Shown in pieces: positions 1-64,000 of a stretch of DNA of 64,000 nt; position 1 is the first letter of the stretch; every line of letters starts with the position of its first letter. This DNA comes from Methanobacteriota archaeon (GTDB taxonomy: Archaea; Thermoplasmatota; SW-10-69-26; JACQPN01): the NCBI GenBank assembly GCA_016207515.1, contig JACQPN010000005.1, positions 12,810-76,809 on the forward strand, read 5' to 3'. The position numbers and the translations under genes are program-made. A model generated the notes under the pieces. That model worked only from the letters and a program-made list of their open reading frames with translations. It was not told the origin of the DNA and did not search any database.

Positions 1-73
1 CCAATCACACTCTTTTTATACGGCCCTTCCCACTCAACGCCGTGGAAACGCTGGTTGCGAGCCGTGGGGAGCC

Positions 74-823
74 ATGAGGCGCATGCTAGTCGAGGCCGTC
101 GATCAGGAAGCGGTCGCCAAGACGGTGAAGGCCGCAGTCGAGGCCCGGGGCGCCGTCGTCACGTCGTGGACGGAATCGGAGACCGAGTTCGAGGGGTTGA
201 AAGCGGAGAACGGGGCGTTCACGCGCGCCGGCTACGTCGGCACCTACCAGTACCACGGCGAGAAGGACGTGCATCTTCAGGTGCGCCTCTTCGCACTCCT
301 TCCCGAACGTTTGTTCTGGGCGGTGGTCTTCACAGAACTCGCGGTCGTCGTGGCGTTCCTCGTCACGGTCCCGGCGCCGAACCTTTGGGTGATCTCGGCC
401 GTAGTGATGGCACTGGTACTTGGAGGCGCTTATTGGGCCCGGCGGGAATCGACGAAAATGTCGAGCGAACTCGAACTCGAGTTCGGCGCCTACTTGGCCG
501 AGGAACTCACGGCGGAGGGTGCTCCAGCGGACATCGTCGTCCAGGAAGAACAACTCGATGAATTGGAGGAGATCGAGGCGATCGAGCGCGAGTTGCGCCT
601 GGAGGCGACGAAGAAGGAATTGGCGAAGACGAGGCCCGCAATCATCGAAAGAACAAAGGGCGCGCGTGAGAAGCGACCCCCGGCAAGCGCCAAGCCCCAG
701 GACGACGCGGAAGGCAGGCGGAAGCGTCTTCTTACCCTCAAGGCCGAGCTCGAGAAAAAACGCGCTAGCCGGCAAGAATCGTCGAACACTAGAAGCACCA
801 CTTCGGGACCCGCGAAGCCTTAA
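74..823 (+). CDS. hypothetical membrane protein with C-terminal charged coiled-coil region
   Basis: Track ORF. Central hydrophobic segments (FWAVVFTELAVVVAFLVTVPA, VISAVVMALVLGGAYW) are followed by an E/K/R-rich repetitive tail. No recognisable family motif. Confidence 0.4.
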   Translation: MRRMLVEAVDQEAVAKTVKAAVEARGAVVTSWTESETEFEGLKAENGAFTRAGYVGTYQYHGEKDVHLQVRLFALLPERLFWAVVFTELAVVVAFLVTVPAPNLWVISAVVMALVLGGAYWARRESTKMSSELELEFGAYLAEELTAEGAPADIVVQEEQLDELEEIEAIERELRLEATKKELAKTRPAIIERTKGAREKRPPASAKPQDDAEGRRKRLLTLKAELEKKRASRQESSNTRSTTSGPAKP

Positions 824-861
824 ATACCATTACCGGTATGCAAGGCGCGCCTTCAGGCCTG

Positions 862-872
862 TACTATAAAGC
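862..872 (+). promoter_or_regulatory. TATA-box-like element (tactataaagc) upstream of the PPase-like gene
   Basis: AT-rich box about 25 nt upstream of the in-frame ATG at 893. Consistent with an archaeal leaderless transcript. Confidence 0.35.
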
Positions 873-883
873 TTGGGGCAAGC

Positions 884-3049
884 GTGGTCCGGATGGTCCT
901 TCAAAACGCCTTACTCATCTCCATAGGGTCGGCTGTCGCTGCCGGCCTCGTCGCTAGCGGCTTCGCCTTGACGCTCTCGCGACCCGCCAGTCGCGGGAAG
1001 GACAATGCGGCGCTCGCGGCCGTGTCGAGCGCCGTCGCGACCCAAGTCAGGTGGCTCTACCTTCGCCAAGGACAAATCATTGCGGTCACTTGCGCTCTTC
1101 TAGCCGGCATCGTGGGTGTCTTTGCGACCCCCGAAGCTGGTCTCGCCGTCTTGATAGGCGCGGCCACGACGCTTCTCGTGGGGCTTGCGGCCTTGAACCT
1201 GACAGCGGGCGCCGTGTACCGCGTCGCGCTCCTTTCAAAGGACCAAACGCCCGAAGCGCTGCGTCAAGCGCTGAGGGCGGGGACGGCGATAGGACTCCTT
1301 TCGACGGGCCTCACGCTCGTCGTTGTCGCCGCCACGTTGTTCCTTCTCGGAGGAAGCGCACTTACGGGTGCCGGGCTACCGACGATCGACGCTCTTCTCG
1401 GCTTTGCCCTGGGTGCAGCTACGGTGGCGCTTCTCAACCGGCTCGGTGGCGGGATATTCACGAAAAGCGCCGACATAGGGGCGGACCTCGTCGGCCAGGT
1501 CGAAGCGGGCCTCGCCCCCGACGACCCTCGAAACCCCGCTGCGTTCGCAGATGCATGCGGCGACCAATTGGGTTCCGCCGCGGCGGCCGCCTGCGAATTC
1601 GCCGAAGTCTACGCGACGTCGCTGGTGGCCGCGATGGCCCTCGGGGTCGCGCTCGCGATCGGGGCCGCAAGCGTTCCCGCGGAGATCGACGCGTGGGCGA
1701 GCCTGCCGCTCCTCCTTGGGGCGAGCGGAGTCATCGCTTCCATCATCGCGACGCTCGTCTTCGCGTCGGGCAAGGGCGACACCGTCGCCGGCACGAGGAT
1801 GACCCGGGCGTACGTGGTGGGCGGGCTCGTTTCAGGCGTGGGGGGCTACTTCGTCGTGAGCGTCGCGGTCGGGACCGAGAACATCGGCCTCTACATCGCC
1901 TTCCTCCTTGGCATCCTCGGCGGGATGGTCACGGCACTCCTCTCCGAGAAGTACACGACGCCGTCGGGCAAGAAAGTCGCGGAGATCGCCGAATCCAGTA
2001 AGACTGGAAGCGCCACCAACATCATCGCGGGGCTCGGCAACGGCCTCGAAGCGACGGGTTCGCCGACGATGATACTCCTCATCGTCGTCATAGCGGCCTA
2101 CGCGGCGGGCGTGAGCTACTCGGCCGCCAACTCGCTCCAAGCGGGCATACTCGGCATCGCGCTTTCTGGCGTTGGTCTACTTTCGATCACGGCGATCACG
2201 TTGGGCATTTCCATCAACGCCGCGATAACGGATTGCGCGAACGGCCTATGGGCGCTTTCCGGGAACAAGGGGGGGCAGGCGCGCGAAGCGCTCACGGCGA
2301 GCGGCAAGGGTGCGCTTCCCTACGCCCGCTCCATCGTCGTCGCCTCCTCGTTGTTTGCGGCGCTCTCACTCGTCCTTTTCTTCGGCTGGCGCGTCGGCGA
2401 GGCCTGCGGCACGCAACCCGCAGGAGCGGCGGCCGTGGTGTACAACTACGTCTCCTGCGCCAAGGTGATGACTGGAGGGGCTTTGACCGTGAACATCAGC
2501 GACCCTTACGCCCTCGTCGGTCTCTTCATCGGCGGAATGATGCCTTTCCTCGTCACGGCCCACGTCACCCAGGCGGCCTCCAGGACGGCCGTCGGGATCG
2601 TCACGGAATCGAGGCGCCAATTGAGGGAGCGGCCGAACATCCTCGGCGGCTCCGAGAAGCCCGACTACGACGCGGTGGTCAAGGCGGGTTCAGAGGCAAG
2701 CCTCGCGCAGCTCAGCGTCCCGGCCGTGATCGCTTTGGGCATCCCGCTTCTCATCGGCATGGCGCTTCCCCCGACGGCGCTTGCGGGCCTCATAGCCGGC
2801 GTCACGGCCACCGGGCTTCTTCTCGCCATGATGCTCATCCTTTCAGGGGCCGGCTGGGACAGCGCCCGGCAATCCCTGGAGTTTTCGAAGACCGATTCGC
2901 CGCAGCACAAGGCGTCGGTCGTCGGCGACACCGTGGGCGATTCGTTCAAGGACGCCGCCGGGCCGGCGCTGAACGTTCTCATCCGCGTGACGGCGCTCAC
3001 CGCCATCATCCTGCTTCCCTTCTTCCTCTCTCAGAGCCTCATCAGGTAG
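884..3049 (+). CDS. membrane-bound pyrophosphatase (H+-PPase) homolog, divergent paralog
   Basis: About 16 TM helices. Conserved GGGIFTKSADIGADLVGQVEAG and DPRNPA motifs and a C-terminal VVGDTVGDSFKDAAGPALNVLI motif are present. The canonical DNVGDNVGDxAGMGxDLFESY block is replaced by DACGDQLGSAAAAACEFAEVY. The in-frame ATG at 893 is the likely leaderless start. Confidence 0.75.
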   Translation: MVRMVLQNALLISIGSAVAAGLVASGFALTLSRPASRGKDNAALAAVSSAVATQVRWLYLRQGQIIAVTCALLAGIVGVFATPEAGLAVLIGAATTLLVGLAALNLTAGAVYRVALLSKDQTPEALRQALRAGTAIGLLSTGLTLVVVAATLFLLGGSALTGAGLPTIDALLGFALGAATVALLNRLGGGIFTKSADIGADLVGQVEAGLAPDDPRNPAAFADACGDQLGSAAAAACEFAEVYATSLVAAMALGVALAIGAASVPAEIDAWASLPLLLGASGVIASIIATLVFASGKGDTVAGTRMTRAYVVGGLVSGVGGYFVVSVAVGTENIGLYIAFLLGILGGMVTALLSEKYTTPSGKKVAEIAESSKTGSATNIIAGLGNGLEATGSPTMILLIVVIAAYAAGVSYSAANSLQAGILGIALSGVGLLSITAITLGISINAAITDCANGLWALSGNKGGQAREALTASGKGALPYARSIVVASSLFAALSLVLFFGWRVGEACGTQPAGAAAVVYNYVSCAKVMTGGALTVNISDPYALVGLFIGGMMPFLVTAHVTQAASRTAVGIVTESRRQLRERPNILGGSEKPDYDAVVKAGSEASLAQLSVPAVIALGIPLLIGMALPPTALAGLIAGVTATGLLLAMMLILSGAGWDSARQSLEFSKTDSPQHKASVVGDTVGDSFKDAAGPALNVLIRVTALTAIILLPFFLSQSLIR

Positions 3050-3059
3050 GTGCCAAGAA

Positions 3060-3719
3060 ATGTACTCGATAGTCCCAATGGAAGACACCGTACGCATCCC
3101 CCCGTCAGAACTCGGAAACGACCCCATAGAGGTGACGAAGCTCCTCGTGCGGCGCAGTTTCGAGGGCAGGATGACCAAGCGCCACGGCCTCGTGGTGGTC
3201 GCGATGAACATCGTTCGACAGGGCGAGGGCCGCGTGATACACGGCGACGGCGCAGTATACCAGCGCGTCAAGTACGACGCGGTCGTCTTCAAGCCCGAGG
3301 TCGGTGAGATCGTCGAGGGCACCATCTGCGAAGTCGTGGAGTTCGGGGCGTTCGTGCGTTTCGGGCCGCTCGACGGACTTCTGCACATGAGCCAGATAAT
3401 GAACGATTACCTCAACGTCGACACGAAGAACGAACGTCTCATCGGGAAGGAGACCGCCCGCACGCTTTCGATCGGGGACCAGATCCGGGCCCGCTTGGTG
3501 ACGGTGAGCCTCAACGAACTCTCGCCTCGCGAATCGAAGATCGGTCTCACGATGCGCCAACCGGGCCTTGGAAAGCAGGAGTGGCTCGACGAGGACCGCG
3601 CCAAGAAGAGCGGTCAACCCCTGCCGGAGAAACCGAAGGGCGGCCAGGCGAAAAAGCCAAAGCCCGCTGAGGCCCCAAAAGAGGCGTCGGTGGCCGAGAC
3701 GAAGGAGAAGGAGGCCTAA
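3060..3719 (+). CDS. rpoE: DNA-directed RNA polymerase subunit E' (Rpo7) with S1 domain
   Basis: N-terminal Rpb7-like fold, S1 domain (EGTICEVVEFGAFVRFG) and lysine-rich C-terminal tail. First gene of the conserved archaeal operon. Confidence 0.9.
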   Translation: MYSIVPMEDTVRIPPSELGNDPIEVTKLLVRRSFEGRMTKRHGLVVVAMNIVRQGEGRVIHGDGAVYQRVKYDAVVFKPEVGEIVEGTICEVVEFGAFVRFGPLDGLLHMSQIMNDYLNVDTKNERLIGKETARTLSIGDQIRARLVTVSLNELSPRESKIGLTMRQPGLGKQEWLDEDRAKKSGQPLPEKPKGGQAKKPKPAEAPKEASVAETKEKEA

Positions 3720-3723
3720 GGCG

Positions 3724-3903
3724 ATGAAGGCCTGCCGGGACTGCCATTTCATCACGGAAGGCGAATCGTGCCCGTCCTGCCGGGGGACGAACCTCAGCAA
3801 GGACTGGGCCGGATACGTCGTCGTCATCGATGCGAAACGCAGTGTGCTCGCCAAGAAGATGAACATCGACGCACCCGGAAAATACGCTCTCAAAGTAAGG
3901 TGA
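3724..3903 (+). CDS. spt4: transcription elongation factor Spt4 / RNAP subunit E''
   Basis: 60 aa zinc-ribbon protein MKACRDCHFITEGESCPSCRG (C4). Sits directly after rpoE as in most archaea. The track ORF 3568-3903 is over-extended 5' through an Arg-rich stretch. Confidence 0.8.
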   Translation: MKACRDCHFITEGESCPSCRGTNLSKDWAGYVVVIDAKRSVLAKKMNIDAPGKYALKVR

Positions 3904-3928
3904 ACACCTGTACCGACTCCCCGATGGG

Positions 3929-4411
3929 ATGCGTGACGAACTCACGAAGCCTCTCGGGCGCGTGTACACGACCGAGGAAGCGGTAGAGGCCGTCAAGAAG
4001 ACCGCGTGGCTCGTCGCCGTGGGCGACGTGACCACGGAGTCCTTCCTCGAAGGGGGCCTCGTGCCTCGCGTCATGGTCGTCGACTTCAAGACGAGGCGAA
4101 GCGGCGACATGGAGCGGCTCCGCGCCCGGCTCGCGGGGCTCCAAGCGACGACGGTGAAGGTGCAAAACCCCGCGGCCCGGATAACCGATGAGTTGTGGCA
4201 GGCGGTCGCCTCGTCGCTATCGGGAAACGGCCACACGGTGATCGAAGTCGACGGCGAGGAGGACCTCGCGGCCCTTCCCGCGCTGATGCTCGCGCCCAAC
4301 GGGACGGTCATCGCCTACGGGCAACCGGAGATGGGGGTCGTCCTCATCACGGTGGACGCGGCCGTGAGAGCGCGGGTGAGATCCATATTACAACGAATGG
4401 AAGTGGAATGA
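3929..4411 (+). CDS. DUF359 family protein (archaeal GTP-dependent dephospho-CoA kinase)
   Basis: About 160 aa with a VAVGDVTTESF motif. Sits in the conserved rpoE-spt4-DUF359-rps24e-rps27ae order. Its stop overlaps the rps24e start (ATGATGG). Confidence 0.65.
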   Translation: MRDELTKPLGRVYTTEEAVEAVKKTAWLVAVGDVTTESFLEGGLVPRVMVVDFKTRRSGDMERLRARLAGLQATTVKVQNPAARITDELWQAVASSLSGNGHTVIEVDGEEDLAALPALMLAPNGTVIAYGQPEMGVVLITVDAAVRARVRSILQRMEVE

Positions 4412-4758
4412 TGGAGATAGAGATACAGAACCAGAAGGAGAACGTGCTCTTGAACCGCAAGGAGGTGCACTTCGTGGTGAAACACGCGAAGGGCACGACT
4501 CCGAAGCGGGACGAGGTGCGCGAGAAGCTTGCAGGTCTCTTGAACACCAACAAGGCCAACGTCGTGGTCGACGAGATGGAAAGCGAGTTTGGGAAAGCAG
4601 AGACGGTCGGCTACGCCAAGGTCTACCCGAGCCCCAAGGCCGCAGCTGACCTCGAACGCCATTACCTGTTGAAGCGCAACAAGTTCGAAGGCCTGCCAGA
4701 GAAGAAGAAAGCAGCGGCGCCCGCGGCGGCGGCACCCGCGAAACCGGCGAGGAAGTGA
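4408..4758 (+). CDS. rps24e: 30S ribosomal protein S24e
   Basis: MMEIEIQNQKENVLLNRKEVHFVVKH...KVYPS is a typical S24e, with an Ala/Pro-rich tail. The track ORF 4195-4758 is over-extended 5'. Confidence 0.9.
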   Translation: MMEIEIQNQKENVLLNRKEVHFVVKHAKGTTPKRDEVREKLAGLLNTNKANVVVDEMESEFGKAETVGYAKVYPSPKAAADLERHYLLKRNKFEGLPEKKKAAAPAAAAPAKPARK

Positions 4759-4763
4759 GATAG

Positions 4764-4961
4764 ATGGCACCCCCACCGAAGAAAGGCCCTGCGACAAAGC
4801 AGATCCAGGGCGGAAAGGCCCAACTCTACAAGATAGAGGGGAACAAGCTCGTCCGGACGCGGAAATCCTGCCCCAAGTGCGGCCCCGGCGTGTTCCTGGC
4901 GGAGCACAAGGACCGCAATTCATGCGGGAACTGCGGCTACACCGAGTTCAAGAAACAATAG
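4764..4961 (+). CDS. rps27ae: 30S ribosomal protein S27ae
   Basis: 65 aa with a C4 zinc ribbon CPKCGPGVF...CGNCGY. Confidence 0.9.
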
Positions 4962-4992
4962 ACCAGCATATCTGGGCCCGCTTCGGCGGGCC

Positions 4993-5005
4993 TCCTTTTT
5001 TCCTT
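4993..5005 (+). terminator. oligo-T tract (cctccttttttcc) after the ribosomal protein operon
   Basis: T7 run immediately 3' of the rps27ae stop. Archaeal intrinsic terminators are U-tracts. Confidence 0.4.
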
Positions 5006-5084
5006 CGAGTCTCACTTCCCAGCGGACGCTTACGGGCTCGGCGTTGTCGTCACCTCTAAGAGCCCGTCGCGCTTCGAAGGACCC

Positions 5085-5975
5085 GTGCGCATTGAACGGA
5101 ACGGCATCGTTCTCATCGTCGTCTCCGCGGTGTCTTTCGGTGGCGTCGCCGTCTTGAGCAAACTCGTGCTCGAAGGTGGCCTCGACGTCCTGTGCCTTCT
5201 ATTCTGGCGCTGGCTCATCGCGGGGCTAGCGGTGGCGCCCTTGGTCTTGTTCGGCAGGGGAAAGAAGCTACGGCGCCGCACGATCGCGTATGCGTTTGCG
5301 CTTGGCGCCGTCGGGCAGTACGGCACATCGGGCGTGTACACGGAGTCACTTCGTTATCTTCCGGCGGCCATCGCGAGTTTCCTCCTTTTCCTGAGTCCCG
5401 TCTTCGTCGCGGCCTTCTCCGCGATACTTTTCGGCGAGACTTTGACGCGGCGTGGCTTGGCGGCTCTCGCGCTCTCGGTCTTGGGGCTCGCCTTGATGGC
5501 GTTCGCCCCGGGAGGCGAAGCGCCCATCGTGGGGGTCGTTTTGGGCCTTGCCTCCGCGCTCCTTTACGCGTCCACCATCGTCGCCGGGCGCAGGATAATC
5601 GGATCCGGGGACGGCCTTTCGGTGGCCTGGTTTCTCATGCTCGGGGCGACCACCATGTTCGCGGCGACCGCCCTGGCAAGCGGTGGCCTACACGGCCCAA
5701 CGAGCGCAAGCGTCTGGTCCGAGCTCGTGGTGCTCGGTGTGGTCAGCACGGCCTTGAGCATCGGGACCTTCTACGTGGGGCTCCCCCTCGTCGGCGCCCC
5801 GAAGGCGGCGCTTGTGAGCACCCTTGAGCCCGTGAGCACGCTGATCCTCGCATTCCTCGTCCTTGGGGAGAACCTCACGATCGCCCAATACGCGGGCGCC
5901 GGCCTCATCTTGGCCGCCGTCGCGATCGTAGCGACTGAGAAGAAAGGCGCTCCACCCGGGCCGCCGATCCCTTAA
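5085..5975 (+). CDS. EamA/DMT-family transporter
   Basis: Ten predicted TM helices in two 5-TM halves. Gly/Ala-rich and hydrophobic throughout, typical of EamA. Confidence 0.65.
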   Translation: MRIERNGIVLIVVSAVSFGGVAVLSKLVLEGGLDVLCLLFWRWLIAGLAVAPLVLFGRGKKLRRRTIAYAFALGAVGQYGTSGVYTESLRYLPAAIASFLLFLSPVFVAAFSAILFGETLTRRGLAALALSVLGLALMAFAPGGEAPIVGVVLGLASALLYASTIVAGRRIIGSGDGLSVAWFLMLGATTMFAATALASGGLHGPTSASVWSELVVLGVVSTALSIGTFYVGLPLVGAPKAALVSTLEPVSTLILAFLVLGENLTIAQYAGAGLILAAVAIVATEKKGAPPGPPIP

Positions 5976-5987
5976 GGCGGAGTCCCC

Positions 5988-6884
5988 TCACGTCCTACGC
6001 GGTCGCGAGGCGCCCGAGCCTGTCTCCTTGATGAACGTCCCCTCGCGGTACTCCTCGAGCGCCGTCTCGATCTCCCGCTTCGTGTTCATGACGATGGGAC
6101 CCCACCAAGCGACCGGCTCGCCCAAGGGTTTTCCAGAGACCAGGAGGAAACGTGTCGGCCTCGGTCTTGCCGTCGCGCGAACGGTGTCTCCTGCTCCGAG
6201 GATCGCCAAGTGCTCTTGCGGGACGACGGACTCCTTGCCTTCGCCAAAATCGACGCTTCCTTCTAGAACGTAAGCAAGCGTTGTGTGACTCTTCGGGATC
6301 GCGTGTTCGAACGTCGCGCCAGGTCCGAGGGTCACGTCAAGATACGAGGGGTCCACGACGATGTCCCGGACCGGCCCCTTGACGCCCGCCAACTCGCCGG
6401 CGATCACTCGCGCCCTCTTCTCGGGCGTCGCGATGATGGGGATCTCGGGCGCCTTGATCTCCTGATAACGCGGCGGCATCATCTTCTTTCGCGCCGGAAG
6501 GTTCACCCACAATTGGAACCCGCCCATGCCGGTGCCAGAGGCCGGTCTTGGCATCTCCTGATGGACAATGCCGCTACCCGCCGTCATCCATTGGACGTCG
6601 CCCGCGCCGATCGTGCCCTTGTTCCCCATACTGTCCTCGTGATCCACCCGACCGTCGAGCATGTACGTCACCGTCTCCATCCCGCGGTGGGGATGCCACG
6701 GGAACCCCGCGACGTAATCGAGGGGGTTTTGCGAGCGGAAATCGTCGAGGAGAAGGAATGGGTCGAGACGAGGGACCTGGTCGTGGCCGAAGGCGCGCTT
6801 GAGGCGGACACCGGCGCCTTCGATTGCGGCGCGAGCGGGGAGGATCTCAGCGACGGGGCGGGTCGGTTTCTTCGCAGCGGCCAT
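5988..6884 (-). CDS. pirin-family protein (bicupin, quercetin 2,3-dioxygenase-like)
   Basis: HPHRGMETVTYMLDG...GDVQWMTAGSGIVHQE cupin metal-binding motifs, and a second cupin domain. Confidence 0.9.
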   Translation of the reverse strand: MAAAKKPTRPVAEILPARAAIEGAGVRLKRAFGHDQVPRLDPFLLLDDFRSQNPLDYVAGFPWHPHRGMETVTYMLDGRVDHEDSMGNKGTIGAGDVQWMTAGSGIVHQEMPRPASGTGMGGFQLWVNLPARKKMMPPRYQEIKAPEIPIIATPEKRARVIAGELAGVKGPVRDIVVDPSYLDVTLGPGATFEHAIPKSHTTLAYVLEGSVDFGEGKESVVPQEHLAILGAGDTVRATARPRPTRFLLVSGKPLGEPVAWWGPIVMNTKREIETALEEYREGTFIKETGSGASRPRRT

Positions 6885-7083
6885 AACAATAGGGATTCGG
6901 CGGACACGGTATATAGAGGCTGAGTTACTGGAAGGGTGGGGGCGCGCCGAGGACCGGAGCGGAACCCAAGGTTCTGCTAGGCCGACGGGAGCCCCGAGCT
7001 CCCCTACGGAGGCCAGAAGTCTCCAACGTTACGTGGCCGCGGCCATGCGTGCGCTCGAACTCTGCAAGATTCCTGATAGTGAG

Positions 7084-7117
7084 CGCGCCCGTCGAGATTA
7101 TCGCGTGGATTTGCCGG
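7084..7117. repeat. att-like repeat copy A (cgcgcccgtcgagattatcgcgtggatttgccgg)
   Basis: Its first 16 nt match the reverse complement of the tRNA-Arg 3' end (14294-14309) with one mismatch. It has 2 mismatches to copy C and 3 to copy B over 34 nt. Confidence 0.6.
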
Positions 7118-7261
7118 CATGGACATCCGGACTCTGATGGCGGGTTGGGGTGCAGCGGTGGCGTCGCCCGGAAATTCACTTTGCTTGGTCCGCGCCCCTG
7201 GTCGGCGCTCGCCAATTGCGCGATTCCGAGACTGTTCGTGGAAGGGTTTTCCGCCTTAAGG

Positions 7262-7280
7262 CGTATTCTTTATATATTAT
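7262..7280 (+). promoter_or_regulatory. TATA box (tctttatatattattacg) for the AbiEi/AbiEii-like operon 1
   Basis: Strongly AT-rich box ending about 20 nt before the track start at 7299, in an otherwise 65% GC context. Confidence 0.45.
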
Positions 7281-7298
7281 TACGTCCTAAGACGTATT

Positions 7299-7922
7299 AT
7301 GGCTGGACGCTCGCGCGGGTTCATTCACTACTGCGAGCGCCTCTTCCTGGAAACGGATGCGCCCGTCCGATCGACCCGTCTCTGGCACGAACCCGGCACC
7401 ACAGCGTCGACGGTGCACCAATGGATCCGCCACTTGCGGTTCCACCGAGTCATGACCCCTGTGGACGGCGGCCATCGGATCGATCGCGTGAGGCTCTTGC
7501 AAGTGCTCGCGGCCCATCGCATCGCCCGCATCCAGCCCGTACATGAAGGCGCGGTTGCCTTGGATGCTCGCGGCTTCTCTCAGGTCTTGAGCCAACGACG
7601 CATTCCGCACGCGCTCTGCATGCTGTCCGCCGCGAACGAGTGGACATTCTTTGAGCCGCGCTATGCAATCGACGTCTACGTCCGACGGGCCGATGCCCCG
7701 CGCGTGAGAGCCCTCACAACGGTAGGCCGCTACCGCGTGAACCTCTACGCCGAGAATCTCGGCGAGGTCCCGACGCGGGAGAGAGATGGCGTCCCCATCA
7801 CCGACCTCTTCCAGACGCTCATTGATTGCCGGGCTCACCCCGAGGGTGGAGCACATGCGCAGTTCCTGGAACGAGTTTTGTTAGACAGGGCGAAGGTGAC
7901 GCATGGGGCGGCGGCCAGGTGA
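7299..7922 (+). CDS. AbiEi-like transcriptional regulator / antitoxin (wHTH + C-terminal AbiEi-type domain)
   Basis: N-terminal wHTH-like segment (TASTVHQWIRHLRFHRV). C-terminal motif GVPITDLFQTLIDC resembles the conserved ...ERTLLDL.. block of AbiEi/COG5340. It overlaps the downstream nucleotidyltransferase gene by 20 nt. Confidence 0.5.
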   Translation: MAGRSRGFIHYCERLFLETDAPVRSTRLWHEPGTTASTVHQWIRHLRFHRVMTPVDGGHRIDRVRLLQVLAAHRIARIQPVHEGAVALDARGFSQVLSQRRIPHALCMLSAANEWTFFEPRYAIDVYVRRADAPRVRALTTVGRYRVNLYAENLGEVPTRERDGVPITDLFQTLIDCRAHPEGGAHAQFLERVLLDRAKVTHGAAAR

Positions 7923-8688
7923 TGCGCACCGCGAGCTCGTGGACCCCCGGGCGTACGAGGTCGTCCGCCTCGTGATATCGCGCCTCGAGGAATGGGAGAC
8001 GGAGTACGTCCTCGGCGGTGGTTGGGCCGTGTACGCCTATGGGTCCCGTGTGCCGAGTGCGGATACAGACGTCTTCTTTCCCGACGCTACTGGGCATGTC
8101 GTAGTCGAGCGGCTGGCTTCCGAGACAGGCATCACGACGGGGCAAGGCGCGCAGTTGGAGGCATTGAGCCTCGACGGCTTCAATTCCATTCTTGGACAGG
8201 ACCCGGATTTCGGGGAACCAGACCTCGGTTACGTTCCACGAGGCCTGCTTGCCGGGCGCGTCCTTCGACGAAAGTTGGTCCTTGAGACAGAGACCGTTCA
8301 AGCCCGCGTGCCAACGGCTTCCGCATTGGCTTTCATGAAATTGAAGTCGTTCCACGACCGCGACATGGCGTGGCAAGCACTACGCGACCCGCTCGTCATG
8401 TCGGGGCTCCACCCGAGTGAACGCGGTATCGTCAGGGCGAAAGCGGAGTCCTACTACTATCGGAAGGCGGGCAAGGATCTCTATGACATCGCCTTCCTTT
8501 GCTCGGCCGCGTGCAAGCTGTCGGACTCTCTCGAAATCTCGGCAGAATTCGGGCTTCGCGAAGCTCTCCGGGCGCCGCTTGAAAACGTGGCCCCACAGCT
8601 GATGAATTTCGCGCTCGACCTGGCCGGAGGCGACCGGGCCACCGAGACGCTGCTACGAGATCTGGAGAACGAGCTGCCCAAATCATGA
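7903..8688 (+). CDS. AbiEii-like nucleotidyltransferase (type IV TA / abortive-infection toxin family, DUF1814-like)
   Basis: Pol-beta-fold signature GGGWAVYAYGSRVPSADTDVFF (hG[GS]x9-13DhD). The later block MKLKSFHDRD is shared with the paralog at 9756-10580. Confidence 0.6.
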   Translation: MGRRPGDAHRELVDPRAYEVVRLVISRLEEWETEYVLGGGWAVYAYGSRVPSADTDVFFPDATGHVVVERLASETGITTGQGAQLEALSLDGFNSILGQDPDFGEPDLGYVPRGLLAGRVLRRKLVLETETVQARVPTASALAFMKLKSFHDRDMAWQALRDPLVMSGLHPSERGIVRAKAESYYYRKAGKDLYDIAFLCSAACKLSDSLEISAEFGLREALRAPLENVAPQLMNFALDLAGGDRATETLLRDLENELPKS

Positions 8689-8794
8689 AAAAGAGCGAGC
8701 TACGGGCAAGTCCGAGTTCGACCAGGTTTTGCGCGGAATTCGGATTGATTCACGGGTTTCCCTCATGAAAAATATTATCCGTACTACTTTATGA

Positions 8795-8828
8795 CGCGCC
8801 CGCCGAGATTATCGCTTGGATTTGCCCG
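8795..8828. repeat. att-like repeat copy B (cgcgcccgccgagattatcgcttggatttgcccg)
   Basis: 16/16 identity to the tRNA-Arg 3' end, plus an 18-nt arm shared with copies A and C. Similarity to copy C extends to about 62 nt (8767-8832 vs 9665-9730), including an AT-rich gaaaaatattatc left arm. Confidence 0.65.
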
Positions 8829-8883
8829 TAACGCCACGACAAAGACGATAGGCCGCGTCCCTTTCATGATCGCGGTTCGGAAC

Positions 8884-9201
8884 CTAACGACGACCCTTTC
8901 GGTCGCTCCTGCCCGAGCCCGCCGGAATCGGATTCCGGATACGATCAATATCCGCCACAAGGACCTCCCTTACGACCGCGTGGTCCGTGTTCAACTTGAA
9001 CAGCCTAGACCGACCCAGTACCCTGGTTTCCACGACCAAGCCCTGGGCCAAGAGTTCCGACAGGTCCGCGTAGATCGTGGGTCTCGATATTCCCGTCGCT
9101 TCCGCGAGTTCTGTGATCGGGTAGTCCATGCTCGGGTGGTCTCCCAGAAAGTCGAGGAGCCTGTTCCGCGGACTCTCCCCGAACATCTCTGCAAAACCCA
9201 T
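8884..9201 (-). CDS. winged-helix transcriptional regulator
   Basis: ITELAEATGISRPTIYADLSELLAQGLVVE is a classic wHTH recognition helix and wing. 105 aa. Confidence 0.6.
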   Translation of the reverse strand: MGFAEMFGESPRNRLLDFLGDHPSMDYPITELAEATGISRPTIYADLSELLAQGLVVETRVLGRSRLFKLNTDHAVVREVLVADIDRIRNPIPAGSGRSDRKGRR

Positions 9202-9262
9202 ATTACATCAACGTAAAGCACTGTATACGTCAAACTATTTAGATGTACGCCCTTGTCCCGTC

Positions 9263-9541
9263 GTGCGAAGGCTCGATGCGCGAGAGGCCGCCATCTGTTT
9301 CAAACTCTACCGACACGGCCGCGTCGGCGCCGGCCACATCCTCATTGACAACCTGGTGAAGGGCTTCCCCAGTCATGAATTGGGCGAAATCCGAGACTCC
9401 GTGGAGAAACTCATCCGGGATGGCGTTCTGGTGCCAAAAAGCACAGCCCATGGGAAGGCGGTCTACGTCAACACCCGACTCCGGCTCGACGTCTACGACA
9501 GGATACGCGAGCACAAGGATTTCGCGTGGCTGCCGAAATGA
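9263..9541 (+). CDS. possible small wHTH-like protein (start uncertain, GTG at 9263)
   Basis: C-terminal part of track ORF 9128-9541. EIRDSVEKLIRDGVLVPK resembles a wHTH wing. The 5' part of the track ORF overlaps the minus-strand regulator, so a later GTG start is proposed. Confidence 0.25.
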   Translation: MRRLDAREAAICFKLYRHGRVGAGHILIDNLVKGFPSHELGEIRDSVEKLIRDGVLVPKSTAHGKAVYVNTRLRLDVYDRIREHKDFAWLPK

Positions 9542-9692
9542 TGCTGGCGCGGCGCAACGTCGGACATCGGATTCCGTCCCGCCGATGGATGCCGTGTTAC
9601 GGGCAAATCCAAGTTCGAACGCCTTTTCAGCCGAGGGCGTAATGTGTTTCCGCGCTTCTTCTTGGAAAAATATTATCACGTTTAGTTTATAA

Positions 9693-9726
9693 CGCGCCCG
9701 CCGAGATTATCGCTTGGATTTGCCGG
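9693..9726. repeat. att-like repeat copy C (cgcgcccgccgagattatcgcttggatttgccgg)
   Basis: 16/16 identity to the tRNA-Arg 3' end, plus the shared 18-nt arm. See copy B. Confidence 0.65.
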
Positions 9727-9755
9727 TAAACCAAGTGCGTCGTTCCATCGGTTGT

Positions 9756-10580
9756 TTACTGTTTTGGCGCTAAGGCCAGTGGAGCGACGACGGCCCGATA
9801 GTCGTTGAGGGAAACGTCCAGATGACCAAGAGCCTTTGTCAAGTATTGGCTGCCGAGGACGGTCCGGACCCTGGTCGAGGCGTCGGGTAAGAGCCGGTGC
9901 ACGGCCTTTCGCATGGCGAGCGCGTCGGAGCCTCCGTGGGCGGCAAGGGCAAACAGATCGCAAAGGTCCTTCACCGCTTTGTCGTCCTTGGTCCGGTCGG
10001 GGAAACTGTGGAGTTTGGTGGCGACGAGGAGCGGCGTGGAGGGAAGGCACACGCTTGGCGCAAAGCCGGAGGCCCGCGGGTCGGGATCCTCCTCGGTGAA
10101 GGCCGTGGCAAGAAGGGGCTCGTCGATTGGGTCGAAACCGAGAATCTTGCGAGAGAGTGGGTGCCTCGCGGTGACCATCGGGTCCACGTAGAGCAGATGG
10201 TAGTGCACGTCCTCGATGCCCACCTTGGGCTCGACGCCCAAGGCCTCCCCCTGTTCATCCAACACCAGCCGGAAACGGAAAGCGCCCGAAGGCTCGAACC
10301 CCAGTTCGCGCAGGCGGTGCGGGGCCTTTGCCGCCGCACTTTTTGAGAACACGTCGGAGGACCACAGCGGGTCCACGAAATAGGCGAGATCGATGTCCCG
10401 GCTTCCGAAGTATTCCTGACCAAACGCGTTCTGCCACCCGTCTCTTACACGTAGGCGGACGGCGTGACCCCCGGCTAGCGCGACCGGGGTGGGGAGATCG
10501 TTCACGAGGGCGCTCAGGCGTCTTTCGCTCTCCCTGGTCAGGAGATTATCGTACACGGGCGTTGGCGACATGGTGCTCAC
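9756..10580 (-). CDS. AbiEii-like nucleotidyltransferase, paralog 2
   Basis: LAGGHAVRLRVRDGWQNAFGQEYFGSRDIDLAYF NTase signature. The KLHSFPDRTKDDKAVKDL block parallels paralog 1. It overlaps its upstream partner by 35 nt. Confidence 0.6.
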   Translation of the reverse strand: MSTMSPTPVYDNLLTRESERRLSALVNDLPTPVALAGGHAVRLRVRDGWQNAFGQEYFGSRDIDLAYFVDPLWSSDVFSKSAAAKAPHRLRELGFEPSGAFRFRLVLDEQGEALGVEPKVGIEDVHYHLLYVDPMVTARHPLSRKILGFDPIDEPLLATAFTEEDPDPRASGFAPSVCLPSTPLLVATKLHSFPDRTKDDKAVKDLCDLFALAAHGGSDALAMRKAVHRLLPDASTRVRTVLGSQYLTKALGHLDVSLNDYRAVVAPLALAPKQ

Positions 10581-11310
10581 GTTCGATCAGGAGTTCGGCG
10601 GCCTCGGCGGCGCTGCCGCCTTCCTGGAGGAGATCAACTATTACTTGCGGCAGCGGGGCGACGGGAATCTCTTTCCCGCCGACCTTTCGGACGCTGCGCT
10701 CGTCACGGACTAGGCTGTACGGGGCCGGGATCAGGCGGAAGTTCGAGCCACCGAGTTGTCCGCCCGCCTCTTCGAGGATGAGGCGTCTGGCTCGAAACAC
10801 GAAACCTCCATCCTCGACGAGGCTTGCTGCCTGGTAGTCGAGGTCGGCGGGTATGTACACATCCATGCGTCGCGGAAAGAGGTGGCCTGCGTACGCGTTC
10901 TCGGCGTAGTACGTGGTGGCCATGGCGGTAAGCGACACGAGGTCTTCTCCATCGTACATGTGGAGCGGCACTGGCGCTTTATCCAACAAGAGGAGCGCCT
11001 TTACGGGATCCGGCACGAAGAAGCCGAACCCGCGGGCCGGTTTTCTATGGTCCGCCCACCACCGATATGTTGCGGGCGCGTCGATGACGGTGATCGGCGG
11101 ACCGAGATCGATGAGACGCGCTGACGCGAGCTCATGGGTGATCTGGTGGGCCCACGAATAGGCGGTCTTCGCCGTCATGGCGAGCGCGTTGACGGAACGA
11201 AGGGCTTCCCTGGAGTAGCGAGGTAACGAGAGTGATCGGCCCGCGGCGCCTAGCAGGTGGCGCATCACGGTGTCGCGGGCTGGACTAGACCACTTATCTG
11301 CATTTGACAC
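10546..11310 (-). CDS. AbiEi-like regulator/antitoxin, paralog 2
   Basis: N-terminal HTH-like region. C-terminal IPVAPLPQVIVDLLQEGGSAAEAAELL matches the AbiEi C-terminal ..ERTLLDL.. type block. Confidence 0.5.
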   Translation of the reverse strand: MSNADKWSSPARDTVMRHLLGAAGRSLSLPRYSREALRSVNALAMTAKTAYSWAHQITHELASARLIDLGPPITVIDAPATYRWWADHRKPARGFGFFVPDPVKALLLLDKAPVPLHMYDGEDLVSLTAMATTYYAENAYAGHLFPRRMDVYIPADLDYQAASLVEDGGFVFRARRLILEEAGGQLGGSNFRLIPAPYSLVRDERSVRKVGGKEIPVAPLPQVIVDLLQEGGSAAEAAELLIEREHHVANARVR

Positions 11311-11315
11311 AGTTC

Positions 11316-11345
11316 ATCTACTCCACAGATATCCGTGATTCCTTA
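11316..11345 (-). promoter_or_regulatory. TATA box (TTTAAATATAA on minus strand) for the AbiEi/AbiEii-like operon 2
   Basis: AT-rich patch 11300-11390. The box lies about 30 nt upstream of the start at 11310. Confidence 0.4.
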
Positions 11346-11348
11346 TAT

Positions 11349-11912
11349 TTAAATACTTTGCAGATAACTACGCTTGGGCTTGGTCGAGACTTCAAAACAG
11401 AGGCTGCCCCGCGCGCACCATCGGCAGGTTGCGCCGGCCGGCGGTGGCGGGTCGAGGGCCAGGACATGGGCAACGTCGTCGAGGAAGGGCATGAACGCTT
11501 CGTCGTCCCTCTTCATCTCCACCCACGTTAGCGACCCGTCCAAGGACGCCTTGCCCTCCGCGTTGGCGTCGAATGTCGCCGGCGAGAAGCACAGCAGCCC
11601 CATGCGCTTCACGGGCGCGGCCGCGAACTGCCTCGCCGCCGGCTTCTCGAGCGCAATCGCGTAGGCGTGCAATTGCCGCGCGTAGAGCGCGATGTGTGCG
11701 TCCTTCGGGTCCGTGGTCTTGAAGTCGATGACGCAGTAGGTCCCGTCGTCGAACTTGATCAGGGTGTCGAAGATGCCTCTCAGGACTATCCCGCGCGACT
11801 CGCCGATGATTATCGGTTGGCTCTCCACCCACTGCCCCGCATGGGCGAACCGTCCGGGCGGCAGCCCCAGCCCAAGGTCGTCCGTCCGCGTCCCCATGAA
11901 ACGCGCCTTCAT
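11349..11912 (-). CDS. Cas4/RecB-like PD-(D/E)XK nuclease with Fe-S cysteine cluster
   Basis: Motifs GIFDTLIKFDDG (D), CVIDFKT (D-x-K) and YARQLHAY (QhxxY). C-terminal C-x2-C-x5-C (CRWCARGSLC) is as in Cas4/AddB nuclease domains. No N-terminal Cys is visible, and the in-frame upstream extension has no usable start. Confidence 0.55.
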   Translation of the reverse strand: MKARFMGTRTDDLGLGLPPGRFAHAGQWVESQPIIIGESRGIVLRGIFDTLIKFDDGTYCVIDFKTTDPKDAHIALYARQLHAYAIALEKPAARQFAAAPVKRMGLLCFSPATFDANAEGKASLDGSLTWVEMKRDDEAFMPFLDDVAHVLALDPPPPAGATCRWCARGSLCFEVSTKPKRSYLQSI

Positions 11913-12166
11913 CGCAGCGCTGGCGGAACCTTGGGTTCCGCCGCGCCGTGCGCAAGCCCGGCTTGCGCGACGGCATCGATGGTCGTGAAGATCTTGGGGA
12001 AGGGCGATGGCGGGCGACGGATCCCCTGGACCACTTTGAGGTAGAAGCAGCGCTTACACTCTTCCCAGAGGAAGGCGATATCCAGAGCCCGTAAAGAACG
12101 CGTCGGCGCCAGCGCCGTCGGTCCATCGTGTGTCTTTGCCAAAAAGAATTTTGTTGCCGGCGGAAA

Positions 12167-14146
12167 TCATACTACGGGCAATCCTACGTCTTGCAGGTAC
12201 CCAAAGGTCGGATCGTAGAATTCCGGCTTTCTCGTGGCGTCCGCCGCGTCCCCTTCTGGGACAACAATAATCATCCCTTGCCGGGCACGCGTCATGAGTA
12301 CGCGGTAGGCGTTCTTCAGATAGAGTTTTCTTTCGGGTGACTTGATCCGTTTCCACTGATCGCCATGAAACGACCAATGATCCCAACCCTTCTCATGGTA
12401 TCGTAAGTCCGCGTCCCATGCAACGCACGTCCAATCGAGTTCTAATCCCTGAACATGAAATTCCGTGGCTACGTCCTCCAAGTAGTACGAGGACCGGACG
12501 TCCTCTTTTCCATCTAAAAACCAATGCACGGGATCGACCGGCGATCGAACGTGGATGGCATGCGGTTTCAACCGCTCGGCTTGCGAAGAGACAACTATTC
12601 CGTACCGCTCCGACCCTCGGGCCTTCTCTTTCAGCCATGACTTGGCCGTACCCAAGCTCCGGGTCAATACAATCGGATAGCGGTCGGCTTGCCGAATCGA
12701 ACGCCGGGCGCCATCCAAATCGACGTCCAAGATCTGCTTCACGAGCAGTGAAACGTTCTCCGCTCGAAACGAACGCATCGACGTGGCAAGGTGGAGCTCC
12801 GACTTCATCGTCACGTTCGGTCGCGGGCCAAGTGAATCGATCGCTCGTCCCGCCGCATATTCGGTGTCATGTAAGCGCGGCGAAATGAAAATGCCCCAAT
12901 CGGGGTAAGATCGATTAAGTGATTCAATCCATTCGCTTATCCCGGCCTCGCCCGTGTTTATTTCTTGGCCTCCGCCTACGAGACAAATCACGACTGCCCA
13001 ATCCGGGTGCCGATCGAGGCACGAGATGAGGAATTCCGGCTCTGACATGGAAAACCCCGGACGCTGCTTCTTGCGACTCATGAACGCAGCTGTTTGCTTC
13101 CGGTTCCACGCACGCTGGGCTTCATCGAAGATTGCGACGCGCTCGATCGGGGGCCCGTCGTCCTTCAGGCATTCATCCCGGAAATTGTGGATATTTTGAA
13201 TGAACGCCTTAACGCGGCTCCGCGTTTCCCCGAGTCGGACCGAGTGCCCGGCCTCGTCCGACCGTCGCTTCTGGTCACGGGCAAGCGCTTCGCGCAGTAT
13301 CTTGACGAGTGGGCCGTTTCCGGACAGATATACTGCATGCAATTCGCTCTTGGCATCCATGTGCTCGGTCGCAACATTGAGTCCGACGAGCGTCTTGCCC
13401 GCGCCGGGGACGCCTGTGACAAAACAAATCACCTTGCGCGATTCCCCCCGGGCGGAATCTATTATTTCGGACAGAAGATGCGATGTCGCGGAAAGATTCA
13501 CCGCGCCGCCGTCGCTTCTCGCGATTTCGGTTACAGAGTGATTCCCGTAAAGCGCACACGCCGCCTCGATGATTGTTGGGGTCGGCCGATACCGACCGGA
13601 CGTCCATGCCCGCCGGTCTATTCGCAGACCCGGCGCCCGGGCCAGGATTTGACGCATGGTGGGTCCGAATGTCCGGAGGTTTGCGCGAATCGGGTCGAAC
13701 AGACCGTCGTTCAACCTTTCGGAAAGAACAGGCGACTCGGGGTCGCTCGCGCCTGTCGCGATCAGGACCGGTACAATGAAGGCGTGATGGCTGGCCTCAT
13801 GGAAATTCTTGAGGTCTAGCGCATAATCCCAAACTTGTTCAATGGCATGGCGAGGAAACGTCTTCTCGCCAACCTTGAATTCCAGAACGAGGATCACAGA
13901 GTCGAGAACCAGCACAACGTCAATCCGACGGCCCATCCTGGGAATCACGTACTCGAAAAAGATGGCACCATCCATGTTCCCGAGTGCCGCCTGAAGAAAA
14001 CCCACCTCTTCACGCCATGCGGCAAGCTGCGCTTCCGTTGGTGGAAGGCCGACTTGGCTTGCCTCAGCGGCCAGACGGTCGAGGATTGCGCTCCCATCGG
14101 CCTTGGAGAAGTCCGTGATTTCGCTGGAGTAAAAAGCCCGGTCCAT
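12167..14146 (-). CDS. DUF2075-type protein: N-terminal PD-(D/E)XK (Mrr/NERD-like) nuclease + P-loop ATPase + SF1-helicase-like C-terminal domain
   Basis: Nuclease motif [21 protein letters not shown]. Walker [11 protein letters not shown] and Walker [10 protein letters not shown]-terminal [15 protein letters not shown] resembles the UvrD-type helicase motif VI region. Confidence 0.7.
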
Positions 14147-14293
14147 CCGTCCCGTCGAAGGGTGGCAGCCGATATGAAGGCTGGGATCGACGCGATGACG
14201 CGGAGGAACGTCCGGTCATGCTTGCGTCGCCTGGACCCCGTAATACCGAGATCCATGATCGGGCGAGGCGGGTGGCGTCGCAATTGCTCTTAG

Positions 14294-14367
14294 CGCGCCC
14301 GCCGAGATTCGAACTCGGGTCCTGAGGTCCGGAACCTCATGTCCTATCCAAGCTAGACTACGGGCGC
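14294..14367 (-). tRNA. tRNA-Arg (anticodon CCG), 74 nt, no encoded CCA, no intron
   Basis: Manual cloverleaf: acceptor GCGCCCG/CGGGCGC, D-stem GTCT/GGAC, anticodon stem TGAGG/CCTCA with loop TTCCGGA, T-arm CCGAG-TTCGAAT-CTCGG, discriminator G. TATA (GTTATATC) lies about 29 nt upstream. Confidence 0.8.
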
Positions 14368-14392
14368 AGTAAGGGGGCGGATTCCGTACCTC

Positions 14393-14403
14393 GATATAAC
14401 GTT
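14393..14403 (-). promoter_or_regulatory. TATA box of tRNA-Arg
   Basis: gatataacg on the forward strand (GTTATATC on minus), centred about 29 nt upstream of tRNA position 1. Confidence 0.5.
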
Positions 14404-14535
14404 GCCCTTGCTTTTCAGAACGGCTGGCCGGAGTTTTTCCGTGCACCCTAGCGGAACCTTCAGTTCCGCTGGGGCTAGGGAAGCTTCGCTTCCCTGCGCC
14501 GCTTTTTGCCGCTTGACGGCAAAAAGGGTGCTGTG

Positions 14536-14560
14536 CCTATCCAAGCTAGACTACGGGCGC
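14536..14560 (-). repeat. duplicated 25-nt tRNA-Arg 5' segment (positions 1-25: acceptor 5' strand + D-arm)
   Basis: 100% identical to 14343-14367. A promoter-like duplicate, about 80% identical to the tRNA TATA region, lies at 14657-14700 but is separated from the fragment by about 95 nt of hairpin-rich sequence. Confidence 0.6.
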
Positions 14561-14775
14561 CTGAAGCGGAGCGAAGCTCCGCGAAGCCCCGGGGACGAGG
14601 CCCGAAGGGCCGAGTCCACGAGGGCACGCGGGTTCGCCCTCAGGCGAAGCCGCGTGTAAGGGCCGGATTCCCTGCCCAGATATAACGGTGTCCCTGCGGT
14701 TCGAGATGGTTGGCAGATTCCTCCGGGGATGCGACCAATGGAGGTGACGTCGTTAGATGCTGGCGAGCGTTATTG

Positions 14776-15549
14776 TTACCCGCCCACCGAGTGCACCCTG
14801 AATGCTCCGGCCACGGTGTATTCGACGCTCAATGGCGCCACCCCTTCGTTCTCCCACAGCAGGCTGAAAATGTCCCGCCTCATGGCAGTGAACGTCCCCT
14901 CCCCTTCATGGGCGGTCTTTTCCACGTGGTTGGTGGTCACGCCGTCCTTGTGGCTGTGGACGTTGAAGTATATCATTCCGTCCGCCTCGACTACTTTCCA
15001 CTTGTAGGTGAGGGTCGCGTTTTCTTCCATTACGAGGTTGGCTTCGAGGAATTGCCTCGCCGCGATTGATTTGGTGTCCTTCAGTTCGGCGGTTGTGACC
15101 ACTTCACGCGTGAGAGTGATCGCGACCGTGTATGCCTCGTCGACTGCCCGTTGGGTGCGGACGATTATCTTCCATTTGCCCGGTAGTGGCGGCTCGACGG
15201 TCGCCACCGAGCTCTTCGTGTCGCTCTCTGGAAAGCCTGATCCCTGGTTCTTTCCCGAGGGGTCGAGCAGTGAGAAAGAGAGCGCGGATGCCGCCGATGC
15301 CCATGTGAGGTCGGCTTTGATGTCGACGACGCGCGCCTCGACGTCGAATTCGTGGATCTTCTCGCCGGGCGCGACGGGCGTTCCTGCGAGTCGGTCCGTG
15401 AAGGTGGTCTTGATCGGCGCCAATGGCTCGCTTGAGGTAGTCGGTGGCGTGGTCCCCGCCGCCGGGTCGTCATTTTGCTGGGTCACGCATCCCGAGAGAA
15501 GCATGAGGGCCAACGCAAGGTATGCAAGAGGGCTCCGATGGGCCGCCAT
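14776..15549 (-). CDS. secreted lipoprotein, unknown function
   Basis: Start re-assigned to MAAHRSPLAYLALALMLLSGC (signal peptide plus LSGC lipobox-like site). Thr/Ser-rich linker, then a beta-rich domain. Confidence 0.5.
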   Translation of the reverse strand: MAAHRSPLAYLALALMLLSGCVTQQNDDPAAGTTPPTTSSEPLAPIKTTFTDRLAGTPVAPGEKIHEFDVEARVVDIKADLTWASAASALSFSLLDPSGKNQGSGFPESDTKSSVATVEPPLPGKWKIIVRTQRAVDEAYTVAITLTREVVTTAELKDTKSIAARQFLEANLVMEENATLTYKWKVVEADGMIYFNVHSHKDGVTTNHVEKTAHEGEGTFTAMRRDIFSLLWENEGVAPLSVEYTVAGAFRVHSVGG

Positions 15550-15656
15550 CGTTTGGTCCAGCACAGGAAGTCGCCTTAAACCTTCTTGTGGGGGACGGTC
15601 GCGGGACCCGCCCATGGCGCCTAAAGTGTAAAGCGGGGTTAGCCGTTGGCAGGTCG

Positions 15657-17150
15657 ATGCCGCCGAAACAGACTGCCCGTAGCCTTCTCGAAAAGGGCTT
15701 GAAGCCGAAGACCCCAGGCGAGATGCTACGCGAGACCATCCTGACTTCACTCAGCAAGCTTCACTCCGACGGGTTCTCCCGCGAAGAGTCGATGCAAGCG
15801 CTCTTCCCGAACACGATACTCGATTCTGACGTCCTGGAGACCGTGACGTCGGCGCTCCTTTCCGGGAACAATTTTCTCGTCATCGGGCCCCCCGGTAGCG
15901 GGAAGACGACACTTGCGAAGGACGTGTGGCAACTATATCCCAAAGAAGGTGTCGCGGTGGAGACCTGCCCCGTGCAAGATGACCCGTTCTCGCTGGTGGA
16001 CGAGAAGTTCTCGAAGACGGCCCCCCCATGCCCCTACTGCAAGACGAGGTACGGTGGCGTTTCACTCCAAGAACTCGGCGAATTCGACCCGAAGGCGGTG
16101 AAACCGGACGAGGTGCCCGTGAAGCGGCTGCACTTGAGAGAGGGTTATGGTTTCGCGCGGGTCCAGGGCTCACCCGAGGTGTTCCCGGACAATCTCACCG
16201 GTTCTATCAACCTCTCGAAATTGGAAGAGTTGGGCGACCCCACGTCGCCCTTGGTGTTGGAGCCTGGGAAACTTTTGCAGGCAAACAGGGGCGTTCTCCT
16301 CATCGACGAGATCGGGAAGTTACCGAGGGGGACGCAAAACGTCCTTCTACAAGCACTCCAAGAACGGATCGTGACGCCGGCGAAATCAAGGGAAACGTTC
16401 CCGGCGAGTTTCATCGCCGTCACTACGTCCAACCTCGACGACCTCGACAACATCAGCGAGCCGTTGAACGATCGCCTCGTGAATCTCCAGGTTCCCTTCA
16501 ACAAGGACCATTCGAAGAACATGCGGATCGTTGAAGTGGCGTTCAGCGCGCAAAACGCCGTGAAGATCCCATGGGTGTTTCGCGAGGCGAGTGTGCACCT
16601 CATCGAGGAGTGGCGTAAGACCAGCCAAGGCCTCCCGGAACTCTACGAGGTGGGAAGCAACAGGAGCATGATCGACGTCCTACGCCGTTCCGAATCGTTT
16701 GCCGTCCTCGCCGGAAGCAGCGCTTTGAGGGCCGAGGACTTCGGCCGCGGGATAAAGGAGGCGATGCGGGGCCGCATCAGGGCACGCGGCTCAGACAGCC
16801 TCGACGAATCGCGTTCCATCGTCGACCAGTTCGTCGAGAAGACCTGGCGACGCTCGTTGGAGCGTTCCTGCGTCACCCACTGGTGCCTGTTCTTCGAGGG
16901 CGAGTTGAAGAAGGACCGGGCGGAGGCGGAGAGGGTGTTGAAGGAGGTGCGAAGTGTAGTCACCATGGACGCAGAAAAACAGGTGGAGGCGCTACGAGAC
17001 CACAGCCCGCACACGCGCTACAAGCGGTTCGCCGACCACGTGGGGCGCATGGAGCGCGCCACAAAGGCTGACGTCCCGGGAAACGTCGCAGGCACCATAG
17101 CGCTCTTCGACGAACTCAAGGTCTTTGACAAGGACCCGGCGAAGATCTGA
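15657..17150 (+). CDS. AAA+ ATPase, Mg-chelatase ChlI/MoxR-like, with C4 zinc-ribbon insertion
   Basis: Walker A FLVIGPPGSGKTTLAKD. Inserted CPVQDD...CPYCKTRYGG. Walker B / sensor region GVLLIDEIGKLPRGTQNVLLQALQERIVTPAKSRETFPASFIAVTTSNLDDLD is ChlI-like. Start re-assigned to the Met at 15657 (MPPKQTARSLLEKG). Confidence 0.75.
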   Translation: MPPKQTARSLLEKGLKPKTPGEMLRETILTSLSKLHSDGFSREESMQALFPNTILDSDVLETVTSALLSGNNFLVIGPPGSGKTTLAKDVWQLYPKEGVAVETCPVQDDPFSLVDEKFSKTAPPCPYCKTRYGGVSLQELGEFDPKAVKPDEVPVKRLHLREGYGFARVQGSPEVFPDNLTGSINLSKLEELGDPTSPLVLEPGKLLQANRGVLLIDEIGKLPRGTQNVLLQALQERIVTPAKSRETFPASFIAVTTSNLDDLDNISEPLNDRLVNLQVPFNKDHSKNMRIVEVAFSAQNAVKIPWVFREASVHLIEEWRKTSQGLPELYEVGSNRSMIDVLRRSESFAVLAGSSALRAEDFGRGIKEAMRGRIRARGSDSLDESRSIVDQFVEKTWRRSLERSCVTHWCLFFEGELKKDRAEAERVLKEVRSVVTMDAEKQVEALRDHSPHTRYKRFADHVGRMERATKADVPGNVAGTIALFDELKVFDKDPAKI

Positions 17151-19032
17151 GGGCCATGATGCGAAGGCGAGTTCTCGCTGGGGGTTGACGGTCTTCTCCC
17201 ACATCCCCGATTGTCTTTCCTGGGAGGACGCCTTCCACCTCACGAGCGAAGAGAGATTGGAACTCGTAAGACGCCTTGCGGAAGAAGGCCCGGGTGCGAT
17301 CGACAGGTTCCTTGAGGAACGAAAGGAACAAGGCGGCCTGGGAGCGCATTTCGAGGACGTGAAGCGGCGTATGGAGGCGTTCGCCGCAGAAAGACGGCGC
17401 CGACTCCTCGAGGAGTTCGAGGAGAGGCGGAAAAGGGCGGAAGCGGAATCGGGCCAGAAACTCGTCACCGTGAGCGAGGCGAAGAAGTCGGCAGAAGAGC
17501 GGCTTCGAGAGCTTCTTGCCTCCCGGGACGCTGAATTGCGAGGCGCGCTACTTGGCGGAGACCTCGTCCGACTCACTTTGTCGGCAAGCCCAGGCGAAGA
17601 ACGGAAACGTGGTCCGATCGACGTGCTCCTCGGTTTCATTCTGGGAATTCTTGCCGCCATCGGACGCGTTTGGCGATCGTTCCTTTCGTTCCTAGGCCTA
17701 CGACGACGGGCACGGCGCACCACAATAGCAGCGTTTCGAGGCCTCGCGGGAACTTACGCCGAGATCGAGGGACGGGTCGGACTCGCGTTGCGATCAAGCG
17801 ACGATGTCCGGTCACTGGTGCGCCAACGAATGGGCCAACTCAGGGCGGGAGACCGGTTCTCTCTCTGGTGGCGTAAGCTCCTCGGCCTCGAAGACGACGA
17901 ATCCATCCTCCGCCGGTTCATCGAGGACGAGGTGGAGAAAGGCCTCACCGAGAAGGAACGCGAGATGATGCGGCAACGGGAGGAGTTGGAAAAGAACCTC
18001 GCGGGCCTCGATGAGCGGCGCCGTGCCGAGGAAGCCGAGACCCAAGGCGAGCTTGACCGCATCGAACGTGAACGCGAGGCGGCGATAAAGAGACTACGGG
18101 AACTCGCCTCGAACGCGCCCAGGGAGAGACTACGCCAAGAGGTCGTGGAGGACCTGCTCGCGTCGGGCCTCGTCCGGGAGACCGAAGGCAACATCACGAT
18201 CACGCACCGGCTCATCGACAGGTTCGCAGACCTCGTACTCGCAGCGGAGACGAAGTCCGCCAGGAGCGGCAAACGAAGCGGCTTCGGTCGGACGGCGGAG
18301 GGTGAAGGCGATTACGAGCGCTCGCCGCTTCTCTCGCGCGAAGACATGTCGAGGATGGACATAGCCGAATCCCTCGTTTCCGCGAGGTTGAACCACCCGC
18401 GCGTGAAGCACATGTTCGACGACGACGTCATCATCCACCGCGAGATACGCTCCGCCGTCACACACGCGGTCCTAGTCATGGACGCGAGCGCCAGCATGGA
18501 AGAGAACGGACGGATACTCGCGGCAAAAAGAGCGGTCCTGGCGCTCCACAGCGCCGTAAAACGATCGAACCCGCGTAACATCGTCGACGTCCTCGTGATG
18601 AGGACGGACGTGCGTAGGATCGACCTTCTCGAGGCGTGGAACCTCAAGCCACGGGGCTTCACGAACACGGGGAGGGCACTGAGGATGGCGTCGGACCTCT
18701 TGGAGCGGGAAGGCAAGGACAGGCAACTCCTCTACCTCGTGACCGACGGCCTCCCCGAGGCGCACACGGAGGGCGGCGAGGATCTTGCGGGCTTTCCCGA
18801 GAAAGCGATGCGCTCGGCGCTCGATTCATCGCGCCGACTCCGCTCTCTTCCGGGCGCCTACTTCGTCCAGGTGCTCTTGGAGGCCAAGGACCCCACGTAC
18901 GTCGAGGCGGCGGAATCCATAGCCTCACAAGGCAAGGGCCGTGTCCTTCGCGTCGACCCGGGCGACTTGGCCCAAAGGAGCCTCGCCGAATTCAGTCGTG
19001 CGACGAGGCAGTGGCAGGAAATACCGGCCTGA
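17125..19032 (+). CDS. von Willebrand factor A (vWA) domain protein with N-terminal coiled-coil and a single TM segment
   Basis: C-terminal vWA with MIDAS DASAS...T...D (HAVLVMDASASMEENGR...LLYLVTDGLPEAH). TM segment IDVLLGFILGILAAIGRVW. Long E/R-rich coiled coils. Overlaps the AAA+ gene by 26 nt. Confidence 0.75.
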   Translation: MTRTRRRSEGHDAKASSRWGLTVFSHIPDCLSWEDAFHLTSEERLELVRRLAEEGPGAIDRFLEERKEQGGLGAHFEDVKRRMEAFAAERRRRLLEEFEERRKRAEAESGQKLVTVSEAKKSAEERLRELLASRDAELRGALLGGDLVRLTLSASPGEERKRGPIDVLLGFILGILAAIGRVWRSFLSFLGLRRRARRTTIAAFRGLAGTYAEIEGRVGLALRSSDDVRSLVRQRMGQLRAGDRFSLWWRKLLGLEDDESILRRFIEDEVEKGLTEKEREMMRQREELEKNLAGLDERRRAEEAETQGELDRIEREREAAIKRLRELASNAPRERLRQEVVEDLLASGLVRETEGNITITHRLIDRFADLVLAAETKSARSGKRSGFGRTAEGEGDYERSPLLSREDMSRMDIAESLVSARLNHPRVKHMFDDDVIIHREIRSAVTHAVLVMDASASMEENGRILAAKRAVLALHSAVKRSNPRNIVDVLVMRTDVRRIDLLEAWNLKPRGFTNTGRALRMASDLLEREGKDRQLLYLVTDGLPEAHTEGGEDLAGFPEKAMRSALDSSRRLRSLPGAYFVQVLLEAKDPTYVEAAESIASQGKGRVLRVDPGDLAQRSLAEFSRATRQWQEIPA

Positions 19033-19092
19033 ACCCTTGAGCGAAGGGGACCTGTGCGCCGGCCGCTTCGGGGCGGGCCTACGCGACCGACG

Positions 19093-19974
19093 TCAATGCC
19101 GTCCACCGGTCCCGACCTTTACGACGAGGCAAGGGCATGGGGAGCGTTTGAGCACTCGATCCACCGTACTCCCCCAAAGGAACTGATGCGCACTTGGCTT
19201 CCGAGTCGCGCCCAGCACAAGCATCGTGGATCGGGCCTTGCGGGCGTAGGAAAGGATCGACCGGGCGGCGTCGCTGGATTCGGTCACCGCCTCCTCATAG
19301 GGTACGTCCTCGGCGTCGAGGATCATCGCACATGATCGAAGGACCTCGTTCACGCGAGTTGACGGGGCGCCGCGCGACGCCGCGTGGAAAAGGGTCACCG
19401 AACCTTTCCGGACGGACGCCGCGCGAGCTGCGTCGCCCGGTCTAGAGCGGGGCTCATCCCCCCGTGGACTCGCTAGTGCGGCGGCCACTTGAGTGGCCAA
19501 CACGGAGTGGTCGTAACCGGCCGTCGGGACGAGGACGCGCGTAGCATCGACCTGTGTGTGCTTCTTGTAGTCGACGACCATCACGTTAGTGGGACTGCCA
19601 CGGACGACGTCGTCGACGAGGTTTCCAAGTAGGAGCCGCTCGCCCCTGTCCTTTCCCGTCGATCCGAGGACCACGAGGTCGTGGCCGCCGGCCTTGGATT
19701 CGTGAATGATGGCGGCGGCTTCGGAGCGGGCAAGCATTATCTTGGACCGGACGACGGCCCCCCGGGCCTCGATCGAGGCGGACAGTTCCTCCAAGAGTTC
19801 CCCCGCCTCTTCGACGCGGTCGGCGACGTACCCCGGTCGCCTCTCGGTCGGGAGGGTGATGACGTTGAGGAGCATCACTTCGCCGTCGCCGCGCACAAGG
19901 CGCGGCAGGAGACCCTCGACGGTGCGCAAAAGGCGCGGAGAAACGGCGGGGACGAGGATGCGGCGAAAGAGCAC
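19093..19974 (-). CDS. universal stress protein, tandem UspA domains
   Basis: Two UspA-like halves, each ending in a G-x2-G-x9-G-S(T) ATP-binding type motif (VVLGSTGKDRGERLLLGN / MLVLGATRKPSAHQFLWGSTVD). Confidence 0.8.
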   Translation of the reverse strand: MLFRRILVPAVSPRLLRTVEGLLPRLVRGDGEVMLLNVITLPTERRPGYVADRVEEAGELLEELSASIEARGAVVRSKIMLARSEAAAIIHESKAGGHDLVVLGSTGKDRGERLLLGNLVDDVVRGSPTNVMVVDYKKHTQVDATRVLVPTAGYDHSVLATQVAAALASPRGDEPRSRPGDAARAASVRKGSVTLFHAASRGAPSTRVNEVLRSCAMILDAEDVPYEEAVTESSDAARSILSYARKARSTMLVLGATRKPSAHQFLWGSTVDRVLKRSPCPCLVVKVGTGGRH

Positions 19975-20069
19975 GGCAGCGAATCCCCGTCCTGATTATT
20001 AACGGGGACGACGAAGCACCAACATCGGCCCCAGGTGGCTTACCCGATCTTCTGAAGCCAGCAAACCTT

Positions 20070-21182
20070 TCAGAACGTGCTGGGTCTCGACGTCGTCTGG
20101 TTGGGCCCACCCGACGGCGGCGCCGGCGGCAGATGCGTGAGTACGTCGTGCTCGAAGCCGAAATTCATGGTGGGTTCGCCCCCGAACGTCGTGTCCCAGG
20201 AGAAGAACACCTTGTACTTCCCGAAACCCGCCTCGTTGAAGTTCGGCCGGTAGAGGGTCATCTTCTGCGCCTGTACGGGCGAGAACGTGCCCATCACCAT
20301 GCGACCGTCGGGCCCCGTGACCCACATGGAGGGAATGACCTTCGATGGGCCCCGGTAGGTGAGACCGAAGGAGGCCCGCCGCGTCTCGTTCGTCACTTGG
20401 AACTCGTGTAGGAGCATCGGTTGTTGGTCGGTCGCGTTCACGCTCTTGGCGACGTTTCCGGATTGCGAGTAGGTGTCCGTCGTGTTGAACGGCATCAGCA
20501 TGTACACACCCGTCACCGAGGATGCCTGCGGACCGCCCGTGACGAGTTGCAGCTGTGCTCCTTGGGCGCCGCTGCCGGCCGAGGTCGAAAGGACGGCGAG
20601 ACCGATGTTTCCCCGGTTCCCCTTCTCGTGCATGAAGCCCCCTCGGGGAAGTTCGAGGCTTGCGGTCACGGTCACCAGTTGCCCCGGGGCGAGTGTCTGC
20701 GGCAGGTCGAACGTGGCCCCCGCCACGTAGCTGTCCTCGAAGCCGCTGAAGACGAACGCTACCGGCCGGGGATTCGTCGGATCGAGAGGCGGGAAAGTCA
20801 CGATCTTGTCGGTCGTGAAGGTCATGGTGGCCTTCAAGGGCTCGATGTAATGGATGTTGTTCCCCGATGGGCTCGTGAACCACGGGTGCGGGAAATTGCC
20901 GGAAGTGAACTCCTGGACGCCGTCGACGGCGACGGCGACCTGTCTTTCGGGTCTTACGCTGTCAAAGCCGTGGTCGGGCGTGAAGTAGGCCGTGAAAGGC
21001 CGTTCTACAAAGAATTCGTTACCGGCCTCGTCGGTGAAATTGTGGACGGGCCCGCCGGCGATATCCGTCGCCAATGGTGGCGTCGTGACGAGGTCCCCGG
21101 TGGTCACGTCCCCCGTGTCGATGCACCCGGAAAGGACCGCCGGGACCATAATGAGACAGGCTACGAGGGCGCTGGATCTCAT
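20070..21182 (-). CDS. secreted lipoprotein with beta-sandwich repeats, unknown function
   Basis: Start re-assigned to MRSSALVACLIMVPAVLSGC (signal peptide plus lipobox-like site). TATA-like element about 25 nt upstream (21205-21215). Confidence 0.5.
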   Translation of the reverse strand: MRSSALVACLIMVPAVLSGCIDTGDVTTGDLVTTPPLATDIAGGPVHNFTDEAGNEFFVERPFTAYFTPDHGFDSVRPERQVAVAVDGVQEFTSGNFPHPWFTSPSGNNIHYIEPLKATMTFTTDKIVTFPPLDPTNPRPVAFVFSGFEDSYVAGATFDLPQTLAPGQLVTVTASLELPRGGFMHEKGNRGNIGLAVLSTSAGSGAQGAQLQLVTGGPQASSVTGVYMLMPFNTTDTYSQSGNVAKSVNATDQQPMLLHEFQVTNETRRASFGLTYRGPSKVIPSMWVTGPDGRMVMGTFSPVQAQKMTLYRPNFNEAGFGKYKVFFSWDTTFGGEPTMNFGFEHDVLTHLPPAPPSGGPNQTTSRPSTF

Positions 21183-21330
21183 CTTGAAGGTGCTTATACC
21201 GGCCTTCCTATAAAACCAGTCTAGTCGGATGCCTTGAACATCCTCCACGGAGCAGGGACATCGATTCTCGCCTCGGGTAGCCGCGAAGCGTGCAGAAGCC
21301 GTCGCGCTCCGGCCCGTTTTCAAGCAGCCG

Positions 21331-22185
21331 CTAGCGACGAAGGGCTCTCAGGGCGGCTAGGTCGCGTCGAAAGCCCGGCATGCGCTCGTCCTCTTCGGGG
21401 TCCGTCTCGATGTTGCCGGGCGTATCCTTGAACCTCGCGTCGTTGAGGAGCGTACGAAACCCTTCCTTCCCGATGCCGCCTTCGCCGATGTGCTCGTGGC
21501 GGTCGAGCCGACCGTCGAACGGGCCCTTCGAATCATTGAGATGGAACGCCTGGATGAGCTTCGTGCCTAGCAAGGCATCGAAGGACCCCATCGTCTTCTC
21601 GTACGCCGTCTCTGTCCTTAGGTCGTACCCGGCGGCGAACGCGTGGCACGTGTCGAAACAAACCCCGACGCGCTTCTTGTCATGTATCTTGTCGATCATG
21701 GTCGCGAGGTCCTCGAACCTGCGGCCCACATTCGTCCCCTGGCCCGCGGCGTTCTCGAGAAGCACAATGGTCTTCCCCCCTTTTGTCGCCGCAAGCGCTT
21801 CGTTGACGCTCACCGAGACGTTTTCAAACCCGACTTCTTCCCCCGCGCCCGTGTGGCTTCCCGGGTGGAATATCAAGCCATGGAGACCAAGCAGCTCAGA
21901 CCGGCGGATCTCGTCGATGAACGCAGCGACGGATTTCGCTCGTAGCCCCGTGTCGGGCGAGGCCATGTTGATGAGGTAGCCGGCATGCGCGACCGGCCTC
22001 TTGATGCCTGTCTCTTTCAGCAGTTTCCTCCAGAGGGCGATATCTTCTGGCTCGTAGGGCCTTGCCTCCCATTGGCGCTGGTTCTTGGTGAAGATCTGCA
22101 CTGATTCGCAGTCCAGCTCCTTCGCTTTGACGAGGGCCGTGGCGACACCGCCCGCGATCGAAGTGTGGGCACCTAGAAGCACCAT
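21331..22185 (-). CDS. nfo: endonuclease IV (AP endonuclease family 2)
   Basis: HAGYLINMAS, FHPGSH, VLLENAAGQG, CFDTCHAFAAGYD and HLNDS metal-binding motifs. Confidence 0.9.
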   Translation of the reverse strand: MVLLGAHTSIAGGVATALVKAKELDCESVQIFTKNQRQWEARPYEPEDIALWRKLLKETGIKRPVAHAGYLINMASPDTGLRAKSVAAFIDEIRRSELLGLHGLIFHPGSHTGAGEEVGFENVSVSVNEALAATKGGKTIVLLENAAGQGTNVGRRFEDLATMIDKIHDKKRVGVCFDTCHAFAAGYDLRTETAYEKTMGSFDALLGTKLIQAFHLNDSKGPFDGRLDRHEHIGEGGIGKEGFRTLLNDARFKDTPGNIETDPEEDERMPGFRRDLAALRALRR

Positions 22186-22198
22186 GCAAGGACCGCCC

Positions 22199-23083
22199 TT
22201 AGACCGTCCTCGCGGCTATCTGGTGCTCCTGCTGCTCCAACTCCGTCAATGCCTTGTGCAATTCCGCATCGCTTGGCGCCTTGCCGTGGAAAGACAGCGA
22301 ACCTTGCATGAAGGAGACGCCCTTGCCTTTCACTGTGTGGGCATAGATGCAGGTGGGGCCGCCCTTGTGCGCCTTGGCCTTGTCCACGGCCTCAAGGACA
22401 GCGTGCATGTCGTGGCCATCGATCTCCAAGACGTTCCAGCGGAACGAGCGCCACTTGTCGCCGATGGGCTCGATCGACATTATCTCCTCCGTCGGGCCGT
22501 CGATCTGCAGCATGTTCCGGTCAAGGAACACGGTAAGGTTATCCAGCTTGTAATGAGCGGCCGCCATCGCGGCCTCCCAGATGAGCCCCTCGTCGCACTC
22601 GCCGTCGCCGACGATGCAATAGACCTGGTAATCCTTCTTGTCGAGTTTCCCCGCGAGCGCCATCCCGACGGCGGCAGGAAGGCCATTGCCTTCGCTTCCC
22701 GTGCTCATGTCCACACCTGGGGTCTTTCGCATCGACGGGTGGCCCTGGAGATGACTGTTGATCTTCCGGTACGTCACGAGGTCCTCGACGGGAAAGTACC
22801 CGTTCATCGCCAGGGCTGCATACCAGGCGGCGCACGAGTGCCCCTTGCTCATGATGACGCGGTCGCGGTCGGGCCATTGGGGGTCCTTGGGGTCGTGGCG
22901 GAGTTTCTCAAAGTAGAGCGCCGTGATGAAATCGGTCGAGGAAAGGGACCCACCGGGGTGCCCCGAACCGGCCGCATGGACCATCTTGATCACGTGCTTG
23001 CGGATCTCGACGGCCTTCGATTCGAGTCCCTTGATCTTCTTCGCGGAATGTTCAGTCAAGGCTGCCGGGGGAGATGACGCCAA
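22199..23083 (-). CDS. transketolase, N-terminal subunit (split archaeal form)
   Basis: TPP-binding GHPGGSLS and GDGECDEG motifs. About 294 aa equals the N-terminal half only. No C-terminal subunit is adjacent. Confidence 0.85.
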   Translation of the reverse strand: MASSPPAALTEHSAKKIKGLESKAVEIRKHVIKMVHAAGSGHPGGSLSSTDFITALYFEKLRHDPKDPQWPDRDRVIMSKGHSCAAWYAALAMNGYFPVEDLVTYRKINSHLQGHPSMRKTPGVDMSTGSEGNGLPAAVGMALAGKLDKKDYQVYCIVGDGECDEGLIWEAAMAAAHYKLDNLTVFLDRNMLQIDGPTEEIMSIEPIGDKWRSFRWNVLEIDGHDMHAVLEAVDKAKAHKGGPTCIYAHTVKGKGVSFMQGSLSFHGKAPSDAELHKALTELEQQEHQIAARTV

Positions 23084-23272
23084 TCACGCTAAATGTGTTT
23101 GGTCCCCCGTCCGGGCCAAAACCGGCGCCACGTGGAGAAAACCGGGCTTGACCGACGTACTGGCACCGCGGCACTCGAGATACGGGCCCGAACGGGGTCG
23201 CTTCGGGATTCGGCGCTGCGGAAAAAGTATAAAAAGCCCCGAAGTATGCGGCGCGTAACGGGAAGATAAAGA

Positions 23273-25312
23273 ATGGCCGACCTCACCCCCTACGCCTTGG
23301 AACTGTCCCTTGCGGCCGCCGGCGTCGCACTCGTCTACGCGATCTACCTCACGATGAGGATACTCCGGCAGGACGAGGGCTCCGACAAGATGAAGGCCAT
23401 CGCACAAGCCATCCGTGAAGGCTCCATGGCGTACCTTGCGCGCCAGTACAGGACCATAGCCATCATCGCTGTCGCGGTGGCCGTCCTCTTAGCCGTCTAC
23501 CCGCCGCTCGGTCCCGTGGCCGCCGGCGCCTTCATACTTGGAGCCGTCCTTTCGGCGCTCGCAGGGTATGCCGGCATGCTCATCGCCATCCGGGCGAACG
23601 TCCGCACCGCGCGCGCCGCCGAACGCGGCGTCGGGCCCGCCATGGACCTGGCTTTTTCGGGCGGCACCGTCACGGGCATGGCCATCGTAGGGCTAGGGCT
23701 CTTCGGGATTGCCGGCCTCTACATGGTGCTTCGCGACGTGAACCTCCTTATCGGATTCGGGTTCGGAGCCTCGCTCATCTCGCTTTTCGCCCGCGTGGGC
23801 GGCGGAATCTACACGAAAGTCGCGGATGTCGGGGCGGACCTCGTGGGAAAACTCGAAGCGGGAATACCGGAGGACGACGCCCGTAACCCCGCCGTGATCG
23901 CGGACAACGTCGGCGACAACGTCGGCGACTGCGCCGGCATGGGTGCCGACCTCTTCGAATCCTACGTCGTCACTTTGATCGCGGCGATGATTCTCGGAGC
24001 GCTCACGGTTGGAAAGACCCTGAACGGGTTCGTCGTCGGCGACGAAGTGGTGCTGCTCCCACTCATCATCGCGGCCGGCGGCATCGCCGGGAGCATCCTC
24101 GGCAGCGTCTTCGTGCGCCCAAAGACCGAGGCCAAGATCTGGCCCTCCCTCAACGTGGGGATATACGTCGCCGCGGGCGTCTCGGCCATCCTTATCTACG
24201 TGGCGACGCTGGGGCAGCCGAACGGGGTGCAATACTTCCTCGCGGCCTCCGTCGGGATACTCACCACCATCATCATCAGCCACATCACGGCTTACTACAC
24301 GTCCACCGACAAGCCGCCGGTGCGCGAACTCGCCGAGCTCTCGAACGGCGGCCCCACGGCGAACGTCCTTTTCGGCCTCGGGATCGGGTTCCGAAGCACG
24401 ATACTCCCGATCCTCACCATCTCCGCGGCGATCCTCATCTCCTACCAACTCGCGGGGATCTACGGCATTGCACTTGCCGCCATGGGCCTCCTCTCGGTGA
24501 CCGGCATCATCATGTCCATCGACAGCTACGGGCCGATAAGCGATAATGCCGGCGGCATCGCCGAGATGAGCGGAATGTCATCCGACGTGCGTAAGGTCAC
24601 CGACGCGCTCGACGCTGTTGGAAACACAACGAAGGCGACGACCAAGGGGGTCGCGATCGCTAGCGCGTCGATCAGTGCCCTCGCCCTCTTCACGGCGTTC
24701 ACGCAAGAGGCAAAACTCGGGGACGTGAACCTCTTCGCTATGCCCGTCCTCGTCGGCCTCATCATCGGAGCGACGGTGCCGCTCGTCTTTTCCGCGTGGG
24801 CGATGCAGGCGGTGGGCCGAAGTGCGAACCTCATGGTCGAGGAAGTTCGCCGCCAGTTCCGTGAGATCCCCGGTATCATGGAAGGGACGGCGAAGCCAGA
24901 CTACGCAAGGTGTGTCGACATCTCGACGCAAGCGGCCATCCGGCAACTTGGAAGGCTCGGCGCCATCGCAGTCATCCCACCAATAGTCATCGGGCTTCTC
25001 TTGGGACCTCTCGCCCTGGCAGGTTTCCTCGTCGGAAGCATCCTCACCGGACAGCTTCTAGCCTACACGCTCTGCAACGCGGGCGCGGCATGGGACAACG
25101 GCAAGAAGTACATCGAACAGGGTAACCACGGTGGAAAGAAGAGCCCCGCGCATCAGACCGCGGTCATCGGAGACACCATCGGCGACCCTGCGAAGGACAC
25201 TGCGGGACCCGCGATAAACAGCCTCATAAAGGTCATCAACACGGTGAGTCTGCTCCTCGCGCCCTTGCTCGCCGGGTTGACGATCGCGGCATACATACCG
25301 GGATGGTCATGA
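23273..25312 (+). CDS. hppA: H+-translocating membrane pyrophosphatase, canonical, K+-independent type
   Basis: GGGIYTKVADVGADLVGKLEAG, DNVGDNVGDCAGMGADLFESY, AYYTSTDKPPVRELA and AVIGDTIGDPAKDTAGPAINSLIKV are all canonical. GNTTKATTKG has Lys at the K+-dependence position. Confidence 0.9.
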   Translation: MADLTPYALELSLAAAGVALVYAIYLTMRILRQDEGSDKMKAIAQAIREGSMAYLARQYRTIAIIAVAVAVLLAVYPPLGPVAAGAFILGAVLSALAGYAGMLIAIRANVRTARAAERGVGPAMDLAFSGGTVTGMAIVGLGLFGIAGLYMVLRDVNLLIGFGFGASLISLFARVGGGIYTKVADVGADLVGKLEAGIPEDDARNPAVIADNVGDNVGDCAGMGADLFESYVVTLIAAMILGALTVGKTLNGFVVGDEVVLLPLIIAAGGIAGSILGSVFVRPKTEAKIWPSLNVGIYVAAGVSAILIYVATLGQPNGVQYFLAASVGILTTIIISHITAYYTSTDKPPVRELAELSNGGPTANVLFGLGIGFRSTILPILTISAAILISYQLAGIYGIALAAMGLLSVTGIIMSIDSYGPISDNAGGIAEMSGMSSDVRKVTDALDAVGNTTKATTKGVAIASASISALALFTAFTQEAKLGDVNLFAMPVLVGLIIGATVPLVFSAWAMQAVGRSANLMVEEVRRQFREIPGIMEGTAKPDYARCVDISTQAAIRQLGRLGAIAVIPPIVIGLLLGPLALAGFLVGSILTGQLLAYTLCNAGAAWDNGKKYIEQGNHGGKKSPAHQTAVIGDTIGDPAKDTAGPAINSLIKVINTVSLLLAPLLAGLTIAAYIPGWS

Positions 25313-25346
25313 GAAGGCTAATCCTGCGGCGCGTCTATCCTGAGGC

Positions 25347-25985
25347 GTGGCTTGGATAGCTTTACCTGACGAACTACCAGACGACGACTGGCGTTCGCGC
25401 CCAGGGTCCGGGAAGTCTTGGCTGCATCGGCGCACTGGTCTCCCACCGGGTTCTCATAGGAAACTTGCGCTTGCAGTCATACTCGCACTAGCGAGCGCGG
25501 GAGCCGGGTGGGCAGTAGGACTTTCTGACGTCGGCATCGCAACCCTTGTGGGCGCGGTGTTCGTTTCAGCTCTAGCCGTCTGGTACGAAACCGTTTCGGC
25601 TGCGCGCCACGAGCTCTTGGACCAAGGGCTCACCGTCTTGAAATCTGATTTCGATGACGTTAGAGAAATGCTTGAGCGTGCGTCCACGTTGCATGCCTTC
25701 GCGAATCTCTCAACTAGAGACTCTTCGGACGAGGCTCTGGCCCGAGAGCATCCGTCATGGTTGGAATTGTGCGTCCCACGGTTCGCTCGTTTTCCCCTTC
25801 AGCGAAGGGCGCTCATCAAGTTCAGTAGGGCAGCGCGGATTTGCCTTCCGGAAGAACGAGCTGCTGGGGATCATGGGGCTGTTGAAAAAGCGCGACGTGA
25901 TGTTTCGGCAGCACTAAAGGAGTTGGAGATTCACATGGATACGTTTCTTAAGCGCGGTTATCAGGAGAAGCGACGGCTTCCATGA
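25347..25985 (+). CDS. hypothetical membrane protein
   Basis: Track ORF. Two TM segments near the N-terminus, then a charged helical C-terminal domain. Confidence 0.35.
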   Translation: MAWIALPDELPDDDWRSRPGSGKSWLHRRTGLPPGSHRKLALAVILALASAGAGWAVGLSDVGIATLVGAVFVSALAVWYETVSAARHELLDQGLTVLKSDFDDVREMLERASTLHAFANLSTRDSSDEALAREHPSWLELCVPRFARFPLQRRALIKFSRAARICLPEERAAGDHGAVEKARRDVSAALKELEIHMDTFLKRGYQEKRRLP

Positions 25986-25989
25986 CCTC

Positions 25990-26277
25990 CTACTCCGCAT
26001 TCACGGTCTTGACTTCCGGCACCCTGGCCTTGAGTATCCGCTCGATGCCCATCCGAAGCGTCATCTGGCTCATTCCACAACCCGAGCACGCTCCGACCAT
26101 ACGGATGTCCACCGTGCCGCTCGTTTCGTCCGCTTTCACGAGCTCAAGGTCGCCGCCATCCATGTTGACCGCGGGGCGGATCTGTTCGATGACGGCCTCG
26201 ACGCGCTCCTGAAAACTCTTCTTGGGCTTTGGAGCCCCTTGGGGTGCTCCAGGTTCGGCAGTAGTCTCCATCGTCAC
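25990..26277 (-). CDS. NifU-like (Nfu) Fe-S cluster scaffold domain protein
   Basis: VIEQIRPAVNMDGGDLELV...MVGACSGCGMSQMTL is the Nfu C-terminal CxxC domain. Confidence 0.7.
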   Translation of the reverse strand: MTMETTAEPGAPQGAPKPKKSFQERVEAVIEQIRPAVNMDGGDLELVKADETSGTVDIRMVGACSGCGMSQMTLRMGIERILKARVPEVKTVNAE

Positions 26278-26313
26278 TCAAGCGACCATTGATGCTTATC
26301 GTTTATAACCATT

Positions 26314-26895
26314 GTGCCCGATTACACGCGGATGGTCACAATCGCGCAGAGGTACAAACTGAAGATCGGCTCCGCCGCGCCGCCGTTCGTCCTTCCTTGC
26401 GTCGACGGGAAGACACATGCCCTCCCCGATTTCAAGGGCGAGGCGTTGCTCGTCGTCTTCAGCTGCAACCACTGCCCGTACGTCCAATCGTACGAGGAGC
26501 GGCTCATCGCCATCGGCCGCGACTACGTGGCGCGCGGACTAGATTTCGTCGCGGTGAACAGCAACGAGATCGAGAACTACCCGGAGGACGATTTCGCTCA
26601 CATGGTCGAGAGGGCGAAGGCGAAGGGTTACACGTTCCATTACGTGCGAGACGAAAGCCAGGAGGTCGCCGAAAGCTTTGGGGCCCAGTGCACGCCCCAC
26701 GTCTTCCTCTTCGACCACAACCGAAGGCTCGCCTACCAAGGCCGGATCGACGACAACCGCGATGCGACGCAGGTGAAGCGCCACGAACTAAGGGAGGCGA
26801 TCGAGGCGTTGTTCGCCGGAAGACCCGTCGGGCTTGAGGAAACACCGGCGTTTGGCTGCTCCATAAAGTGGGACAAGGAACCGAAGTTCCTTTGA
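26314..26895 (+). CDS. thioredoxin-fold redoxin (AhpC/TSA / thiol-disulfide oxidoreductase family)
   Basis: PPFVLPCVDGKTHALPDFKGEALLVVFSCNHCPYV carries a CxxC active site in a redoxin context. Confidence 0.7.
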   Translation: MPDYTRMVTIAQRYKLKIGSAAPPFVLPCVDGKTHALPDFKGEALLVVFSCNHCPYVQSYEERLIAIGRDYVARGLDFVAVNSNEIENYPEDDFAHMVERAKAKGYTFHYVRDESQEVAESFGAQCTPHVFLFDHNRRLAYQGRIDDNRDATQVKRHELREAIEALFAGRPVGLEETPAFGCSIKWDKEPKFL

Positions 26896-27092
26896 CGGCG
26901 CGACGACAGCATCGGCAGGTGCGCGGACCGGAAACGGAAAGTCACGCGTATGTATGGCTCGATCACATCATGGGTTTGCCCCGGTGATATTTCGCCCTTT
27001 TCCGCCGATTTCAGGAGGTTGCTCCTTACAATTCTACGTCTGTACGTGAACCTTATTAGCCGAAATCCCGCCGAAGCCTCCGTGGTGAACCT

Positions 27093-27365
27093 ATGCGTCA
27101 TGAACGGACGGTGTCGCTTTTCGCAGGGCTGTTGAGCGCGTCAGGCGCCATCTACGCCTTGTGGAAGATACAGCAGGCATTCAACTTCGGTGAGCCCGAC
27201 GGGCCTTCGGTCTTCGGCCTAGCGATCATCGGCGCGCTTTTCGCCGCGGTCGCAGGAGGAGGCCTTTCGGTGGACCTATTCAGTTCAGAGTCCGCGGGAA
27301 GTCGGGAAGATGCGCCATCCAGGCCGCCGACGATGAAACCGCCGCCCGGAAAGCCGATCCAGTGA
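27093..27365 (+). CDS. small membrane protein, hypothetical
   Basis: Two hydrophobic segments. Weak support. Confidence 0.25.
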   Translation: MRHERTVSLFAGLLSASGAIYALWKIQQAFNFGEPDGPSVFGLAIIGALFAAVAGGGLSVDLFSSESAGSREDAPSRPPTMKPPPGKPIQ

Positions 27366-27473
27366 AGTGGGATCGAGCCCAACAAGGGACGCCCGCCGAC
27401 GATGGTGCGCGTGGCCGCGGCCTCCGCCGATAGATGGGCCGGCAAAATCCAAGCCAAGGCTTTCCCAAAAACG

Positions 27474-27989
27474 TCAGATGCTGGCGGCCCATCCAAGGGC
27501 AAACGCGCAGGAGAGCACTGCCGCCGTGGAGATCAACGCCACGGGCAAAAACGGATAGGACGAGCGCCCGCCCGAAAGCAACCGACCTAGCGGGATAGAG
27601 ATTGATTTGGTCACACCATAGAATGCGACGACGAGAAGGGGCGACAGGAGCGATGCGGTGGCCGCCATCGCGAACACGTCTGCCGGGGCGACCTTGAACA
27701 ATACGCCGATCTTTTCCCACGATAGGATGGAAAGGGCCGCGATGAGTCCCCATTTTGCCATAAAGACGGTGTCCGCGACGAATCCGGTCCGATTCAGGTC
27801 CAAGAGGACAAACGCCACAAGGATCGCTCCCCAAACTTCCACGAATTCGCTCTGCGCCGACATGTGCTTCAGGTCGCTCCAAGCGGCGACGGTGAGCGTG
27901 CCCAGGAGGAAGAACAAGCCGTATACTTGGAATTGGCCGAGCTGGAACCGTAGGAGTTCCTGGACGAGGTCGATCGCCACGAGCGGCAA
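27474..27989 (-). CDS. polytopic membrane protein (degenerate A24 prepilin-peptidase-like?)
   Basis: 5-6 TM helices. AAWSDLKHM resembles the first Asp motif of A24 peptidases, but the second GxGDxK motif is absent. Confidence 0.3.
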   Translation of the reverse strand: MPLVAIDLVQELLRFQLGQFQVYGLFFLLGTLTVAAWSDLKHMSAQSEFVEVWGAILVAFVLLDLNRTGFVADTVFMAKWGLIAALSILSWEKIGVLFKVAPADVFAMAATASLLSPLLVVAFYGVTKSISIPLGRLLSGGRSSYPFLPVALISTAAVLSCAFALGWAASI

Positions 27990-28135
27990 GCGGCGTCGCT
28001 GCCCTTTAATGCTCTCTTGTGCCGCCCACCGAGCCCTAATCAGGGTTCAAGTAGGCCCACAACGGGCCGTTTCCGCCTTTTTGGCGACTGTGGTTCGCAA
28101 AACCGGCCAAGCTCGACCAATCCCTAGAGCGCCAG

Positions 28136-29296
28136 TTACGCAGGAACATCCTCCCAATGCCACATTCGTAATTCACCCCACTGGACCGTTAGAAAGGGAC
28201 GTACGATTCCCGGAGTCAGATGCGAATCCCTTCGAACCTCGGTCAGGCTCGGGAACGATTCCATCTCCCATGAGGCACCGTATTGGCCGGCGACGGACGA
28301 CCCCTCGCTCGGAATGAATACGCTCGCCCACACCGCTCCCGTTTCGTTTGTCGCGAGTGAGTGATAGGGGATGGCGCTTCCGAACGCCGGCGATGGAATC
28401 ACATCGAATTCCCAAATCGGACCGGTTTTCATGGCGTGTATTAGGGCGCGTTGGCCCGAGCTGTTGCTGACGGGAGTCCCATCGAACGCGAGGTGGATTA
28501 GGTCGCCGACGCCCATTGTGATGGAGCACCTGCGAGAATGGAACGGTCGCACCAAAACGATTTCCTCATTCCAAAGCGAGCCTGGGTGTCCCCATCGGTG
28601 AATGACTCCGCGATGATCAACGTAACAGACATGCAGATGGTCGTTCTCGCCAGAGGAAAAATCCGGGAACGAAGTGGAGAGTCCCACTGGTTCGGCGTGC
28701 CACGCTCCGTCCAGTCGGCTCAGGATTTCCCAAGTTCCCCGAATCCCCAAGACATGGGGCGTCCCATCAGGCGTAACCTCGACGGCTTCCGGTTTGAAGC
28801 GCAGGGGCAATAGATCGACCGCCAACTCCTCGGTCACCCAATTCCCCTCTGTCGATTTCGTCGAGTAGTACACGAATGACGTGGGTGGGAGAATTGGGCT
28901 GAGAATCTCATAGTATGCCCAGATGTGGGGCACTCCCTGAGGACCAAGAGCGATGAAAAGGTTGGGATTGATGGGGTTCGAAGGTAACCTCATGACTTCT
29001 TCGAATGGCGCACCGTCGAGAGGGTCCGCGGAGAACATGATTCGATGAGTATTGTCGTCGTTGTAATCGTGAAATACGACGGCAGGCCTTGATCTATTCC
29101 AGGTAGCCGCCGCTACATCGAAAACGTAAACGCCTTCCGCATTGAATGGGGGGTAGAAGGTCGTCAAGATCCATTCCCCGGGCTCGGAGCTACCGGGCTG
29201 GGGCGATCCTGCGCCTGTGACGGGCCCGAAGATGGCGGTTGAAACCAGCGCGATGGCTACAACCACGATGATTGCGGGTGGCCCCCTGCCCAGCAT
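28136..29296 (-). CDS. secreted hypothetical protein (beta-propeller-like)
   Basis: N-terminal signal/TM (PPAIIVVVAIALVSTAIFGP). W/G/H-rich beta-strand repeats. Confidence 0.4.
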   Translation of the reverse strand: MLGRGPPAIIVVVAIALVSTAIFGPVTGAGSPQPGSSEPGEWILTTFYPPFNAEGVYVFDVAAATWNRSRPAVVFHDYNDDNTHRIMFSADPLDGAPFEEVMRLPSNPINPNLFIALGPQGVPHIWAYYEILSPILPPTSFVYYSTKSTEGNWVTEELAVDLLPLRFKPEAVEVTPDGTPHVLGIRGTWEILSRLDGAWHAEPVGLSTSFPDFSSGENDHLHVCYVDHRGVIHRWGHPGSLWNEEIVLVRPFHSRRCSITMGVGDLIHLAFDGTPVSNSSGQRALIHAMKTGPIWEFDVIPSPAFGSAIPYHSLATNETGAVWASVFIPSEGSSVAGQYGASWEMESFPSLTEVRRDSHLTPGIVRPFLTVQWGELRMWHWEDVPA

Positions 29297-29412
29297 ACCG
29301 CACCAATTCCTTCCAATCCTTATAATGACTCTGGGAAACGCCTATGCGTATTGCCCCCGAGGCGGCGTTTTTTACGATGCCTGAACCTTGGGGGAAGAGC
29401 GCGACAGGAGCT

Positions 29413-30570
29413 TCAAAGTTCTTTCCGTGCCTGGGCCGCGCCCTCTGCGAGCGACCGGAGCTTCGCGTGCGCCACGTCCCAACTTCTGGTGCGTAGTCCA
29501 CAGTCGGGGTTCGCGAGGACGCGCTCTTTTCCGAGCAGTTTCGCCGCGTAGATTATCCGGTCACGCACAAGTTCAGGCTTCTCCACGTCGTCGCGATGGA
29601 CGTCAAGGACGCCAAGGCCGATGTCCGCCTTGTCGCCGTGCTGTTTCATAAGCTCGATGAACTCGTACCCCCAACGGACGTCCTTGGTCGTGCCCGCCTT
29701 CCACGAGTCGCGGTTGCCGAACTCCATCGCGTACTCGCTGCAGTCCTTGAGGTCGAGTATCGCCGGGTAGAGCGCCTTGTAATCGCTGAAGCAAAGGTGC
29801 AGGCTGAACCGGCACCCCGCGATCCCCTTCGTCGACTCGTTGAAGGACTCGACGAATATGGGCACTTCCTCGGGCTTCGTCGCGACCGCCGGCTCGTCGA
29901 TCTGGATGCGTGTGGCACCCGCTTTGACGAGGGCCTCGATGTTCGGGCGTATGACGTTCCTGGCGATGTCCACCGCGAATTCGCGTTTCGCCGCGTAGCG
30001 CGCCGTCGCGCTCGTCGTCCCGGTGGCACCCGCCCTCTTCAGGTAGTACTCATTGTACGACCAGTCGGCGATGGTGAAAGCGCCCGTTATCGGGACCTTG
30101 ACGATCCCCTTCGCCTTGGCCTTCACGTACTCGAATTCGTCGTTGTGGAAGGGCGAAAGGAGCGTCGGTCGCTCGACGATGGCCGCCTTCAGGTAGTACT
30201 TGTTGTCGAAGCTTCGCACGTGGCCGAGGAACCGCAGTCCCTTGGTGGAGCGCGCGGCGTGCTCGTACATCTCGGTGCGTCGCTGTTCGCCGTCGTAGAC
30301 GATGTCGAGTCCGGCGGATTCGAGGTAACGTATCCCGAAAAGGCTCGACCACTCGGCAACCGCGTCCTTCTCCGCGTCCGTGAGCTTCGGTTTGTTGAGT
30401 AAGGCGACGAGCGGTCTTGCATCCGTGCCGGTGATCTTGGCCCAGCGTTCGCATTCGGCTATGTCGGCAGGCGTTATGGGTTTTCCCGCTGCGGCCTTGA
30501 CACGCCAATTAGGCTTCGCGAGGCTTCCGATCTCCTGCGTCGGGATACCGGGTGTCGCCATTTCAAGCAC
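29413..30570 (-). CDS. cobalamin-independent methionine synthase (MetE) C-terminal-domain homolog
   Basis: IQIDEPA, HLCFSDY and NPDCGL Zn/homocysteine-binding motifs. Confidence 0.8.
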   Translation of the reverse strand: MLEMATPGIPTQEIGSLAKPNWRVKAAAGKPITPADIAECERWAKITGTDARPLVALLNKPKLTDAEKDAVAEWSSLFGIRYLESAGLDIVYDGEQRRTEMYEHAARSTKGLRFLGHVRSFDNKYYLKAAIVERPTLLSPFHNDEFEYVKAKAKGIVKVPITGAFTIADWSYNEYYLKRAGATGTTSATARYAAKREFAVDIARNVIRPNIEALVKAGATRIQIDEPAVATKPEEVPIFVESFNESTKGIAGCRFSLHLCFSDYKALYPAILDLKDCSEYAMEFGNRDSWKAGTTKDVRWGYEFIELMKQHGDKADIGLGVLDVHRDDVEKPELVRDRIIYAAKLLGKERVLANPDCGLRTRSWDVAHAKLRSLAEGAAQARKEL

Positions 30571-31519
30571 CGCCCGCGATCTTTGCCGCCTGTCCGAGGG
30601 CAGCGACCTTCTTCGCCGCCACCGTCGCTGGAAGGAGTTCCAGGTCGGAGTTCGGTCCGATTAGGATATTCACGCCTGGGTTCGCCTGTTTGATCGTCTT
30701 CACGTGGCTTGCGATGGCCTTCGGGTCTTCGACGAGGGAATTGCGCCCGTCGACGACGCCGAGGATGAGGTGCTTGCCGGCAAACGGGCTCTTTGCGAAC
30801 TCGTGCGCCGCGTGGAGGTCTATTCCGATGTAACCGACGGGGAACTTCGCAAGTTCGGCCGCCCAGGGCGTCACGTCGCCAAAGTACGTGTGGTAGGACG
30901 AGGTGCCCCTGAAGCCTTGGAGCGCCGCCCCGATGGCCTCGCCGGTCGCCGCCACCTCACGTTTCGACGGGGCGAGCCTCACGACCGCAGGATCGTTGAA
31001 CTGGATGAACGAAGCTCCTGCCGATTGGAGGCTTTGCACTTCGGAGCGAAGCGCGTCGCCGAAGGCGAGCGCGAGTTTCTCGCGCGATCCGAAGTACTCG
31101 TCGCGCGCTAGGCCTGCGAACGTGAACGGCGAGGGAAGGATCACTCCCCATTTCTCGCCCTGTTTGAAAGCCCGGGTCTCGACGTACTTGTTGATGAAAC
31201 CGGCCTTCTTCGGCCTTAGATTCCCGGTGACCGTGGCTTGCCGGTAGAAGCAGTTGTTGTCGAAATACCGTGTGAGGGTGCCGACGCTGACCCCGTCGAG
31301 GTTCTCGGCGAAGGGACGCGTCACGTCCTGCCAGCGTAGATTCCCGTCTGTCACGAAGGCGAAGCCGGCGTCTCGCTGGATCCGCGTTACGTTATCGAAA
31401 TCCTTGGCAAACGCCGCCTCCAACTGGGCGTCGTCGATGCGCTTGCGGTCGTGGTCGCGAGTCGCTGCGACCAGTTCTTCGGATCTTGGGAACGTGCCTG
31501 TAAGAATGGCGTTGACCAT
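30563..31519 (-). CDS. MetE N-terminal-domain homolog (UroD-like barrel), partner of the upstream-overlapping gene
   Basis: Start re-assigned to MVNAILTGTFPRSEE. Overlaps the downstream MetE-C-like gene by 8 nt. This is the known archaeal split arrangement. Confidence 0.65.
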   Translation of the reverse strand: MVNAILTGTFPRSEELVAATRDHDRKRIDDAQLEAAFAKDFDNVTRIQRDAGFAFVTDGNLRWQDVTRPFAENLDGVSVGTLTRYFDNNCFYRQATVTGNLRPKKAGFINKYVETRAFKQGEKWGVILPSPFTFAGLARDEYFGSREKLALAFGDALRSEVQSLQSAGASFIQFNDPAVVRLAPSKREVAATGEAIGAALQGFRGTSSYHTYFGDVTPWAAELAKFPVGYIGIDLHAAHEFAKSPFAGKHLILGVVDGRNSLVEDPKAIASHVKTIKQANPGVNILIGPNSDLELLPATVAAKKVAALGQAAKIAGGA

Positions 31520-31785
31520 GGTGTCACACCTTGGTTTCGCGAGAGACATTTTCCTATATAATACCTGACGGTAGGAAAATGCGCCCAGCGCATACACATG
31601 AGATGCGCCTTGCCAGGCAACCGGCTTTTGGAACGGGAGCCGCGGGAAGCTTGTCCTACGCCGGCGACGCTTCGGGGACACGGGTTTGAAGAGGCCGCCT
31701 CGCCGTTCCCGCGACGGGGACGTCCACCAACGGCGCCCCGGTCGGCCAAACGACATATACGCGGCTCAGTCTAACCGTAGTTCGG

Positions 31786-32757
31786 ATGGAAACGCTGGTG
31801 GATGGTTACGGGCGCGTGGCGACGGACCTCCGGATATCGGTGACGGATCGGTGCAACTTCCGCTGCATCTACTGCCACAACGAAGGCCAAGGGCCGGTCA
31901 AGCCCGCTTCCGCGGCCCACGCGTACGAGCTCACGCCCGAGGAGATCCGCGACATCGTCGAGGTGGCCCACGGTTTTGGCGTGACCCACGTGAAGCTGTC
32001 CGGGGGCGAGCCGCTTGTTCGTAGCGACATCGCCGAGATCGTAAGACGCATCGCGCCCATGGTGGAGGTCTCGATGGTGACGAACGGCTCGATGCTGGAG
32101 TCAAGCGCCGTCGGACTCAAGGCGGCAGGCCTCACCCGCCTCAACATCTCGATGGACAGCCTCGACCCGGCGGAGTTCGCGACCATCAGGCGAGGGTCGC
32201 TGCGGCCCGTGCTCCGGGGGATCGCGCGCTCGCTCGAAGTCGGGATCCGGCCCGTGAAGGTGAACATGGTGGTCTTCAAGGGCACCGTGGAGCACGTCCC
32301 GGAGATGATCAAATACATCGGCGAGACCGAAGGCCTGAAGCTCCAACTCATCGAATTCATGCCCGAACTCGTCGGACTCGAGGAGTTGATGGTGGACATC
32401 GACGAGGTCAAGGAGGAGCTCGAACGACGGGCGGATCGCGTCGAGATACGCGCAATGCACCACCGCCGCATCTACCACATCGGCGGCGCCGAGGTGGAGG
32501 TGGTCGACCCCGTGGAGAACGAGGAGTTCTGTTTCAATTGCAGGAGGCTTCGCGTGACGGCGGACGGCCACCTCAAGGGTTGTCTCAACCGCAACGATGA
32601 CCTCGTGCCGCTACGTGGGTTGGACCGCGTCGGCATCGCGGATGCGTTCCGACGGGTCGTCGCGAACCGCATCCCGTATTATGGGGCCTACCTGAAAGCA
32701 CCATACCAGAACGTGCGGCACCCGGTGAAGAAGCAATTCGTCTCCATCCCCCGATAG
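31786..32757 (+). CDS. moaA: GTP 3',8-cyclase MoaA (radical SAM)
   Basis: CNFRCIYCHNEG (CxxxCxxC). The second cluster cysteines CFNCRRLRV...GHLKGCL lie at the C-terminus. Confidence 0.9.
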   Translation: METLVDGYGRVATDLRISVTDRCNFRCIYCHNEGQGPVKPASAAHAYELTPEEIRDIVEVAHGFGVTHVKLSGGEPLVRSDIAEIVRRIAPMVEVSMVTNGSMLESSAVGLKAAGLTRLNISMDSLDPAEFATIRRGSLRPVLRGIARSLEVGIRPVKVNMVVFKGTVEHVPEMIKYIGETEGLKLQLIEFMPELVGLEELMVDIDEVKEELERRADRVEIRAMHHRRIYHIGGAEVEVVDPVENEEFCFNCRRLRVTADGHLKGCLNRNDDLVPLRGLDRVGIADAFRRVVANRIPYYGAYLKAPYQNVRHPVKKQFVSIPR

Positions 32758-32929
32758 CCCCCCCGTGCTGGACAGGCGCAATGGCGCCTGAGGATTGGAA
32801 TCTTGGGCAAAAGACCTTGGGACCGACGGGTTCGACGATAGGCCCTCGGCGCGCCGGGGAGGCGTCAAGACCCATAGTTTCGTGGCGTAACCGACTTATA
32901 TGACCTATGCCTCCTAACTAGGTGGTAAC

Positions 32930-33283
32930 ATGGAAGCGAAGACCGAACTCAAGACCCACGTCGACCTGAACATCACCCCGAAGGCGTCGGAAGAGCTCAA
33001 GAAGCTCATGACCGCCCAAGGCAAGGCCGATCAGGCGCTACGAGTAAGTGTGCTTCCCGGCGGCTGTTCGGGCTTCCAGTATGGCCTTTCCTTCGCGGCC
33101 GCCCCAAGCGATGGTGAGGTGGTCATCGAGCAAGCGGGCGTCAAGCTCATAGTCCATGAGCAGGACGTCGAAATCCTGAACGGGATCAAGCTCGATTACA
33201 TCGACACCCTCATGGGCGGCGGCTTCAAGATCTCCAACCCGAACGCGACGGAAAGTTGCGGCTGCGGGAAGTCGTTCCGCTAG
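32930..33283 (+). CDS. A-type Fe-S carrier (HesB/IscA/ErpA family)
   Basis: GGCSGFQYGLSF and C-terminal ESCGCGKSF conserved cysteines. Confidence 0.85.
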   Translation: MEAKTELKTHVDLNITPKASEELKKLMTAQGKADQALRVSVLPGGCSGFQYGLSFAAAPSDGEVVIEQAGVKLIVHEQDVEILNGIKLDYIDTLMGGGFKISNPNATESCGCGKSFR

Positions 33284-33465
33284 TCGACCATCGCGTCGCC
33301 GGTTCTCGCCCGCCCACCTCCAAGACACGCGCATCAATCCCGTGCTGGCTTACGTCATCCGTTGGCCTCCCAAGTGTCGGTTTTCTACTGGAAGGCTAAA
33401 CCTTGCCGCCCTGATTGGAGAAGTATCTATTAATATCGCATCGCACTCGCAAGGTCAGGGCCCGC

Positions 33466-33873
33466 ATGTCAGAGATAATCGAGAAGCACCTTGCCAGCGC
33501 CTTGAACCACGAGATACTCGTGGTCATGAGCGACGACCGATCCTTCAAAGGGACGCTCATGGAGTTCGACAACGACTGGATCGTGCTCCACGACGTGACC
33601 GAGGGCTCCAGCCAGAACCTTCGCGGCTGGGAGGAACCAGCGATCTCCGCCGGGGTCATTGAGAAGTACATCACGTGGAAGGGTATCATCAGCGAAGAAA
33701 AGGACAAGACGAAGATCTATCGCCTGCGGGACGTGCTGCTCCACATGGACGGCATCCTCCGAGTGTGGCTTCTCAAACCGGAGCTTCTCGGGAAACCGGA
33801 GCACGTCCACATCGAATCGGGAAGCAACGCGCCGTCGATGGACGACCGGCAAAGGCCACGGGTAGCGAAGTAG
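33466..33873 (+). CDS. Sm-like (LSm) archaeal protein with C-terminal extension
   Basis: Start re-assigned to MSEIIEK. Sm1/Sm2 region ILVVMSDDRSFKGTLMEFDNDWIVLHDV. TATA-like gtatctattaatatc about 25 nt upstream. Confidence 0.6.
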   Translation: MSEIIEKHLASALNHEILVVMSDDRSFKGTLMEFDNDWIVLHDVTEGSSQNLRGWEEPAISAGVIEKYITWKGIISEEKDKTKIYRLRDVLLHMDGILRVWLLKPELLGKPEHVHIESGSNAPSMDDRQRPRVAK

Positions 33874-33883
33874 GCGAAAAGAA

Positions 33884-34588
33884 ATGGCCGGTCGATTGAA
33901 GGTCCTCGTCGACACGAAACGCCGCGGCAGCGAGAACATGGCCATCGACGAGGCCAACCTCGCTCGAGGCGAGGCTCTGCTGCGGCTTTACGCGTGGGAA
34001 CCGGCGTGCGTCTCCCTCGGTTACGCCCAACCCGAATCGAGCCTCGACCACGGGGCCGTCGAACGGTTCGGCTTCGACGTGGTGCGCCGCTCCACCGGGG
34101 GAGGCGCGATCCTCCACAATGAGACGGAGGTCACCTACAGCATCGTCGTCCCTCACGGTTTTCCGGGGCTTCCAAGCGGCCTTCAGGACTCGTTCAAATT
34201 CCTATCGTCCGGCGTCTTCAAGGCGTTTGAGACCATCGGCCTCGAACCGACTTACCTTACGGGAGAGGGCGGCAAGGACGTCTGTTGTTACATGCGCTCG
34301 CAAGGCGTCTACATCGCCGTCGGCGGGCGGAAGATCTCGGGGGGCGCGCAACGCCGGACGCAGGACGGGATCCTCCAGCACGGCACCGTGATAATCGATC
34401 GCGACGAGGACCGGATGGCCGCCGTTTTCCGGGAAGACGTCGGGAAGATCCGCGAAAAGGTCACGAGCCTCAAGGAAGAGGGCGTCGAGCTCGACAGGCA
34501 CCGGCTCCAAGTGGCGGTCTTTCGGGGCTACGAGGCGGCGCTCGGCGTAGACCTCGAATTGTCGAAGGCACCGATCGCCTTCGCCTGA
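33884..34588 (+). CDS. lipoate/octanoate-protein ligase family protein (BPL/LPL catalytic domain)
   Basis: RRSTGGGAILHN and GRKISGGAQRRT motifs of LplA/LipB-type enzymes. Confidence 0.75.
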   Translation: MAGRLKVLVDTKRRGSENMAIDEANLARGEALLRLYAWEPACVSLGYAQPESSLDHGAVERFGFDVVRRSTGGGAILHNETEVTYSIVVPHGFPGLPSGLQDSFKFLSSGVFKAFETIGLEPTYLTGEGGKDVCCYMRSQGVYIAVGGRKISGGAQRRTQDGILQHGTVIIDRDEDRMAAVFREDVGKIREKVTSLKEEGVELDRHRLQVAVFRGYEAALGVDLELSKAPIAFA

Positions 34589-34664
34589 CGCCCCGGAATC
34601 GCGAAACTTTATGAACATGCAAGCTCCGTGGCGAAGCGTGTATCGGGGATTGCCACGCGGCAAC

Positions 34665-36146
34665 ATGGACGTCGGCGTCATCTTCATCGGTGTCCTGCTC
34701 TTGGCCGGGTGCACGTCGAACGAGGATCCGGCCGACCCTTCGACGCCGAGTCTACCAAATACCCTCACTTTCCAAACGCCGCTGCGCCTCCCCTCCGCGC
34801 ACGTCTCCGCGGAACCGAACGTCATCGTGGGCTCCGACGGGATCTACGTCATTGGGGTCGGAAGCCTCGTGAAGAACCCGAACGTCGAGGAATCCCAAGC
34901 TCCTCTTTGGGTATCGCGCGACAACGGCGTCACATACGCGGCCCTGAAAACCGTCGAAGGCGGCGACCCGAACTCGACATACTGTTCATGCGACGCGGAC
35001 GTGGCCCAAGGACCGGACGGCGTCGTATACGTCACGGACTTCTGGGTGACGCGCTACACTGGGCCGGCGCTTCCCGACGACCCTACGGGCCTCTTCGGGA
35101 CCCCTACGGGCTTCGTCGTCCAAGCGAGCACCGACGGCGGCCGGACGTTCGGAGCAGGGAACTTCCTCGTCCAGACGGATGTCCGAGGCAATGACCGCCA
35201 GTACCTCACGGCGGGGGACACTGCGGGAGAATTGTTCCTCACTTACGCCCGCGGCGCAGACCTCGGCACCGCCGATCGCGATTCGCCCGACAACGGCCTC
35301 TTCATCCTTCGAAGCACCGATGCAGGAAGGACATTCGGCGCGCCCATAAGGGCATGGACGCCTCCGGATGACGGCACGCGCTTCGCCTTCATCGCCAAGC
35401 ACAGGATAGACGCTGACGGCACGGTCTTCTTCCCTTATGTTGAGTATCGGGCGAGCGACCCGTGGAACGGCACCGCGACGGGATTCGTCGCCGTCTCAAA
35501 GGACGAAGGCGCCACTTTCACACCTCGGAAGATCGCCGACATCCAAAACGGCGTCGGCGGCCTTTGGCCCATGCAGGCGGCATTAGACGGGGCGGGCAGG
35601 ATCTACGCCACGTACATGGAGCGGGGCCCGAGCGGCATCGGCTCACGCCTGTACCTGGCCTGGAGTTCCGACGAGGGCGCCACTTTCTCGAAGCCAATCG
35701 CCGTGACGCCGGAGACCCAGACGGCGGTCCTTCCTTGGATCGACGTAAGCTCGGGCGGCCGTGTCGCCATCGGATATTATGGAGCCGAGGGGCGCCACTA
35801 CGCCTTCGATGCGCCGGACGAAACGAAATGGTCCGCCTATGCCGTCATCGTCGACAATGCGACAGGCACGCCGGATATCACCCCACCGATACCTGCCAGT
35901 CCATGGCCCGTGAAGGTCGGCCGATTCTGTCCGATGGGAGCCGCGTGTCCTCGCGATCGGGAGCTTCTCGACTACCCGGGGATCGCGATCACCCGGGATG
36001 GTGGCTGGGTCCACCTCGTGTTCGCCTCGTCCATCCTCGACGCTGGTGCGGGGCCTCAGGCCGCCGCCGGCTCGACCCGGGGCACGGTGACCGGTGGCCA
36101 CGATACCGCGGCCTTCCTCTATGCGTCCCGTCTCCAGCTACGCTGA
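34665..36146 (+). CDS. secreted BNR/Asp-box repeat lipoprotein (sialidase-like beta-propeller)
   Basis: Start re-assigned to MDVGVIFIGVLLLAGC. Four S-x-D-x-G-x-T-F Asp-boxes (STDGGRTF, STDAGRTF, SKDEGATF, SSDEGATF). Confidence 0.6.
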   Translation: MDVGVIFIGVLLLAGCTSNEDPADPSTPSLPNTLTFQTPLRLPSAHVSAEPNVIVGSDGIYVIGVGSLVKNPNVEESQAPLWVSRDNGVTYAALKTVEGGDPNSTYCSCDADVAQGPDGVVYVTDFWVTRYTGPALPDDPTGLFGTPTGFVVQASTDGGRTFGAGNFLVQTDVRGNDRQYLTAGDTAGELFLTYARGADLGTADRDSPDNGLFILRSTDAGRTFGAPIRAWTPPDDGTRFAFIAKHRIDADGTVFFPYVEYRASDPWNGTATGFVAVSKDEGATFTPRKIADIQNGVGGLWPMQAALDGAGRIYATYMERGPSGIGSRLYLAWSSDEGATFSKPIAVTPETQTAVLPWIDVSSGGRVAIGYYGAEGRHYAFDAPDETKWSAYAVIVDNATGTPDITPPIPASPWPVKVGRFCPMGAACPRDRELLDYPGIAITRDGGWVHLVFASSILDAGAGPQAAAGSTRGTVTGGHDTAAFLYASRLQLR

Positions 36147-36221
36147 ACAACGGAACAGGAAAGGAAAAGGTTCGCCCGTCGAACGGGCCCCATGTGAAGG
36201 AACGCCAGGGTCGTGCCCCGT

Positions 36222-36536
36222 CTAGGGCCCGCCCACCTCGCCGCACTTCACCGCGATCTCGTATTTCACCGGCGTTATCGATTCCCCTAGCCCCGCCTTG
36301 TTGATCTCGTCAAGCGTCCATTTGCCGGCCCGCTGGAAGTCCTCTGCGGTGTTGTACTCGGAGATGTAAAGGAGCGAACTCGTCTGCGGGTGGTACGGGC
36401 CCCCGAGGACCTTCCCGTGGTTCGCCGTCGTTCCCTTTCGCACGATCTCATCGAGTTTCGGCACGATCTTCTCTTCCTCTGCGTTCAGATCCACGAACCA
36501 GTGCACCGACATGGGAATCACCCGTGAAGCGAGCAA
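36222..36536 (-). CDS. hypothetical small protein
   Basis: Track ORF only. Confidence 0.3.
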   Translation of the reverse strand: MLASRVIPMSVHWFVDLNAEEEKIVPKLDEIVRKGTTANHGKVLGGPYHPQTSSLLYISEYNTAEDFQRAGKWTLDEINKAGLGESITPVKYEIAVKCGEVGGP

Positions 36537-36769
36537 TGCGTCGGTATTCCCGTCTTTGGCGTGAAAGGCCCGCTCTTTTCGGCATGCGTCGATTCTTTGG
36601 CTTGTCCATCACTAGAAGCGGAAAGGCGCGGTGGACGTTCAAGGTACGCGTCCCTCGCGCCCGGATGGGGGGATCCCCATGGCGCATCATCGCATCGTGT
36701 CTTACGTGGCCACTCCGCCATGTGGCCCCTTTGGCGGTTGTTCCCTCCTGTCGAGCACTACTTGCCACT

Positions 36770-37864
36770 TCAAATCGCGGGTTGCTGCTGCGTCACGCAG
36801 TGGATCGCGCCGAAACCAAATACGAGGTCCCTGCAATCTATGGGGACGATCCGACGGTCGGGAAAAAGCGTCCCCACGATGGACTCCGCCTTGTGGTCGT
36901 TGGCGTGACCAAAGACCGGGAGCAATACGACGCCGTTCGCGATGTAGAAATTCGCGTAGCTTGCCGGAAGACGCCCCTCATCGTCGCCGTGCCAACCGGG
37001 CATCGGGAGTTCCACCACGCGTAGCCTCCTCCCGTCTTGATCGCTCATCGCCCTCAGGCGTTTGAGGTTCTCGGCAAGCGGACGGTGATTGGCGTCTTCC
37101 TCATCGGGCTCCGAGGCCGCGAGGACGGTGTTAGGGTCTACAAAACGAGCTATGTCGTCGATGTGCCCGTCCGTATCGTCGCCTTCGATCCCGTCCGAGA
37201 GCCAGAGGATGTTCGAAACGCCTAGGAAAGCGCGGAGGTATCCCTCGATCTCGCCGCTCCCGAGGGTCGGGTTGCGGTTCTTGTTGAGAAGGCACTGTTC
37301 CGTCGTGAGCAGCGTCCCCTCGCCGTTCACGTCGATGCTTCCCCCCTCGAGGACGATGCCGGGCTCGAAAAGCTCCGCCTCGCCTATCGTCGCCTTCAGA
37401 CGTTTTGGGATGTCGTCGTCGCGCTTCAATTCCTCGTACTTGTCGCCCCAGGCGTTGAAGATCCAATCCGTGTAACATGCCTCGCGCCTTCCTTGCCCCT
37501 CTCGTGTGAGGAAAATGGGCCCGTAATCGCGGATCCAGGAATCGGCGGTGCCGATGTCGTGGATGCGGACGTTCTTCACCGCATCCTTCTTGAGCCACGA
37601 GGCGACTTTTTCGTGCGTCGTCGAATCGTGGACCAGGAGATCCACCCGCTCGTTTGGAGAAAGCGCCTTGATCATCTGTTGAAACACCTTCTCCACTTGC
37701 GGGACGCGCTCAGGCCACGTGACGGGATCGTGCGGCCACGACAACCACGTGGCCTCATGTGGTCCCCACTCGGCCGGCATCGAGAATCCGAGGGAGGCGG
37801 GCGTCTGCGGGGCACCAACGGATCCTTGTATTGACCGTTTCCCGCCCGACGGTCGCCTACTCAT
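36770..37864 (-). CDS. aguA: agmatine deiminase (peptidyl-arginine deiminase family)
   Basis: MPAEWGPHEATWLSWPH, IRDYGPIF, GHIDD and the C-terminal catalytic GAIHCVTQQ Cys. The true start is probably the internal Met at about 37780. Confidence 0.8.
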   Translation of the reverse strand: MSRRPSGGKRSIQGSVGAPQTPASLGFSMPAEWGPHEATWLSWPHDPVTWPERVPQVEKVFQQMIKALSPNERVDLLVHDSTTHEKVASWLKKDAVKNVRIHDIGTADSWIRDYGPIFLTREGQGRREACYTDWIFNAWGDKYEELKRDDDIPKRLKATIGEAELFEPGIVLEGGSIDVNGEGTLLTTEQCLLNKNRNPTLGSGEIEGYLRAFLGVSNILWLSDGIEGDDTDGHIDDIARFVDPNTVLAASEPDEEDANHRPLAENLKRLRAMSDQDGRRLRVVELPMPGWHGDDEGRLPASYANFYIANGVVLLPVFGHANDHKAESIVGTLFPDRRIVPIDCRDLVFGFGAIHCVTQQQPAI

Positions 37865-38759
37865 CGCCGTACCTCGACGAGATCCTCGAATAGGAATCTA
37901 TGCGCCTGTCGCGCAGGAACGGCCAACCGTGCCGCGTCCTCTGGATGTCGGCAAGGTCGCAACGCGCCACGATCGTCTCCTCCTTGTCGCCACTTGCCCG
38001 GGCGATCACCTGTCCCAACGGGCCCGCGACGAAGCTCGCGCCCCAGAACGTCGTCGACCCTTCCTGGCCCACGCGGTTCGCCGCCGCGACGAAGACACCG
38101 TTGGCGATCGCGTGCGAACGCTGGATGGTCTCCCAGGCTTCCCGCTGGGTGTCGGCGACACTGCGGTCGGCTTCGGAATGGCCTATCGCCGTGGGATAGA
38201 ACAGCACCTCGGCGCCCTGTAGCGCCGTGAGTCGCGCCGCCTCCGGATACCACTGGTCCCAACAGATGAGGATGCCGATGCGTCCGAATCGCGTGTCAAA
38301 GGCCCGGTAGCCGGCGTCCCCGGGGGCGAAATAGTACTTTTCCTGGAACCCCGGGTCGTCGGGTATGTGCATCTTCCTGTACGTGCCGAGCATCTTCCCG
38401 TCCGCGTCGATGGCCACGGCGCTGTTGTGGTAGAGCCCCGGGGCCCGCTTCTCGAAAAGGGGCACGATGAGGACGACGCCGAGTTCGGCGGCTAGCCTTG
38501 AGAAGGCCTCCGTCGACGGTCCTGGGATCGTCTCGGCGAGGTCGAAAAACGATGGGTCGTGCGTCTGTGGGAAGTAGAGCGAGCGGTAGAGCTCTTGGAG
38601 GCAGATGATCTCGGCCCCGCGACGGGCCGCATCGCGCACGGCCTGCATCGAGCGTTCCATGTTCTTCACGGGGTCGGTGCCGGCCTTCGCCTGGACGAGT
38701 CCGATCGTGACCGAGGTCGGTCGCGGCTTATGCATCGCGCCTGTTACCGTCGAATCCAT
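37857..38759 (-). CDS. aguB: N-carbamoylputrescine amidase (nitrilase / CN-hydrolase fold)
   Basis: Catalytic triad context E...K...ILICWDQWYPE. Adjacent to, and overlapping, the agmatine deiminase gene. Confidence 0.85.
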   Translation of the reverse strand: MDSTVTGAMHKPRPTSVTIGLVQAKAGTDPVKNMERSMQAVRDAARRGAEIICLQELYRSLYFPQTHDPSFFDLAETIPGPSTEAFSRLAAELGVVLIVPLFEKRAPGLYHNSAVAIDADGKMLGTYRKMHIPDDPGFQEKYYFAPGDAGYRAFDTRFGRIGILICWDQWYPEAARLTALQGAEVLFYPTAIGHSEADRSVADTQREAWETIQRSHAIANGVFVAAANRVGQEGSTTFWGASFVAGPLGQVIARASGDKEETIVARCDLADIQRTRHGWPFLRDRRIDSYSRISSRYGDE

Positions 38760-38837
38760 CTTTAAAGTGTTCCCAAAGTCACGCCCGTTCTTGGGCCCCG
38801 TCTCAGGACCGCGTCCGTCCGTTGCTCGACGCCCGTC

Positions 38838-39740
38838 TCATTGACGTTCCCATACGTCGCCGGTGGGGTGGCGTTCCGAATGCAGTTCCCCGGCGTCCTC
38901 CAGGTCGCGAAGCATCTCGTAGGCCTCTTCGATGCTTGTGCCGAGGACCTCTGCGACTTCGCGGGTCGCTATCCGCTCGGTCTCACCGATGAAATCCGGC
39001 AACCGGGGTGCCTCGCGCGCGACGAGTAGCTTGCCGGCGAAGGTCTCAAGAGTCGAAAGGAGCGCCGGAAGACTCTGGAAACCCACGATGTTGCCCGTCT
39101 TGTCACCGCTACGCACCATGATGGTCGGATACGATTCGAGCCCGCTTGCCTGGAAGCGGCGGACCCGCTCTTCGAATTCGCGAGTGGGCTCCCCGGACTC
39201 CATCGCCTCCGTGAAGGCCGCGGCATCGATGCCGATTGATTCGGCGACCTCGAGCCCCACTTGGGCACGTGAGATGTTGCGCCCGTCCAGATAAGCTGCC
39301 TCGCGTAGCGCCCGGAGGTATTGTGCTTCCGCCCCGGGCGACAAGAGGCGGACCGCGTGGGTGAAGATGCATGCCGGATACGTGCTCTCGGGCCGATCGG
39401 TGCGGACCGCGTCGAGGCGGATGGGCATGCCGGTCGTGCGCTGCACCGTCGCAAAGAATCGTTCTATGTCGAAGCCCACCACCTTGGGGTCCGGCATGGA
39501 TTCGAACATGCCGCCGACGACCGAGCGGAATTCTATCCCGGGGTAACGGAGTTCGATCGTGCGCCGGACGGGTTCGAAACCCCAGCACCAGATGCTCCAC
39601 GGGTCGGTCAGGAGTTCGACCCGGACTTTTCCCCGCGGCACGGGCTCGGGGTCGTCGTTCATCTCCTTCAAGTACCCGAGCGCCCACTGGCTGGGTGTCG
39701 CGATCTCGGCGCCACTTTCCGGAGGCGTCATCTTATCCAC
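38838..39740 (-). CDS. DsbA-like thioredoxin-fold protein (FrnE/HCCA-isomerase family) with C-terminal HTH-like tail
   Basis: DsbA-family fold with a single Cys in WSIWCWGFEP. The C-terminal IATREVAEVLGTSIEEAYEMLRDLEDAG is helix-turn-helix-like. Confidence 0.55.
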   Translation of the reverse strand: MDKMTPPESGAEIATPSQWALGYLKEMNDDPEPVPRGKVRVELLTDPWSIWCWGFEPVRRTIELRYPGIEFRSVVGGMFESMPDPKVVGFDIERFFATVQRTTGMPIRLDAVRTDRPESTYPACIFTHAVRLLSPGAEAQYLRALREAAYLDGRNISRAQVGLEVAESIGIDAAAFTEAMESGEPTREFEERVRRFQASGLESYPTIMVRSGDKTGNIVGFQSLPALLSTLETFAGKLLVAREAPRLPDFIGETERIATREVAEVLGTSIEEAYEMLRDLEDAGELHSERHPTGDVWERQ

Positions 39741-40001
39741 ATGAGCAGCTAGCCGCGACGCCTAATAGAGGCTTCGGTTACGAGGATGACACCGGAAGGT
39801 AGTGCTGCCAGGATGGCGCGGCGACGCTCATGCCGCCACGATGAACCGCGAGGATCGCGCCGCGGCGAAGGCACAACCCTGCGGCGCCGAGGTCCCACTA
39901 TTCGATGGCCACGATAGAATCGCCTTTTGTCACGGGTCCACCCGCGACGACGCGGGCCCGACCGGGCTAACGTCCCGGGTCGTTCCCCGCGTTCGCGTCG
40001 T

Positions 40002-40511
40002 CTATCCCATGGCGGGTCTACCCAACGGGGTCGCGTAGCGCGGGTAGTCGACCTTCGGCGGTTCCACGTTCTTCGACCAGAACGCCGCTAGCACCTCGCC
40101 CCGGTGCCACTGTTCGTGGGTGAAGATGGTGAAGACCAAATCCTGTACCGTGAAGTCCTTCTTCGCGAACCCCTCGACTTCGATGGGTATCTGTCGCAGG
40201 AGGTCGGTTTCCGAGAGCCCGTCAACGTTCTTGTGGGTGCGCGAGCGGGCCGCGCGCCAGTACGCCTCGACGGGCACGAGTTCCCCCCACTCTTTGGTCG
40301 AGTGGCGGGCGACCATCATCTTCTCACCCTCCAACGCGTCGTTGTAGTAGTTCTCGATGTTCGCGATGTGCGTCATGATGCCAAGCGGCGTCATGAACGA
40401 GAAATCCACGGGGCTTACGAGGAGTTCGGCGGGGGCCGCTCTCATGGCGGGCCACCACTTGTCCTGCAAGGCGTCCGAGAAGGCGAGCATCCGGTGGACG
40501 GATATGGCCAT
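40002..40511 (-). CDS. DinB/YfiT-like four-helix-bundle protein
   Basis: About 170 aa with the His triad pattern of the DinB_2 superfamily (HIANIENYY...HEQWHRGE). Confidence 0.55.
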   Translation of the reverse strand: MAISVHRMLAFSDALQDKWWPAMRAAPAELLVSPVDFSFMTPLGIMTHIANIENYYNDALEGEKMMVARHSTKEWGELVPVEAYWRAARSRTHKNVDGLSETDLLRQIPIEVEGFAKKDFTVQDLVFTIFTHEQWHRGEVLAAFWSKNVEPPKVDYPRYATPLGRPAMG

Positions 40512-40652
40512 GACCTTGGAACACGCACGTGGGTAATCATGGTTACCGACACCAGCCCCGGCCCCCGGTCCTCTTCCACGCGTCGGAAGGGCTGTACCGC
40601 CGTCGAATTCAAATGCAAACAGGTGTTTTGCGCCTTGTCGGAGGAAGACACC

Positions 40653-40964
40653 ATGGCAAAAACAGCGAAGATCTCAGACCTTGCAGAATACGTGTCGAAG
40701 AAGACCGGAATGAAGCCCCGCGACGCGCGCGAAGGCATCAAGACCACGTTCGACGGCATCGCGGCCCTCTTGAAGAAGAACGACCGCGTGTCCATCACGG
40801 GCATCGGCATCTTCGCGAAGACCGTGAAGCCCGCCCAGAAGGGAGGCCAGAAGGCCATCAACCCCTTCACGAAGGAACCCTACGTGACGAAGTCGAAGCC
40901 CGCACAGACGAAGGTCAAGTTCAGGCCCGGGAAAGGTTTCAAGCAGGGCTTCGGCGGCAAGTAA
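40653..40964 (+). CDS. HU-family DNA-binding protein (HTa-like archaeal chromatin protein)
   Basis: RVSITGIGIFAKTVKPAQKGGQKAINPFTKEPYVTKSKP carries the HU beta-arm signature (GFGxF...R..R.GRNP.T). The track ORF 40104-40964 is over-extended. ATG at 40653. Confidence 0.8.
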   Translation: MAKTAKISDLAEYVSKKTGMKPRDAREGIKTTFDGIAALLKKNDRVSITGIGIFAKTVKPAQKGGQKAINPFTKEPYVTKSKPAQTKVKFRPGKGFKQGFGGK

Positions 40965-41010
40965 AGGAAACAGACCTCGCGTTACAAATCGTTCAACCAC
41001 CGCGGTGGGG

Positions 41011-41050
41011 CACTTGCCCCGCCCGATATTTTTTCTTTTTCCCCCATTCT
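41011..41050 (+). terminator. GC hairpin + oligo-T (ggggcacttgcccc ... tattttttctttttccccc)
   Basis: Immediately 3' of the HTa gene. The T-tract is 41039-41050. Confidence 0.4.
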
Positions 41051-41069
41051 TCGCCGCCGCGTTTCGTTC

Positions 41070-42479
41070 CTACTCGCAACGCGCGGACGCCGTCTCGAAG
41101 GGGACGACGATGCAGGATCTCGTCGACTCACCGCTCCTTCCCGCGGGATTCACCGCCTTCACGAAGTAGTAGTATGTGAGGAAGGGGCCGCGGCCTCCAT
41201 CGGTGAACGACGTGTCGTCCGGGGCGGTTAGCCCCACCAGTTGGCCTTGCGCCATACCGCTTGACGCACGATAGATCTCGTAACCCGTGAGTCCAGGGGC
41301 GTAAACGGGTGGCGACCATGATACCGTGACGCCGAGCGGCGGAATCCCTACTGCGGAGAAGCGGGCGATGACGTCGCGCGGTGGCCCCGGCGGAAGCCAC
41401 GTCGTGGAGCTTGCGACTGCGCTCGCGGCCCCCTCGCCGACGACGGTCAACGAGGTGACGCGATAGAAACGCGTGACGCCTTGCCCGAGGCCGCCTTCAG
41501 TGAGATTCGTGGTGCTGGTGGCCGTCGATCCGATAAGTGCAAAGGGTCCCTCGGCCGCTTCAGCGCCGTAGACGCTGTAGCCGAGGAAGGGGGGCTTCGA
41601 GGGAATCTGGTCCGGTGACGCGCTCCAGGTCACCTTCAATTCGCCGTCACCGCATGGAGCGACAATGATGCTCGCCGGGGGACGCGAATAGTCCCAGACG
41701 GTCGCGGAGCGGCTCGTGGTCGGCTCGCTCTCGCCGACAGAGTTGACCGCCGTCAACCTGTAACACCACGTCGAGGCCGGCTCGAGTCCATCGTCACGAT
41801 AGCCCCGGTTCACGGGGCTGCCGATTAGCGAGAACGCGCCCGCACAGGTGGGTGCCCGGTAGACGTTGTAGTGCGTGAGGTTCACCGTGTCGCCTCCGTC
41901 CCACCAGGGCCCGACCCAACTCATGCTGATGTTGCGGTTGCCGCCGACGGGCGTGAAAGCACCGCTCCAGCGAGGTTCCGTCGGCACCGTGGGCTCCAAG
42001 GCGCATCCACCCGCGTAGAGCGCGAAGTCGATCGTGGAGGCGTCCATCCCGCCCACTTGGATCCGATAGGTCTCTCCGATAGTGCAGTCGAACCAGACCT
42101 CGGGCGAGTGGATTCCTTCGTCCTCCCAGGACGTGGCGCAGGTGAGAAGTGAAAGGGAATCGACGGCGGCGCCCGTGTAGACGGCGAGCGTCGCGTACCA
42201 TTGCGCGTCGAGTTGGACATGCATCTGGCCTTCGGAGATCGGTTCGGCCCGGAACCACAGGGTCTTTCCGGCGTTTCCGCACGGGGCCGGCTCCCCCGGT
42301 TCGGTGGTCGCCCCCGCGTTGTCGCCGTAAAGGGGCATGCCGAAGTGGTCTATGGGTGCGTCGAAGCAATCGTTCACCGGTGCGCCTTCGGGGCAACCGC
42401 CGGTCGCAGGCACGCTTGGCGCGAGCGGGACGAGAAGCAAGGCGACGACGAAGAGGACGAGTCGGGGGGAGACCGCCAT
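41070..42479 (-). CDS. cell-surface protein with fibronectin type III-like repeats
   Basis: Start re-assigned to MAVSPRLVLFVVALLLVPLAPS (signal peptide). Repeated W/Y/T-rich beta-sandwich modules (YRLTAVNSVGESEPT etc.). Confidence 0.5.
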   Translation of the reverse strand: MAVSPRLVLFVVALLLVPLAPSVPATGGCPEGAPVNDCFDAPIDHFGMPLYGDNAGATTEPGEPAPCGNAGKTLWFRAEPISEGQMHVQLDAQWYATLAVYTGAAVDSLSLLTCATSWEDEGIHSPEVWFDCTIGETYRIQVGGMDASTIDFALYAGGCALEPTVPTEPRWSGAFTPVGGNRNISMSWVGPWWDGGDTVNLTHYNVYRAPTCAGAFSLIGSPVNRGYRDDGLEPASTWCYRLTAVNSVGESEPTTSRSATVWDYSRPPASIIVAPCGDGELKVTWSASPDQIPSKPPFLGYSVYGAEAAEGPFALIGSTATSTTNLTEGGLGQGVTRFYRVTSLTVVGEGAASAVASSTTWLPPGPPRDVIARFSAVGIPPLGVTVSWSPPVYAPGLTGYEIYRASSGMAQGQLVGLTAPDDTSFTDGGRGPFLTYYYFVKAVNPAGRSGESTRSCIVVPFETASARCE

Positions 42480-42660
42480 GGCCTTGGATACGACCCGACC
42501 GCCTTGAATCCGACGCCCGATGCAAACCACGGGTTGCTAGTGAATTCCTATGACGAGGCAGGTTCGCCGTTGGACCGGAGCGCTCCCTGGAAATCCACAT
42601 GGCGTTTCGCGGCACACCAAAGACCAATTGGTCAAGGGCGGGCTCGGGCCGCCAAACGCA

Positions 42661-42807
42661 TCACGGCATGTAGATGAGCCGGCAATTGGAGCACATCACG
42701 ACACGCCCCGTCTTCGGGTCGAAAGGCACACGCGTCATCTCGCCGCACTTGGAACACTTGGCGTCGAACATCTCGGTCCGGACGTGGTCTTTGGATCGCC
42801 AACTCAT
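42661..42807 (-). CDS. small zinc-ribbon protein (48 aa, CxxC-x17-CxxC)
   Basis: Translated by hand: MSWRSKDHVRTEMFDAKCSKCGEMTRVPFDPKTGRVVMCSNCRLIYMP. It is below the ORF-track length cutoff, and it occupies the region the track assigns to an N-terminal extension of the SNF2 ORF. Confidence 0.4.
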   Translation of the reverse strand: MSWRSKDHVRTEMFDAKCSKCGEMTRVPFDPKTGRVVMCSNCRLIYMP

Positions 42808-42903
42808 GGTGCCACGGCACATGGTAGGGCTTCTGGTCTATTAACTTCACGTCCCGGCGCTCCTCGTGCGTCCCGACTTCCCCCCGATGGGATTGCGGGA
42901 ATC

Positions 42904-44967
42904 ATGCTGGGAACCTTCATCACGCTCGGCGTCTTCGCCCTCCCCGTGCGTCTTCGTTACCGCCCTGAGGGGGACCGCCTCATCCTTCGCCTGGAAGAGA
43001 TCTCGGGCGAAGAAACGCGCCTTTGGAAACTACTTCAGACCATGGGCTGCAGGACTGAAAGCGAGCAGGTGCCGGGGACGCTCACTTGGAGACGGTGGAT
43101 CAAGGCCGTCGACTTTCCCCGCTTGGAACGCGCCTCGAAGTTGACGCGTTGGGAATTGGCGCCCGAAGCGGGCGAGGCGGTCGTCGCCAGCATCACCGGC
43201 CCAAGACTCACTTATGAATCCGAGCGACCGCTCGACCCGGCCGCGTTCATCGAAGCGGCCAAGTCCGACCCCGCCGTGGGTGGAAGCGCGCTGGCTAACG
43301 CCTATGCGACGTTCGACGCGTGGGTGCTAGCGAATCCCGTTTTCGCCAAAGACGGTCAAGCCGACCTCAAAGCACTTGCGAGCGCCATGGAGATCGCCCG
43401 TGAGGCGAACCGGAAGGCGGCGGCCGTCTCCGAGGCGGAGGAGGCTCGCGAACTCGCCCTCGAACTGCGAGGTGTGGCGGGGGAAGACGCCTACGCCGCG
43501 CACGCCGCGCTGAAACGCCTGCACGATGCCGTGAAGAAGGTCCCGCTGCAGCCTGCATCCCCCCGAAGGCCGATGCCGGAACATATTGCGCATTTCCGCG
43601 GGAAACTGCGCCCTTACCAGTTGGAGGGCGTGCGCTTTCTCCTCGAGCGCGACCTGAACGCGATCCTCGCCGACGACATGGGCACGGGAAAGACCATCCA
43701 GGCGATCGCGGCGGTGGAGGCGGCAAACGAGCGCGCTCTGGTCGTGGGCCCGGCGAATGTGCTGTACAATTGGAAGGCCGAGGTCGAGCGCTTCACTGAC
43801 GAGGAGGCGGCGATCTATCATCAGGGACAGCGAAGCGGCCCCGCCGATGCGCGGTTCCTCATCACGACATACGATTCGCTGCAACGCATGGGCGCCGCGG
43901 CGGGCGACGCGCTCGAACGACCGGTCCTCGTCCTCGACGAGGCCCATTACGTCCGCAACCACGAGACGCTTCGCTCACAGCTCGTGCGAGCACTTCCACA
44001 GAAACGGCGGATACTCCTCACGGGCACGCCCCTCGTGAACGGCATCGAGGACTACTACGAACTGCTGCGGCAGGTTGACGCGGACAGGTGGGGCTCGCGC
44101 TCGGCTTTCCGCGAAACGTGGCTCGTCGAACCGGCGCTATTCAACAAATACGTACAAGTACGTACCACTACGGCGAACCTCCTTCAGCGCGCCGCGCGCG
44201 ACGTGATGCTTCGCCGCCGCAAGGACGACGTCCTCAAGGACCTGCCGCCGCGCACGGTGAGCGTGAACCTCCACGAACTCGCGCCCGACCGGCTCCGCGA
44301 GTACCGCCAGTTGGAAGAACGGGCGGAAGAAGCGATACGTGAGGGGGCCGCTTCTGGAAACGAACTGGCGGTCTTTGCCGCCATCCACGCGCTTCGACAA
44401 CACCTTGCCGTTTCGCGCGTGCCAGTGGTCCTCGAAAGGATCCGCGAGCTATTGGCGGCGCAGGAATGCATCGTCGTCTATGCCCATTACCTGGAACCCC
44501 TGCACGCCTTCGCCAGGGAGCTTGGACCCCTCGCCGCGACCATTGAAGGCGCGACACCCCCGAAGGGGCGCATGGAGATATCCAAACGCCTTGGCCAGGA
44601 AGGCGGCCCACGAGTCCTTCTCGCGCAGATGGAAGCCGGCGGCGTCGGATTGAACTTCACCGCCGCGCGCCACGTCCTATTCGTCCACTTCGGCTGGACA
44701 CCGGCCGTCCACGCGCAGGCGATGGACCGCGTGCACCGAATCGGACAGGACAGGCCCGTCTTCGTGGAGTTCTTTGTGACACCGGACACGATCGACGAAC
44801 GGATGGTCAAGATCCTACTAAGGAAGGAAGCGGACCAGAACCTCGTCCTCGCGGATGAAAGCGACATCATGAACAGGAACGAGGTGGCGAGGTTGTTGGC
44901 GGAGGATGCGGCGAGGAGGGTAAAGGCGGAGACGGCGGCCATTGACACTTCCCTTGGGGAACGCTGA
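42904..44967 (+). CDS. SNF2-family helicase (Swi2/Snf2 ATPase)
   Basis: Motif I ADDMGTGKT. DEAH-type LVLDEAHYVRN. LLTGTPLVNGIEDYY. C-terminal helicase domain with QAMDRVHRIGQ. Start re-assigned from 42550 to the Met at 42904. Confidence 0.85.
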   Translation: MLGTFITLGVFALPVRLRYRPEGDRLILRLEEISGEETRLWKLLQTMGCRTESEQVPGTLTWRRWIKAVDFPRLERASKLTRWELAPEAGEAVVASITGPRLTYESERPLDPAAFIEAAKSDPAVGGSALANAYATFDAWVLANPVFAKDGQADLKALASAMEIAREANRKAAAVSEAEEARELALELRGVAGEDAYAAHAALKRLHDAVKKVPLQPASPRRPMPEHIAHFRGKLRPYQLEGVRFLLERDLNAILADDMGTGKTIQAIAAVEAANERALVVGPANVLYNWKAEVERFTDEEAAIYHQGQRSGPADARFLITTYDSLQRMGAAAGDALERPVLVLDEAHYVRNHETLRSQLVRALPQKRRILLTGTPLVNGIEDYYELLRQVDADRWGSRSAFRETWLVEPALFNKYVQVRTTTANLLQRAARDVMLRRRKDDVLKDLPPRTVSVNLHELAPDRLREYRQLEERAEEAIREGAASGNELAVFAAIHALRQHLAVSRVPVVLERIRELLAAQECIVVYAHYLEPLHAFARELGPLAATIEGATPPKGRMEISKRLGQEGGPRVLLAQMEAGGVGLNFTAARHVLFVHFGWTPAVHAQAMDRVHRIGQDRPVFVEFFVTPDTIDERMVKILLRKEADQNLVLADESDIMNRNEVARLLAEDAARRVKAETAAIDTSLGER

Positions 44968-45151
44968 TGCTGGGCCGTTGCTGGAAAGAAAAGGATTCGG
45001 GCGTCGGACCATGGTACGGTTTCCATGGGGCCCGTGGGCATCGGCCCCGGTTTCAAAGCCCGCCCGATGACTTGGCACGTTTGCCCGATTTCTTAGTTCG
45101 AGGCCCGCACGGGGACGCCCTTCAGGGGCTCCAGTATCGGGATGGTAATGG

Positions 45152-47392
45152 CTACGCGTCGTGACGTGACCATTCTTCGATCAGGCGACGGACCTTCTCT
45201 TTGCTCGACGATGACAAATCTGGTTCCCGTTCCATTGCGGCCACCAGCGCGGCCCGTTCCGCCGGACCAAGCTTTCCGTCGATTAGGCATTTCTCAAGAA
45301 GACCGGCTAGCCCGACCGGAAGGAACCCATAATCCTGATGCAAAACGTTTAATCGCGCATTTCGAGCGAGCTCGTCGACGCGACGCTGCAATAGGTTCAC
45401 TTGGCCGGAATCGAGGCGGCCCGAGGCATGAAGTCCATGGATCCGCTGCCTTCTTGCCGACAGCCGTGTATCATGGATGGCCGGCTCGGTGCGACTCATG
45501 AACTCCTCCGACTCAAGGGCCCTCAGCTCGCGGGCATACACTCGTCGTCGGCCATAGATGCGCCATGCCCCAAAGGCTGATCCAATCGCCGTAATGGCGA
45601 TGCCGGCAATGAAGAAAGTACGTTCTTGGTTCTCGGGGGCGAGCACCGTGCTGGCGAGGTCGGGTTCGACCGGCGGAGAACCTCCCGCCTGGAAGACTTC
45701 GAGCGAACTGCTGGTCTGACCGGCGTCGTTTCGTGCCTGGAAGCGCGCCCGGTATTGGCCCGCCGTCGCGTACGCGTGTTCCAATACCGGTGACGATTGC
45801 CAATCGGTTACGCCTCCGTCCCCCCAATAGGCTCGAAACGCCGTCGCTGCTCCCATGGCTCCCGCGGTCGTATTCGCCAGGCTCACGGAGAAAGAAATGC
45901 CGGGGGGCGGAAAGGAGGTCGACGCGCGGGCGACGACCGTCGGCGAGGCGGGCGTCCGCCCGACAATGGTGATGTTTCCCCGGGCCCCATGAGGAATCCA
46001 TGCGAGCACGGACTCCCCCACGCTCGTGTATCCACTCTGATCGTTCGAAAGCTCAAGGCGCCACAGATGGGCGCCCGTGTTGACATCAAGGGAGTGCACG
46101 GCGCTTCCGACCCCTGACGCCGTGCTGGCGTACACGTTTACGGGAACGAAAAGGTTCGGGCCAGCGCGCACCACGGCGCTGTCGGTGGGTCTTTCAATCG
46201 GCCCCGGCGGGAGCGACCGCTGCCATTCTTCGGTCTGGTCCGTAGACTTGAGTTTGTAGATCGTAGACGCCGAGGCCACGTATAGAAATGGGTCGTCGTA
46301 CGCGAGCCCCGGGTATCCAATCCCCGAAAGAACGTCCTCTGCCCCGATGTCCGAGGTCCAGAGCTCGTTCCCATTCTGGGCATTGTACGCCGTGACCCGG
46401 TTGTCGAAACGAGCGTAAACCACGTTTTCTTGGCCCGTGGCGCACGGGGAAACATAGGCGTAACCGCCCTGCCCGATAGGCTGGTTACCCTCGTATACGG
46501 TTGTCCTGCGCTGGAAACTGCTATTGGCCGTCCAATACATGTCGCCGTTGTCGAGGCCGAAGGTCCATAGGGTCGCCCAAGTGTGGCTGTCCTCCGCGGA
46601 ATACGGCGTTGTCGGTAGCTGGCCAGACGCGGGAAGGCTTGAGTACGTTATGACGAACACACGTTGGCCAATGATGGAAACACATAGCAGCGTGGTATAG
46701 CCCGTGCCTCCTATCGGCGGCTCGGCTCTCAATCCCCCAGTCGCCTGCGCAGCCGCAGCTTCCACCGACAGAACCCGTGTCCACCGAGGGCGCCCTGTCA
46801 CACCATCCAACGACGCCACGATGCTGGCGCCGGTTGTCTCTCCGTCTGCCCGCTGGCCCCAATGGGTGCATCCGGCGATTAGTTCTTTCGGGGTGACAGC
46901 GAGGCCCCGGCACCAAGTCAGAAAGTGGCCCGAAACCGCGCTTTCGGGGATCCAACGCCAGGCCTGCGTCCCGTTCGAGACCCAAGCGGCGTGGATACCT
47001 CGATTTACAGGGACGAAGATCTGCTGTCCGTCGCTAGCTAGGTCCCCGGCCGAAACGTCGTCAACGGGTGATGTCTTAGTGATCTGGGCCGTTTTCAGGT
47101 CAACACGAAAGAGTCCGGTCTCCCCTCGTCCGCCAAATGCCCGAGTGGCCACGAAAGCCCCGCCGTCAAACAGTAACGGCCCGGACCACGTTTCTGTTAC
47201 TCCGGGAAGTGGGAGAATGAAAGCGGTATCATCCGTTTCGGGGCCGGCATCAGTGGTCAGGCCGGTCCGGGCGGCATCGCCAGACGTCTGAAGCCACGGG
47301 GCGGCCGCGCCATCGTGGCCAAGGAGGAGCAAAAGGCCAATCATGGTAGGGATGCGCCATCGTCCCGGCCTTACGGGAGACCGTGTGCTCAC
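45152..47392 (-). CDS. surface protein: PQQ-like beta-propeller + PKD domain + TM anchor + cytoplasmic helical tail
   Basis: N-terminal signal. Repeated W/G-rich propeller blades. PKD-like YWGDGGVTDWQSSPVLEHAYATAGQYRARFQARND. TM segment FFIAGIAITAIGSAFGAW. Confidence 0.6.
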   Translation of the reverse strand: MSTRSPVRPGRWRIPTMIGLLLLLGHDGAAAPWLQTSGDAARTGLTTDAGPETDDTAFILPLPGVTETWSGPLLFDGGAFVATRAFGGRGETGLFRVDLKTAQITKTSPVDDVSAGDLASDGQQIFVPVNRGIHAAWVSNGTQAWRWIPESAVSGHFLTWCRGLAVTPKELIAGCTHWGQRADGETTGASIVASLDGVTGRPRWTRVLSVEAAAAQATGGLRAEPPIGGTGYTTLLCVSIIGQRVFVITYSSLPASGQLPTTPYSAEDSHTWATLWTFGLDNGDMYWTANSSFQRRTTVYEGNQPIGQGGYAYVSPCATGQENVVYARFDNRVTAYNAQNGNELWTSDIGAEDVLSGIGYPGLAYDDPFLYVASASTIYKLKSTDQTEEWQRSLPPGPIERPTDSAVVRAGPNLFVPVNVYASTASGVGSAVHSLDVNTGAHLWRLELSNDQSGYTSVGESVLAWIPHGARGNITIVGRTPASPTVVARASTSFPPPGISFSVSLANTTAGAMGAATAFRAYWGDGGVTDWQSSPVLEHAYATAGQYRARFQARNDAGQTSSSLEVFQAGGSPPVEPDLASTVLAPENQERTFFIAGIAITAIGSAFGAWRIYGRRRVYARELRALESEEFMSRTEPAIHDTRLSARRQRIHGLHASGRLDSGQVNLLQRRVDELARNARLNVLHQDYGFLPVGLAGLLEKCLIDGKLGPAERAALVAAMEREPDLSSSSKEKVRRLIEEWSRHDA

Positions 47393-47659
47393 CGTTATTC
47401 ATCCGGCCGGCCTCAAATAAGCCTTACTGCGGCGCCTGTCCACTTTGTGACGGCCGCACCCCGATTTTCTTCGTATAACGCGGAAGAAGATCCTCTGCCG
47501 CTCCCACTGGTCTCGGGAGACCGTTCTGAGTACCAGTTTTTGGCCTCGCATGTTTTCCTGGTGCGGCCATAGGGGCGCCCGCAACGCGAAGCTGACCAAG
47601 TCCACAAGCTCGAAGGCCAGGGAAAACTATAAGCTGTAGCAAAAGCTACAAAATAGAGC

Positions 47660-47941
47660 ATGGCGACGAGTCCGGTCCGCATCCGCGAGGAGGACAAGGC
47701 GCAACTGGAGCGCCTCCGTCGGGAAATCCTCGCTGCCGAGGGGGAGCGACCGACGCAGCAGGAGACGATCGCGAAGATCATCGAATTCGCCGTCCGGCAC
47801 CGCGACCAGTTCGTCGCCGAGGCGACTTGGACGCCCCTCACGCCGCGGGAGTTTCGCAAATGGGTCGCTTTGGTCGAGGCGGGTCAGGGGTTCGAAGCCG
47901 TTTCCCCCGCCGAGATCGACGACATTGTATACGGTGCATGA
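47660..47941 (+). CDS. VapB-like antitoxin
   Basis: 93 aa acidic/helical protein. Its stop overlaps the downstream PIN gene start in an ATGA junction. Confidence 0.5.
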   Translation: MATSPVRIREEDKAQLERLRREILAAEGERPTQQETIAKIIEFAVRHRDQFVAEATWTPLTPREFRKWVALVEAGQGFEAVSPAEIDDIVYGA

Positions 47942-48360
47942 TGACGGTCGTTCTGGACACGTCGGTGCTTGCGGCGTTCGTGAATCCCCGCGATCCGCTA
48001 CACAAGGCCGCACAGGAAATCTTGGAGCGATGCAGCGGCGGCGAATTGGGAAAGCCCGTGAGTTCGGAGCACATCCTCATCGAGGGACTTACTTTGCTCC
48101 AGCGAAGGGCCGGCCGGCCGGAGGTCTCCAGGTGCTATGCAGCCCTTTTCACGGGAGGTAATGGTGTGCCGAGCCTGGTCCATCCTCTACGAACCGGGCG
48201 CGAGGAACTGGGCCGCGCCGTCGAGGCGCACTTCCGCCACTTCGCCAAGCGCCTGAGTGTGGTCGATTGCGTACTCCTTGTCATGGCCGAGGACATGGAC
48301 GCACCCATCGCATCCTTTGATACTGGTTTCGACGGGCTCGTCGAGCGAATCGCACGGTAG
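47938..48360 (+). CDS. vapC: PIN-domain ribonuclease VapC
   Basis: VVLDTSVL (Asp 1), SSEHILIEGLTLLQRR and VVDCVLLVMAEDMDAPIASFDTGF acidic residues. Confidence 0.75.
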   Translation: MMTVVLDTSVLAAFVNPRDPLHKAAQEILERCSGGELGKPVSSEHILIEGLTLLQRRAGRPEVSRCYAALFTGGNGVPSLVHPLRTGREELGRAVEAHFRHFAKRLSVVDCVLLVMAEDMDAPIASFDTGFDGLVERIAR

Positions 48361-48505
48361 CCCCGAAGCGGGAGGCCCTCGGGCCCAGGACCACAAGGGC
48401 TGGCCTTCGCTTGGGGGAAGAAAAGTCCGCAAACGGAAAGGGCACCACCACTATGTCGCCTGCTACAGGTCGGCCCACGCCGCGTCCTCCTCGCTTCGAA
48501 GCCAA
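48281..48505 (-). pseudogene. MazF/PemK-like toxin remnant (frame lost after about 35 aa)
   Basis: N-terminal GDIVVVPFPFADFSSPKRRPALVV is a strong MazF/PemK signature. The downstream translation is nonsense and overlaps the vapC 3' end on the opposite strand. Confidence 0.45.
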
Positions 48506-48654
48506 TCTTCGGCCAAGGTCGACTCCGCGAGGAGGGTAGTGGCGGTCACGTGGTGCTTGCGGGACTTCAGGAACGCGAGAACGTCGAGGAGCACGGGCTC
48601 CGGGACGTCGGCGAGTTCACGGAGCAGATCATCACGGGCGTTCATCGTGTCCAT
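48463..48654 (-). CDS. small antitoxin-like protein (DUF2281-like), upstream of the mazF remnant
   Basis: DDLLRELADVPEPVLLDVLAFLKSRK pattern of small antitoxin partners. 63 aa. Confidence 0.4.
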   Translation of the reverse strand: MDTMNARDDLLRELADVPEPVLLDVLAFLKSRKHHVTATTLLAESTLAEDWLRSEEDAAWADL

Positions 48655-48674
48655 AGAGTGGACCTTGGGCGTAT

Positions 48675-49280
48675 ATGGCTTTGTGGATGGAGGAGGCCGC
48701 TGATGGCTTGGTCTTTTTCATGGGATGGACGCCGAAAGTACGATGCCCAAGCGGCTTGGGGTGCCTTTATTCTCCCTTCGTTCGTTTCCTAGCCGTGTCC
48801 CCCAAGCGCGCCCCCCGGAAATCGACGACGAAATCCGCCAACCGCACTTCGCCGCCAAAGCGGCGCCAATCCAAACGTGCGGGATCGAAACGCGCCACCG
48901 GGCGTGCCGGGACGGCCCAAAAGGGCGACGCCGACGTCCTCGTCCGCGCGTTCATTGCGTCACTCCCCCCGTGGCAACGAGGCATTGCAGAGCGCTTCGA
49001 CAAGCTTGTCGCGCGGGAAGTCCCGGGCGTGAAGAGAGCGATGAAGTGGAGCGCCCCATTCTACGGTCTCGAAGGCCGGGGCTGGTTCGCCGCGTTCGGG
49101 GCGTTCAAGGCACATGTGAAGGTCAATTTCTTCAAGGGGACGTCGCTGAAGCCGGTGCCGCCGAGGGGGGAGAGCGGGAACACGCGGGCTGTGGACCTAC
49201 GGAGCCTGGAAGAGTACGAGGCGGCGCCGATGAAGGAGTGGGTGAGGCAGGCGGCGAGGTTGCCGGCGTGGGGGGCCTGA
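48675..49280 (+). CDS. DUF1801 (YdhG-like) domain protein with basic N-terminal tail
   Basis: KWSAPFYGLEGRGWFAAFGAFKAHVKVNFFKG DUF1801 core. The real start is possibly a downstream GTG near 48786. Confidence 0.5.
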   Translation: MALWMEEAADGLVFFMGWTPKVRCPSGLGCLYSPFVRFLAVSPKRAPRKSTTKSANRTSPPKRRQSKRAGSKRATGRAGTAQKGDADVLVRAFIASLPPWQRGIAERFDKLVAREVPGVKRAMKWSAPFYGLEGRGWFAAFGAFKAHVKVNFFKGTSLKPVPPRGESGNTRAVDLRSLEEYEAAPMKEWVRQAARLPAWGA

Positions 49281-49652
49281 TCGTTTCGGTTTTTGGCGGT
49301 AGGCGCAAGAGCTGCCTGTTTCCAACCGCCGCCAAGTTTACGCCCGCCATCGAGGTTTTGGCTTCACCCGATTCCGCGCCTCGGCCATCAGTTTGAGAGC
49401 CCCATCGAGTCGTTGCTCCGTCGTCATCGCGCCTACCCGGCGAAAATCTTCGCGGGTCAGTCGCTTGATGTGAGAAATCCAGTGGCCGTCGTCATCGGCG
49501 AGCCAGGGACTTGTGTGGAGACGCAGCCACGCGCATTCGATGCAGCCTTCGCCGCGCAATGAAGAGCGAATCACGCGGACCTACAAGAACGTGACGCTCT
49601 CGCGACCCATGAGTCGGCGCGTATTCCGGGCCCGGCGCCCAAATCGATGGCC

Positions 49653-50609
49653 CTACAGGATGATGTCGATATCCAGCTTCTCCGCCAGCTCCTTGTAACG
49701 GTTGCGTATCGTGACTTCCGTGACGCCCGCCACATCCGCCACCTCTCTCTGCGTCCTGCGTTCGCCGCAAAGGATGCTGCTGATGTAGAGCGCTGCTGCC
49801 GCGACTCCCGTCGGGCCCCTTCCGCTCGTAAGTTCCTTGTCGGCGGCCTGCTTGAGGATCTCCACGGCCTTCGCCTGGATCTCACCGCTCAACTTAAGCT
49901 CCGAGCAGAACCGGGGAATGTAGTCGATGGGGCTCGTCGGCATCAGTTTCAATTTCAACTCACGCGCGATGAAACGGTAAGTGCGCCCGATCTCCTTCCT
50001 TGAGACACGGCTCGCGTCCGCGATCTCATCGAGGGTCCTTGGGACGTTGCACTGCCTGCACGCCGCGTAAAGCGATGCCGCGGCGACACCTTCGATGGAC
50101 CTACCGCGGATGAGGTTCTTTTGGACCGCGCGCCTGTAGACCATTGCCGCCGTCTCACGGACGTTTCGCGGGAGACCCATCCTTGAGGCCATGCGGTCAA
50201 GTTCACTGAGCGCGAAGGCGAGGTTCCGCTCGGTGGCGTTCGAGACGCGTATGCGCCTCTGCCATTTTCTCAACCTGTAGAGTTGGGCCCGGGACTTCGT
50301 GGGGATGTTCTTCCCGTACGAGTCCTTGTTCCTCCAACCTATCTCGGTGGAGAGACCCTTGTCGTGGATAGTGTAGGTCATCGGGGCGCCGACGCGGGCC
50401 CTCTTCTCACGCTGTTCGTGGTCGAAGGCTCTCCACTCGGGGCCTTGGTCGATGAAGTGCTCGTCGAGCACAAGGCCGCAGCTGTCGCAGACCAGTTCGC
50501 CGCGCTCGTAGTCGCGCGACAGGGACTTGCCGCCGCACTCGGGGCATTGACTGATCTCTTCGACTTCCTCGCCTGGCGCTGGCTTGTTCTTTTCGGCCAT
50601 AGATTTCAC
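49653..50609 (-). CDS. tfb: transcription initiation factor IIB (TFB)
   Basis: N-terminal Zn ribbon CPECGG...CDSCG, B-finger and two cyclin-fold repeats. Confidence 0.95.
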
Positions 50610-50830
50610 CTAACGAATAATTCCCGGCCCTGGAGCCGGTGAAGTTGGACACTGCCTTTCGGCGATACGACGACGTACGGGGCCTTGACGGGACCGATGA
50701 GTTCTTGGATACGCCCGACCTCCATGTGCTTGTTGTCTACGACGCGGGCGCCGATACGCGCCCTCACGGAAGAACGGATGACGATGGCACCCTCTCGGGT
50801 GACCTTGTGGACGACACCAAGCGACTCCAT
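50606..50830 (-). CDS. gar1: H/ACA ribonucleoprotein component Gar1
   Basis: 74 aa beta-barrel protein. [10 protein letters not shown]...[17 protein letters not shown] is typical of archaeal Gar1. Classic gar1-tfb adjacency, with a 4-nt overlap. Confidence 0.8.
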
Positions 50831-50889
50831 ACCGCACCACGTGGCAACGGGCCGAAAGGCCTATTACCACGAGTCACGTGTAGAATAGC

Positions 50890-50940
50890 TCTTGTATTTA
50901 AACTTTAGCGTGGGCCTGCTTGATGTTATTTAAATAAACT
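50890..50940. promoter_or_regulatory. divergent AT-rich promoter region with two TATA-like boxes (gtatttaaact; gttatttaaataaact)
   Basis: Only strongly AT-rich patch in the 50.8-51.3 kb interval. One box faces gar1/tfb on the minus strand. The other faces the 330-nt intergenic region on the plus strand. Confidence 0.35.
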
Positions 50941-51305
50941 GCCACACGGCCTTAAATGGGGCGAGAATCTGGCGCCTAAAAAGGGTTGCTAATTGGGCCG
51001 AACTTGGGTAGGGTGGCCCCTCCGGATGAGCCCTGAGCGCGGTCGAAACGACCTTCAGCGGCCTCGGGACCACGGGAGCCCGTGAACAACGGAGAGTTTG
51101 GAAATGCCGGTAGCTCGTCGATGCGCGTAAACGCCGCGCCGGCGCCGCCGCCTTTCGCTTCCGTACTCCAGTGCGCACCCTCCGCCCGATCGCAAAGCTT
51201 CTTTTCGGCCACTAAACAAAGGCGCCACGGGAGACACGCACTCGGTCCCCCCCCCATCCCGCTCACTAGCGCACTTTATTTAAAGGGACAATGTTGCGGC
51301 GACCG

Positions 51306-53165
51306 ATGCGCCTCCTCTTCATCCACTCCGACTACATCGAGTACGAGGCCAAGAAACCGGCCCTACGCTCGATCCAAGGGGAGCCGGCCATGCCGAAGGA
51401 CCGGCTGGAGGAGGCACTCGTCGTCTTCTACTCGGTCGAAAAGCCGGATGAGAAGAACATCGATGCCGTCGTCGCGCAGACGGTGAAAGAGATCCAAGAC
51501 GTCACCGGCCAAGTGAAGACGCAGAACGTCGCCCTCTACCCGTACGCGCACCTTTCAAGCGACCTCGCCAAGCCCGACGTCGCGAAAGCGACGGGCGAAA
51601 AACTCGACGCCGCCGTGAAAGCCGTCGGCTACAAGACGATCCACGCGCCGTTCGGCTGGTACAAGAGTTTCAGCCTCAAAGCGAAAGGCCACCCGCTTGC
51701 CGAACTCTCGCGCTCGATAACGATCGACGAGACCGGCGAGCACAAGCCCAAGGAATCCGAAGCACTAAGATCCGAAAAAAAGCTCAAGAGCGAGTGGCAC
51801 GTCCTCACACCGGCCGGCGAGTTGGTGACGGCCGACAAGTTCGATTTCAAGGGCCATGAGGGCCTCGAGCTTCTCTACCGCCATGAAGTCGCAAAAAGCC
51901 GCAAGGCGACGGGGGAACCGCCGCACGTGAAACTCATGCACGAGCTGGAGCTCGTCGATTACGAGCCCGGAAGCGACCAGGGGAATTTCCGTTGGTACCC
52001 GAAGGGCTCGCTCATGAAGCGTCTCCTAGAAAGGCGCGCGTCCGACATGGTCCTCGCTGCGGGAGCGATGCAGGTAGAGACGCCGATCATGTACGACTTC
52101 GCTCACCCGGCCTTGAACAAATACCTTCAGCGGTTCCCGGCGCGCCAGTACACGGTCCAATCGGACGACAAGGAGTTCTTCCTGCGCTTTGCCGCCTGCT
52201 TCGGCCAGTACCTCATCGCCCACGACATGACGGTGAGTTACCGCCACCTGCCTCTCCGGCTCTATGAGCTGACGCACTACTCCTTCCGGCGCGAGCAATC
52301 CGGGGAACTCGCGGGGCTTCGCCGGCTACGGGCGTTCACGATGCCCGACATGCACACCCTTGTGCGAGACACTGCCCAGGCGAAGGAGGAGTTCAAGAAC
52401 CAGTTCAAGTTGTCGATGAATTGGATGGCCGACCTCGGCTTCCAGTACGAGGCCGCCATCCGCTTCGTGCGCCCGTTCTTCGACGAGAACAGGGAGTTCG
52501 CCGTCGAACTTGCGTGCCTTTTGGACCGGCCGGTCTTGATCGAGATGTGGGACGAACGGTTCTTCTACTTCGTGATGAAGTTCGAGTTCAACGTCCCGGA
52601 CACGAGCGGCAAGGCGTCCGCGCTCTCGACCGTGCAAATAGACGTCGAGAACACGGAGCGCTTCGAGATAAGCTACGTGGACGAGACCGGGACCAGGAAC
52701 TTCCCTCTCCTTCTACACTGCTCCGTCTCAGGTTCGATCGACAGGAACGTCTACGCGTTCCTCGAACAGGAGGCGATGAAGATCGCGAAGGGCGGCAAGG
52801 GCACTTACCCGTTCTGGCTTGCGCCGACCCAACTTCGGCTCATCCCCGTAAAGGACGAGTTCCTGCCGACGTGCGAAAGGTTGGCAACATCGCTTCCAGG
52901 CGTCCGTGTCGACGTGGACGACCGCGACGAGGGCGTCTCCCGCAAGATCCGGGACGCGGAAAAGGAATGGGTGCCGCTCATCCTCGTCTACGGCGAGAAA
53001 GAGGCCACCTCCACGAAACTGCCAGTCCGATCGCGCACCGACGGCCAACGCGAGTACACCGTCGAAGAGCTTCACAACCACATCATGAAAGCACAAGGCG
53101 AGATGCCTTGGCTACCGCTGCCTCTCCCGAGGCATCTTTCGAAGCGGCCCGCGTTTCGCGGGTAG
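51306..53165 (+). CDS. thrS: threonyl-tRNA synthetase, archaeal type with N-terminal D-aminoacyl-tRNA-deacylase-like editing domain
   Basis: MRLLFIHSDYIEYEAK editing-domain N-terminus. Class II motifs FRREQSGELAGLRRLRAFTMPDMHT. The track start 51291 is probably 5 codons too early. TATA ctttatttaaag at 51274-51285 fits a leaderless ATG at 51306. Confidence 0.9.
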   Translation: MRLLFIHSDYIEYEAKKPALRSIQGEPAMPKDRLEEALVVFYSVEKPDEKNIDAVVAQTVKEIQDVTGQVKTQNVALYPYAHLSSDLAKPDVAKATGEKLDAAVKAVGYKTIHAPFGWYKSFSLKAKGHPLAELSRSITIDETGEHKPKESEALRSEKKLKSEWHVLTPAGELVTADKFDFKGHEGLELLYRHEVAKSRKATGEPPHVKLMHELELVDYEPGSDQGNFRWYPKGSLMKRLLERRASDMVLAAGAMQVETPIMYDFAHPALNKYLQRFPARQYTVQSDDKEFFLRFAACFGQYLIAHDMTVSYRHLPLRLYELTHYSFRREQSGELAGLRRLRAFTMPDMHTLVRDTAQAKEEFKNQFKLSMNWMADLGFQYEAAIRFVRPFFDENREFAVELACLLDRPVLIEMWDERFFYFVMKFEFNVPDTSGKASALSTVQIDVENTERFEISYVDETGTRNFPLLLHCSVSGSIDRNVYAFLEQEAMKIAKGGKGTYPFWLAPTQLRLIPVKDEFLPTCERLATSLPGVRVDVDDRDEGVSRKIRDAEKEWVPLILVYGEKEATSTKLPVRSRTDGQREYTVEELHNHIMKAQGEMPWLPLPLPRHLSKRPAFRG

Positions 53166-53417
53166 ACAAAGTGTCGGCGACCCCCTTGACCAAGGGCCGA
53201 GGCATCGCTTTCCGGGTCCTTCGCATCTGACCGGTCGCGACCCGCTCGCCTGTGACCAAACGCCCTCGGGACGTACGCCCGTTTTGCAGCATGTTCCGTT
53301 TTGAACGCGTGCGGCGAGACGTTTGAACACGCCCGCCCGGGCAATCGATATAAATACCGACCGCAATCAAGATTGACAAGGCTTGGCAATGAGGGATGCC
53401 GGCCGGTGGGAAACCCA

Positions 53418-54332
53418 ATGCCCGAACTCAAGGCCTACTTCAACGGACGGTTCGTAGCAGAATCCGAAGCGCGCATTTCCGTGTTCGACCACGGGTTCCT
53501 TTACGGCGACGGCGTCTTCGAAGGGATACGCGCCTACAATGGCCGCGTGTTCAAGCTCGAAGAGCACATCGCCCGCCTCTACGACAGCGCAAAGGCGATC
53601 GCGCTCCAGATCCCGCTCACGCGCGAGGAGATGGCTGAGAAGATCCTCGAGACATTGAGGCTCAACAACCTCCGCGACGCTTACATCCGACCGGTGGTCT
53701 CGCGCGGGATCGGCGACCTCGGCCTTGACCCCAGGAAGTGCGCGACGCCGACCGTGCTCGTCGTCGTGAAACCGCTCATCGACCTCTACGGCGACAAGTA
53801 CGCCAAAGGCCTCACGGTCATCACGGCGGCCACACGTCGCAATTCCCCGGCCGCCTTGAGCCCGAACATCAAGTCGCTGAACTACCTCAACCAGATCCTC
53901 GCCCGTATCGAGGCGAACCTGAGGAACGCCGACGAGGCCCTCATGTTGGACCTCCAGGGCTTCGTCTCGGAGGCGTCGGCGGACAACATCTTCACCGTGA
54001 AGGATGGTGCCGTGATAACGCCGCCCACCTACAATAGCCTGAAGGGGATCACTCGGCAGGCCGTGATCGAGGTCGCCGAGAAGGAAGGCTTCACCATCAA
54101 GGAGGAGCCGATAACGCTCTTTGACGTCTACTCGGCCGACGAGATATTCATCACCGGCACCGCCGCCGAGCTCGCTCCCGTGGTCATCGTCGACGGGCGC
54201 ACTATCGGCTCTGGAAGGCCGGGACGCATAACGACTACACTGATGGCGGCCTTCAAGAGGTTCGCCCAATCGCACGGGACGCCCATCTTCGAGACAGACA
54301 GCGAGCAAGCGCAGGCGAAGGTCCGAAGATAG
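53418..54332 (+). CDS. ilvE: branched-chain amino acid aminotransferase (fold type IV)
   Basis: Start re-assigned to [24 protein letters not shown] and the PLP Lys region. Confidence 0.85.
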
Positions 54333-54350
54333 GCCGCGCAAAGGGTGGCG

Positions 54351-55052
54351 TCAGCCGGGCACGGCGGGTTCTCCAGAGAGGAGCGCCGGCAATCCTTTGA
54401 GGTCTCCCATCCGATGGTCTGGCCTGATGAGGGGATCGTGTGGCAATCCACCTTCACGATCAATCCAACACGTCTGGAGCCCAGCGGCCTTCGCTCCCGC
54501 CACGTCCGCCACAAGCGAGTCGCCCACGTGGAGGATTGCATCGCCCCGCGTCGCCAGGCCGCGCACCGTGAGGTCGAAAATGGGCCGCGCGGGCTTGTAG
54601 CACTTGGCGCCTTCGCTTGTCACGATGACTTTGAAAAGGTCCACGGCACCGTTATGCCGGAGGAGCCCGTCCAACATGCCGATGTCGGCGTTGGACGTTA
54701 TCGCGAGCGGGTAGGCCTTCGAAAGCTCCAACAGGACGGCGAGGGCGTCGGGGTAGGGTTCGGCCTCGTAGTATGAGGCGTTGAGGTCGCGCGCGATCTT
54801 CGCCGCGTCGCGCTCGACGCCCTGTTCTTGGAGAATCGTCGAGATTATCCAATAGTCGCGGTCGTGCATGTTCACAAACGGTCGCGTGAATAGGTCCCTG
54901 ATCAACTCCTCGCGCCTGCGTAGGAGCCCGTCGACCGTCGCCTGCAACCGGTGGCTTTCGATGACTTCGGCGAAGAGGTCGCGAAGGGCCTGCGTGGTCC
55001 CCCGAAAAAGGGTGCCGTACGCGTCGAACGACAGGGCCTCTACCTTTTCCAT
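54351..55052 (-). CDS. HAD-superfamily hydrolase
   Basis: Motif I FDAYGTLF (DxxGT-type), ITSNAD, K...GDSLVADVAGAKAAG. Confidence 0.7.
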   Translation of the reverse strand: MEKVEALSFDAYGTLFRGTTQALRDLFAEVIESHRLQATVDGLLRRREELIRDLFTRPFVNMHDRDYWIISTILQEQGVERDAAKIARDLNASYYEAEPYPDALAVLLELSKAYPLAITSNADIGMLDGLLRHNGAVDLFKVIVTSEGAKCYKPARPIFDLTVRGLATRGDAILHVGDSLVADVAGAKAAGLQTCWIDREGGLPHDPLIRPDHRMGDLKGLPALLSGEPAVPG

Positions 55053-55234
55053 GGGCGGCCATGGGCCTCGTATTAGATACGGGTGTCGAAGGTGCTCACC
55101 GGGCCCGCCGAAGCGTCGAAAACGCCTCGACTACAAACCGCGTCGGAGGAACTCCCGGTCGGACGGCATCGTGTACCCGGAGGCGCCTGGAGGCTCCGGC
55201 TTCGATGGGGCGATGACGAGCAATTAATAGCGCC

Positions 55235-56344
55235 TTGCCCGTAGGGCCTTCGATGGGCGCAGAGCCACGCTACCTTTACGGGGACGTCTTCGACGGGGAG
55301 CGCTTCCTCGAGGGTTACGTCGGGATATCCGAGGGGAAGGTTGTCGACAGCGGTCGCGGACCGCCCCCCAGGGAGCCACTGGTCAAGGGTGTCGTGCTTC
55401 CGACCTTCACCAACGCCCACACCCACGTGGGCGACATGTTCCTTCGCGGCACGAGCCTCCCAAGAGACCTCAAGGCCGCGGTCGCTCCGCCGGACGGCGT
55501 CAAACACGTGGCCCTGCGAGGCGCTCGTCGCGAGGACGTCGAAAGGGGAATTAGAGGCGCCGTAGAGGAGATGGAGACCAATGGTGTCGGGCGCTTCGTC
55601 GACTTTCGCGAAGGCGGGCTCGATGGCCTCGGAATGCTCGAGAGGGCGGCCGCGGGTTCCAAGGCGACGCGACTCGCGCTTTCCCGTCCGTGCGGCATGG
55701 GTTTCGACCCCGACGAGGTGGATGCCATCCTCGCCGCCTCCGACGGGATCGCGGTCTCGGGGATGGCGGACTACGCCCCCGACGTCCTTTCACGGTTGTC
55801 CCGCGCGGCCCGCGAGCGCCGAAAGATCTTCGCACTCCATGTGAGCGAAGGAGAGCGGGAGGATATCGACGCCGCCCTCGAATTGAGACCGACGTTCCTC
55901 GTGCACATGGCGCATGCCGATCAAAGCGACCTTGAACGTGTCAGCGCCGAAAATGTGCCGGTGGTGCTCTGCCCGCGAAGCAACGCCTACTTCACGAAGG
56001 CGCCCGACCTGGAGGCCTTTGTTCGATCAGGCTTGAGACTTGGCCTTGGGACGGACAATGCGATGCTCAACTCCCTAGACGTCCTGGAGGAGGCTCGATT
56101 CGCCTCGAAACTCGTGCGCCCGGCCAATCGAAGGAGGCTCGTACAGATGTCCACCGCCGGGCCCGGGAAACCCTTAAGTCGTCCGGGCGGCGATAGACCT
56201 ATGGACGTCGGCCTTTCAGCGGACTTCGTGGTTTTCGCAAAGACGGCCAACGACCCGCTCGAATGCCTCTTCGGCGGCAGACCGACGATCCTCGTGAACA
56301 CGCTATTGGAGGAAGCCCGATGGAAGAATACAAACGAATCCTGA
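55235..56344 (+). CDS. metal-dependent amidohydrolase (chlorohydrolase / deaminase family)
   Basis: FTNAHTHVGD (HxH), ALHVSEGE, FLVHMAH and GTDNAML (Asp) are the TIM-barrel amidohydrolase metal ligands. Confidence 0.7.
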   Translation: MPVGPSMGAEPRYLYGDVFDGERFLEGYVGISEGKVVDSGRGPPPREPLVKGVVLPTFTNAHTHVGDMFLRGTSLPRDLKAAVAPPDGVKHVALRGARREDVERGIRGAVEEMETNGVGRFVDFREGGLDGLGMLERAAAGSKATRLALSRPCGMGFDPDEVDAILAASDGIAVSGMADYAPDVLSRLSRAARERRKIFALHVSEGEREDIDAALELRPTFLVHMAHADQSDLERVSAENVPVVLCPRSNAYFTKAPDLEAFVRSGLRLGLGTDNAMLNSLDVLEEARFASKLVRPANRRRLVQMSTAGPGKPLSRPGGDRPMDVGLSADFVVFAKTANDPLECLFGGRPTILVNTLLEEARWKNTNES

Positions 56345-56745
56345 TCCCGACGGACGGCTCCGAGCGAGTGAAGACGGCCGTGGAGAAAGGCGTCGCCCTG
56401 GCGAGCCTCACCAAGGGTTCGGTGACGGCGCTTTTCGTCGTCGACCAGCAGACGTTCTCGCACCTCGACTACCAATGGGAGGCGATAAACCAGCTTCTGA
56501 CGAAACAGGGCGAGGAAGCGGTCTCTTACGTCGCGGAGCTCGCGGCCGAGGCGAAGGTCCCCATCCGGACCGAGATCGTCTCCGGACACCCCGCGGACGA
56601 GATAGTCAAGGCTGCAAGCCGTCACGACTTAATAGTAATGGGCACTTTGGGGCGCACCGGGCTGGACCACCTGCTCATGGGCTCCGTGGCCGAGAAGGTC
56701 ATGCGGCACGCCCCATGCCCCGTCATGGTCGTCCGGCTCAAATGA
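56320..56745 (+). CDS. universal stress protein UspA
   Basis: ILIPTDGSE ... LIVMGTLGRTGLDHLLMGSVAEKV (G-x2-G-x9-G-S). Confidence 0.8.
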   Translation: MEEYKRILIPTDGSERVKTAVEKGVALASLTKGSVTALFVVDQQTFSHLDYQWEAINQLLTKQGEEAVSYVAELAAEAKVPIRTEIVSGHPADEIVKAASRHDLIVMGTLGRTGLDHLLMGSVAEKVMRHAPCPVMVVRLK

Positions 56746-57605
56746 TGCGGAGCGGCGAATCGATGCGCGTTGACGAGCTCATGACGAAGAACCCGATCGT
56801 CGTGGAGGTCCCGGGGACCCGCGACGACGCTTTGAAACTGCTGGCCCACCACTCGGTCTCGGGCGTTCCCGTGGTCAAGGCGAAAACGGGGAAACTCGCA
56901 GGGGTAGTCACGCGATCCGACATCTTCCGCCACAGCGACGAGGAGCAGTTGGCACTCGTCATGACGACGAAGCCCTTCACCATCGGGCCCCGGGATGACG
57001 TCGCCAAGGCCGCGAAGATCTTTTTCGAGAAGCGCATCCACGGCCTCCCGGTCGTGGGTAGCGACTCGGAACTTCTCGGGGTCATCTCCCCGAGCGATAT
57101 CCTGAAAGTCATCGCCGAGAGCTCCAGCAAGAAGACCATCGGCGACCTCGGCACCGCGACGGCGTTCCCGGTCCACACGGCGACACCACTTGCGGTCGTG
57201 TGGGAGATAATGAACCTCAACCACCAGAACGCGCTTCCCGTCCTCGACGACGATGCCGGCCTCGCGGGGATAGTCACCGACAGCGACCTCTTCAAGAAGA
57301 GCCAGGTCGATGACGTCATCAAGAAGTCGAAACTCTCGATAGGGGAGGACGAGGACGCCTGGACGTGGGACAGCCTCCGAAGCATCATGCCCCTGTACCT
57401 ATCGAATTCGAAGGTGAAGCTCCCCAAAGCGGCCGTAAGCGAGGTCATGACGTCCAAGGTCGAGACCGTCTTCACGAGGGCGAGCGTCTCGGAGGCCGCG
57501 AAGAAGATGCGCAAGTTCAAAGTCAACCAATTGCCCATCCTCGACACGCACGATCGCCTCGTCGGGGTCGTGACGGATCTTGACCTCATGCAGGTCATGA
57601 CGTGA
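56742..57605 (+). CDS. CBS-domain protein (four CBS repeats)
   Basis: Four repeats of the CBS pattern (h..P..V....L.GhVT..Dl). The start ATG overlaps the uspA stop (ATGATG). Confidence 0.8.
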   Translation: MMRSGESMRVDELMTKNPIVVEVPGTRDDALKLLAHHSVSGVPVVKAKTGKLAGVVTRSDIFRHSDEEQLALVMTTKPFTIGPRDDVAKAAKIFFEKRIHGLPVVGSDSELLGVISPSDILKVIAESSSKKTIGDLGTATAFPVHTATPLAVVWEIMNLNHQNALPVLDDDAGLAGIVTDSDLFKKSQVDDVIKKSKLSIGEDEDAWTWDSLRSIMPLYLSNSKVKLPKAAVSEVMTSKVETVFTRASVSEAAKKMRKFKVNQLPILDTHDRLVGVVTDLDLMQVMT

Positions 57606-57635
57606 GTCGCCCGCGATCTTAGCGGGAATCGGGGC

Positions 57636-59459
57636 GTGAACTCGATGGTCGATGAGAAGAAGGGAGGGAAGGACGTGGAGAAAGAGGCCACGGCGGGCGA
57701 TGTACATGACAGACTCATGGCGCTTCTCAAGCGGCGCGGCTTCATCCAACCCGCTTACGAACCGTACGGCGGGGTGGCCGGTTTCTATGACTACGGCCCG
57801 CTGGGAGCCGCGATCAGGAACAACATCGAATCCACGTGGCGCCGTTATTTTGTCCACGAGGAAGGATTCGCCGAGATAATCTCGCCGACCGTGGCGCCAG
57901 AGCAGGTTTTCCGGGCGAGCGGGCACCTGGCGGGGTTTGCGGATCCGCTCGTCGAGTGCCCGAACTGCCGGGAAGTATCGCGCGCCGACCACCTGCTTGA
58001 GGCGATCTCCGCGAAGTACAACGGGCTAGGCCTCGAAGAGGTGAAGGCGCAGTGGAGGCACGTTCGCGCGGAAGTCGCCTGCCCGACTTGTAAGAAGAAA
58101 GGTGATTGGCCTGACGTGCAGGCGTTCAACCTGATGTACGGTGTCAAGATCGGGGCCGGCGACTCAGCGCGGCAAGGCTATTTGCGCCCCGAGACCGCGC
58201 AATCCATGTTCATGACGTTCCCGTGGCTTCTCCGATACTTCCGGGACAAACTGCCCTTCGGCGCCGTGCAGATCGGGCGCGCCTACAGGAACGAGATAGC
58301 GCCGCGGCAAGGATTGTTGCGCCTACGCGAATTCTCGCAAGCCGAGGCCGAGATATTCTTCGACCCCGGCGAAAAGACGCACAAGCGGCTCGCCGCGGTG
58401 AGAAACGAGAAGGTCCGTCTTCGCCCCGCCAAGCGCCCCGGAAGGGCGCATAAGGAAGATGCCGAACTCCACGCGCTCGGCGAGGCCGTAACGCACAAGA
58501 TCATCGGCAACGAGAAGGGCGGCAACGAGGCTCTTGCCTACTACATCTGGTTCACGCAGAAGTTCCTCGTCGAGGTCGGGATTCCTCTCGAGCGGCTCCG
58601 GTTCCGCCAGCACGAGGCGGACGAGATGGCGCATTATGCGAGCGACTGTTGGGACGCCGAATTCCTCTCCGAACGCTTCGGGTGGGTGGAGATAGTCGGC
58701 ATCGCCGACCGTGGTACCTATGACCTGGACGCGCACGCGAAGGCGAGCGGCCACGCGAACGAACACGACCACAAGACACCCGCCTTCACCTCCGTTAGCT
58801 CCCCGTTCAAAGTCTTCAAGCAATTCGATTCGCCAAGGACCGCCACGGTCGACAGGGTGATCCCCCGCAAGGAAAAGCTCGGACCCGCCTTCAGGGCGAA
58901 GGCGGCGAAGGTGGCGGCCGCCATGGGCGACTACGACGCAAAACAGGCGGCCAAGGAGGGGCTGCTCCACCTCACGATCGACGGCGAGGAGCTGGAAGTG
59001 TCCTCCGACCTCTTCGAGGTCCGACCCGTCACTGAAACGGTGGCTGGCGAATACGTCGTGCCCCACGTGGTCGAGCCTTCGTTCGGCCTCGATCGGATAA
59101 CGTATGCCGTGCTCGAGTGCTCGTGGTCCGAGGGCGAGTGGCCCGTGTTGAGGCTGCCGGTCGTGACGGCGCCGGTGAAGGTCGGGGTCTTTCCTTTGAT
59201 GGACCGCGACGGGCTCGATGTCCTTGCGATGGAAGTCGATTCCCGTCTGCGCTCGGCCGGTATCGCGACGTACTACGACGACGCGGGCGCGATAGGCCGG
59301 CGCTACGCCCGCATGGACGAGATCGGCACGCCGTGGTGCGTGACCGTCGATTACGACTCGCTGGAGAAGAAGGACGTTACGGTGCGCGAGCGCGACACGA
59401 CAAAGCAGGAGCGCGTCGCCATCGCTTCACTGGTCGAGCGGTTTCGCAAAAAAGGCTAG
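57636..59459 (+). CDS. glyS: glycyl-tRNA synthetase, archaeal/eukaryotic alpha2 type
   Basis: GFYDYGPLG, FRNEIAPRQGLLRLREF, ECPNC...CPTCKKKG insertion and a C-terminal anticodon-binding domain. Confidence 0.9.
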   Translation: MNSMVDEKKGGKDVEKEATAGDVHDRLMALLKRRGFIQPAYEPYGGVAGFYDYGPLGAAIRNNIESTWRRYFVHEEGFAEIISPTVAPEQVFRASGHLAGFADPLVECPNCREVSRADHLLEAISAKYNGLGLEEVKAQWRHVRAEVACPTCKKKGDWPDVQAFNLMYGVKIGAGDSARQGYLRPETAQSMFMTFPWLLRYFRDKLPFGAVQIGRAYRNEIAPRQGLLRLREFSQAEAEIFFDPGEKTHKRLAAVRNEKVRLRPAKRPGRAHKEDAELHALGEAVTHKIIGNEKGGNEALAYYIWFTQKFLVEVGIPLERLRFRQHEADEMAHYASDCWDAEFLSERFGWVEIVGIADRGTYDLDAHAKASGHANEHDHKTPAFTSVSSPFKVFKQFDSPRTATVDRVIPRKEKLGPAFRAKAAKVAAAMGDYDAKQAAKEGLLHLTIDGEELEVSSDLFEVRPVTETVAGEYVVPHVVEPSFGLDRITYAVLECSWSEGEWPVLRLPVVTAPVKVGVFPLMDRDGLDVLAMEVDSRLRSAGIATYYDDAGAIGRRYARMDEIGTPWCVTVDYDSLEKKDVTVRERDTTKQERVAIASLVERFRKKG

Positions 59460-59828
59460 TGATTGTCTATTCCCTTGACGCCAGAAAGGACCTTTCACCC
59501 CAAGGAATAGACTATCAGTATTCGTTGGATCCTATGATTTTGGAACATATTTTGTAGGCGGCTTCACCTACTCCGGTTACAGGGAATCGAATATCTCCCC
59601 ACTGGGCCTCAACTGGGCGGTCAGAGGAGCAAGCGGGGCACCCGATCCGGAGGCAATCGGAGGGGCTGGCTCGAACGGACTTGCGTTTCTTGTTCAGCTC
59701 CAGCGCTTTGATAATTATTTTCTGTGAAGGATAAAATTCATTACCTACGACGTGAATCACCATCCCGGAGGCTGAAGGGCGCCACAAGTGCCCAGAGGCT
59801 TCGCTAAGAAAGTTGGAGGTGTAAAAAG

Positions 59829-60110
59829 ATGAACAAACTATTGGCAATATTGGCGCTCGGAGCACTCGTTGCCCCGATCGCGATGGCACACCCAGGCGAA
59901 GAGGATGCAGGCGCAGGCGGCTTCTACGTTGGAGCCGGCAGCGTCTGGCAGGAAGCGAACACCGAGAGCGGACTGCAGTCAGCGGTCGTTCTCTGTCACG
60001 ACTCGCACGTCGAAATCAACGACAACGGCACGCCCGACGACACGTCCGATGACTTCGAAGAGGTCATCTGCGACGCCGACATGCCGTCCGACGACAACCT
60101 GCTCGCGTAA
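59829..60110 (+). CDS. small secreted acidic protein, hypothetical
   Basis: Signal peptide MNKLLAILALGALVAPIAMA. Sits in a locally low-GC patch. Confidence 0.3.
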   Translation: MNKLLAILALGALVAPIAMAHPGEEDAGAGGFYVGAGSVWQEANTESGLQSAVVLCHDSHVEINDNGTPDDTSDDFEEVICDADMPSDDNLLA

Positions 60111-60179
60111 ACGAGCTACGAGACACGGGGCCCGGGGGAATTCCCCGGGCTCTCCCGATTTTTTGGGGTTTATTGCCTA

Positions 60180-61331
60180 CTATGACTGCCTCCGCCCGCG
60201 GGCCACGAGCGAAAGACCGATCACGGCGGCCAACGCCTGAAAAAGTCCAAGGTCCGGGATGACGGTGCCCGTCTGACCGGTCTCCTGTCGCCCCTTTTGC
60301 GTTTCCCCTGAGCTCGGAAGTTCATCGGGTTCGACCTTGAAGGTCTCCCCGCTTGCATCCCCCGAATCTACCGAGCCCGCCTCGACCGTTGTATCAAAGA
60401 CGTTCACGACCTTGCTCCTCCCGTCGGGGCCATCTCCACCCACTATGTAGGCGCGGCCTGCGACGAGCGCCGCTCCCGCGTCCCAACGCGCCGGCGCGAC
60501 CCGCGACGTCAGGTTGACAACACCGTCGGTCGTGATCCGGAAAACGACGGGCGTGCCCCTAGATTTTGCGTTGTCGATCGAACCGCCGAAAAGATGAACC
60601 ACGCCTCCGTCGCCGACCCCCGAGGAGGCGCGAAGAGTAGTAGGGAGCCTGAAGGGCGAAATCGAGACCGAACGAGTGACGGGATCGAAGAATATGACTT
60701 CGCGGCTCATACCGTGGTCGGTAAGACCACCCACGATGACCACGCGGGTTCCGTCGTAGACGGCCGCATGGTCGAGCCGCCCGGAAGGGAGCCTCGACCC
60801 GGTGTCCGCGATCGTCTTCGCAACAGGGTCGAACACCAGGATCGCGTCCCTATCGACGCCCGCTTTCAGATCGAACCCGCCGCTCACGTAGATGCGTTTC
60901 CCGTCGGATGCGGCCGCACAACCCCAGATGGCCCATGGGAGACGCGTGGTTATGAGCGCCGTCGCGATGCCGGTCGCCGGGTCGAACTCGACGATCTCAT
61001 CGGTAGGGACCGGGGCTCCAGCCACGAAATTCACGCCTCCGAAGACATAGGCCCGGGCCGCGACGTATGCCGCGCAACCTTCGTATCGGGGAGAGGGAAG
61101 ACTTGAGACCTTCGTGACGGTGAGCGCCGTCGGGCTCAACCGAAGGATATCGCCGCTTACGCTCGAATCCCCGCGTCCTCCAAAGACGTACACGCTCGCA
61201 CCGTCCGTGGCGACCATCGCGCCGGCCAAAGCGGCCGGCAGGGCCTCGCGTTGGTCGACCATGCGCTCCGCCGTGCTGACCTGGGCCATCAAGAGGAGTG
61301 CCAGGAGGACGGGGCATAGGCGCGTACTCAT
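60180..61331 (-). CDS. Kelch/galactose-oxidase-type beta-propeller surface protein with C-terminal TM anchor (PGF-CTERM-like)
   Basis: Repeated GG-containing Kelch blades (VFGGR, YVSGG, IVGG, LFGG). C-terminus PDLGLFQALAAVIGLSLVARGRRQS resembles the archaeosortase PGF-CTERM sorting signal. The likely start is the Met at 61331 (MSTRLCPVLLALLLMAQ). Confidence 0.55.
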   Translation of the reverse strand: MSTRLCPVLLALLLMAQVSTAERMVDQREALPAALAGAMVATDGASVYVFGGRGDSSVSGDILRLSPTALTVTKVSSLPSPRYEGCAAYVAARAYVFGGVNFVAGAPVPTDEIVEFDPATGIATALITTRLPWAIWGCAAASDGKRIYVSGGFDLKAGVDRDAILVFDPVAKTIADTGSRLPSGRLDHAAVYDGTRVVIVGGLTDHGMSREVIFFDPVTRSVSISPFRLPTTLRASSGVGDGGVVHLFGGSIDNAKSRGTPVVFRITTDGVVNLTSRVAPARWDAGAALVAGRAYIVGGDGPDGRSKVVNVFDTTVEAGSVDSGDASGETFKVEPDELPSSGETQKGRQETGQTGTVIPDLGLFQALAAVIGLSLVARGRRQS

Positions 61332-61384
61332 GCGGGGGCGAACGACGCGTGCCATCCTTAAGACTTCCCGGACGATCACGTCGC

Positions 61385-62722
61385 TCAGCGTGCGATGGTC
61401 TTCAGGCACTCGTCAAGTATGTCCAGGCCTTCATCGAGTTGTTCCCGGTCGATGATGAGCGGCGGGATCAGGCGCACCGAGGATTTCCCGCAGGGCAGAA
61501 CCAGGAGACCCCGCTTGTACGCCGCTTCGATCACGGCGGCGCGTTCCTTCACCGCGTGTTCCTTGGTCTTGCGATCCTTGACGAGGTCGATCGCCTGCAT
61601 GAGGCCAAGGCCCCGCGCGTCTCCGACGAGGTCGTGGCGCTCCTTGAACCCGGCCAGCCGTTTCGAGAGGTGCTTTCCGAGAGTCGCCGCGTTCTCGACG
61701 AGCTTCTCGTCCCTGATCACGTCGAGTGTGGCCATGGCTGCGGCGCACGAGACGGGGTTTCCGCCGAACGTGTTGCTGTGCGCTCCTGCGCGGTCGAAGT
61801 CAAGGTCGGAGCGCGCGATGCACGCTCCAAGCGGCATCCCTGAAGCGATGCCCTTGGCTATCGAGACGATATCCGGTTCGACGCCGAAATGCTCGGACGC
61901 GAACATCTTTCCCGTGCGTCCGATGCCGCTTTGGACCTCGTCTGCTACCAGAAGTATGCCGTTTTCGCGGCATAGCTCGTGGAGTCTGGGGAGGAACGTC
62001 TTCGGCGGGACGATGTATCCGCCTTCTCCTTGAACGGGTTCGACGAATAGGGCCGCGACTTCGTTCGCCGGGACCGCGTTTTCGAAGACGTAGTCCTGGA
62101 TGTACCGTAGCGTCGCGTCGACGAGCCGATCGGGTTCGGCGTAGCCGTCTATCCCCCACGGGTTACGGTAGGGGTTCGCGAAGGGCACGTGGGTGACGCC
62201 GGGCATCGTGGGGAAGAAGCGCTCCTTGTGCACGATCTTGCTGGCGGTGAGCGAGAGCGAGCCCGCGGTGCGGCCGTGGAACGCGCCGTAGAACGCAAGA
62301 ATCTGTTTCCTATGTGACTTGTGGCGCGCGATCTTGATCGCAGCCTCGTTCGACTCCGTTCCCGATTGCGTGTAGAATACTTTCTTGGCGACGAGACCTG
62401 GCGTGATCTCGGTGAGCCGTCTTGCGAGCTCAACTTGGACCGCGTAGTAATAATCGGTCCCGGCGAAGTGGATGAACTTGGCCGCCTGCTCCGCGATCGC
62501 CTTGACGACGCGGGGGTGAGCGTGGCCTGTGGAGTTCACGCCGACGCCGGCCGTGAAATCGAGGAAGACCTCGCCGTCGACGCCGTGCACGTGGACACCT
62601 TGTGCGTGAGAGACAGCTATCGGGGCGGTCTTGGTCGTCGTCACCAGGAAACGCTCGTCGTCGGCGATCAGCTTCTTGGCGTTCGGGCCGGGAGGGGGAG
62701 ATTTCACGGAAGTCTTGTCCAT
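61385..62722 (-). CDS. class III PLP-dependent aminotransferase (GabT/ArgD family)
   Basis: GTESNEAAIK, DEVQSGIGRTG and SIAKGIASG (Lys-PLP). Confidence 0.85.
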   Translation of the reverse strand: MDKTSVKSPPPGPNAKKLIADDERFLVTTTKTAPIAVSHAQGVHVHGVDGEVFLDFTAGVGVNSTGHAHPRVVKAIAEQAAKFIHFAGTDYYYAVQVELARRLTEITPGLVAKKVFYTQSGTESNEAAIKIARHKSHRKQILAFYGAFHGRTAGSLSLTASKIVHKERFFPTMPGVTHVPFANPYRNPWGIDGYAEPDRLVDATLRYIQDYVFENAVPANEVAALFVEPVQGEGGYIVPPKTFLPRLHELCRENGILLVADEVQSGIGRTGKMFASEHFGVEPDIVSIAKGIASGMPLGACIARSDLDFDRAGAHSNTFGGNPVSCAAAMATLDVIRDEKLVENAATLGKHLSKRLAGFKERHDLVGDARGLGLMQAIDLVKDRKTKEHAVKERAAVIEAAYKRGLLVLPCGKSSVRLIPPLIIDREQLDEGLDILDECLKTIAR

Positions 62723-63037
62723 CGGAACACTCGCCTACGAATTTCGTAATCAGGTCAGTTGTTCAAGAGTTAAAACGCTTGCGTTGCGGGCACGGACCCC
62801 AGAAAGCCCATGGCGCGCGGCGGAAGCCGCAGGGAAGCGTCGCCCACGCCGCGGGAACCGCATCTTCGTCGGGCGTTTCCGCTGCCGGACGGCCGATTCC
62901 TGCCGACAAGCCAAGGGCCAGAGTGGCGAACCGCAGGACGGGTCGGCGCCCGGCGGAACCGGTGGGACGCGACGCACATGATTCCCCGGGAAGCGGCTTC
63001 GGGTCGGGCCTCAGTCCTGCGATGGCCCCCACCGCCA

Positions 63038-64000
63038 TCATTCGTATACGCGTCTATTGAGACGGGGAATGAGCGCGCAGATGATCGCCGTCTCCGTAAG
63101 CCTCGTCCTGTCCAACGCGCCACTCGAGAGCCAACCCACCGCCCCCATCGAATTACCGATCCCGAAAACGCCTGTAAGGCGCGCCATCGCTTCCCCGATG
63201 CTTCGCCCCGCGGCGACGTCCTTCACGACCCTCGGCGGATACGCGAAGCCGGGCCCGTGGCCAAGAGTGAGCCCGCCGCGCTTTCCAACTATCGCGCAGA
63301 ACTGGACGTCAAGGTAATCCTTGATCAACGGATTCCAGAACAGGCCAGCCTCTATGCCTACGCCAAGGTCCGCCCCCGTCGAGTCCAAGGCCGCGCGGGC
63401 CCGGTTCACGGCGCCTTTCAACGTGTCCTGCGCGAACGGTTGCTCCGGCACTCCGCTTGAGACCCCGACGCCTTTCACGATTACGTTCGCGTGATAATGT
63501 GCGAAAGCGTTCTTCACCGCCGCCAGCTTCGCCGGGTTCTTCGTGCCGACGGCGACGCGCAGGCGCGAAAGCGACCGACCGTCCACGTCGATCTCGCCCG
63601 CGCCTATCCTCGTGCCGCTGATCGGGCGCCCGTCATGGGCCAACACGTGGGCGACGACCTCGACCTTGAGAGGCTTCAACCCTCGCTTTCGACGGGCCCG
63701 GTTTATCGAATCGGCGGTCTTCCTCGTTTCCGGCGACACTACGATGCACTCGAACCGCTTCTCAAGGGCCCGTCCCTCTGGCGCCACGATCCTTGAGACG
63801 ATGGCCCGTCCCGTCCACCCGCGGGCGCGTAGGACATCTTTCAAGGCCCTGAGCCGCGAACGGTACGTTGCGACCGGTCGCGCCCGCCGCGACGAAGCGA
63901 GTTCACCCGATGTGAGCCCTATGAAGACCTCGTCCCCAACCTCGAAGGCGCGTTCCAGGAGCGCCAAATGGCCCCGGTGAAGGGGATCGAACGTCCCGCC
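63038..64000 (-). CDS. fusion protein: archaeal phosphopantetheine adenylyltransferase (N-terminal, continues beyond window) + DUF84/YjjX-type inosine/xanthosine triphosphatase (C-terminal); 5' end truncated by window
   Basis: The window edge encodes ...GTFDPLHRGHLALLERAF (HxGH nucleotidyltransferase motif), then ECIVVSPETR...GLKPLKVEVV...DGRPISGTRIGAGEIDVDGR (archaeal PPAT), then VAVGTKNPAKLAAVKNAF...SSGVPEQPF (DUF84). Confidence 0.7.
   Translation of the reverse strand, partial: GGTFDPLHRGHLALLERAFEVGDEVFIGLTSGELASSRRARPVATYRSRLRALKDVLRARGWTGRAIVSRIVAPEGRALEKRFECIVVSPETRKTADSINRARRKRGLKPLKVEVVAHVLAHDGRPISGTRIGAGEIDVDGRSLSRLRVAVGTKNPAKLAAVKNAFAHYHANVIVKGVGVSSGVPEQPFAQDTLKGAVNRARAALDSTGADLGVGIEAGLFWNPLIKDYLDVQFCAIVGKRGGLTLGHGPGFAYPPRVVKDVAAGRSIGEAMARLTGVFGIGNSMGAVGWLSSGALDRTRLTETAIICALIPRLNRRVYE

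Follow-up and report, generated by a model that had tools for sequence, protein, structure and literature searches.

Few known ion pumps are as highly conserved as the membrane pyrophosphatases (mPPases). These enzymes are obligate dimers with half-of-the-sites behaviour, TM12 has been implicated in intersubunit communication, and three models of coupling compete, termed 'mousetrap', 'binding-change' and 'billiard'. Current models of how hydrolysis is coupled to transport are built on D6.43, D6.50, D11.50, K12.50 and K16.50, residues that are 98-99.7% invariant. The hydrolytic centre has been defined as a set of 16 residues, i.e., 12 acidic residues, K5.58, K15.64, K16.38 and one TM12 Asn (Holmes et al., 2019). 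Within it, D6.43 and D16.39 jointly activate the water molecule; for D16.39 acting singly, Li et al. (2016, PMC5150537) state that 'the enzyme is inactive'. The coupling funnel consists of R5.50, D6.50, D11.50 and K12.50. Across the family, D6.50 and K12.50 each show 99.7% identity and D11.50 shows 98.1% (Holmes et al., 2019, PMC6882861); neither hydrolysis nor pumping survives mutation of K12.50 (Li et al., 2016, PMC5150537), and Strauss et al. (2024, PMC10897367) call D6.50 and D6.43 essential. The ion gate comprises S5.43, D6.50, E6.53 or E6.57, S6.54, D/N16.46 and K16.50. In the cationic centre, A12.46 with G/A12.49 is the signature of the K+-dependent enzymes and K12.46 with T12.49 that of the K+-independent ones; a T12.49A mPPase has hardly any activity left (Strauss et al., 2024, PMC10897367).

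We analysed a 64,000-nucleotide stretch of archaeal DNA (contig JACQPN010000005.1; hereafter the window), in which an earlier note, made from the sequence alone, had reported two mPPase homologs. Both are there, with scores of 438.9 bits (gene at 884..3049) and 849.2 bits (gene at 23273..25312, paralog 2) against the Pfam model PF03030 (H_PPase). Paralog 2 is, as the note had it, fully canonical and of the K+-independent type: its GNTTKATTKG motif carries K12.46/T12.49, 108 of 111 near-invariant columns of the family are kept, and it exceeds the NCBIfam cutoffs for NF001960 (score 864) and TIGR01104 (score 791). The gene at 884..3049 lies 20 kb away, and its product, here called the divergent mPPase, is 35% identical to paralog 2. 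The features of the window that bear on this protein are collected in Table 1.

Table 1. Coordinates of the features discussed, with residue numbers of the divergent mPPase
Feature	Position	Strand	Details
hyp249, a 249-aa membrane/coiled-coil protein	74..823	+	5' of the divergent mPPase gene; without family match
TATA-like box (tataaa)	865..870	+	23-28 nt 5' of ATG 893; sequence reading
Divergent mPPase homolog	884..3049	+	721 aa from GTG 884; 16 TM helices
TM5 and loop 5-6	1445..1540	+	GGGIFTKSADIGADLVG-QVEAGLAPDDPRNPA; K5.58, D5.61, D5.65, D5.77 kept; K5.69 to Q205, E5.76 to P212
TM6	1550..1621	+	DACGDQLGSAAAAACEFAEVYATS; D6.35 (D223), D6.39 (D227), E6.53 (E241) kept; D6.43 to S231, D6.50 to E238, S6.54 to V242; new Cys 225, 237
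TM11-TM12	2210..2332	+	D11.57 kept (D450); D11.50 to S443, T526 to R467, D12.39 to T471, N12.43 to K475, 12.46 = L478, 12.49 = A481, K12.50 to R482
Extended non-cytoplasmic 12-13 loop, lineage-specific	2384..2500	+	aa 501-539; C508, C525
TM15-TM16	2846..2986	+	GAGWDSARQSLE ... GDTVGDSFKDAAGPALNVLIR; D15.61, D16.31, D16.35, K16.38, D16.39, N16.46 kept; K15.64 to R662, K15.65 to Q663, K16.50 to R701
rpoE' (RNA polymerase subunit E', SHS2_Rpb7-N + S1)	3060..3719	+	begins 10 nt past the divergent mPPase stop
Paralog 2, canonical K+-independent-type mPPase	23273..25312	+	all catalytic, funnel and gate residues present

A full-length mPPase homolog that departs from the family

The open reading frame at 884/893..3049 encodes a genuine, full-length, 16-helix mPPase homolog. 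Initiation at the alternative start ATG 893, as in P0001, gives a product of 718 aa. The PF03030 score is far above the model's cutoff of 29.7 bits, and residues 36-710 align to profile positions 16-645 of 645. Modelling with AlphaFold (AF2), which the earlier note had proposed, returned the full mPPase fold with a mean pLDDT of 87.9 and a pTM of 0.91. In Foldseek comparisons, the model gave TM-scores of 0.85-0.89 to TmPPase, VrPPase and PaPPase (0.84-0.89 to the entry 8b37), with 36 mPPase chains in the range 0.80-0.89, and no non-mPPase fold was matched at E<=1e-3. As modelled, the protein has the 16-TM fold of the mPPase superfamily, with its two concentric rings of helices. The TATA-like box in front of the gene is a possible archaeal promoter, from which a leaderless transcript would arise.

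Judged by sequence comparison, the divergence of this product is well beyond chance or the usual variation of the family. In pairwise alignments it is about 29-35% identical to all mPPases, and the plant and archaeal enzymes are 42-57% identical among themselves. It keeps 67 of the 111 near-invariant columns and has lost the other 44; among 68 diverse representatives the minimum kept is 80, and at least 100 is typical. The substitutions cluster in TM6 (7/15 columns kept), TM11 (3/10) and TM12 (4/13) and spare TM5 (18/21) and TM16 (13/16). All 13 NCBIfam mPPase models score the protein under their cutoffs; the best of them, NF001960, gives 455 against an equivalog cutoff of 546, and TIGR01104 (V_PPase) gives 353 against 651.9. 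In a neighbour-joining (NJ) tree the stem of the divergent mPPase is the longest branch, at 0.89 substitutions per site. Thus the earlier description of a highly divergent paralog without the canonical TM6 motif is borne out. The earlier note had looked to retained acidic residues together with a place in a known functional clade as the signs that would speak against it. The acidic residues are indeed mostly in place, but the protein lies outside every known functional clade, as the NCBIfam cutoffs and the length of its branch indicate.

The Mg-PPi pocket is largely kept and the coupling elements are substituted

The divergent mPPase shares its fold and 12 residues of the Mg-PPi cage with the Vigna radiata H+-PPase (4A01) and the Thermotoga maritima Na+-PPase (4AV3/5LZQ), to which it is 24-30% identical. 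Unlike these enzymes, it lacks D6.43, the K12.50 latch, D11.50, D12.39, N12.43 and A12.46, and the gate residues D6.50, S6.54 and K16.50 are replaced. Measured against the full hydrolytic-centre set that marks a functional mPPase, 12 of the 16 residues are identical, i.e., the acidic residues D5.61, D5.65, D5.77, D6.35, D6.39, D11.57, D15.61, D16.31, D16.35 and D16.39 and the basic residues K5.58 and K16.38. The four changes are E5.76 to P, D6.43 to S, the TM12 Asn (N534 in the Vigna enzyme) to K and K15.64 to R, and the three basic positions that contact PPi read K, R and K. Two of the three Asp of the DNVGDNVGD motif are kept, and the third, D6.43 (D287 in the Vigna enzyme), is now Ser231. 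Hence, in the nucleophile pair D16.39 is present (D690), and position 6.43 is occupied by Ser231 in both orthologs. No new acidic residue that might replace D6.43 as a 'migrated' general base is fixed in the inner-ring helices. A literature search returned no activity data for D6.43S in any mPPase and nothing directly relevant on D287 mutants.

The block-by-block reading in the earlier note proved right in part. A GGG...DLVG-type block and DPRNPA are retained (read here as GGGIFTKSADIGADLVG and DDPRNPA), DNVGDNVGDxAGMGxDLFESY is replaced, with DACGDQLGSAAAAACEFAEVY in its stead, and EYYTS has become EKYTT (within SEKYTT). The 'PVRDIA' block had been called unrecognisable; KKVAEIAESSKTGSATNIIAGLG aligns to a stretch of 22 residues there and is 56-60% identical to the family consensus. 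Nor is the GNTTAA region absent: it is present in register as SGKGALPYARS, with D527 to E and K541 to R at the same 14-residue spacing. The statement that several Mg-PPi-ligating Asp are lost was too strong, given that D6.43 is the only DNVGDNVGD Asp to have gone and 12 of the 16 centre residues stand. Residue-by-residue alignment to the structural mPPases, another of the proposed checks, thus upholds a change in some catalytic residues, but most of the Mg-PPi ligands are kept.

Conservation is lower outside the hydrolytic centre: 3 of the 12 funnel, gate and cationic-centre residues are kept, against 12 of 16 in the centre (Fisher p = 0.02, in a post hoc comparison). In the coupling funnel R5.50 is kept, with D6.50 changed to E, D11.50 to S and K12.50 to R; the 94 other aligned sequences all have Asp at 6.50. 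At the ion gate, E6.53 and N16.46 are kept, D6.50 to E and K16.50 to R preserve charge, and S5.43 and S6.54 are replaced by A and V. In the cationic centre, where K+ or Lys resides in the canonical enzymes, D12.39 is T and N12.43 is K, and with L478 at 12.46 and A481 at 12.49 the signature is that of neither subfamily. Like the K+-independent H+-mPPases (e.g., Pyrobaculum aerophilum PaPPase, PDB 8B37, and paralog 2), the divergent mPPase has the 16-TM fold and an archaeal origin, E at 6.53 with none at 6.57, N16.46, and, close to the cationic centre, a positive charge of its own. Unlike them, it has L/A for K12.46/T12.49 with its Lys at 12.43, and it carries D6.43S, D6.50E, D11.50S, K12.50R and K16.50R; it is 31-33% identical to these enzymes, whose members are 47-56% identical among themselves. 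The two orthologs share about 97% identity over the extension of the 12-13 loop, and AF2 pLDDT falls below 50 within it, at residues 510-518 (718-aa numbering).

The gene occupies the mPPase slot next to rpoE'

Gene order around the divergent mPPase belongs to a conserved synteny anchored by rpoE', i.e., mPPase-rpoE'-spt4-DUF359-S24e. In about 28 of the 80 Thermoplasmatota loci compared, a canonical mPPase gene ends at most 150 nt 5' of rpoE', a widespread linkage that has not been remarked on before. In two of them (L006 and L012) the order PIN, hyp249 homolog, mPPase, rpoE' matches that of the window, the hyp249 homologs standing at the equivalent place 5' of a canonical mPPase. The neighbours of the divergent gene are translation and transcription genes, hyp249 accompanies canonical mPPases too, and no genomic-context clue to function was found at the locus. 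Recent horizontal transfer of either paralog was rejected, as GC3 (0.81 for both paralogs; 0.81-0.82 overall) matches that of neighbouring genes.

The mPPase near rpoE' is of the K+-independent type in L006, L010 and L011, the nearest relatives of the divergent locus by RpoE'. In L012-L014 a K+-dependent-type mPPase occupies the identical slot, and these proteins give the divergent mPPase its top pairwise identity (34-38%) and top subgroup HMM score (392 bits) and share with it several local motifs, e.g., GT(E/A)N.I..GL(Y/F).AF and LLGIALS. Unlike the divergent mPPase, they are canonical at 31 of 31 functional sites, and NJ bootstraps give no sister relation. NJ with Kimura distances joins the divergent clade to P0207, a K+-independent representative, with 61% bootstrap; this grouping is probably long-branch attraction. 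Subgroup HMM scores and raw identity place the protein nearest L012-L014, and because this conflicts with NJ, positional orthology is argued here from synteny. The phylogeny that the earlier note had called for therefore sets the paralog apart on the longest stem, but its sister group differs between NJ and HMM scores. On the best reading, the divergent mPPase would be a neofunctionalised descendant of the Thermoplasmatota mPPase gene directly 5' of rpoE'. Given the linkage, the event can be read as the resident gene diverging once a second canonical copy was available.

A rare protein maintained by selection

Among about 15 billion proteins, only one non-identical relative of the divergent mPPase was found, at 86% identity, in a JGI metagenome; the identical protein (100%) occurs in two Logan assemblies. 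Beyond these, no further member of the clade was found in a word-indexed search of 5.8 billion clusters, in an exhaustive HMMER scan of 1.84 billion representatives or in a scan of JGI metagenome contigs, and the next-best matches were 34-38% identical. Both sequences of the clade come from uncultured archaea. The 86% ortholog has the same residue at each of the 15 altered functional sites, an agreement that carries little statistical weight because two sequences define the clade. Between the two, dN/dS is 0.086 at dS about 1 (0.045 in the TM4-5 segment), a value spanned by the 0.03-0.3 of canonical Thermoplasmatota mPPase pairs. This low ratio, together with the presence of every change in the sole ortholog, argues that the gene is not a pseudogene, in agreement with the readings in the earlier note that did not invoke decay (pseudo-enzyme, transporter or sensor). 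A copy made redundant by paralog 2 and now decaying, or an assembly artefact, might be suspected from the canonical paralog and the 44 lost positions, but the 721-codon ORF is intact, two independent assemblies have the same sequence as the window, the fold is confident and codon usage (GC3) is native. With selection of the strength given, we rejected this explanation as scarcely credible.

Possible functions of the divergent mPPase

From the pattern of substitutions, we put at about even chances that the divergent mPPase is a neofunctionalised copy in the ancestral slot, which would bind PPi and be catalytically impaired or rewired. Since the trigger and coupling residues are replaced and yet selection maintains the gene, its role is probably not that of an ordinary pump. 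After a burst of change (the 0.89 stem), the gene has been under purifying selection as strong as that acting on its canonical counterparts. TM5, TM15 and TM16 carry a largely intact Mg-PPi cage, and the helices that have been rewritten, TM6, TM11 and TM12, are those that position the attacking water, latch and release it (the 'mousetrap' of D6.43 and K12.50), make up the K+/Lys cationic centre and connect to the gate. At its cytoplasmic funnel the protein would still bind Mg-PPi or a near-identical ligand. With 6.43 now Ser, only D16.39 would hold the water, as in the canonical inactive resting state, so that hydrolysis is probably absent or very slow. With D12.39, D11.50 and E5.76 gone, the extra basic side chains K475 (12.43) and R467 probably substitute for bound cations, which would extend the known trick of K12.46 in place of K+. 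Charges at the gate persist (E6.50, E6.53, R16.50, N16.46) and proton handling could remain; Na+ binding is unlikely, as two hydroxyl ligands are gone (S5.43A, S6.54V). The output would most likely be conformational or regulatory, e.g., that of a sensor, a gated conductance or a partner of the canonical pump, rather than bulk PPi-driven pumping.

Loss of D6.43 fits the pseudo-enzyme or altered-function reading of the earlier note, but most of the Mg-PPi ligands are kept, and its suggestion of a different substrate is thus without positive support. A pseudoenzyme, in operational terms, has an enzyme fold that lacks catalytic residues, is maintained by selection and does not catalyse; D6.43S and the other changes, at a dN/dS of 0.086, answer to the parts of this description that concern missing residues and selection. 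Motif-only pseudoenzyme calls have repeatedly proved active; for mPPase pseudoenzymes we found nothing directly relevant in the literature. Against impaired catalysis, a hydrogen bond between Ser and the water is still conceivable and D16.39 might suffice by itself at a slower rate, and five charge-conserving swaps (D to E, K to R) at invariant charged positions resemble the compensated rewiring of a working machine rather than a loss of function. The divergent mPPase might then still pump cations, most likely H+, at the expense of PPi and define a new mPPase subfamily, with S6.43 acting with D16.39, R12.50, K12.43 and the E6.50/R16.50 pair as rebuilt parts. We regard this as a serious but doubtful alternative. 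Purifying selection no weaker than canonical pumps experience, the 12 kept hydrolytic-centre residues and the K, R, K contacts to PPi are what it would lead one to expect, as are the charge-conserving swaps at D6.50, K12.50, K15.64 and K16.50, the retained E6.53 and N16.46, the confident full fold and an operon-like placement with rpoE' like that of canonical orthologs; K12.46 replacing K+ is a natural precedent for a re-engineered cationic centre (PMC10897367). However, D6.43, D6.50, D11.50 and K12.50, 98-99.7% conserved and described as essential, are all replaced with no stand-in acidic residue nearby, every curated equivalog threshold is missed, and a canonical pump in the same genome makes a second one unnecessary.

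A changed ligand or job, in which the protein binds or transports something other than Mg-PPi (a less metal-loaded phosphate compound or another ion), seems unlikely to us. The net charge of pocket and funnel has shifted by about +3 (E5.76, D6.43, D11.50 and D12.39 lost and K475 gained, with the loss of K5.69 and K15.65 in the same tally), two new Cys flank 6.43 and the new extracytoplasmic loop is strongly conserved, all of which such a change could account for; but the Mg-PPi cage is the best-preserved part of the protein, the translation and transcription genes nearby give no hint of a substrate, and no precedent was found in the literature searched. There is also a slim chance that the divergent mPPase is a non-catalytic PPi-binding partner that forms a heterodimer with paralog 2, the canonical K+-independent H+-PPase. 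Such pairing could fix an asymmetry that homodimers reach dynamically, or make the pump responsive to the PPi level, and the protein would be the first natural mPPase pseudo-subunit. At the dimer interface the family as a whole varies and the divergent mPPase has ordinary states, and the interface residues therefore do not discriminate on heterodimerisation.

To return to the neofunctionalised copy that we favour, a natural, selected protein with the Mg-PPi cage in place and the coupling network swapped offers a ready-made test case for the three coupling models. If active, the divergent mPPase would be an alternative solution to coupling; if inactive, it would be the first candidate mPPase pseudoenzyme and would raise the question of what role a PPi-binding, non-hydrolysing 16-TM protein plays. 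Other degenerate mPPase-like representatives (P0213, P0190, P0220, P0234 and P0146) likewise have a full-length PF03030 domain with several 'essential' residues replaced, e.g., D6.39K, D6.43G and D11.57Y in P0213. Their substitution sets differ from that of the divergent mPPase, none has D6.50E and none groups with it; they appear to be independent, uncharacterised cases of degeneration.

The divergent gene encodes a complete mPPase-fold protein

Both membrane pyrophosphatase (mPPase) homologs recognized in the window by an earlier note match Pfam PF03030 along their entire length, very unevenly, with 438.9 bits for the divergent protein (the query) vs 849.2 bits for the second (paralog 2), to which it is 35% identical. 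Divergence was gauged on 111 near-invariant columns, which reach at least 85% conservation once 68 diverse representatives are aligned with the query. Paralog 2 keeps 108/111, carries the K12.46/T12.49 signature (helix.position) of K+-independent H+-PPases and passes the NCBIfam cutoffs of both NF001960 and TIGR01104, in agreement with its earlier description as canonical and K+-independent. The query keeps 67, compared with 80 in the next most aberrant representative and at least 100 in a typical one. It falls below cutoff in 13/13 NCBIfam mPPase equivalog models (best 455 vs cutoff 546) and does not qualify, by their defining tests, as a functional mPPase or as a member of either K+ subfamily. 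Its identity to every mPPase examined is 29-35%, against 42-57% for canonical plant, bacterial and archaeal enzymes among themselves, and its stem is the longest branch of the NJ tree (0.89 substitutions per site). Family-wide identity is 99.5% at S3.50, 99.7% at D6.50, 98.1% at D11.50, 99.7% at K12.50 and 99.4% at V13.50 (Holmes et al., 2019; PMC6882861, Table 3); the query departs at all five (S3.50T, D6.50E, D11.50S, K12.50R, V13.50A).

The AlphaFold2 model of the query suggested in the earlier note, built from an input alignment of 59 sequences, returned a confident mPPase fold (mean pLDDT 87.9, pTM 0.91), which superposes on all solved mPPases (TM-score 0.80-0.89) and on no other structure. 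The query is thus a complete 16-helix mPPase-fold protein, neither fragment nor chimera, and by HMM and fold it is a member of the mPPase superfamily.

Coordinates of features in the window and of related loci
Feature	Location	Strand	Remarks
249-aa upstream protein	74..823	+	predicted TM segments; charged, coiled-coil-like C-terminus
TATA-like 'tataaa'	865-870		23-28 nt before ATG 893
Divergent mPPase-like ORF (query)	884..3049	+	intact; 721 aa from GTG 884, 718 aa from ATG 893
TM12-13 loop of query	2384..2500		aa 501-539; non-cytoplasmic
Schlafen group-3-like helicase gene	12167..14146	-	adjoins tRNA gene
tRNA gene	14294..14367	-	
AAA+ (MoxR/PrkA-like) ATPase gene, then VWA-domain protein gene	15522..19032	+	
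Second mPPase gene (paralog 2)	23273..25312	+	Pfam PF03030 match
Two neighbouring MetE-like genes	29413..31756	-	each matches the catalytic domain of cobalamin-independent methionine synthase (MetE)
249-aa protein homolog, locus L006	1196-1570		directly upstream of canonical mPPase
249-aa protein homolog, locus L012	2452-2799		directly upstream of canonical mPPase

The query is under purifying selection in a very small clade

Searching 5.8 billion protein clusters by word index recovered only two relatives, the identical P0001 (from two Logan assemblies) and the 86% ortholog P0002 (from a JGI metagenome). HMMER, run exhaustively against 1.84 billion representatives, gave these two again, with the next match at 34% identity, and further scanned metagenome contigs held no additional relative above 36% identity. 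The P0002 gene model (696 aa) lacks its 5' end; since tblastn homology reaches base 2 of its contig (L001, 2-2149) and spans TM1, the ortholog is also full length, and its contig likewise runs on into rpoE'. Between query and P0002, dS is ~0.98 and dN/dS 0.086 (0.045 in TM4-5, 0.034 in TM15-16); canonical Thermoplasmatota mPPase pairs gave 0.03-0.3 by the same method. These dN/dS values, the identity of all altered functional sites in P0002, the occurrence of P0001 in two assemblies and a native GC3 (0.81 in both window paralogs) exclude a pseudogene or assembly artefact.

The divergent gene occupies an ancestral mPPase slot

The query is surrounded by genes for eIF2-gamma, a PIN-domain protein, RpoE', Spt4, DUF359, S24e and S27ae; these neighbours and the closest RpoE' relatives (at most 78% identical, nearly all labelled Thermoplasmatota or Thermoplasmata) place the organism in Thermoplasmatota. 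In ~28 of 80 related Thermoplasmatota loci a canonical mPPase gene ends at most 150 nt upstream of rpoE' (among them L012-L014, L017, L018, L022-L031, L036, L041, L043, L057, L060, L061, L073, L074, L080 and L081), and L006 and L012 show the exact window order of PIN gene, 249-aa protein homolog, mPPase and rpoE'. From this shared position and order, the divergent gene occupies the ancestral mPPase slot; paralog 2 lies elsewhere, adjoining a transketolase gene. The mPPases linked to the rpoE'-spt4-DUF359-S24e cluster are a mixture of K+-dependent and K+-independent types. We know of no earlier report that links an mPPase ion pump with a gene cluster for transcription/translation.

The query stop codon and the downstream rpoE' ATG are 10 nt apart, a spacing suggestive of co-transcription, as in canonical orthologs, and the position of the TATA-like element would fit a leaderless archaeal transcript. 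The 249-aa protein matches no Pfam or NCBIfam family, its N-terminal half is ~38% conserved across two related lineages, and it is possibly a membrane protein associated with mPPases.

Subgroup HMM scores for the query favour the L012-14 group as sister (392 bits, the two others scoring 357 and 341), as does raw identity. NJ bootstrapping joined the query with the K+-independent representative P0207 (61%), probably through long-branch attraction, and sequence alone points to more than one candidate sister. Because all candidate relatives are fully canonical at functional sites, all changes arose on the stem of the query's small clade.

The hydrolytic centre is largely retained and the coupling network is altered

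Functional residues were assigned with the Ballesteros-Weinstein scheme from the lists that Holmes et al., 2019 give, Vigna radiata (Vr) numbering being taken from the PDB alignment. The hydrolytic centre retains 12/16 residues (K5.58, D5.61, D5.65, D5.77, D6.35, D6.39, D11.57, D15.61, D16.31, D16.35, K16.38, D16.39), the exceptions being E5.76 (P212), D6.43 (S231), the TM12 Asn (Vr N534; K475) and K15.64 (R662). Just 3/12 residues (R5.50, E6.53, N16.46) survive across the funnel, the gate and the cationic centre that couple hydrolysis to transport, with S5.43A, D6.50E, S6.54V, D11.50S, D12.39T, Leu at 12.46, Ala at 12.49, K12.50R and K16.50R (12/16 vs 3/12, post hoc Fisher p = 0.02). Near-invariant columns are retained at 18/21 in TM5, 13/16 in TM16, 7/15 in TM6, 3/10 in TM11 and 4/13 in TM12. 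The earlier note's picture needs three corrections: of the three DNVGDNVGD aspartates one is gone (D6.43) and the other two remain; the 'PVRDIA' block, described there as unrecognisable, can be recognized in the alignment, and the GNTTAA region, described as absent, is there with substitutions.

No new fixed acidic residue substitutes for D6.43 across the inner-ring helices, which carry new basic residues (K356, K364, R467, K475); S231 is flanked by two new cysteines, C225 and C237. The TM12-13 loop, longer than in most mPPases and modelled with low confidence, carries C508 and C525 and is ~97% identical between query and ortholog, above most TM helices.

Possible role of the divergent protein

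In the resting state, of which Li et al., 2016 (PMC5150537) write that 'the enzyme is inactive', an ion pair with K12.50 keeps D6.43 off the active site and D16.39 alone contacts water; when substrate binds, TM12 is driven down and the D6.43-K12.50 pair breaks, so that D6.43 and D16.39 jointly activate water. According to the same paper, neither hydrolysis nor pumping survives mutation of K12.50. T12.49 touches D11.50 and, via M6.47, influences D6.50 and D6.43; T12.49A is almost inactive, and TM12 is implicated in inter-subunit communication (Strauss et al., 2024; PMC10897367). Judged by aligned residues, this water-activation/coupling network is wholly rewritten in the query and the Mg-PPi cage left alone. 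Ligand binding would be retained, and canonical water activation would be lost or much slowed. K475 and R467 probably stand in as built-in basic side chains for bound cations, much as K12.46 takes the place of K+ in K+-independent mPPases. The gate would keep its charges and lack two hydroxyl ligands, making Na+ binding unlikely.

We see about an even chance that the query is an mPPase derivative that binds PPi, is catalytically impaired and serves in regulation or sensing. The main alternative, that it still pumps by way of a compensated network, has genuine support in the five charge-conserving swaps and the strong selection, and appears to us rather less probable. A changed ligand is improbable, the altered pocket charge being its sole positive support, and decay is excluded. 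For specialists, the query is a natural experiment on the mPPase coupling mechanism, its value limited by the tiny clade. Our literature coverage, which was incomplete and so gives weak evidence of absence, yielded no paper on a natural mPPase without D6.43 or D6.50, or on any mPPase pseudoenzyme.

Other unusual mPPases and neighbouring genes

Five further full-length PF03030 homologs (P0213, P0190, P0220, P0234, P0146) are degenerate independently of the query and have lost differing sets of 'essential' residues, e.g., D6.39K, D6.43G and D11.57Y in P0213 or D15.61Q and K16.38T in P0190. Degenerate mPPase-like proteins therefore may be a small, unstudied class, and seem to have several independent origins. 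Other unusual architectures are bacterial fusions to an OmpA-family domain (PF00691+PF03030; P0013, P0020, P0021, P0027, P0042, P0044, P0054, P0058) or a YceI-like domain (PF03030+PF04264; P0070, P0071, P0075, P0101), and some representatives of 900-1160 aa. The helicase/tRNA/ATPase/VWA stretch between the two mPPase genes could be an island that is mobile or linked to defence. Elsewhere in the window, the paired MetE genes may represent a split or duplicated MetE.

Follow-up and report, generated by a model that had tools for sequence, protein, structure and literature searches.

A tandem array of integrase-less, att-bounded cassettes beside a tRNA-Arg gene in a Thermoplasmatota-like metagenome-assembled genome

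The 64,000-nucleotide stretch of archaeal DNA analysed here (the window) contains three copies of a 34-nt repeat downstream of a tRNA-Arg(CCG) gene, which divide a 7.2-kb array into three cassettes. What are these repeats, and how did they come to stand at the cassette borders? In this Thermoplasmatota-like metagenome-assembled genome the locus consists of att-bounded cassettes standing in tandem, none with an integrase. We consider it likely that related elements sharing one att site integrated site-specifically into the tRNA-Arg(CCG) gene at least three times in succession, and that the 34-mers are the displaced pieces of its 3′ end which these events left behind. All of the evidence comes from one locus of one metagenome-assembled genome; the features are collected in Table 1.

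Table 1. Features of the cassette array and of the adjoining tRNA-Arg region (positions are those of the window).
Feature	Position	Strand	Basis or detail
Presumed ancestral chromosomal flank, tRNA-downstream, displaced 7.2 kb; contains pirin gene promoter	6885..7083		adjoining genes housekeeping
Copy A, outermost junction: core (1 mismatch) and right arm only	7084..7120	+	profile positions 100-136 only
Cassette 1 cargo: overlapping 207-aa and 261-aa genes, distant AbiEi/AbiEii-like (nucleotidyltransferase) pair	7299..8688	+	weak Pfam and PADLOC hits
Unit B	8700..8832	+	left arm 8700-8716, AT-rich box 8767-8794, core 8795-8810, spacer ATCG, right arm 8815-8832
Cassette 2 cargo: divergent small genes; wHTH regulator 8884-9201 (-), ~92-aa gene 9263-9541 (+)	8884..9541		Pfam HTH families, PADLOC Csa3-like hits
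Unit C	9596..9729	+	left arm 9596-9613, AT-rich box 9665-9692, core 9693-9708, spacer, right arm 9713-9729
Cassette 3, distal: AbiEii-family nucleotidyltransferase (274 aa) and overlapping upstream 254-aa partner	9756..11310	-	Pfam PF08843, PADLOC AbiEii
Cas4-like PD-(D/E)XK nuclease in two frames: C-terminal part 11349-11912, N-terminal part 11909-12142	11349..12142	-	PADLOC Cas4 hits
DUF2075 / Schlafen-group-3-like helicase, PADLOC candidate defence family PDC-S41	12167..14146	-	PF09848 7.6e-82; PDC-S41 921 bits
Intact tRNA-Arg(CCG) gene	14294..14367 (ARAGORN/Rfam start 14293/14294)	-	ARAGORN; Rfam RF00005, 59.3 bits
16-nt core within the tRNA, last 3 nt of T-loop to discriminator	14294..14309		identical to B and C cores; nhmmer profile matches the tRNA here alone
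Perfect duplicate of the tRNA's first 25 nt, upstream of the gene, same orientation	14536..14560	-	25/25, E 4e-7
Second, diverged version (73%) of the promoter region of the tRNA (14374-14428)	14660..14714	-	

A sequence-only reading had reported the 34-mer at three sites and had assigned its first 16 nt to the 3′ end of the tRNA, and both statements are borne out. Exact matches to the degenerate pattern occur at 7084-7117, 8795-8828 and 9693-9726, all on the plus strand; none of 100 dinucleotide-preserving shuffles matched, even with three mismatches allowed (0 expected by chance). The copies vary at three positions (core position 9, C/T; position 22, T/G; position 33, C/G). The tRNA 3′ end, which reads CGCGCCCGCCGAGATT at 14294-14309 of the window, is identical to the cores of the copies at 8795 (B) and 9693 (C), each 16/16, and has one mismatch to that at 7084 (A; 15/16). 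Read in the tRNA sense, the core starts with AAT, the end of the T-loop, and spans T-loop position 58 through discriminator position 73; its remaining parts are as previously assigned, namely CTCGG of the T-stem 3′ strand, CGGGCGC of the acceptor 3′ strand and the discriminator G. Because the 16-bp identity covers just three of the seven T-loop bases, the crossover point cannot be placed. Allowing up to two mismatches, the 16-mer is found at five sites in the window, where 0.32 are expected; the fifth of these (34333, two mismatches) lies within a lipoate-ligase gene and is taken as a chance match. All three displaced fragments are of the 3′-end type, downstream of the tRNA and in its orientation, that is, at lower coordinates than the minus-strand gene.

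The stretch shared by copies B and C had been put at about 62 nt, which is too short: 103 of 142 aligned positions are identical, including a far-left block of 18 nt that is an inverted repeat of the right arm. B and C are units of about 135 nt. In each, an 18-nt left arm is followed by an AT-rich box and the 16-nt core, and the right arm repeats the left one in inverted orientation. Copy A consists of core and right arm with no left arm, and the tRNA junction of the core alone. An nhmmer profile of B and C aligns with copy A only in the part that starts at the first core base and extends to the right (profile 100-136; 7083-7119), and with the tRNA junction across the core only (profile 97-117; 14290-14310). 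The two independent breakpoints thus bracket the same 16 nt, ending at the tRNA discriminator, as would be predicted if elements integrated serially and site-specifically into a tRNA that is regenerated each time. Neither left arm, of B or of C, has a homologous sequence in the presumed ancestral flank to the left of copy A.

The left arm of C is complementary at 18/18 positions to the right arm of B, the other end of cassette 2, as expected of one element's attP. It pairs with its own right arm at 16/18 positions and with that of A at 13/18; the arms thus co-vary by element and not by unit. Divergence rises outward, copy A being the most diverged. B and C are 73% identical overall, with a mosaic of conservation (arms 15/18 and 20/22, AT-rich box 21/28, core 16/16, middle 27/51; core plus right arm 36/38) that resembles binding blocks under constraint more than it does a recent duplication.

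The repeats with their breakpoints and orientation, the symmetry of the arms, the cargo and the lack of an integrase are observed; which recombinations took place, in what sequence and through which enzyme we infer as follows. The attP would measure about 135 bp, with an 18-bp left arm, some 50 nt of variable sequence, an AT-rich box, the 16-bp core, ATCG, and an 18-bp right arm; the right arm would be the inverted repeat of the left, and the core identical to the tRNA 3′ end. Recombination in the core would split the tRNA, which would be regenerated by the core of the element, and each newcomer would use the regenerated gene and push the older elements outward. The order to result would be ancestral flank-core-R1 (copy A), L1-core-R2 (unit B), L2-core-R3 (unit C) and core-tRNA. 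Copy A can then be read as the oldest displaced tRNA fragment, comprising ancestral flank, core and right arm of element 1; unit B can be read as the left arm of element 1, the core and the right arm of element 2; and the tRNA-Arg(CCG) gene would be the regenerated target at the proximal end of the array. Between the sites only compact toxin-antitoxin or defence operons would remain, the recombinase, presumably a tyrosine integrase, would have been lost or would act from elsewhere, and the innermost 4.6 kb would have been rearranged or overlaid by an unrelated element. The outermost copy, which has no left arm, is as the model predicts for a junction with the chromosome, and the two internal copies have both arms. 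No gene is driven by the units, which lie where converging genes end, and the cargo modules do not include them, as homologs of these modules elsewhere come with no unit. Serial tRNA-targeted integration had been proposed from the intact tRNA at the proximal end and the nested displaced 3′ fragments; this reading is supported and fits the comparison of all four junctions. Tandem re-use of one att site and post-integration loss of the integrase are documented in archaea (PMC6563490, PMC8371274), serial integration of tycheposons displaces older elements and leaves partial tRNAs (10.1101/2020.12.28.424599), and Islander provides configuration and orientation criteria for 3′ fragments at tDNA islands (PMC4383910).

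The symmetry of the units could also mean that the 135-nt unit is itself mobile, a non-autonomous, MITE-like transposon ending in 18-bp terminal inverted repeats, of which three copies entered a pre-existing island, its tRNA match being a captured piece or a coincidence. Like a MITE, the unit is short (about 135 nt) and non-coding, with an AT-rich interior and terminal inverted repeats of 17-18 nt. However, target-site duplications or direct repeats are absent from the unit ends, and dispersed copies are absent from the 64 kb, where the arm motif is confined to cassette boundaries and all copies lie within 7.2 kb downstream of their own tRNA, in its orientation. The truncation of copy A would moreover need to fall exactly on the tRNA discriminator base, and the arms co-vary across a cassette rather than in one unit. 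We regard such a transposon as very improbable.

It is more improbable still, to the point of being hardly credible, that the unit is a functional intergenic module (a small RNA gene, a bidirectional terminator or a regulatory site) spread by gene conversion or duplication, with a fortuitous likeness to the tRNA. The AT boxes do look like archaeal TATA boxes, unit C has a terminator-like hairpin at 9619-9640, and the arms can pair, the fold z-scores of unit C being -3.1 and -2.5. Yet this hairpin is not conserved in B, whose z-scores are -0.9 and -0.4; no internal fold is common to the two units, and with E-values of up to 5 allowed Rfam still has no matching family. Homologs of the cargo operons are without the unit. 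A 16/16 match ending at the discriminator (15/16 in copy A), found three times on the right side and in the right orientation, is not expected by chance.

We return to serial integration and to what the sites enclose. The cassette sizes of 1.7, 0.9 and 4.6 kb were verified (spacings 1711, 898 and 4601), as was the presence of cassette promoters; the companion claim of complete genes fails for cassette 3, where the Cas4-like nuclease gene is split over two frames and is probably a pseudogene. Its Pfam match (PF12705) covers profile positions 112-246 only. The GC content of the island is 0.601 against 0.62-0.64 in the flanks, with 0.566 in cassette 2, and the GC3 of the PDC-S41-like gene is 0.64 against about 0.79 typical for the window. 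Cassette 1 has its own TATA-like box at about 7269-7282, and its two-gene module is kept in other archaeal contigs. The gene pair of cassette 2, together with the divergent promoter, is conserved in four loci (L014-L016 and L019), all of them without the unit. The AbiE-like pairs of cassettes 1 and 3 were considered as paralogous copies, a reading rejected on BLASTP E-values of 0.56 and 0.045; they are not close paralogs.

The sequence-only reading had seen no integrase in the cassettes, and indeed no recombinase family is present among the scanned ORFs. A Pfam scan of all plausible island ORFs and most of the larger predicted genes in the rest of the window (about 70% of gene calls) revealed no tyrosine integrase (PF00589) or other recombinase, and no recombinase family was detected when the island ORFs were scanned with PADLOC and PHROGs. 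Only about 570 nt of the island are unassigned, so that no integrase remnant is visible.

A further possibility is that the cassettes never had an integrase. They might be miniature mobile units, of one operon and a 135-bp site each, moved by a recombinase encoded elsewhere; circles would be excised by unit-by-unit recombination and captured at the tRNA or at another unit, a tRNA-anchored archaeal analogue of cis-mobilizable elements or integron cassettes. We think this unlikely. To our knowledge, no description of such integrase-less mini-cassettes exists for archaea. Three consecutive cassettes without an integrase do speak for it, as does their compactness: 12-55 nt separate gene ends from arms, and cassettes 1 and 2 are free of pseudogene debris. 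Both of these cassettes also keep both arms (a perfect 18/18 pair in cassette 2). The boundaries are conserved while the cargo is unrelated between cassettes, and the cargo operons are self-contained modules found elsewhere in other contexts. On the other hand, a decaying island would be expected to keep toxin-antitoxin modules as survivors, cassette 3 is decayed (the split Cas4-like gene, the missing arm), there are mutations in the arms of element 1 and in the core of A, and the searches turned up neither a helper integrase nor a free circle or second array. It is equally doubtful that the array is a working cassette-capture platform on the tRNA gene. Mini-cassettes of 0.9-1.7 kb, each a toxin-antitoxin or defence operon with a 135-bp attP-like site whose 18-bp arms are inverted, would then be circularised and re-inserted, at the tRNA or at other units, by a recombinase acting in trans, whether from another place in the genome or from a helper element. 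With the tRNA 3′ end serving as attI, this would be a functional counterpart in archaea of integrons or cis-mobilizable elements.

Viral contigs, GTDB representative genomes, JGI metagenomes, phages, plasmids and Logan unitigs yielded no free attP, related unit, empty site, cognate integrase or other arrangement; the unitigs break in the repeats and are uninformative on circles or variants. An exact scan for the 23-mer of the core/right-arm junction gave zero hits each in the viral contigs, GTDB representative genomes and JGI metagenomes, the tRNA 3′ half gave none in genomes scanned for relatives or empty sites, and the core plus AT-box pattern gave none in viral contigs. The core-independent arm-to-arm pattern had no viral hits; its two metagenome hits, one in the interior of a bacterial PRPP-synthetase gene and the other a low-GC palindrome in an ORF-less contig, were rejected as chance. 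BLAST of the unit against phages and plasmids produced no match, nor did the 261-aa protein of cassette 1 against the same collections. Homologs of the cassette 1 nucleotidyltransferase (loci L005-L008) and of the cassette 2 wHTH regulator (L009-L016, L019) are accompanied by no unit and no recognisable integrase. At L008 the module lies 25 nt from the 3′ end of a tRNA-Glu; no distal tRNA fragment was detected there, the other tRNA-Glu match being an 11-nt chance hit only.

The junction next to the tRNA (14147-14293) is without the left arm that the serial-integration model predicts. The PDC-S41-like helicase gene abuts the tRNA with no left arm between, and the nhmmer profile found no degenerate left arm near the tRNA or within cassette 3. 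Given this missing arm, the simple model needs an extra event at the tRNA-proximal junction; the 4.6-kb "cassette" 3 is probably composite or rearranged. Upstream of the tRNA, the fragment of its 5′ side (Table 1) may be the scar of a separate event.

The locus offers a precisely delimited case of a small defence/toxin-antitoxin island built beside a tRNA in a poorly known Thermoplasmatota-like archaeon, and the inferred 135-bp attachment site could guide a search for the cognate integrase and for free elements. Should it be true that the cassettes are mobilised in trans, they would represent a new archaeal route for shuffling defence modules; if they are relics, addiction and defence operons outlast the deletion of the rest of an integrated element. 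Short-read assemblies break in the repeats, exactly at the cassette borders, which makes arrays of this kind easy to overlook or to join wrongly in metagenome-assembled genomes.

Among known systems, an integron-like cassette array had been offered as an alternative, which fails on the attC motif, the promoter layout and IntI. With integrons and CALINs (archaeal integrons among them; PMC9668308) the array does share unrelated cargo in small cassettes, inverted-repeat-ended sites of roughly 60-140 nt and, as in CALINs, no adjacent integrase. IntI is not required for CALINs; no tyrosine recombinase was found among the scanned window genes. Whereas attC sites are conserved in structure and variable in sequence, the sites here are near-identical in sequence, contain the tRNA 3′ end and abut the tRNA. 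The attC order RYYYAAC...GTTRRRY is reversed in the units, GTTACGG...CCGTAAC (GTTAC...GTAAC); when the cassette ends are read as attC, 5/7 positions match. Integron cassettes are mostly promoterless and co-oriented, unlike cassette 1 (plus strand, with a TATA-like box), cassette 2 (divergent) and cassette 3 (minus strand).

SSV-type class I integration (PMC7253208, PMC8371274) likewise involves an archaeal host, a tRNA target and elements that can be trapped in the chromosome. There, however, the att site lies within the integrase ORF and int(N)/int(C) halves stand at the borders, whereas here the 3′ ends of unrelated genes lie 12-55 nt away, a comparison for which the Pfam scan's coverage of SSV-type integrases is uncertain. 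The ORFs that cross the cores overlap real genes in other frames.

The tandem islands of Islander (PMC4383910; archaeal cases PMC6563490, PMC8371274) are closer, having an intact tDNA and downstream, co-oriented 3′-end fragments. In them, too, the regenerated site is re-used repeatedly, and the identity block here belongs to the T-loop / T-acceptor junction subsite class (PMC4383910). An intact tRNA and a displaced fragment occur in the same replicon, and the end fragment reaches the discriminator on the correct side. Islander demands an integrase in each member of a tandem array, and none is present here; the innermost junction, in contrast to the tandem islands (PMC4383910), has no shared arm. 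The array (7.2 kb) and cassette 3 (4.6 kb) fall inside the Islander size range of 2-200 kb, while cassettes 1 (1.7 kb) and 2 (0.9 kb) are below 2 kb.

In the tycheposons of Prochlorococcus (10.1101/2020.12.28.424599), new elements likewise enter at the island tRNA and displace the older ones, partial tRNAs scattered in the island mark older events and the cargo includes genes for defence and adaptation. Tycheposons possess tyrosine recombinases as well as replication modules, and fragmented integrases persist in their remnants; no such genes or fragments are found here, the host of the present array is an archaeon, and there is no sequence relationship.

CIMEs and the site-specific accretion of Firmicutes (PMC5704250; ICEberg 2.0, PMC6323972) are likewise att-bounded, devoid of recombination and transfer genes and arranged in tandem at a site of the tRNA type, where the integrase of a related element could use the internal att sites (PMC5704250). 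Cassettes 1 and 2 conform to this, being bounded by core and arms on both sides and containing only toxin-antitoxin or regulator genes. An autonomous element with an integrase for the same att sites was found neither among the scanned genes of the 64-kb window nor in public collections. In contrast to CIMEs, the array has an archaeal host and much smaller cassettes. Unusual only in the tiny size of its cassettes and in their lack of an integrase, it is otherwise the ordinary footprint of mobile elements that insert repeatedly at one tRNA.

Exactly three matches to the degenerate 34-mer were found in the window, copies A, B and C, all on the plus strand and all where the sequence-only reading had placed them, while 100 dinucleotide-preserving shuffles yielded none, even when three mismatches were tolerated. 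That reading had derived the first 16 nt of the repeat from the 3′ end of the tRNA-Arg(CCG) gene, which is the sole tRNA gene in the window. This 16-nt core is identical in the tRNA gene and in copies B and C, and one base different in A; it comprises the proposed 3′ strand of the T-stem, 3′ strand of the acceptor and discriminator, plus the last three bases of the T-loop. The repeats are 3′-end fragments, lying downstream of the tRNA gene and co-oriented with it, a layout that matches the configuration and orientation rules for calling tDNA islands (PMC4383910).

Copies B and C had been said to share about 62 nt. They do share sequence around the repeat, but its extent is larger: the alignment covers 142 columns with 103 identities and a single 1-nt indel, and includes an exact 33-mer bordered by two SNPs. 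Each unit consists of five parts, in the order left block, variable stretch, AT-rich box, core, and ATCG plus right block, the right block being an inverted repeat of the left. The arm motif, TTACGGGCAAATCCAAG or its complement, does not occur beyond the cassette boundaries in the 64-kb window. The units are placed between convergent gene ends, with stop codons 12-55 nt away, and their AT boxes do not point at any gene. The data lend no support to a structured RNA or a regulatory module: no Rfam family matched at E up to 5 and B and C have in common only the long-range pairing of their arms.

Features of the tRNA-Arg(CCG) locus and other parts of the window
Feature	Position	Strand	Remarks
Copy A	7084	+
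Copy B	8795	+
Copy C	9693	+
tRNA-Arg(CCG) gene	14294-14367	-	ARAGORN; Rfam 59.3 bits
Core in tRNA gene	14294-14309		CGCGCCCGCCGAGATT
SNPs around 33-mer, B	G8793, C8827
SNPs around 33-mer, C	A9691, G9725
Left block, unit C	9596-9613		18 nt, GTTACGGGCAAATCCAAG
Left block, unit B	8699-8716		15/18 version
Variable stretch, units B/C			~50 nt; conservation 27/51
AT-rich box, units B/C			28 nt; conservation 21/28
Core, units B/C			conservation 16/16
ATCG + 18-nt right block, units B/C			conservation 20/22
Inferred attP	9596-9692 + core + 8811-8832
B+C profile match at copy A	7083-7119		profile positions 100-136
B+C profile match at tRNA junction	14290-14310		profile positions 97-117
tRNA-adjoining junction	14147-14293
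Cassette 1 (A to B)			1.7 kb; overlapping 207-aa and 261-aa genes, weak AbiEi/AbiEii-like matches
Cassette 2 (B to C)			0.9 kb; two divergent small genes, one with Pfam winged-helix/HTH matches
Cassette 3 (C to tRNA)			4.6 kb; from right arm of C: AbiE-type pair, split Cas4-like gene, PDC-S41 / DUF2075 helicase with low GC3
Cassette 2 unitig	8797-9721		925 nt
Public gene call, cassette 2	9239-9679	-	146 aa
Conserved gene, cassette 2	9263-9541	+	~92 aa
Cas4-like gene	11349-12142	-	PD-(D/E)XK nuclease, split
Its N-terminal part	11909-12142		CKRCFYLK motif
Hairpin, left site	6959-6977		125 nt left of copy A
Hairpin, middle site	11923-11941		inside split Cas4-like region
Hairpin, right site	14451-14469		84 nt upstream of tRNA
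25-nt tRNA fragment	14536-14560	-	193 nt upstream of gene
Promoter-region copy	14660-14714	-	73% identical
H+-translocating pyrophosphatase genes (PF03030)	884-3049; 23273-25312
386-aa ORF	28136-29296	-	GC3 0.64
417-aa ORF	20070-21323	-

A B+C profile matched copy A only from the first core base rightwards, and matched the tRNA junction in the core alone. Copy A thus has the right-of-core sequence in common with the units, the tRNA gene only the core, and B and C both sides, so that two independent homology breakpoints bound the same 16 nt. The left arm of C complements the right arm of B, at the other end of cassette 2, in 18/18 positions, against 16/18 for C's own right arm and 13/18 for that of A. 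Judged by no more than two informative positions, the arms co-vary by element and not by unit, which is what a cassette 2 that once bore a single attP would show. Divergence increases outward, A being the most diverged copy. A MITE-like element, in which the unit itself was mobile, would agree with the inverted repeats but does not fit: target duplications are absent, the copies, uniform in orientation, all fall in the 7.2 kb on the downstream side of the matching tRNA, and A is cut off exactly at the discriminator.

The serial tRNA-targeted integration originally claimed is supported by the breakpoints, the orientation of the 3′ fragments, the arm pairing and the outward divergence, and we consider it the likely explanation of the array. 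The ancestral site would have been F-core-tRNA′, with F standing for the tRNA's downstream flank, and each element would have carried an attP of the form L-core-R, L and R being its left and right arms. Repeated integration, each time into the regenerated gene, would give F-core-R1 ... L1-core-R2 ... L2-core-R3 ... L3-core-tRNA′, with copy A read as F-core-R1, unit B as L1-core-R2 and unit C as L2-core-R3. A profile search found no left arm at the tRNA-adjoining junction, where the model expects one, so that the innermost 4.6 kb are probably a composite; a later rearrangement or unrelated insertion presumably took out L3.

Upstream of the tRNA-Arg gene, its first 25 nt recur exactly and in the same orientation. 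The tRNA promoter region, too, has a copy, which lies about 100 nt further upstream, beyond a stretch rich in GC and hairpins. This region has no Rfam match. The two look like a 5′-side scar or a local duplication, and the tRNA-Arg gene may have been a target on both sides. A hairpin with a 7-bp stem, GCGGAAC-N5-GTTC(C/T)GC, occurs three times in 64 kb, each time at or in the island, which may be chance (16-nt match E about 0.1).

The AbiE-type pair of cassette 3 comes after the shared right arm. It is not a close paralog of the pair in cassette 1, and the cassettes accordingly have boundaries in common, not content. The cassettes had been described as holding complete genes and no integrase. 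The latter stands: no integrase, transposase or other recombinase was found among the island ORFs (Pfam, PADLOC, PHROGs), nor any recombinase among the larger predicted genes elsewhere in the window (Pfam; ~70% of gene calls, mostly >170 aa). Only ~570 nt of the island lie outside genes and units, which leaves no visible integrase debris. Completeness does not hold for the Cas4-like gene, whose last 187 aa, the C-terminal part, are read in a different frame; either a frameshift has made it a pseudogene or the assembly is at fault. The ~92-aa gene of cassette 2 has no family match (Pfam, PADLOC, PHROGs) and is kept beside the wHTH gene in four other contigs (L014-L016 and L019). The public record of cassette 2 (L004) calls instead an antisense ORF, and this annotation is probably wrong because the opposite-strand gene is the conserved one. 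The 386-aa and 417-aa ORFs outside the island matched nothing in Pfam or PADLOC; the former has an island-like low GC3.

An integron-like cassette array, the alternative first offered, was rejected on IntI, on attC motifs and their variability, and on the promoterless, co-oriented cassettes such an array calls for. The cassettes may be relics of integrase-bearing elements. That they lacked integrases from the start and were actively moved in trans, like cis-mobilizable elements, would suit their compactness, the intact arms and the occurrence of three integrase-less cassettes in a row. Relics, on the other hand, are favoured by the break in the Cas4-like gene, by the lack of one arm, by the mutations in the outer copy, and by the known tendency of archaeal integrated elements to shed their integrases (PMC8371274). 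We regard movement in trans as rather unlikely, yet as a serious alternative; the choice is a question of biology, not of chemistry.

The island is flanked by archaeal housekeeping genes, the locus running from pirin through tRNA-Arg(CCG) to AAA/VWA, and the nearest named relatives are Thermoplasmatota. Two pyrophosphatase genes lie within 25 kb of each other. Logan unitigs (SRR12113385) end exactly within the repeats, and that of cassette 2 is present in this and a second sample; they confirm the repeats and are silent on circles. The database search called for earlier gave no genuine hit for the junction sequence, the arm-to-arm pattern or the whole unit among viral contigs, GTDB representatives, JGI metagenomes, phages and plasmids.

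Homologs of the cassette 1 and cassette 2 pairs form self-contained modules in other archaeal metagenome contigs, all of which lack the unit. In L019, with the closest relative of cassette 2, homology takes in the two genes together with their divergent promoter and halts at the stop codon, indicating that the unit is no part of the cargo operons. On contig L008 (7.5 kb) 25 nt separate the end of the cassette 1 homolog (5467-7095) from the 3′ terminus of a tRNA-Glu(TTC), the geometry also seen in the window; neither an integrase nor a displaced fragment of the tRNA was recognised there. On the JGI contig L005 the homolog adjoins terminase and portal genes. Direct repeats of 300 nt (8914-9213 and 11629-11928; 85% identity), which duplicate the portal gene 3′ end, bracket it there and suggest another insertion mechanism for the same module.

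Tandem arrays from re-use of one att site are documented in bacteria and archaea (PMC4383910, PMC6563490, PMC8371274), and archaeal integrated elements tend to lose their integrases (PMC8371274). In Prochlorococcus islands newcomers push older elements outward and partial tRNAs remain (10.1101/2020.12.28.424599). The present locus does not qualify as a formal Islander island, since no integrase was found in it; in structure, as read from its sequence, it corresponds to a cis-mobilizable element, for which no helper was found. The cassettes are unusually small, clean and integrase-less, the attachment site inferred for them is 135 bp long and comes from a lineage so far unstudied, and the locus works like the Prochlorococcus islands and the tandem att-site arrays.

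Follow-up and report, generated by a model that had tools for sequence, protein, structure and literature searches.

A probable tRNA-Arg island in an archaeal genome carries a stand-alone Nhi-like nuclease-helicase gene next to an unrelated, disrupted Cas4-like nuclease gene

Nhi (SERP2475) of Staphylococcus epidermidis (Bari et al. 2022) fuses a nuclease and a helicase whose activities are both required, and the protein is proposed to be sensor and effector in one (bioRxiv 10.1101/776245; a further source on its mechanism is PMC12904381). The Nhi-like protein SG141 of Bacillus cereus FSL H8-0482 (IMG gene 2729017301) likewise consists of a single polypeptide, in which a PD-(D/E)XK nuclease precedes a DUF2075 helicase; its activity against phages has been shown by experiment, a single gene being sufficient (Millman et al. 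2022), and phage mutants escaping Nhi-like were mutated in a methylase (bioRxiv 10.1101/2022.08.27.505566). The group III Schlafen proteins (human SLFN11, SLFN5 and SLFN14) share the helicase family, Pfam PF09848, but have an N-terminal tRNA-cleaving Schlafen nuclease fold rather than a PD-(D/E)XK domain. Other systems, among them Hachiman HamAB and AbpAB, pair a nuclease gene with a helicase neighbour within defence islands; these are strictly conserved operons, and their helicase subunit has no nuclease. Cas4, the Argonaute-associated Cas4-like nuclease ACE1 and MGME1 have in common a PD-(D/E)XK core with D...D-x-K and QhxxY motifs and cysteines at both termini.

The window analysed here, a stretch of DNA of 64 kb, encodes an Rpb7-like subunit and an archaea-specific ThrRS editing domain, which point to an archaeal host. 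It contains two co-oriented ORFs of 659 and 187 aa, whose ends lie 254 nt apart (Table 1); an initial annotation had proposed that they form a two-gene anti-MGE module, and the ORF list bears out both ORFs, their coordinates and their shared strand exactly. The locus as a whole, however, is in our view likely to be an island gained by horizontal transfer and located at the 3' end of tRNA-Arg, in which a stand-alone Nhi-like defence enzyme neighbours an unrelated and disrupted nuclease gene.

Table 1. Features of the island and its surroundings (positions within the window)
Feature	Position	Strand	Evidence
Nuclease-helicase gene, 659 aa	12167-14146	minus	ORF; NCBI protein MBI4392660.1
PD-(D/E)XK nuclease core, residues ~1-135 of the 659 aa protein	13742-14146	minus	conserved residues, model
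SF1-type helicase/ATPase region, residues 238-630 of the 659 aa protein	12257-13435	minus	Pfam PF09848
N-terminal fragment of the Cas4-like nuclease gene (PD-(D/E)XK, Cas4/RecB family; disrupted)	11909-12142	minus	three-frame translation
56 nt insertion with two perfect GC-rich hairpins	11913-11968	minus	homologue alignment, folding
C-terminal fragment of the Cas4-like nuclease gene (187 aa ORF)	11349-11912	minus	source of NCBI annotation MBI4392659.1
Overlapping gene pair: 254 aa unknown protein and 274 aa AbiEii-like nucleotidyltransferase	9756-11310	minus	ORFs, Pfam
tRNA-Arg (CCG)	14293-14367	minus	ARAGORN; Rfam tRNA 59 bits
att-like direct repeat	9693-9727	plus	exact k-mer search, alignment
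Second att-like direct repeat	8795-8829	plus	exact k-mer search, alignment
Third and outermost att-like direct repeat (1 core mismatch)	7084-7118	plus	alignment

Judged by its sequence, the 659 aa protein is an intact, full-length member of a known single-gene nuclease-helicase defence family. It matches the PADLOC profile PDC-S41 over almost its entire length, residues 1-657 aligning to profile positions 1-651 of 657 with 921 bits (E 8.9e-278), and Pfam PF09848 (DUF2075/SLFN-g3 helicase) at 275.8 bits, with a cutoff of 24 and an E value of 7.6e-82 (residues 238-630 against profile positions 1-353 of 354). The Nhi-type reading had originally been drawn from the order of the domains, with no database match behind it; the likeness holds, as the PDC-S41 match, the homology to Nhi-like, the invariant residues and the fold all attest, but the database matches turn out to be strong. 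PDC-S41 is a computational candidate with no published validation, and a literature search gave no mention of it; the 'S' in its name stands for a single-gene candidate. At the sequence level nothing distinguishes the 659 aa protein from this family.

The relationship to the experimentally verified Nhi-like protein is more distant. Against its first 399 residues, taken from the supplement of Millman et al. 2022, the 659 aa protein shows 26% identity (E 3e-44, residues 6-402), and with B. cereus WP_087947895.1, which is 89% identical to verified Nhi-like, it is collinear over residues 6-638 at 27% identity (E 2e-64). The nuclease motifs FEYxIxRxxxRxD...ExK are aligned between Nhi-like and the window protein, as are Gx[24 protein letters not shown], GxGQEI, QGLELD and TR-R-G. 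The window protein differs from Nhi-like in being some 50 aa longer, in its archaeal host, and in belonging to the distinct and much more conserved PDC-S41 subgroup, found mostly in Gram-negative bacteria and candidate phyla. With Nhi sensu stricto it shares the domain order and the proposed sensor-effector logic, but no significant match beyond the P-loop was found to the SERP2475 family, the PADLOC Nhi profile aligning with residues 227-266 only (E 0.0025, 14.5 bits). PHROGs, NCBIfam and a direct search of PDB sequences gave no match; a profile search of PDB sequences retrieved SLFN11 and SLFN5, and Schlafen proteins are also its best structural matches in the PDB, at a TM-score of ~0.3 and an identity of ~12%.

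Relatives of the 659 aa protein at 58-68% identity occur across many bacterial phyla, and the host loci of its 80 best DUF2075 relatives are all bacterial; the archaeal copy was probably acquired from bacteria. With this gene, the Nhi-like/DUF2075 defence family, which is very widespread and ties prokaryotic immunity to animal Schlafen proteins through their helicase domain, gains an archaeal example. Since PDC-S41 is so strongly conserved, a single well-chosen representative would inform thousands of genomes.

Sequence and structural models agree on the predicted architecture of the protein, an N-terminal PD-(D/E)XK nuclease fused to an SF1-type ATP-driven helicase. The nuclease residues E65, D76, E89-x-K91, Q104 and Y108 are invariant in 42 diverse homologues (33-52% identity), so that the catalytic residues are retained on alignment; the D-x13-EFK motif of the initial annotation is indeed formed by D76 and E89-F-K91, but its spacing is D-x12-EFK. 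The Walker A (G245-VPGAGKT252) and Walker B (D341-EAQ344) elements that had been recognised there are equally well preserved, with G245, P247, G248, G250, K251, T252, D341, E342 and Q344 present in 42/42 homologues. An AlphaFold2 model of the whole protein has a pLDDT of 89.7. Its N-terminal domain (pLDDT ~89) shows an alpha-beta-beta-beta-alpha-beta core, for which the Foldseek matches in the PDB above the E 0.1 threshold are PD-(D/E)XK nucleases only, with a modest best E value of 8e-4; they include McrC, Can2/Card1/Cdn1, VC1899, the Dna2 nuclease and restriction enzymes. For the whole model, the top matches are SLFN11, SLFN14, RecD, Upf1 and Dna2. Given the invariant residues and the confident models, we predict that the protein is catalytically competent.

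By analogy with Nhi and verified Nhi-like, a single polypeptide would serve as both sensor and effector. Its helicase motor may load onto invader DNA and may recognise there either a replication intermediate, the trigger put forward for Nhi, or DNA that is methylated, to which the phage mutants escaping Nhi-like point; the nuclease domain would then nick or degrade the invader. At just 26-27% identity to verified Nhi-like, trigger and substrate could differ.

The 187 aa ORF, which had been taken for a complete nuclease gene, is instead the C-terminal two-thirds of a PD-(D/E)XK gene of ~227 aa, as its alignment to 15 intact homologues makes clear. The conserved N-terminus of the family, SPSDFAFLWEECKRCFYLKVV...PKIFTxID, is found at 11909-12142, out of frame with the 187 aa ORF, and an alignment profile of the family recovers this N-fragment ORF with an E value of 3e-22. 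The fragment thus lies within the supposed 254 bp gap; that spacing is correct between the ORF ends, but the true distance from the nuclease gene to the 659 aa gene is ~24 nt. The N-fragment (77 aa) has C29 and C32, in the conserved motif FLWEECKRCFYLK, and the C-fragment bears D126, D140-F-K142, Q157-LHA-Y161 and C240-x2-C243-x5-C249 (numbering of the reconstructed 264 aa protein). The D-x-K, QhxxY and C-x2-C-x5-C motifs previously noted in the 187 aa ORF are therefore all present, but the third of these cysteines occurs only in the window sequence and lacks conservation in the family, whose invariant cysteines are C29, C32, C240 and C243, in the arrangement CX2C...CX2C. Pfam PF12705 (PDDEXK_1) matches the 187 aa ORF at 37.6 bits (cutoff 22); owing to the split in the gene, the match takes in no more than profile positions 112-246 of 247.

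Although the encoded protein has the PD-(D/E)XK core and the terminal cysteines of Cas4, ACE1 and MGME1, it is not readily placed among them. Profile matches to ACE1 (9iab, E 0.003) and to Cas4 SSO0001 (4ic1, E 0.03) are weak, as are those of the window fragment to the PADLOC Cas4 models (E 2.5e-5 to 2e-3), including Aga_Cas4-like, and an intact homologue (P0008) reaches 26.4 bits, below the TIGR00372 Cas4 equivalog cutoff of 65 bits. The C...CX2CX5C Fe-S pattern of Cas4 is not kept in the family, the 64 kb window holds no CRISPR array, the neighbouring genes belong to no cas families, and the Cas4-like homologues elsewhere sit in unrelated gene contexts. On the strength of these alignments, the small gene is best described as a member of a separate, widespread family of stand-alone Cas4/RecB-type nucleases of ~227 aa with a putative CX2C...CX2C metal site, and its copy in the window is interrupted.

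The interruption is a 56 nt insertion. Where the nuclease homologues read ID-xx-MK, in the window IDAV and MKARF are pushed apart by 56 additional nt, a length that is not a multiple of 3 and breaks the reading frame. The inserted sequence folds at -48.9 kcal/mol (z -3.2), its two hairpins being 9 bp perfect inverted repeats. An artefact of MAG assembly can be rejected, because two independent Logan assemblies from different sequencing runs are 100% identical through the insertion. Nor is it an abundant repeat, as no second copy was found in the window at up to 3 mismatches; sequences resembling hairpin 2, with 3-4 mismatches, occur at 6958 and 14450, at the two borders of the island. We also considered an archaeal bulge-helix-bulge mRNA intron, scanning for both bulge geometries, but obtained only weak candidates in a GC-rich context that needed relaxed rules (2/3 bp in the flanking helices). 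The sole candidate able to restore the frame removes 53 nt, against the 56 nt demanded by the spacing of the homologues, and clashes with the two strong hairpins.

Since the nuclease gene is split by this hairpin-forming insertion, it is most likely a recent pseudogene; nearly all of its conserved residues are kept, with S20 the sole change, so the nuclease may have functioned until recently or may keep some residual function. It is conceivable, if unlikely, that the gene is split but alive, the 77 aa and 187 aa fragments being produced by termination-reinitiation at an overlapping ATGA and joining up around the CX2C...CX2C metal site to give an independent, working nuclease. The preservation of almost all conserved residues in both fragments would be in keeping with this, as would the stability of the insertion over two sequencing runs and the N-fragment frame, which is open through the entire insertion and ends in a TGA stop overlapping the ATG of the invariant Met78. 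However, such a TGA/ATG overlap arises automatically when Met-Lys codons (ATGAAR) are read one base out of frame, and therefore needs no selection. Moreover, the only start available to the N-fragment ORF is a TTG, with neither ATG nor GVG, and the listed homologues are all continuous across this site.

Both genes, the intact nuclease-helicase and the probable pseudogene, lie in a region with a GC content of 0.57-0.58, compared with ~0.62-0.64 in its flanks, where housekeeping genes lie. The 3' end of the tRNA-Arg gene forms the proximal boundary, and three repeats of this 3' end bound the island; the copies at 9693 and 8795 match the 16 nt tRNA-derived core exactly, the one at 7084 departs from it by 1 mismatch, and all three carry an additional common extension of ~18 nt beyond the core. 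The repeat at 9693 is the distal end of a 4.6 kb segment that holds the nuclease-helicase and Cas4-like genes, and one Logan contig (L168) terminates at this repeat; the repeat at 7084 marks the outer limit of the island and adjoins a pirin gene. The three segments so delimited, of 4.6, 0.9 and 1.7 kb, are each closed by the same att-like repeat of ~35 nt; the cargo of every segment is of the defence or putative toxin-antitoxin kind, and an integrase is found in none. In the first of them, the 274 aa ORF matches Pfam AbiEii at 29.6 bits (cutoff 22.5), with a weak PADLOC AbiEii match, and overlaps by 35 nt with the 254 aa ORF, as a putative pair of toxin-antitoxin type; the 254 aa partner has no family match in Pfam, PADLOC or NCBIfam. 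No integrase family was detected among the ORFs scanned, from 74 to 19032 (the island and its flanks), so that it is the repeats and the GC content that argue for a mobile island, and the attP-like junction has no exact match among IMG/VR viruses. A more elaborate view would make the island a cassette-accumulating, integron-like archaeal defence array served by a recombinase encoded elsewhere, with the 56 nt double hairpin and the border hairpins representing an undescribed small palindromic mobile element; we regard this as quite improbable.

Under the preferred reading of the island, the adjacency of the two genes reflects shared cargo of one segment and not a functional partnership. The competing proposal is that the two genes work together against MGEs, at a minimum in this lineage: DUF2075 nuclease-helicase and Cas4-like nuclease would make up a functional module, with DNA ends being processed by the Cas4-like enzyme either on behalf of the helicase or after it. 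Their arrangement is compatible with such a module: the genes share a strand and one att-bounded segment, and once the true N-terminus is recognised they are ~24 nt apart, making co-transcription likely in this genome. Operons of a nuclease with an NTPase are, in addition, a common defence design (bioRxiv 10.1101/2025.07.10.664194), and a different nuclease, of HNH type, lies directly downstream of the DUF2075 gene in 7/80 bacterial loci. The counts, however, largely refute it. The Cas4-like family occurs in none of the loci of the best 80 DUF2075 relatives, a search in which the positive control worked, and DUF2075 in none of the 87 best Cas4-like loci sampled, 48 of which span at least 6 kb; the nearest relatives of either gene are unpaired. 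When the ORFs flanking the 80 DUF2075 genes were clustered, no neighbour was common to more than 7 loci. In HamAB and AbpAB the nuclease neighbour is conserved and the helicase subunit has no nuclease, whereas here the neighbour is unconserved and the 659 aa protein already has a conserved nuclease of its own; verified Nhi-like works as a single gene, and the Cas4-like gene is a fragmented one whose frame is broken by the insertion. We consequently find the module very improbable and see the 659 aa protein as stand-alone. As the Cas4-like gene is unrelated, interrupted and never found beside the helicase in the other loci sampled, the locus offers no new two-gene system, and a pairing that stems from island packing with one partner broken should not be catalogued as one. 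The significance for the discovery of new systems is small, and the useful outcome is this negative one.

Finally, a housekeeping role of the 659 aa protein in DNA repair or replication restart, as a Dna2/RecD-like nuclease-helicase and not a defence enzyme, would fit its conservation across phyla, which is unusually high for a defence gene, and the presence of RecD, Dna2 and Upf1 among its structural neighbours, but appears highly doubtful for a bacterial-type gene in an archaeon that shares a low-GC, tRNA-linked island with putative toxin-antitoxin genes, whose neighbourhoods differ from genome to genome, and whose product belongs to a defence-candidate family homologous to a verified anti-phage protein.

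The larger of the two genes is an intact nuclease-helicase of the single-gene Nhi-like/PDC-S41 kind, a known kind of which this member is new, and the smaller is a disrupted stand-alone nuclease. Both open reading frames that the initial annotation had joined into a candidate two-gene anti-MGE module exist and are co-oriented (see table), but the evidence does not support such a two-gene system.

The resemblance to defense nuclease-helicases had been drawn from domain order without a database match, but such matches do exist: the 659 aa protein matches PF09848 (SLFN-g3 helicase, formerly DUF2075; Pfam, E 7.6e-82) and, over its full length, the PADLOC candidate family PDC-S41 (E 8.9e-278). With 4,866 cluster representatives passing E ≤ 1e-3 and 1,081 passing E ≤ 1e-30, the DUF2075 family is a very large one. 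Proteins from Bacteroidota, Planctomycetota, Proteobacteria, Chloroflexota, Acidobacteriota, Cyanobacteria and candidate phyla share 58-68% identity with the window protein, and these relatives are strikingly conserved across phyla. The host is archaeal; the window encodes an Rpb7-like RNA polymerase subunit and an archaea-specific ThrRS editing domain, and NCBI labels the contig Euryarchaeota. The large gene is probably a bacterial import. Four close homologues (P0130, P0153, P0186 and P0217; 63-65% identity, 760-785 aa) carry an extra NUDIX/MutT domain (PF00293, PF14815), which may point to a connection with nucleotide hydrolysis for some family members.

Residue conservation was judged from an alignment of 42 diverse homologues (33-52% identity), in which E65, D76, E89, K91, Q104 and Y108 are invariant; the nuclease residues, whose loss would have counted against the initial annotation, are therefore retained. 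They form a PD-(D/E)XK site whose QxxxY helix is of the RecB/Cas4 type. The motifs reported for this protein are present, with a spacing of x12 rather than x13 between D76 and E89-F-K91. Equally invariant are G245, P247, G248, G250, K251 and T252 of Walker A (GVPGAGKT, residues 245-252) and D341, E342 and Q344 of Walker B (DEAQ, residues 341-344). AlphaFold2 modeled the whole protein confidently, with pLDDT 89.7 and pTM 0.87, its nearest structures being SLFN11, SLFN14, RecD, Upf1 and Dna2; the sequence profile also reached SLFN11, as well as SLFN5. The model of residues 1-237 (pLDDT 89.4) has the alpha-beta-beta-beta-alpha-beta core, and its PDB matches, with modest E-values (best 8e-4), are all PD-(D/E)XK nucleases (McrC, Can2/Card1/Cdn1, VC1899, the Dna2 nuclease domain and restriction enzymes).

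Nhi is a single staphylococcal enzyme combining an N-terminal PD-(D/E)XK nuclease with a DUF2075-overlapping helicase, proposed to sense and degrade phage replication intermediates (Bari et al., bioRxiv 10.1101/776245); a later review gives phage SSB as the trigger and nicking and unwinding as the action (PMC12904381). Nhi-like is a second verified protein with the Nhi architecture and no sequence identity to Nhi (Millman et al., 10.1101/2022.05.11.491447). Because phage escapers of Nhi-like had lost a DNA methylase, methylated DNA was suggested as its trigger (10.1101/2022.08.27.505566). The window protein is collinear with the first 399 residues of verified Nhi-like, taken from the supplementary table of Millman et al., through the nuclease and Walker motifs (26% identity, E 3e-44). 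Residues 6-638 also align, at 27% identity (E 2e-64), with a plasmid-encoded B. cereus protein that shares 89% identity with verified Nhi-like. By these collinear alignments the window protein is a genuine, if distant, homologue of Nhi-like over its full length. In contrast, the PADLOC Nhi profile matches at the P-loop only (E 0.0025), with no sequence-level relationship to Nhi proper.

Features of the two genes and of the island between the pirin gene and tRNA-Arg (CCG)
Feature	Coordinates	Strand or orientation	Details
659 aa ORF	12167-14146	minus	ORF prediction
187 aa ORF	11349-11912	minus	ORF prediction
77 aa ORF	11909-12142		conserved N-terminus of small nuclease; frame differs from 187 aa ORF
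56 nt insert	11913-11968		between IDAV and MKARF; alignment with homologues
tRNA-Arg (CCG) 3'-terminal 16 nt	14294-14309	direct	one of four copies
att-like repeat	9693-9727	direct	16 nt tRNA-Arg 3' end + ~18 nt extension
att-like repeat	8795-8829	direct	16 nt tRNA-Arg 3' end + ~18 nt extension
att-like repeat	7084-7118	direct	tRNA-Arg 3' end, one mismatch, + ~18 nt extension
4.6 kb segment	9709-14293		DUF2075 gene, broken nuclease gene, 254/274 aa AbiEii-like pair
0.9 kb segment	8811-9692		winged-helix regulator
1.7 kb segment	7100-8794		second AbiE-like pair

The 187 aa ORF makes up only part of a gene. Pfam PDDEXK_1 covers just profile positions 112-246 of 247 on it, and the upstream frame supplies the conserved N-terminus (SPSDFAFLWEECKRCFYLKVV...PKIFTxID); joined, the 77 and 187 aa pieces retrieve hundreds of ~227 aa proteins covering 84-92% of the query. 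Homologues join ID-xx directly to MK, whereas the window has 56 extra nt there, a length that is not divisible by 3 and so breaks the gene. The true start of the gene lies ~24 nt past the large gene's stop, so the 254 nt between the ORF ends, correctly measured, are coding sequence and not an intergenic gap. An assembly artefact was ruled out, as contigs assembled independently from two sequencing runs show 100% identity across the insert.

The reported D-F-K, Q-LHA-Y and C-x2-C-x5-C motifs are all present in the 187 aa ORF, but the third cysteine of the last is not conserved in the family; invariant are C29, C32, C240 and C243 (numbering of the joined 264 aa protein). The 187 aa product alone would be without half of the metal site. 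Matches to ACE1, Cas4 SSO0001 and MGME1 are weak, an intact homologue reaches 26 bits with the Cas4 equivalog model, whose cutoff is 65, no CRISPR array was found in the window, and no cas gene was found among the neighbors. The Cas4-type assignment stands in the broad, Cas4/RecB-like sense only.

Pairing was examined in both directions. The small-nuclease family was found in none of the best 80 of 481 confirmed loci encoding close DUF2075 relatives (flanks up to 6 kb; tblastn and a profile search of all ORFs), with a profile that detects both window fragments as a positive control. Clustering all flanking ORFs in these best 80 of 481 loci gave no conserved partner; the commonest and only recurrent neighbor was an HNH-type ORF (7/80). 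This ~340 aa ORF lies directly downstream of the DUF2075 gene, on the same strand, in L005 (7929-8969) and six other bacterial loci. Conversely, no DUF2075 protein was encoded in 87 small-nuclease loci, 48 of them at least 6 kb. On long contigs the small nuclease adjoins Tn7-like TniB/TniQ genes or sits among metabolic genes; in L081 (1-5687) an intact homologue directly follows Tn7-like transposition genes (TniB, TniQ and one resembling a Mu transposase), a position that would suit transposon cargo or an accessory gene. The nearest relatives of the large (68% identity) and small (52%) genes are likewise unpaired; among the loci sampled, the two genes adjoin in this genome only.

Between the large gene and the tRNA-Arg (CCG) gene upstream of it are 146 nt. 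The three distal repeats share the ~18 nt non-tRNA extension (ATCGCTTGGATTTGCC...), and two of these three share an AT-rich stretch on the opposite side. Island GC is 0.57-0.58 against 0.62-0.64 around it, housekeeping genes flank it, and no integrase was found among the scanned ORFs of island and flanks. We read the island as successive, since decayed integrations at one tRNA, which would explain two unrelated nuclease genes side by side; the repeats, with their segments of defense or toxin-antitoxin cargo, resemble either what is left of tandem integrations or a cassette-like array.

An exact 25 nt copy of the tRNA-Arg 5' half (14536-14560) lies ~170 nt upstream of the tRNA, with a perfect 9 bp hairpin (TTTTTGCCG...CGGCAAAAA) after it, and may be left over from an older rearrangement; ARAGORN and Rfam detected no second tRNA there. 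Also on that side, at 15522-19032, the ORF of an AAA+ ATPase (MoxR/PrkA/sigma-54-like matches) precedes, and overlaps by 26 nt, that of a 635 aa protein ending in a vWA domain, a MoxR-vWA-type pair whose weak PADLOC matches cover ATPase cores only. Within 22 kb of each other are two genes for H+-translocating pyrophosphatases; with the Pfam model the one at 884-3049 scores far lower (439 bits) than that at 23273-25312 (849 bits). The fold of the 56 nt insert (-48.9 kcal/mol, z -3.2) consists of two perfect GC hairpins, and no second copy of the insert was found within the window. Just beyond each end of the island (6958-6978 and 14450-14470) is a sequence similar to the second of these hairpins (RGCGGAACY-nnn-RGGTTCYGCY, 3-4 mismatches), each beside another GC hairpin, against a roughly calculated chance expectation of ~0.02-0.1 per window; insert and hairpins may belong to a small palindromic repeat family.
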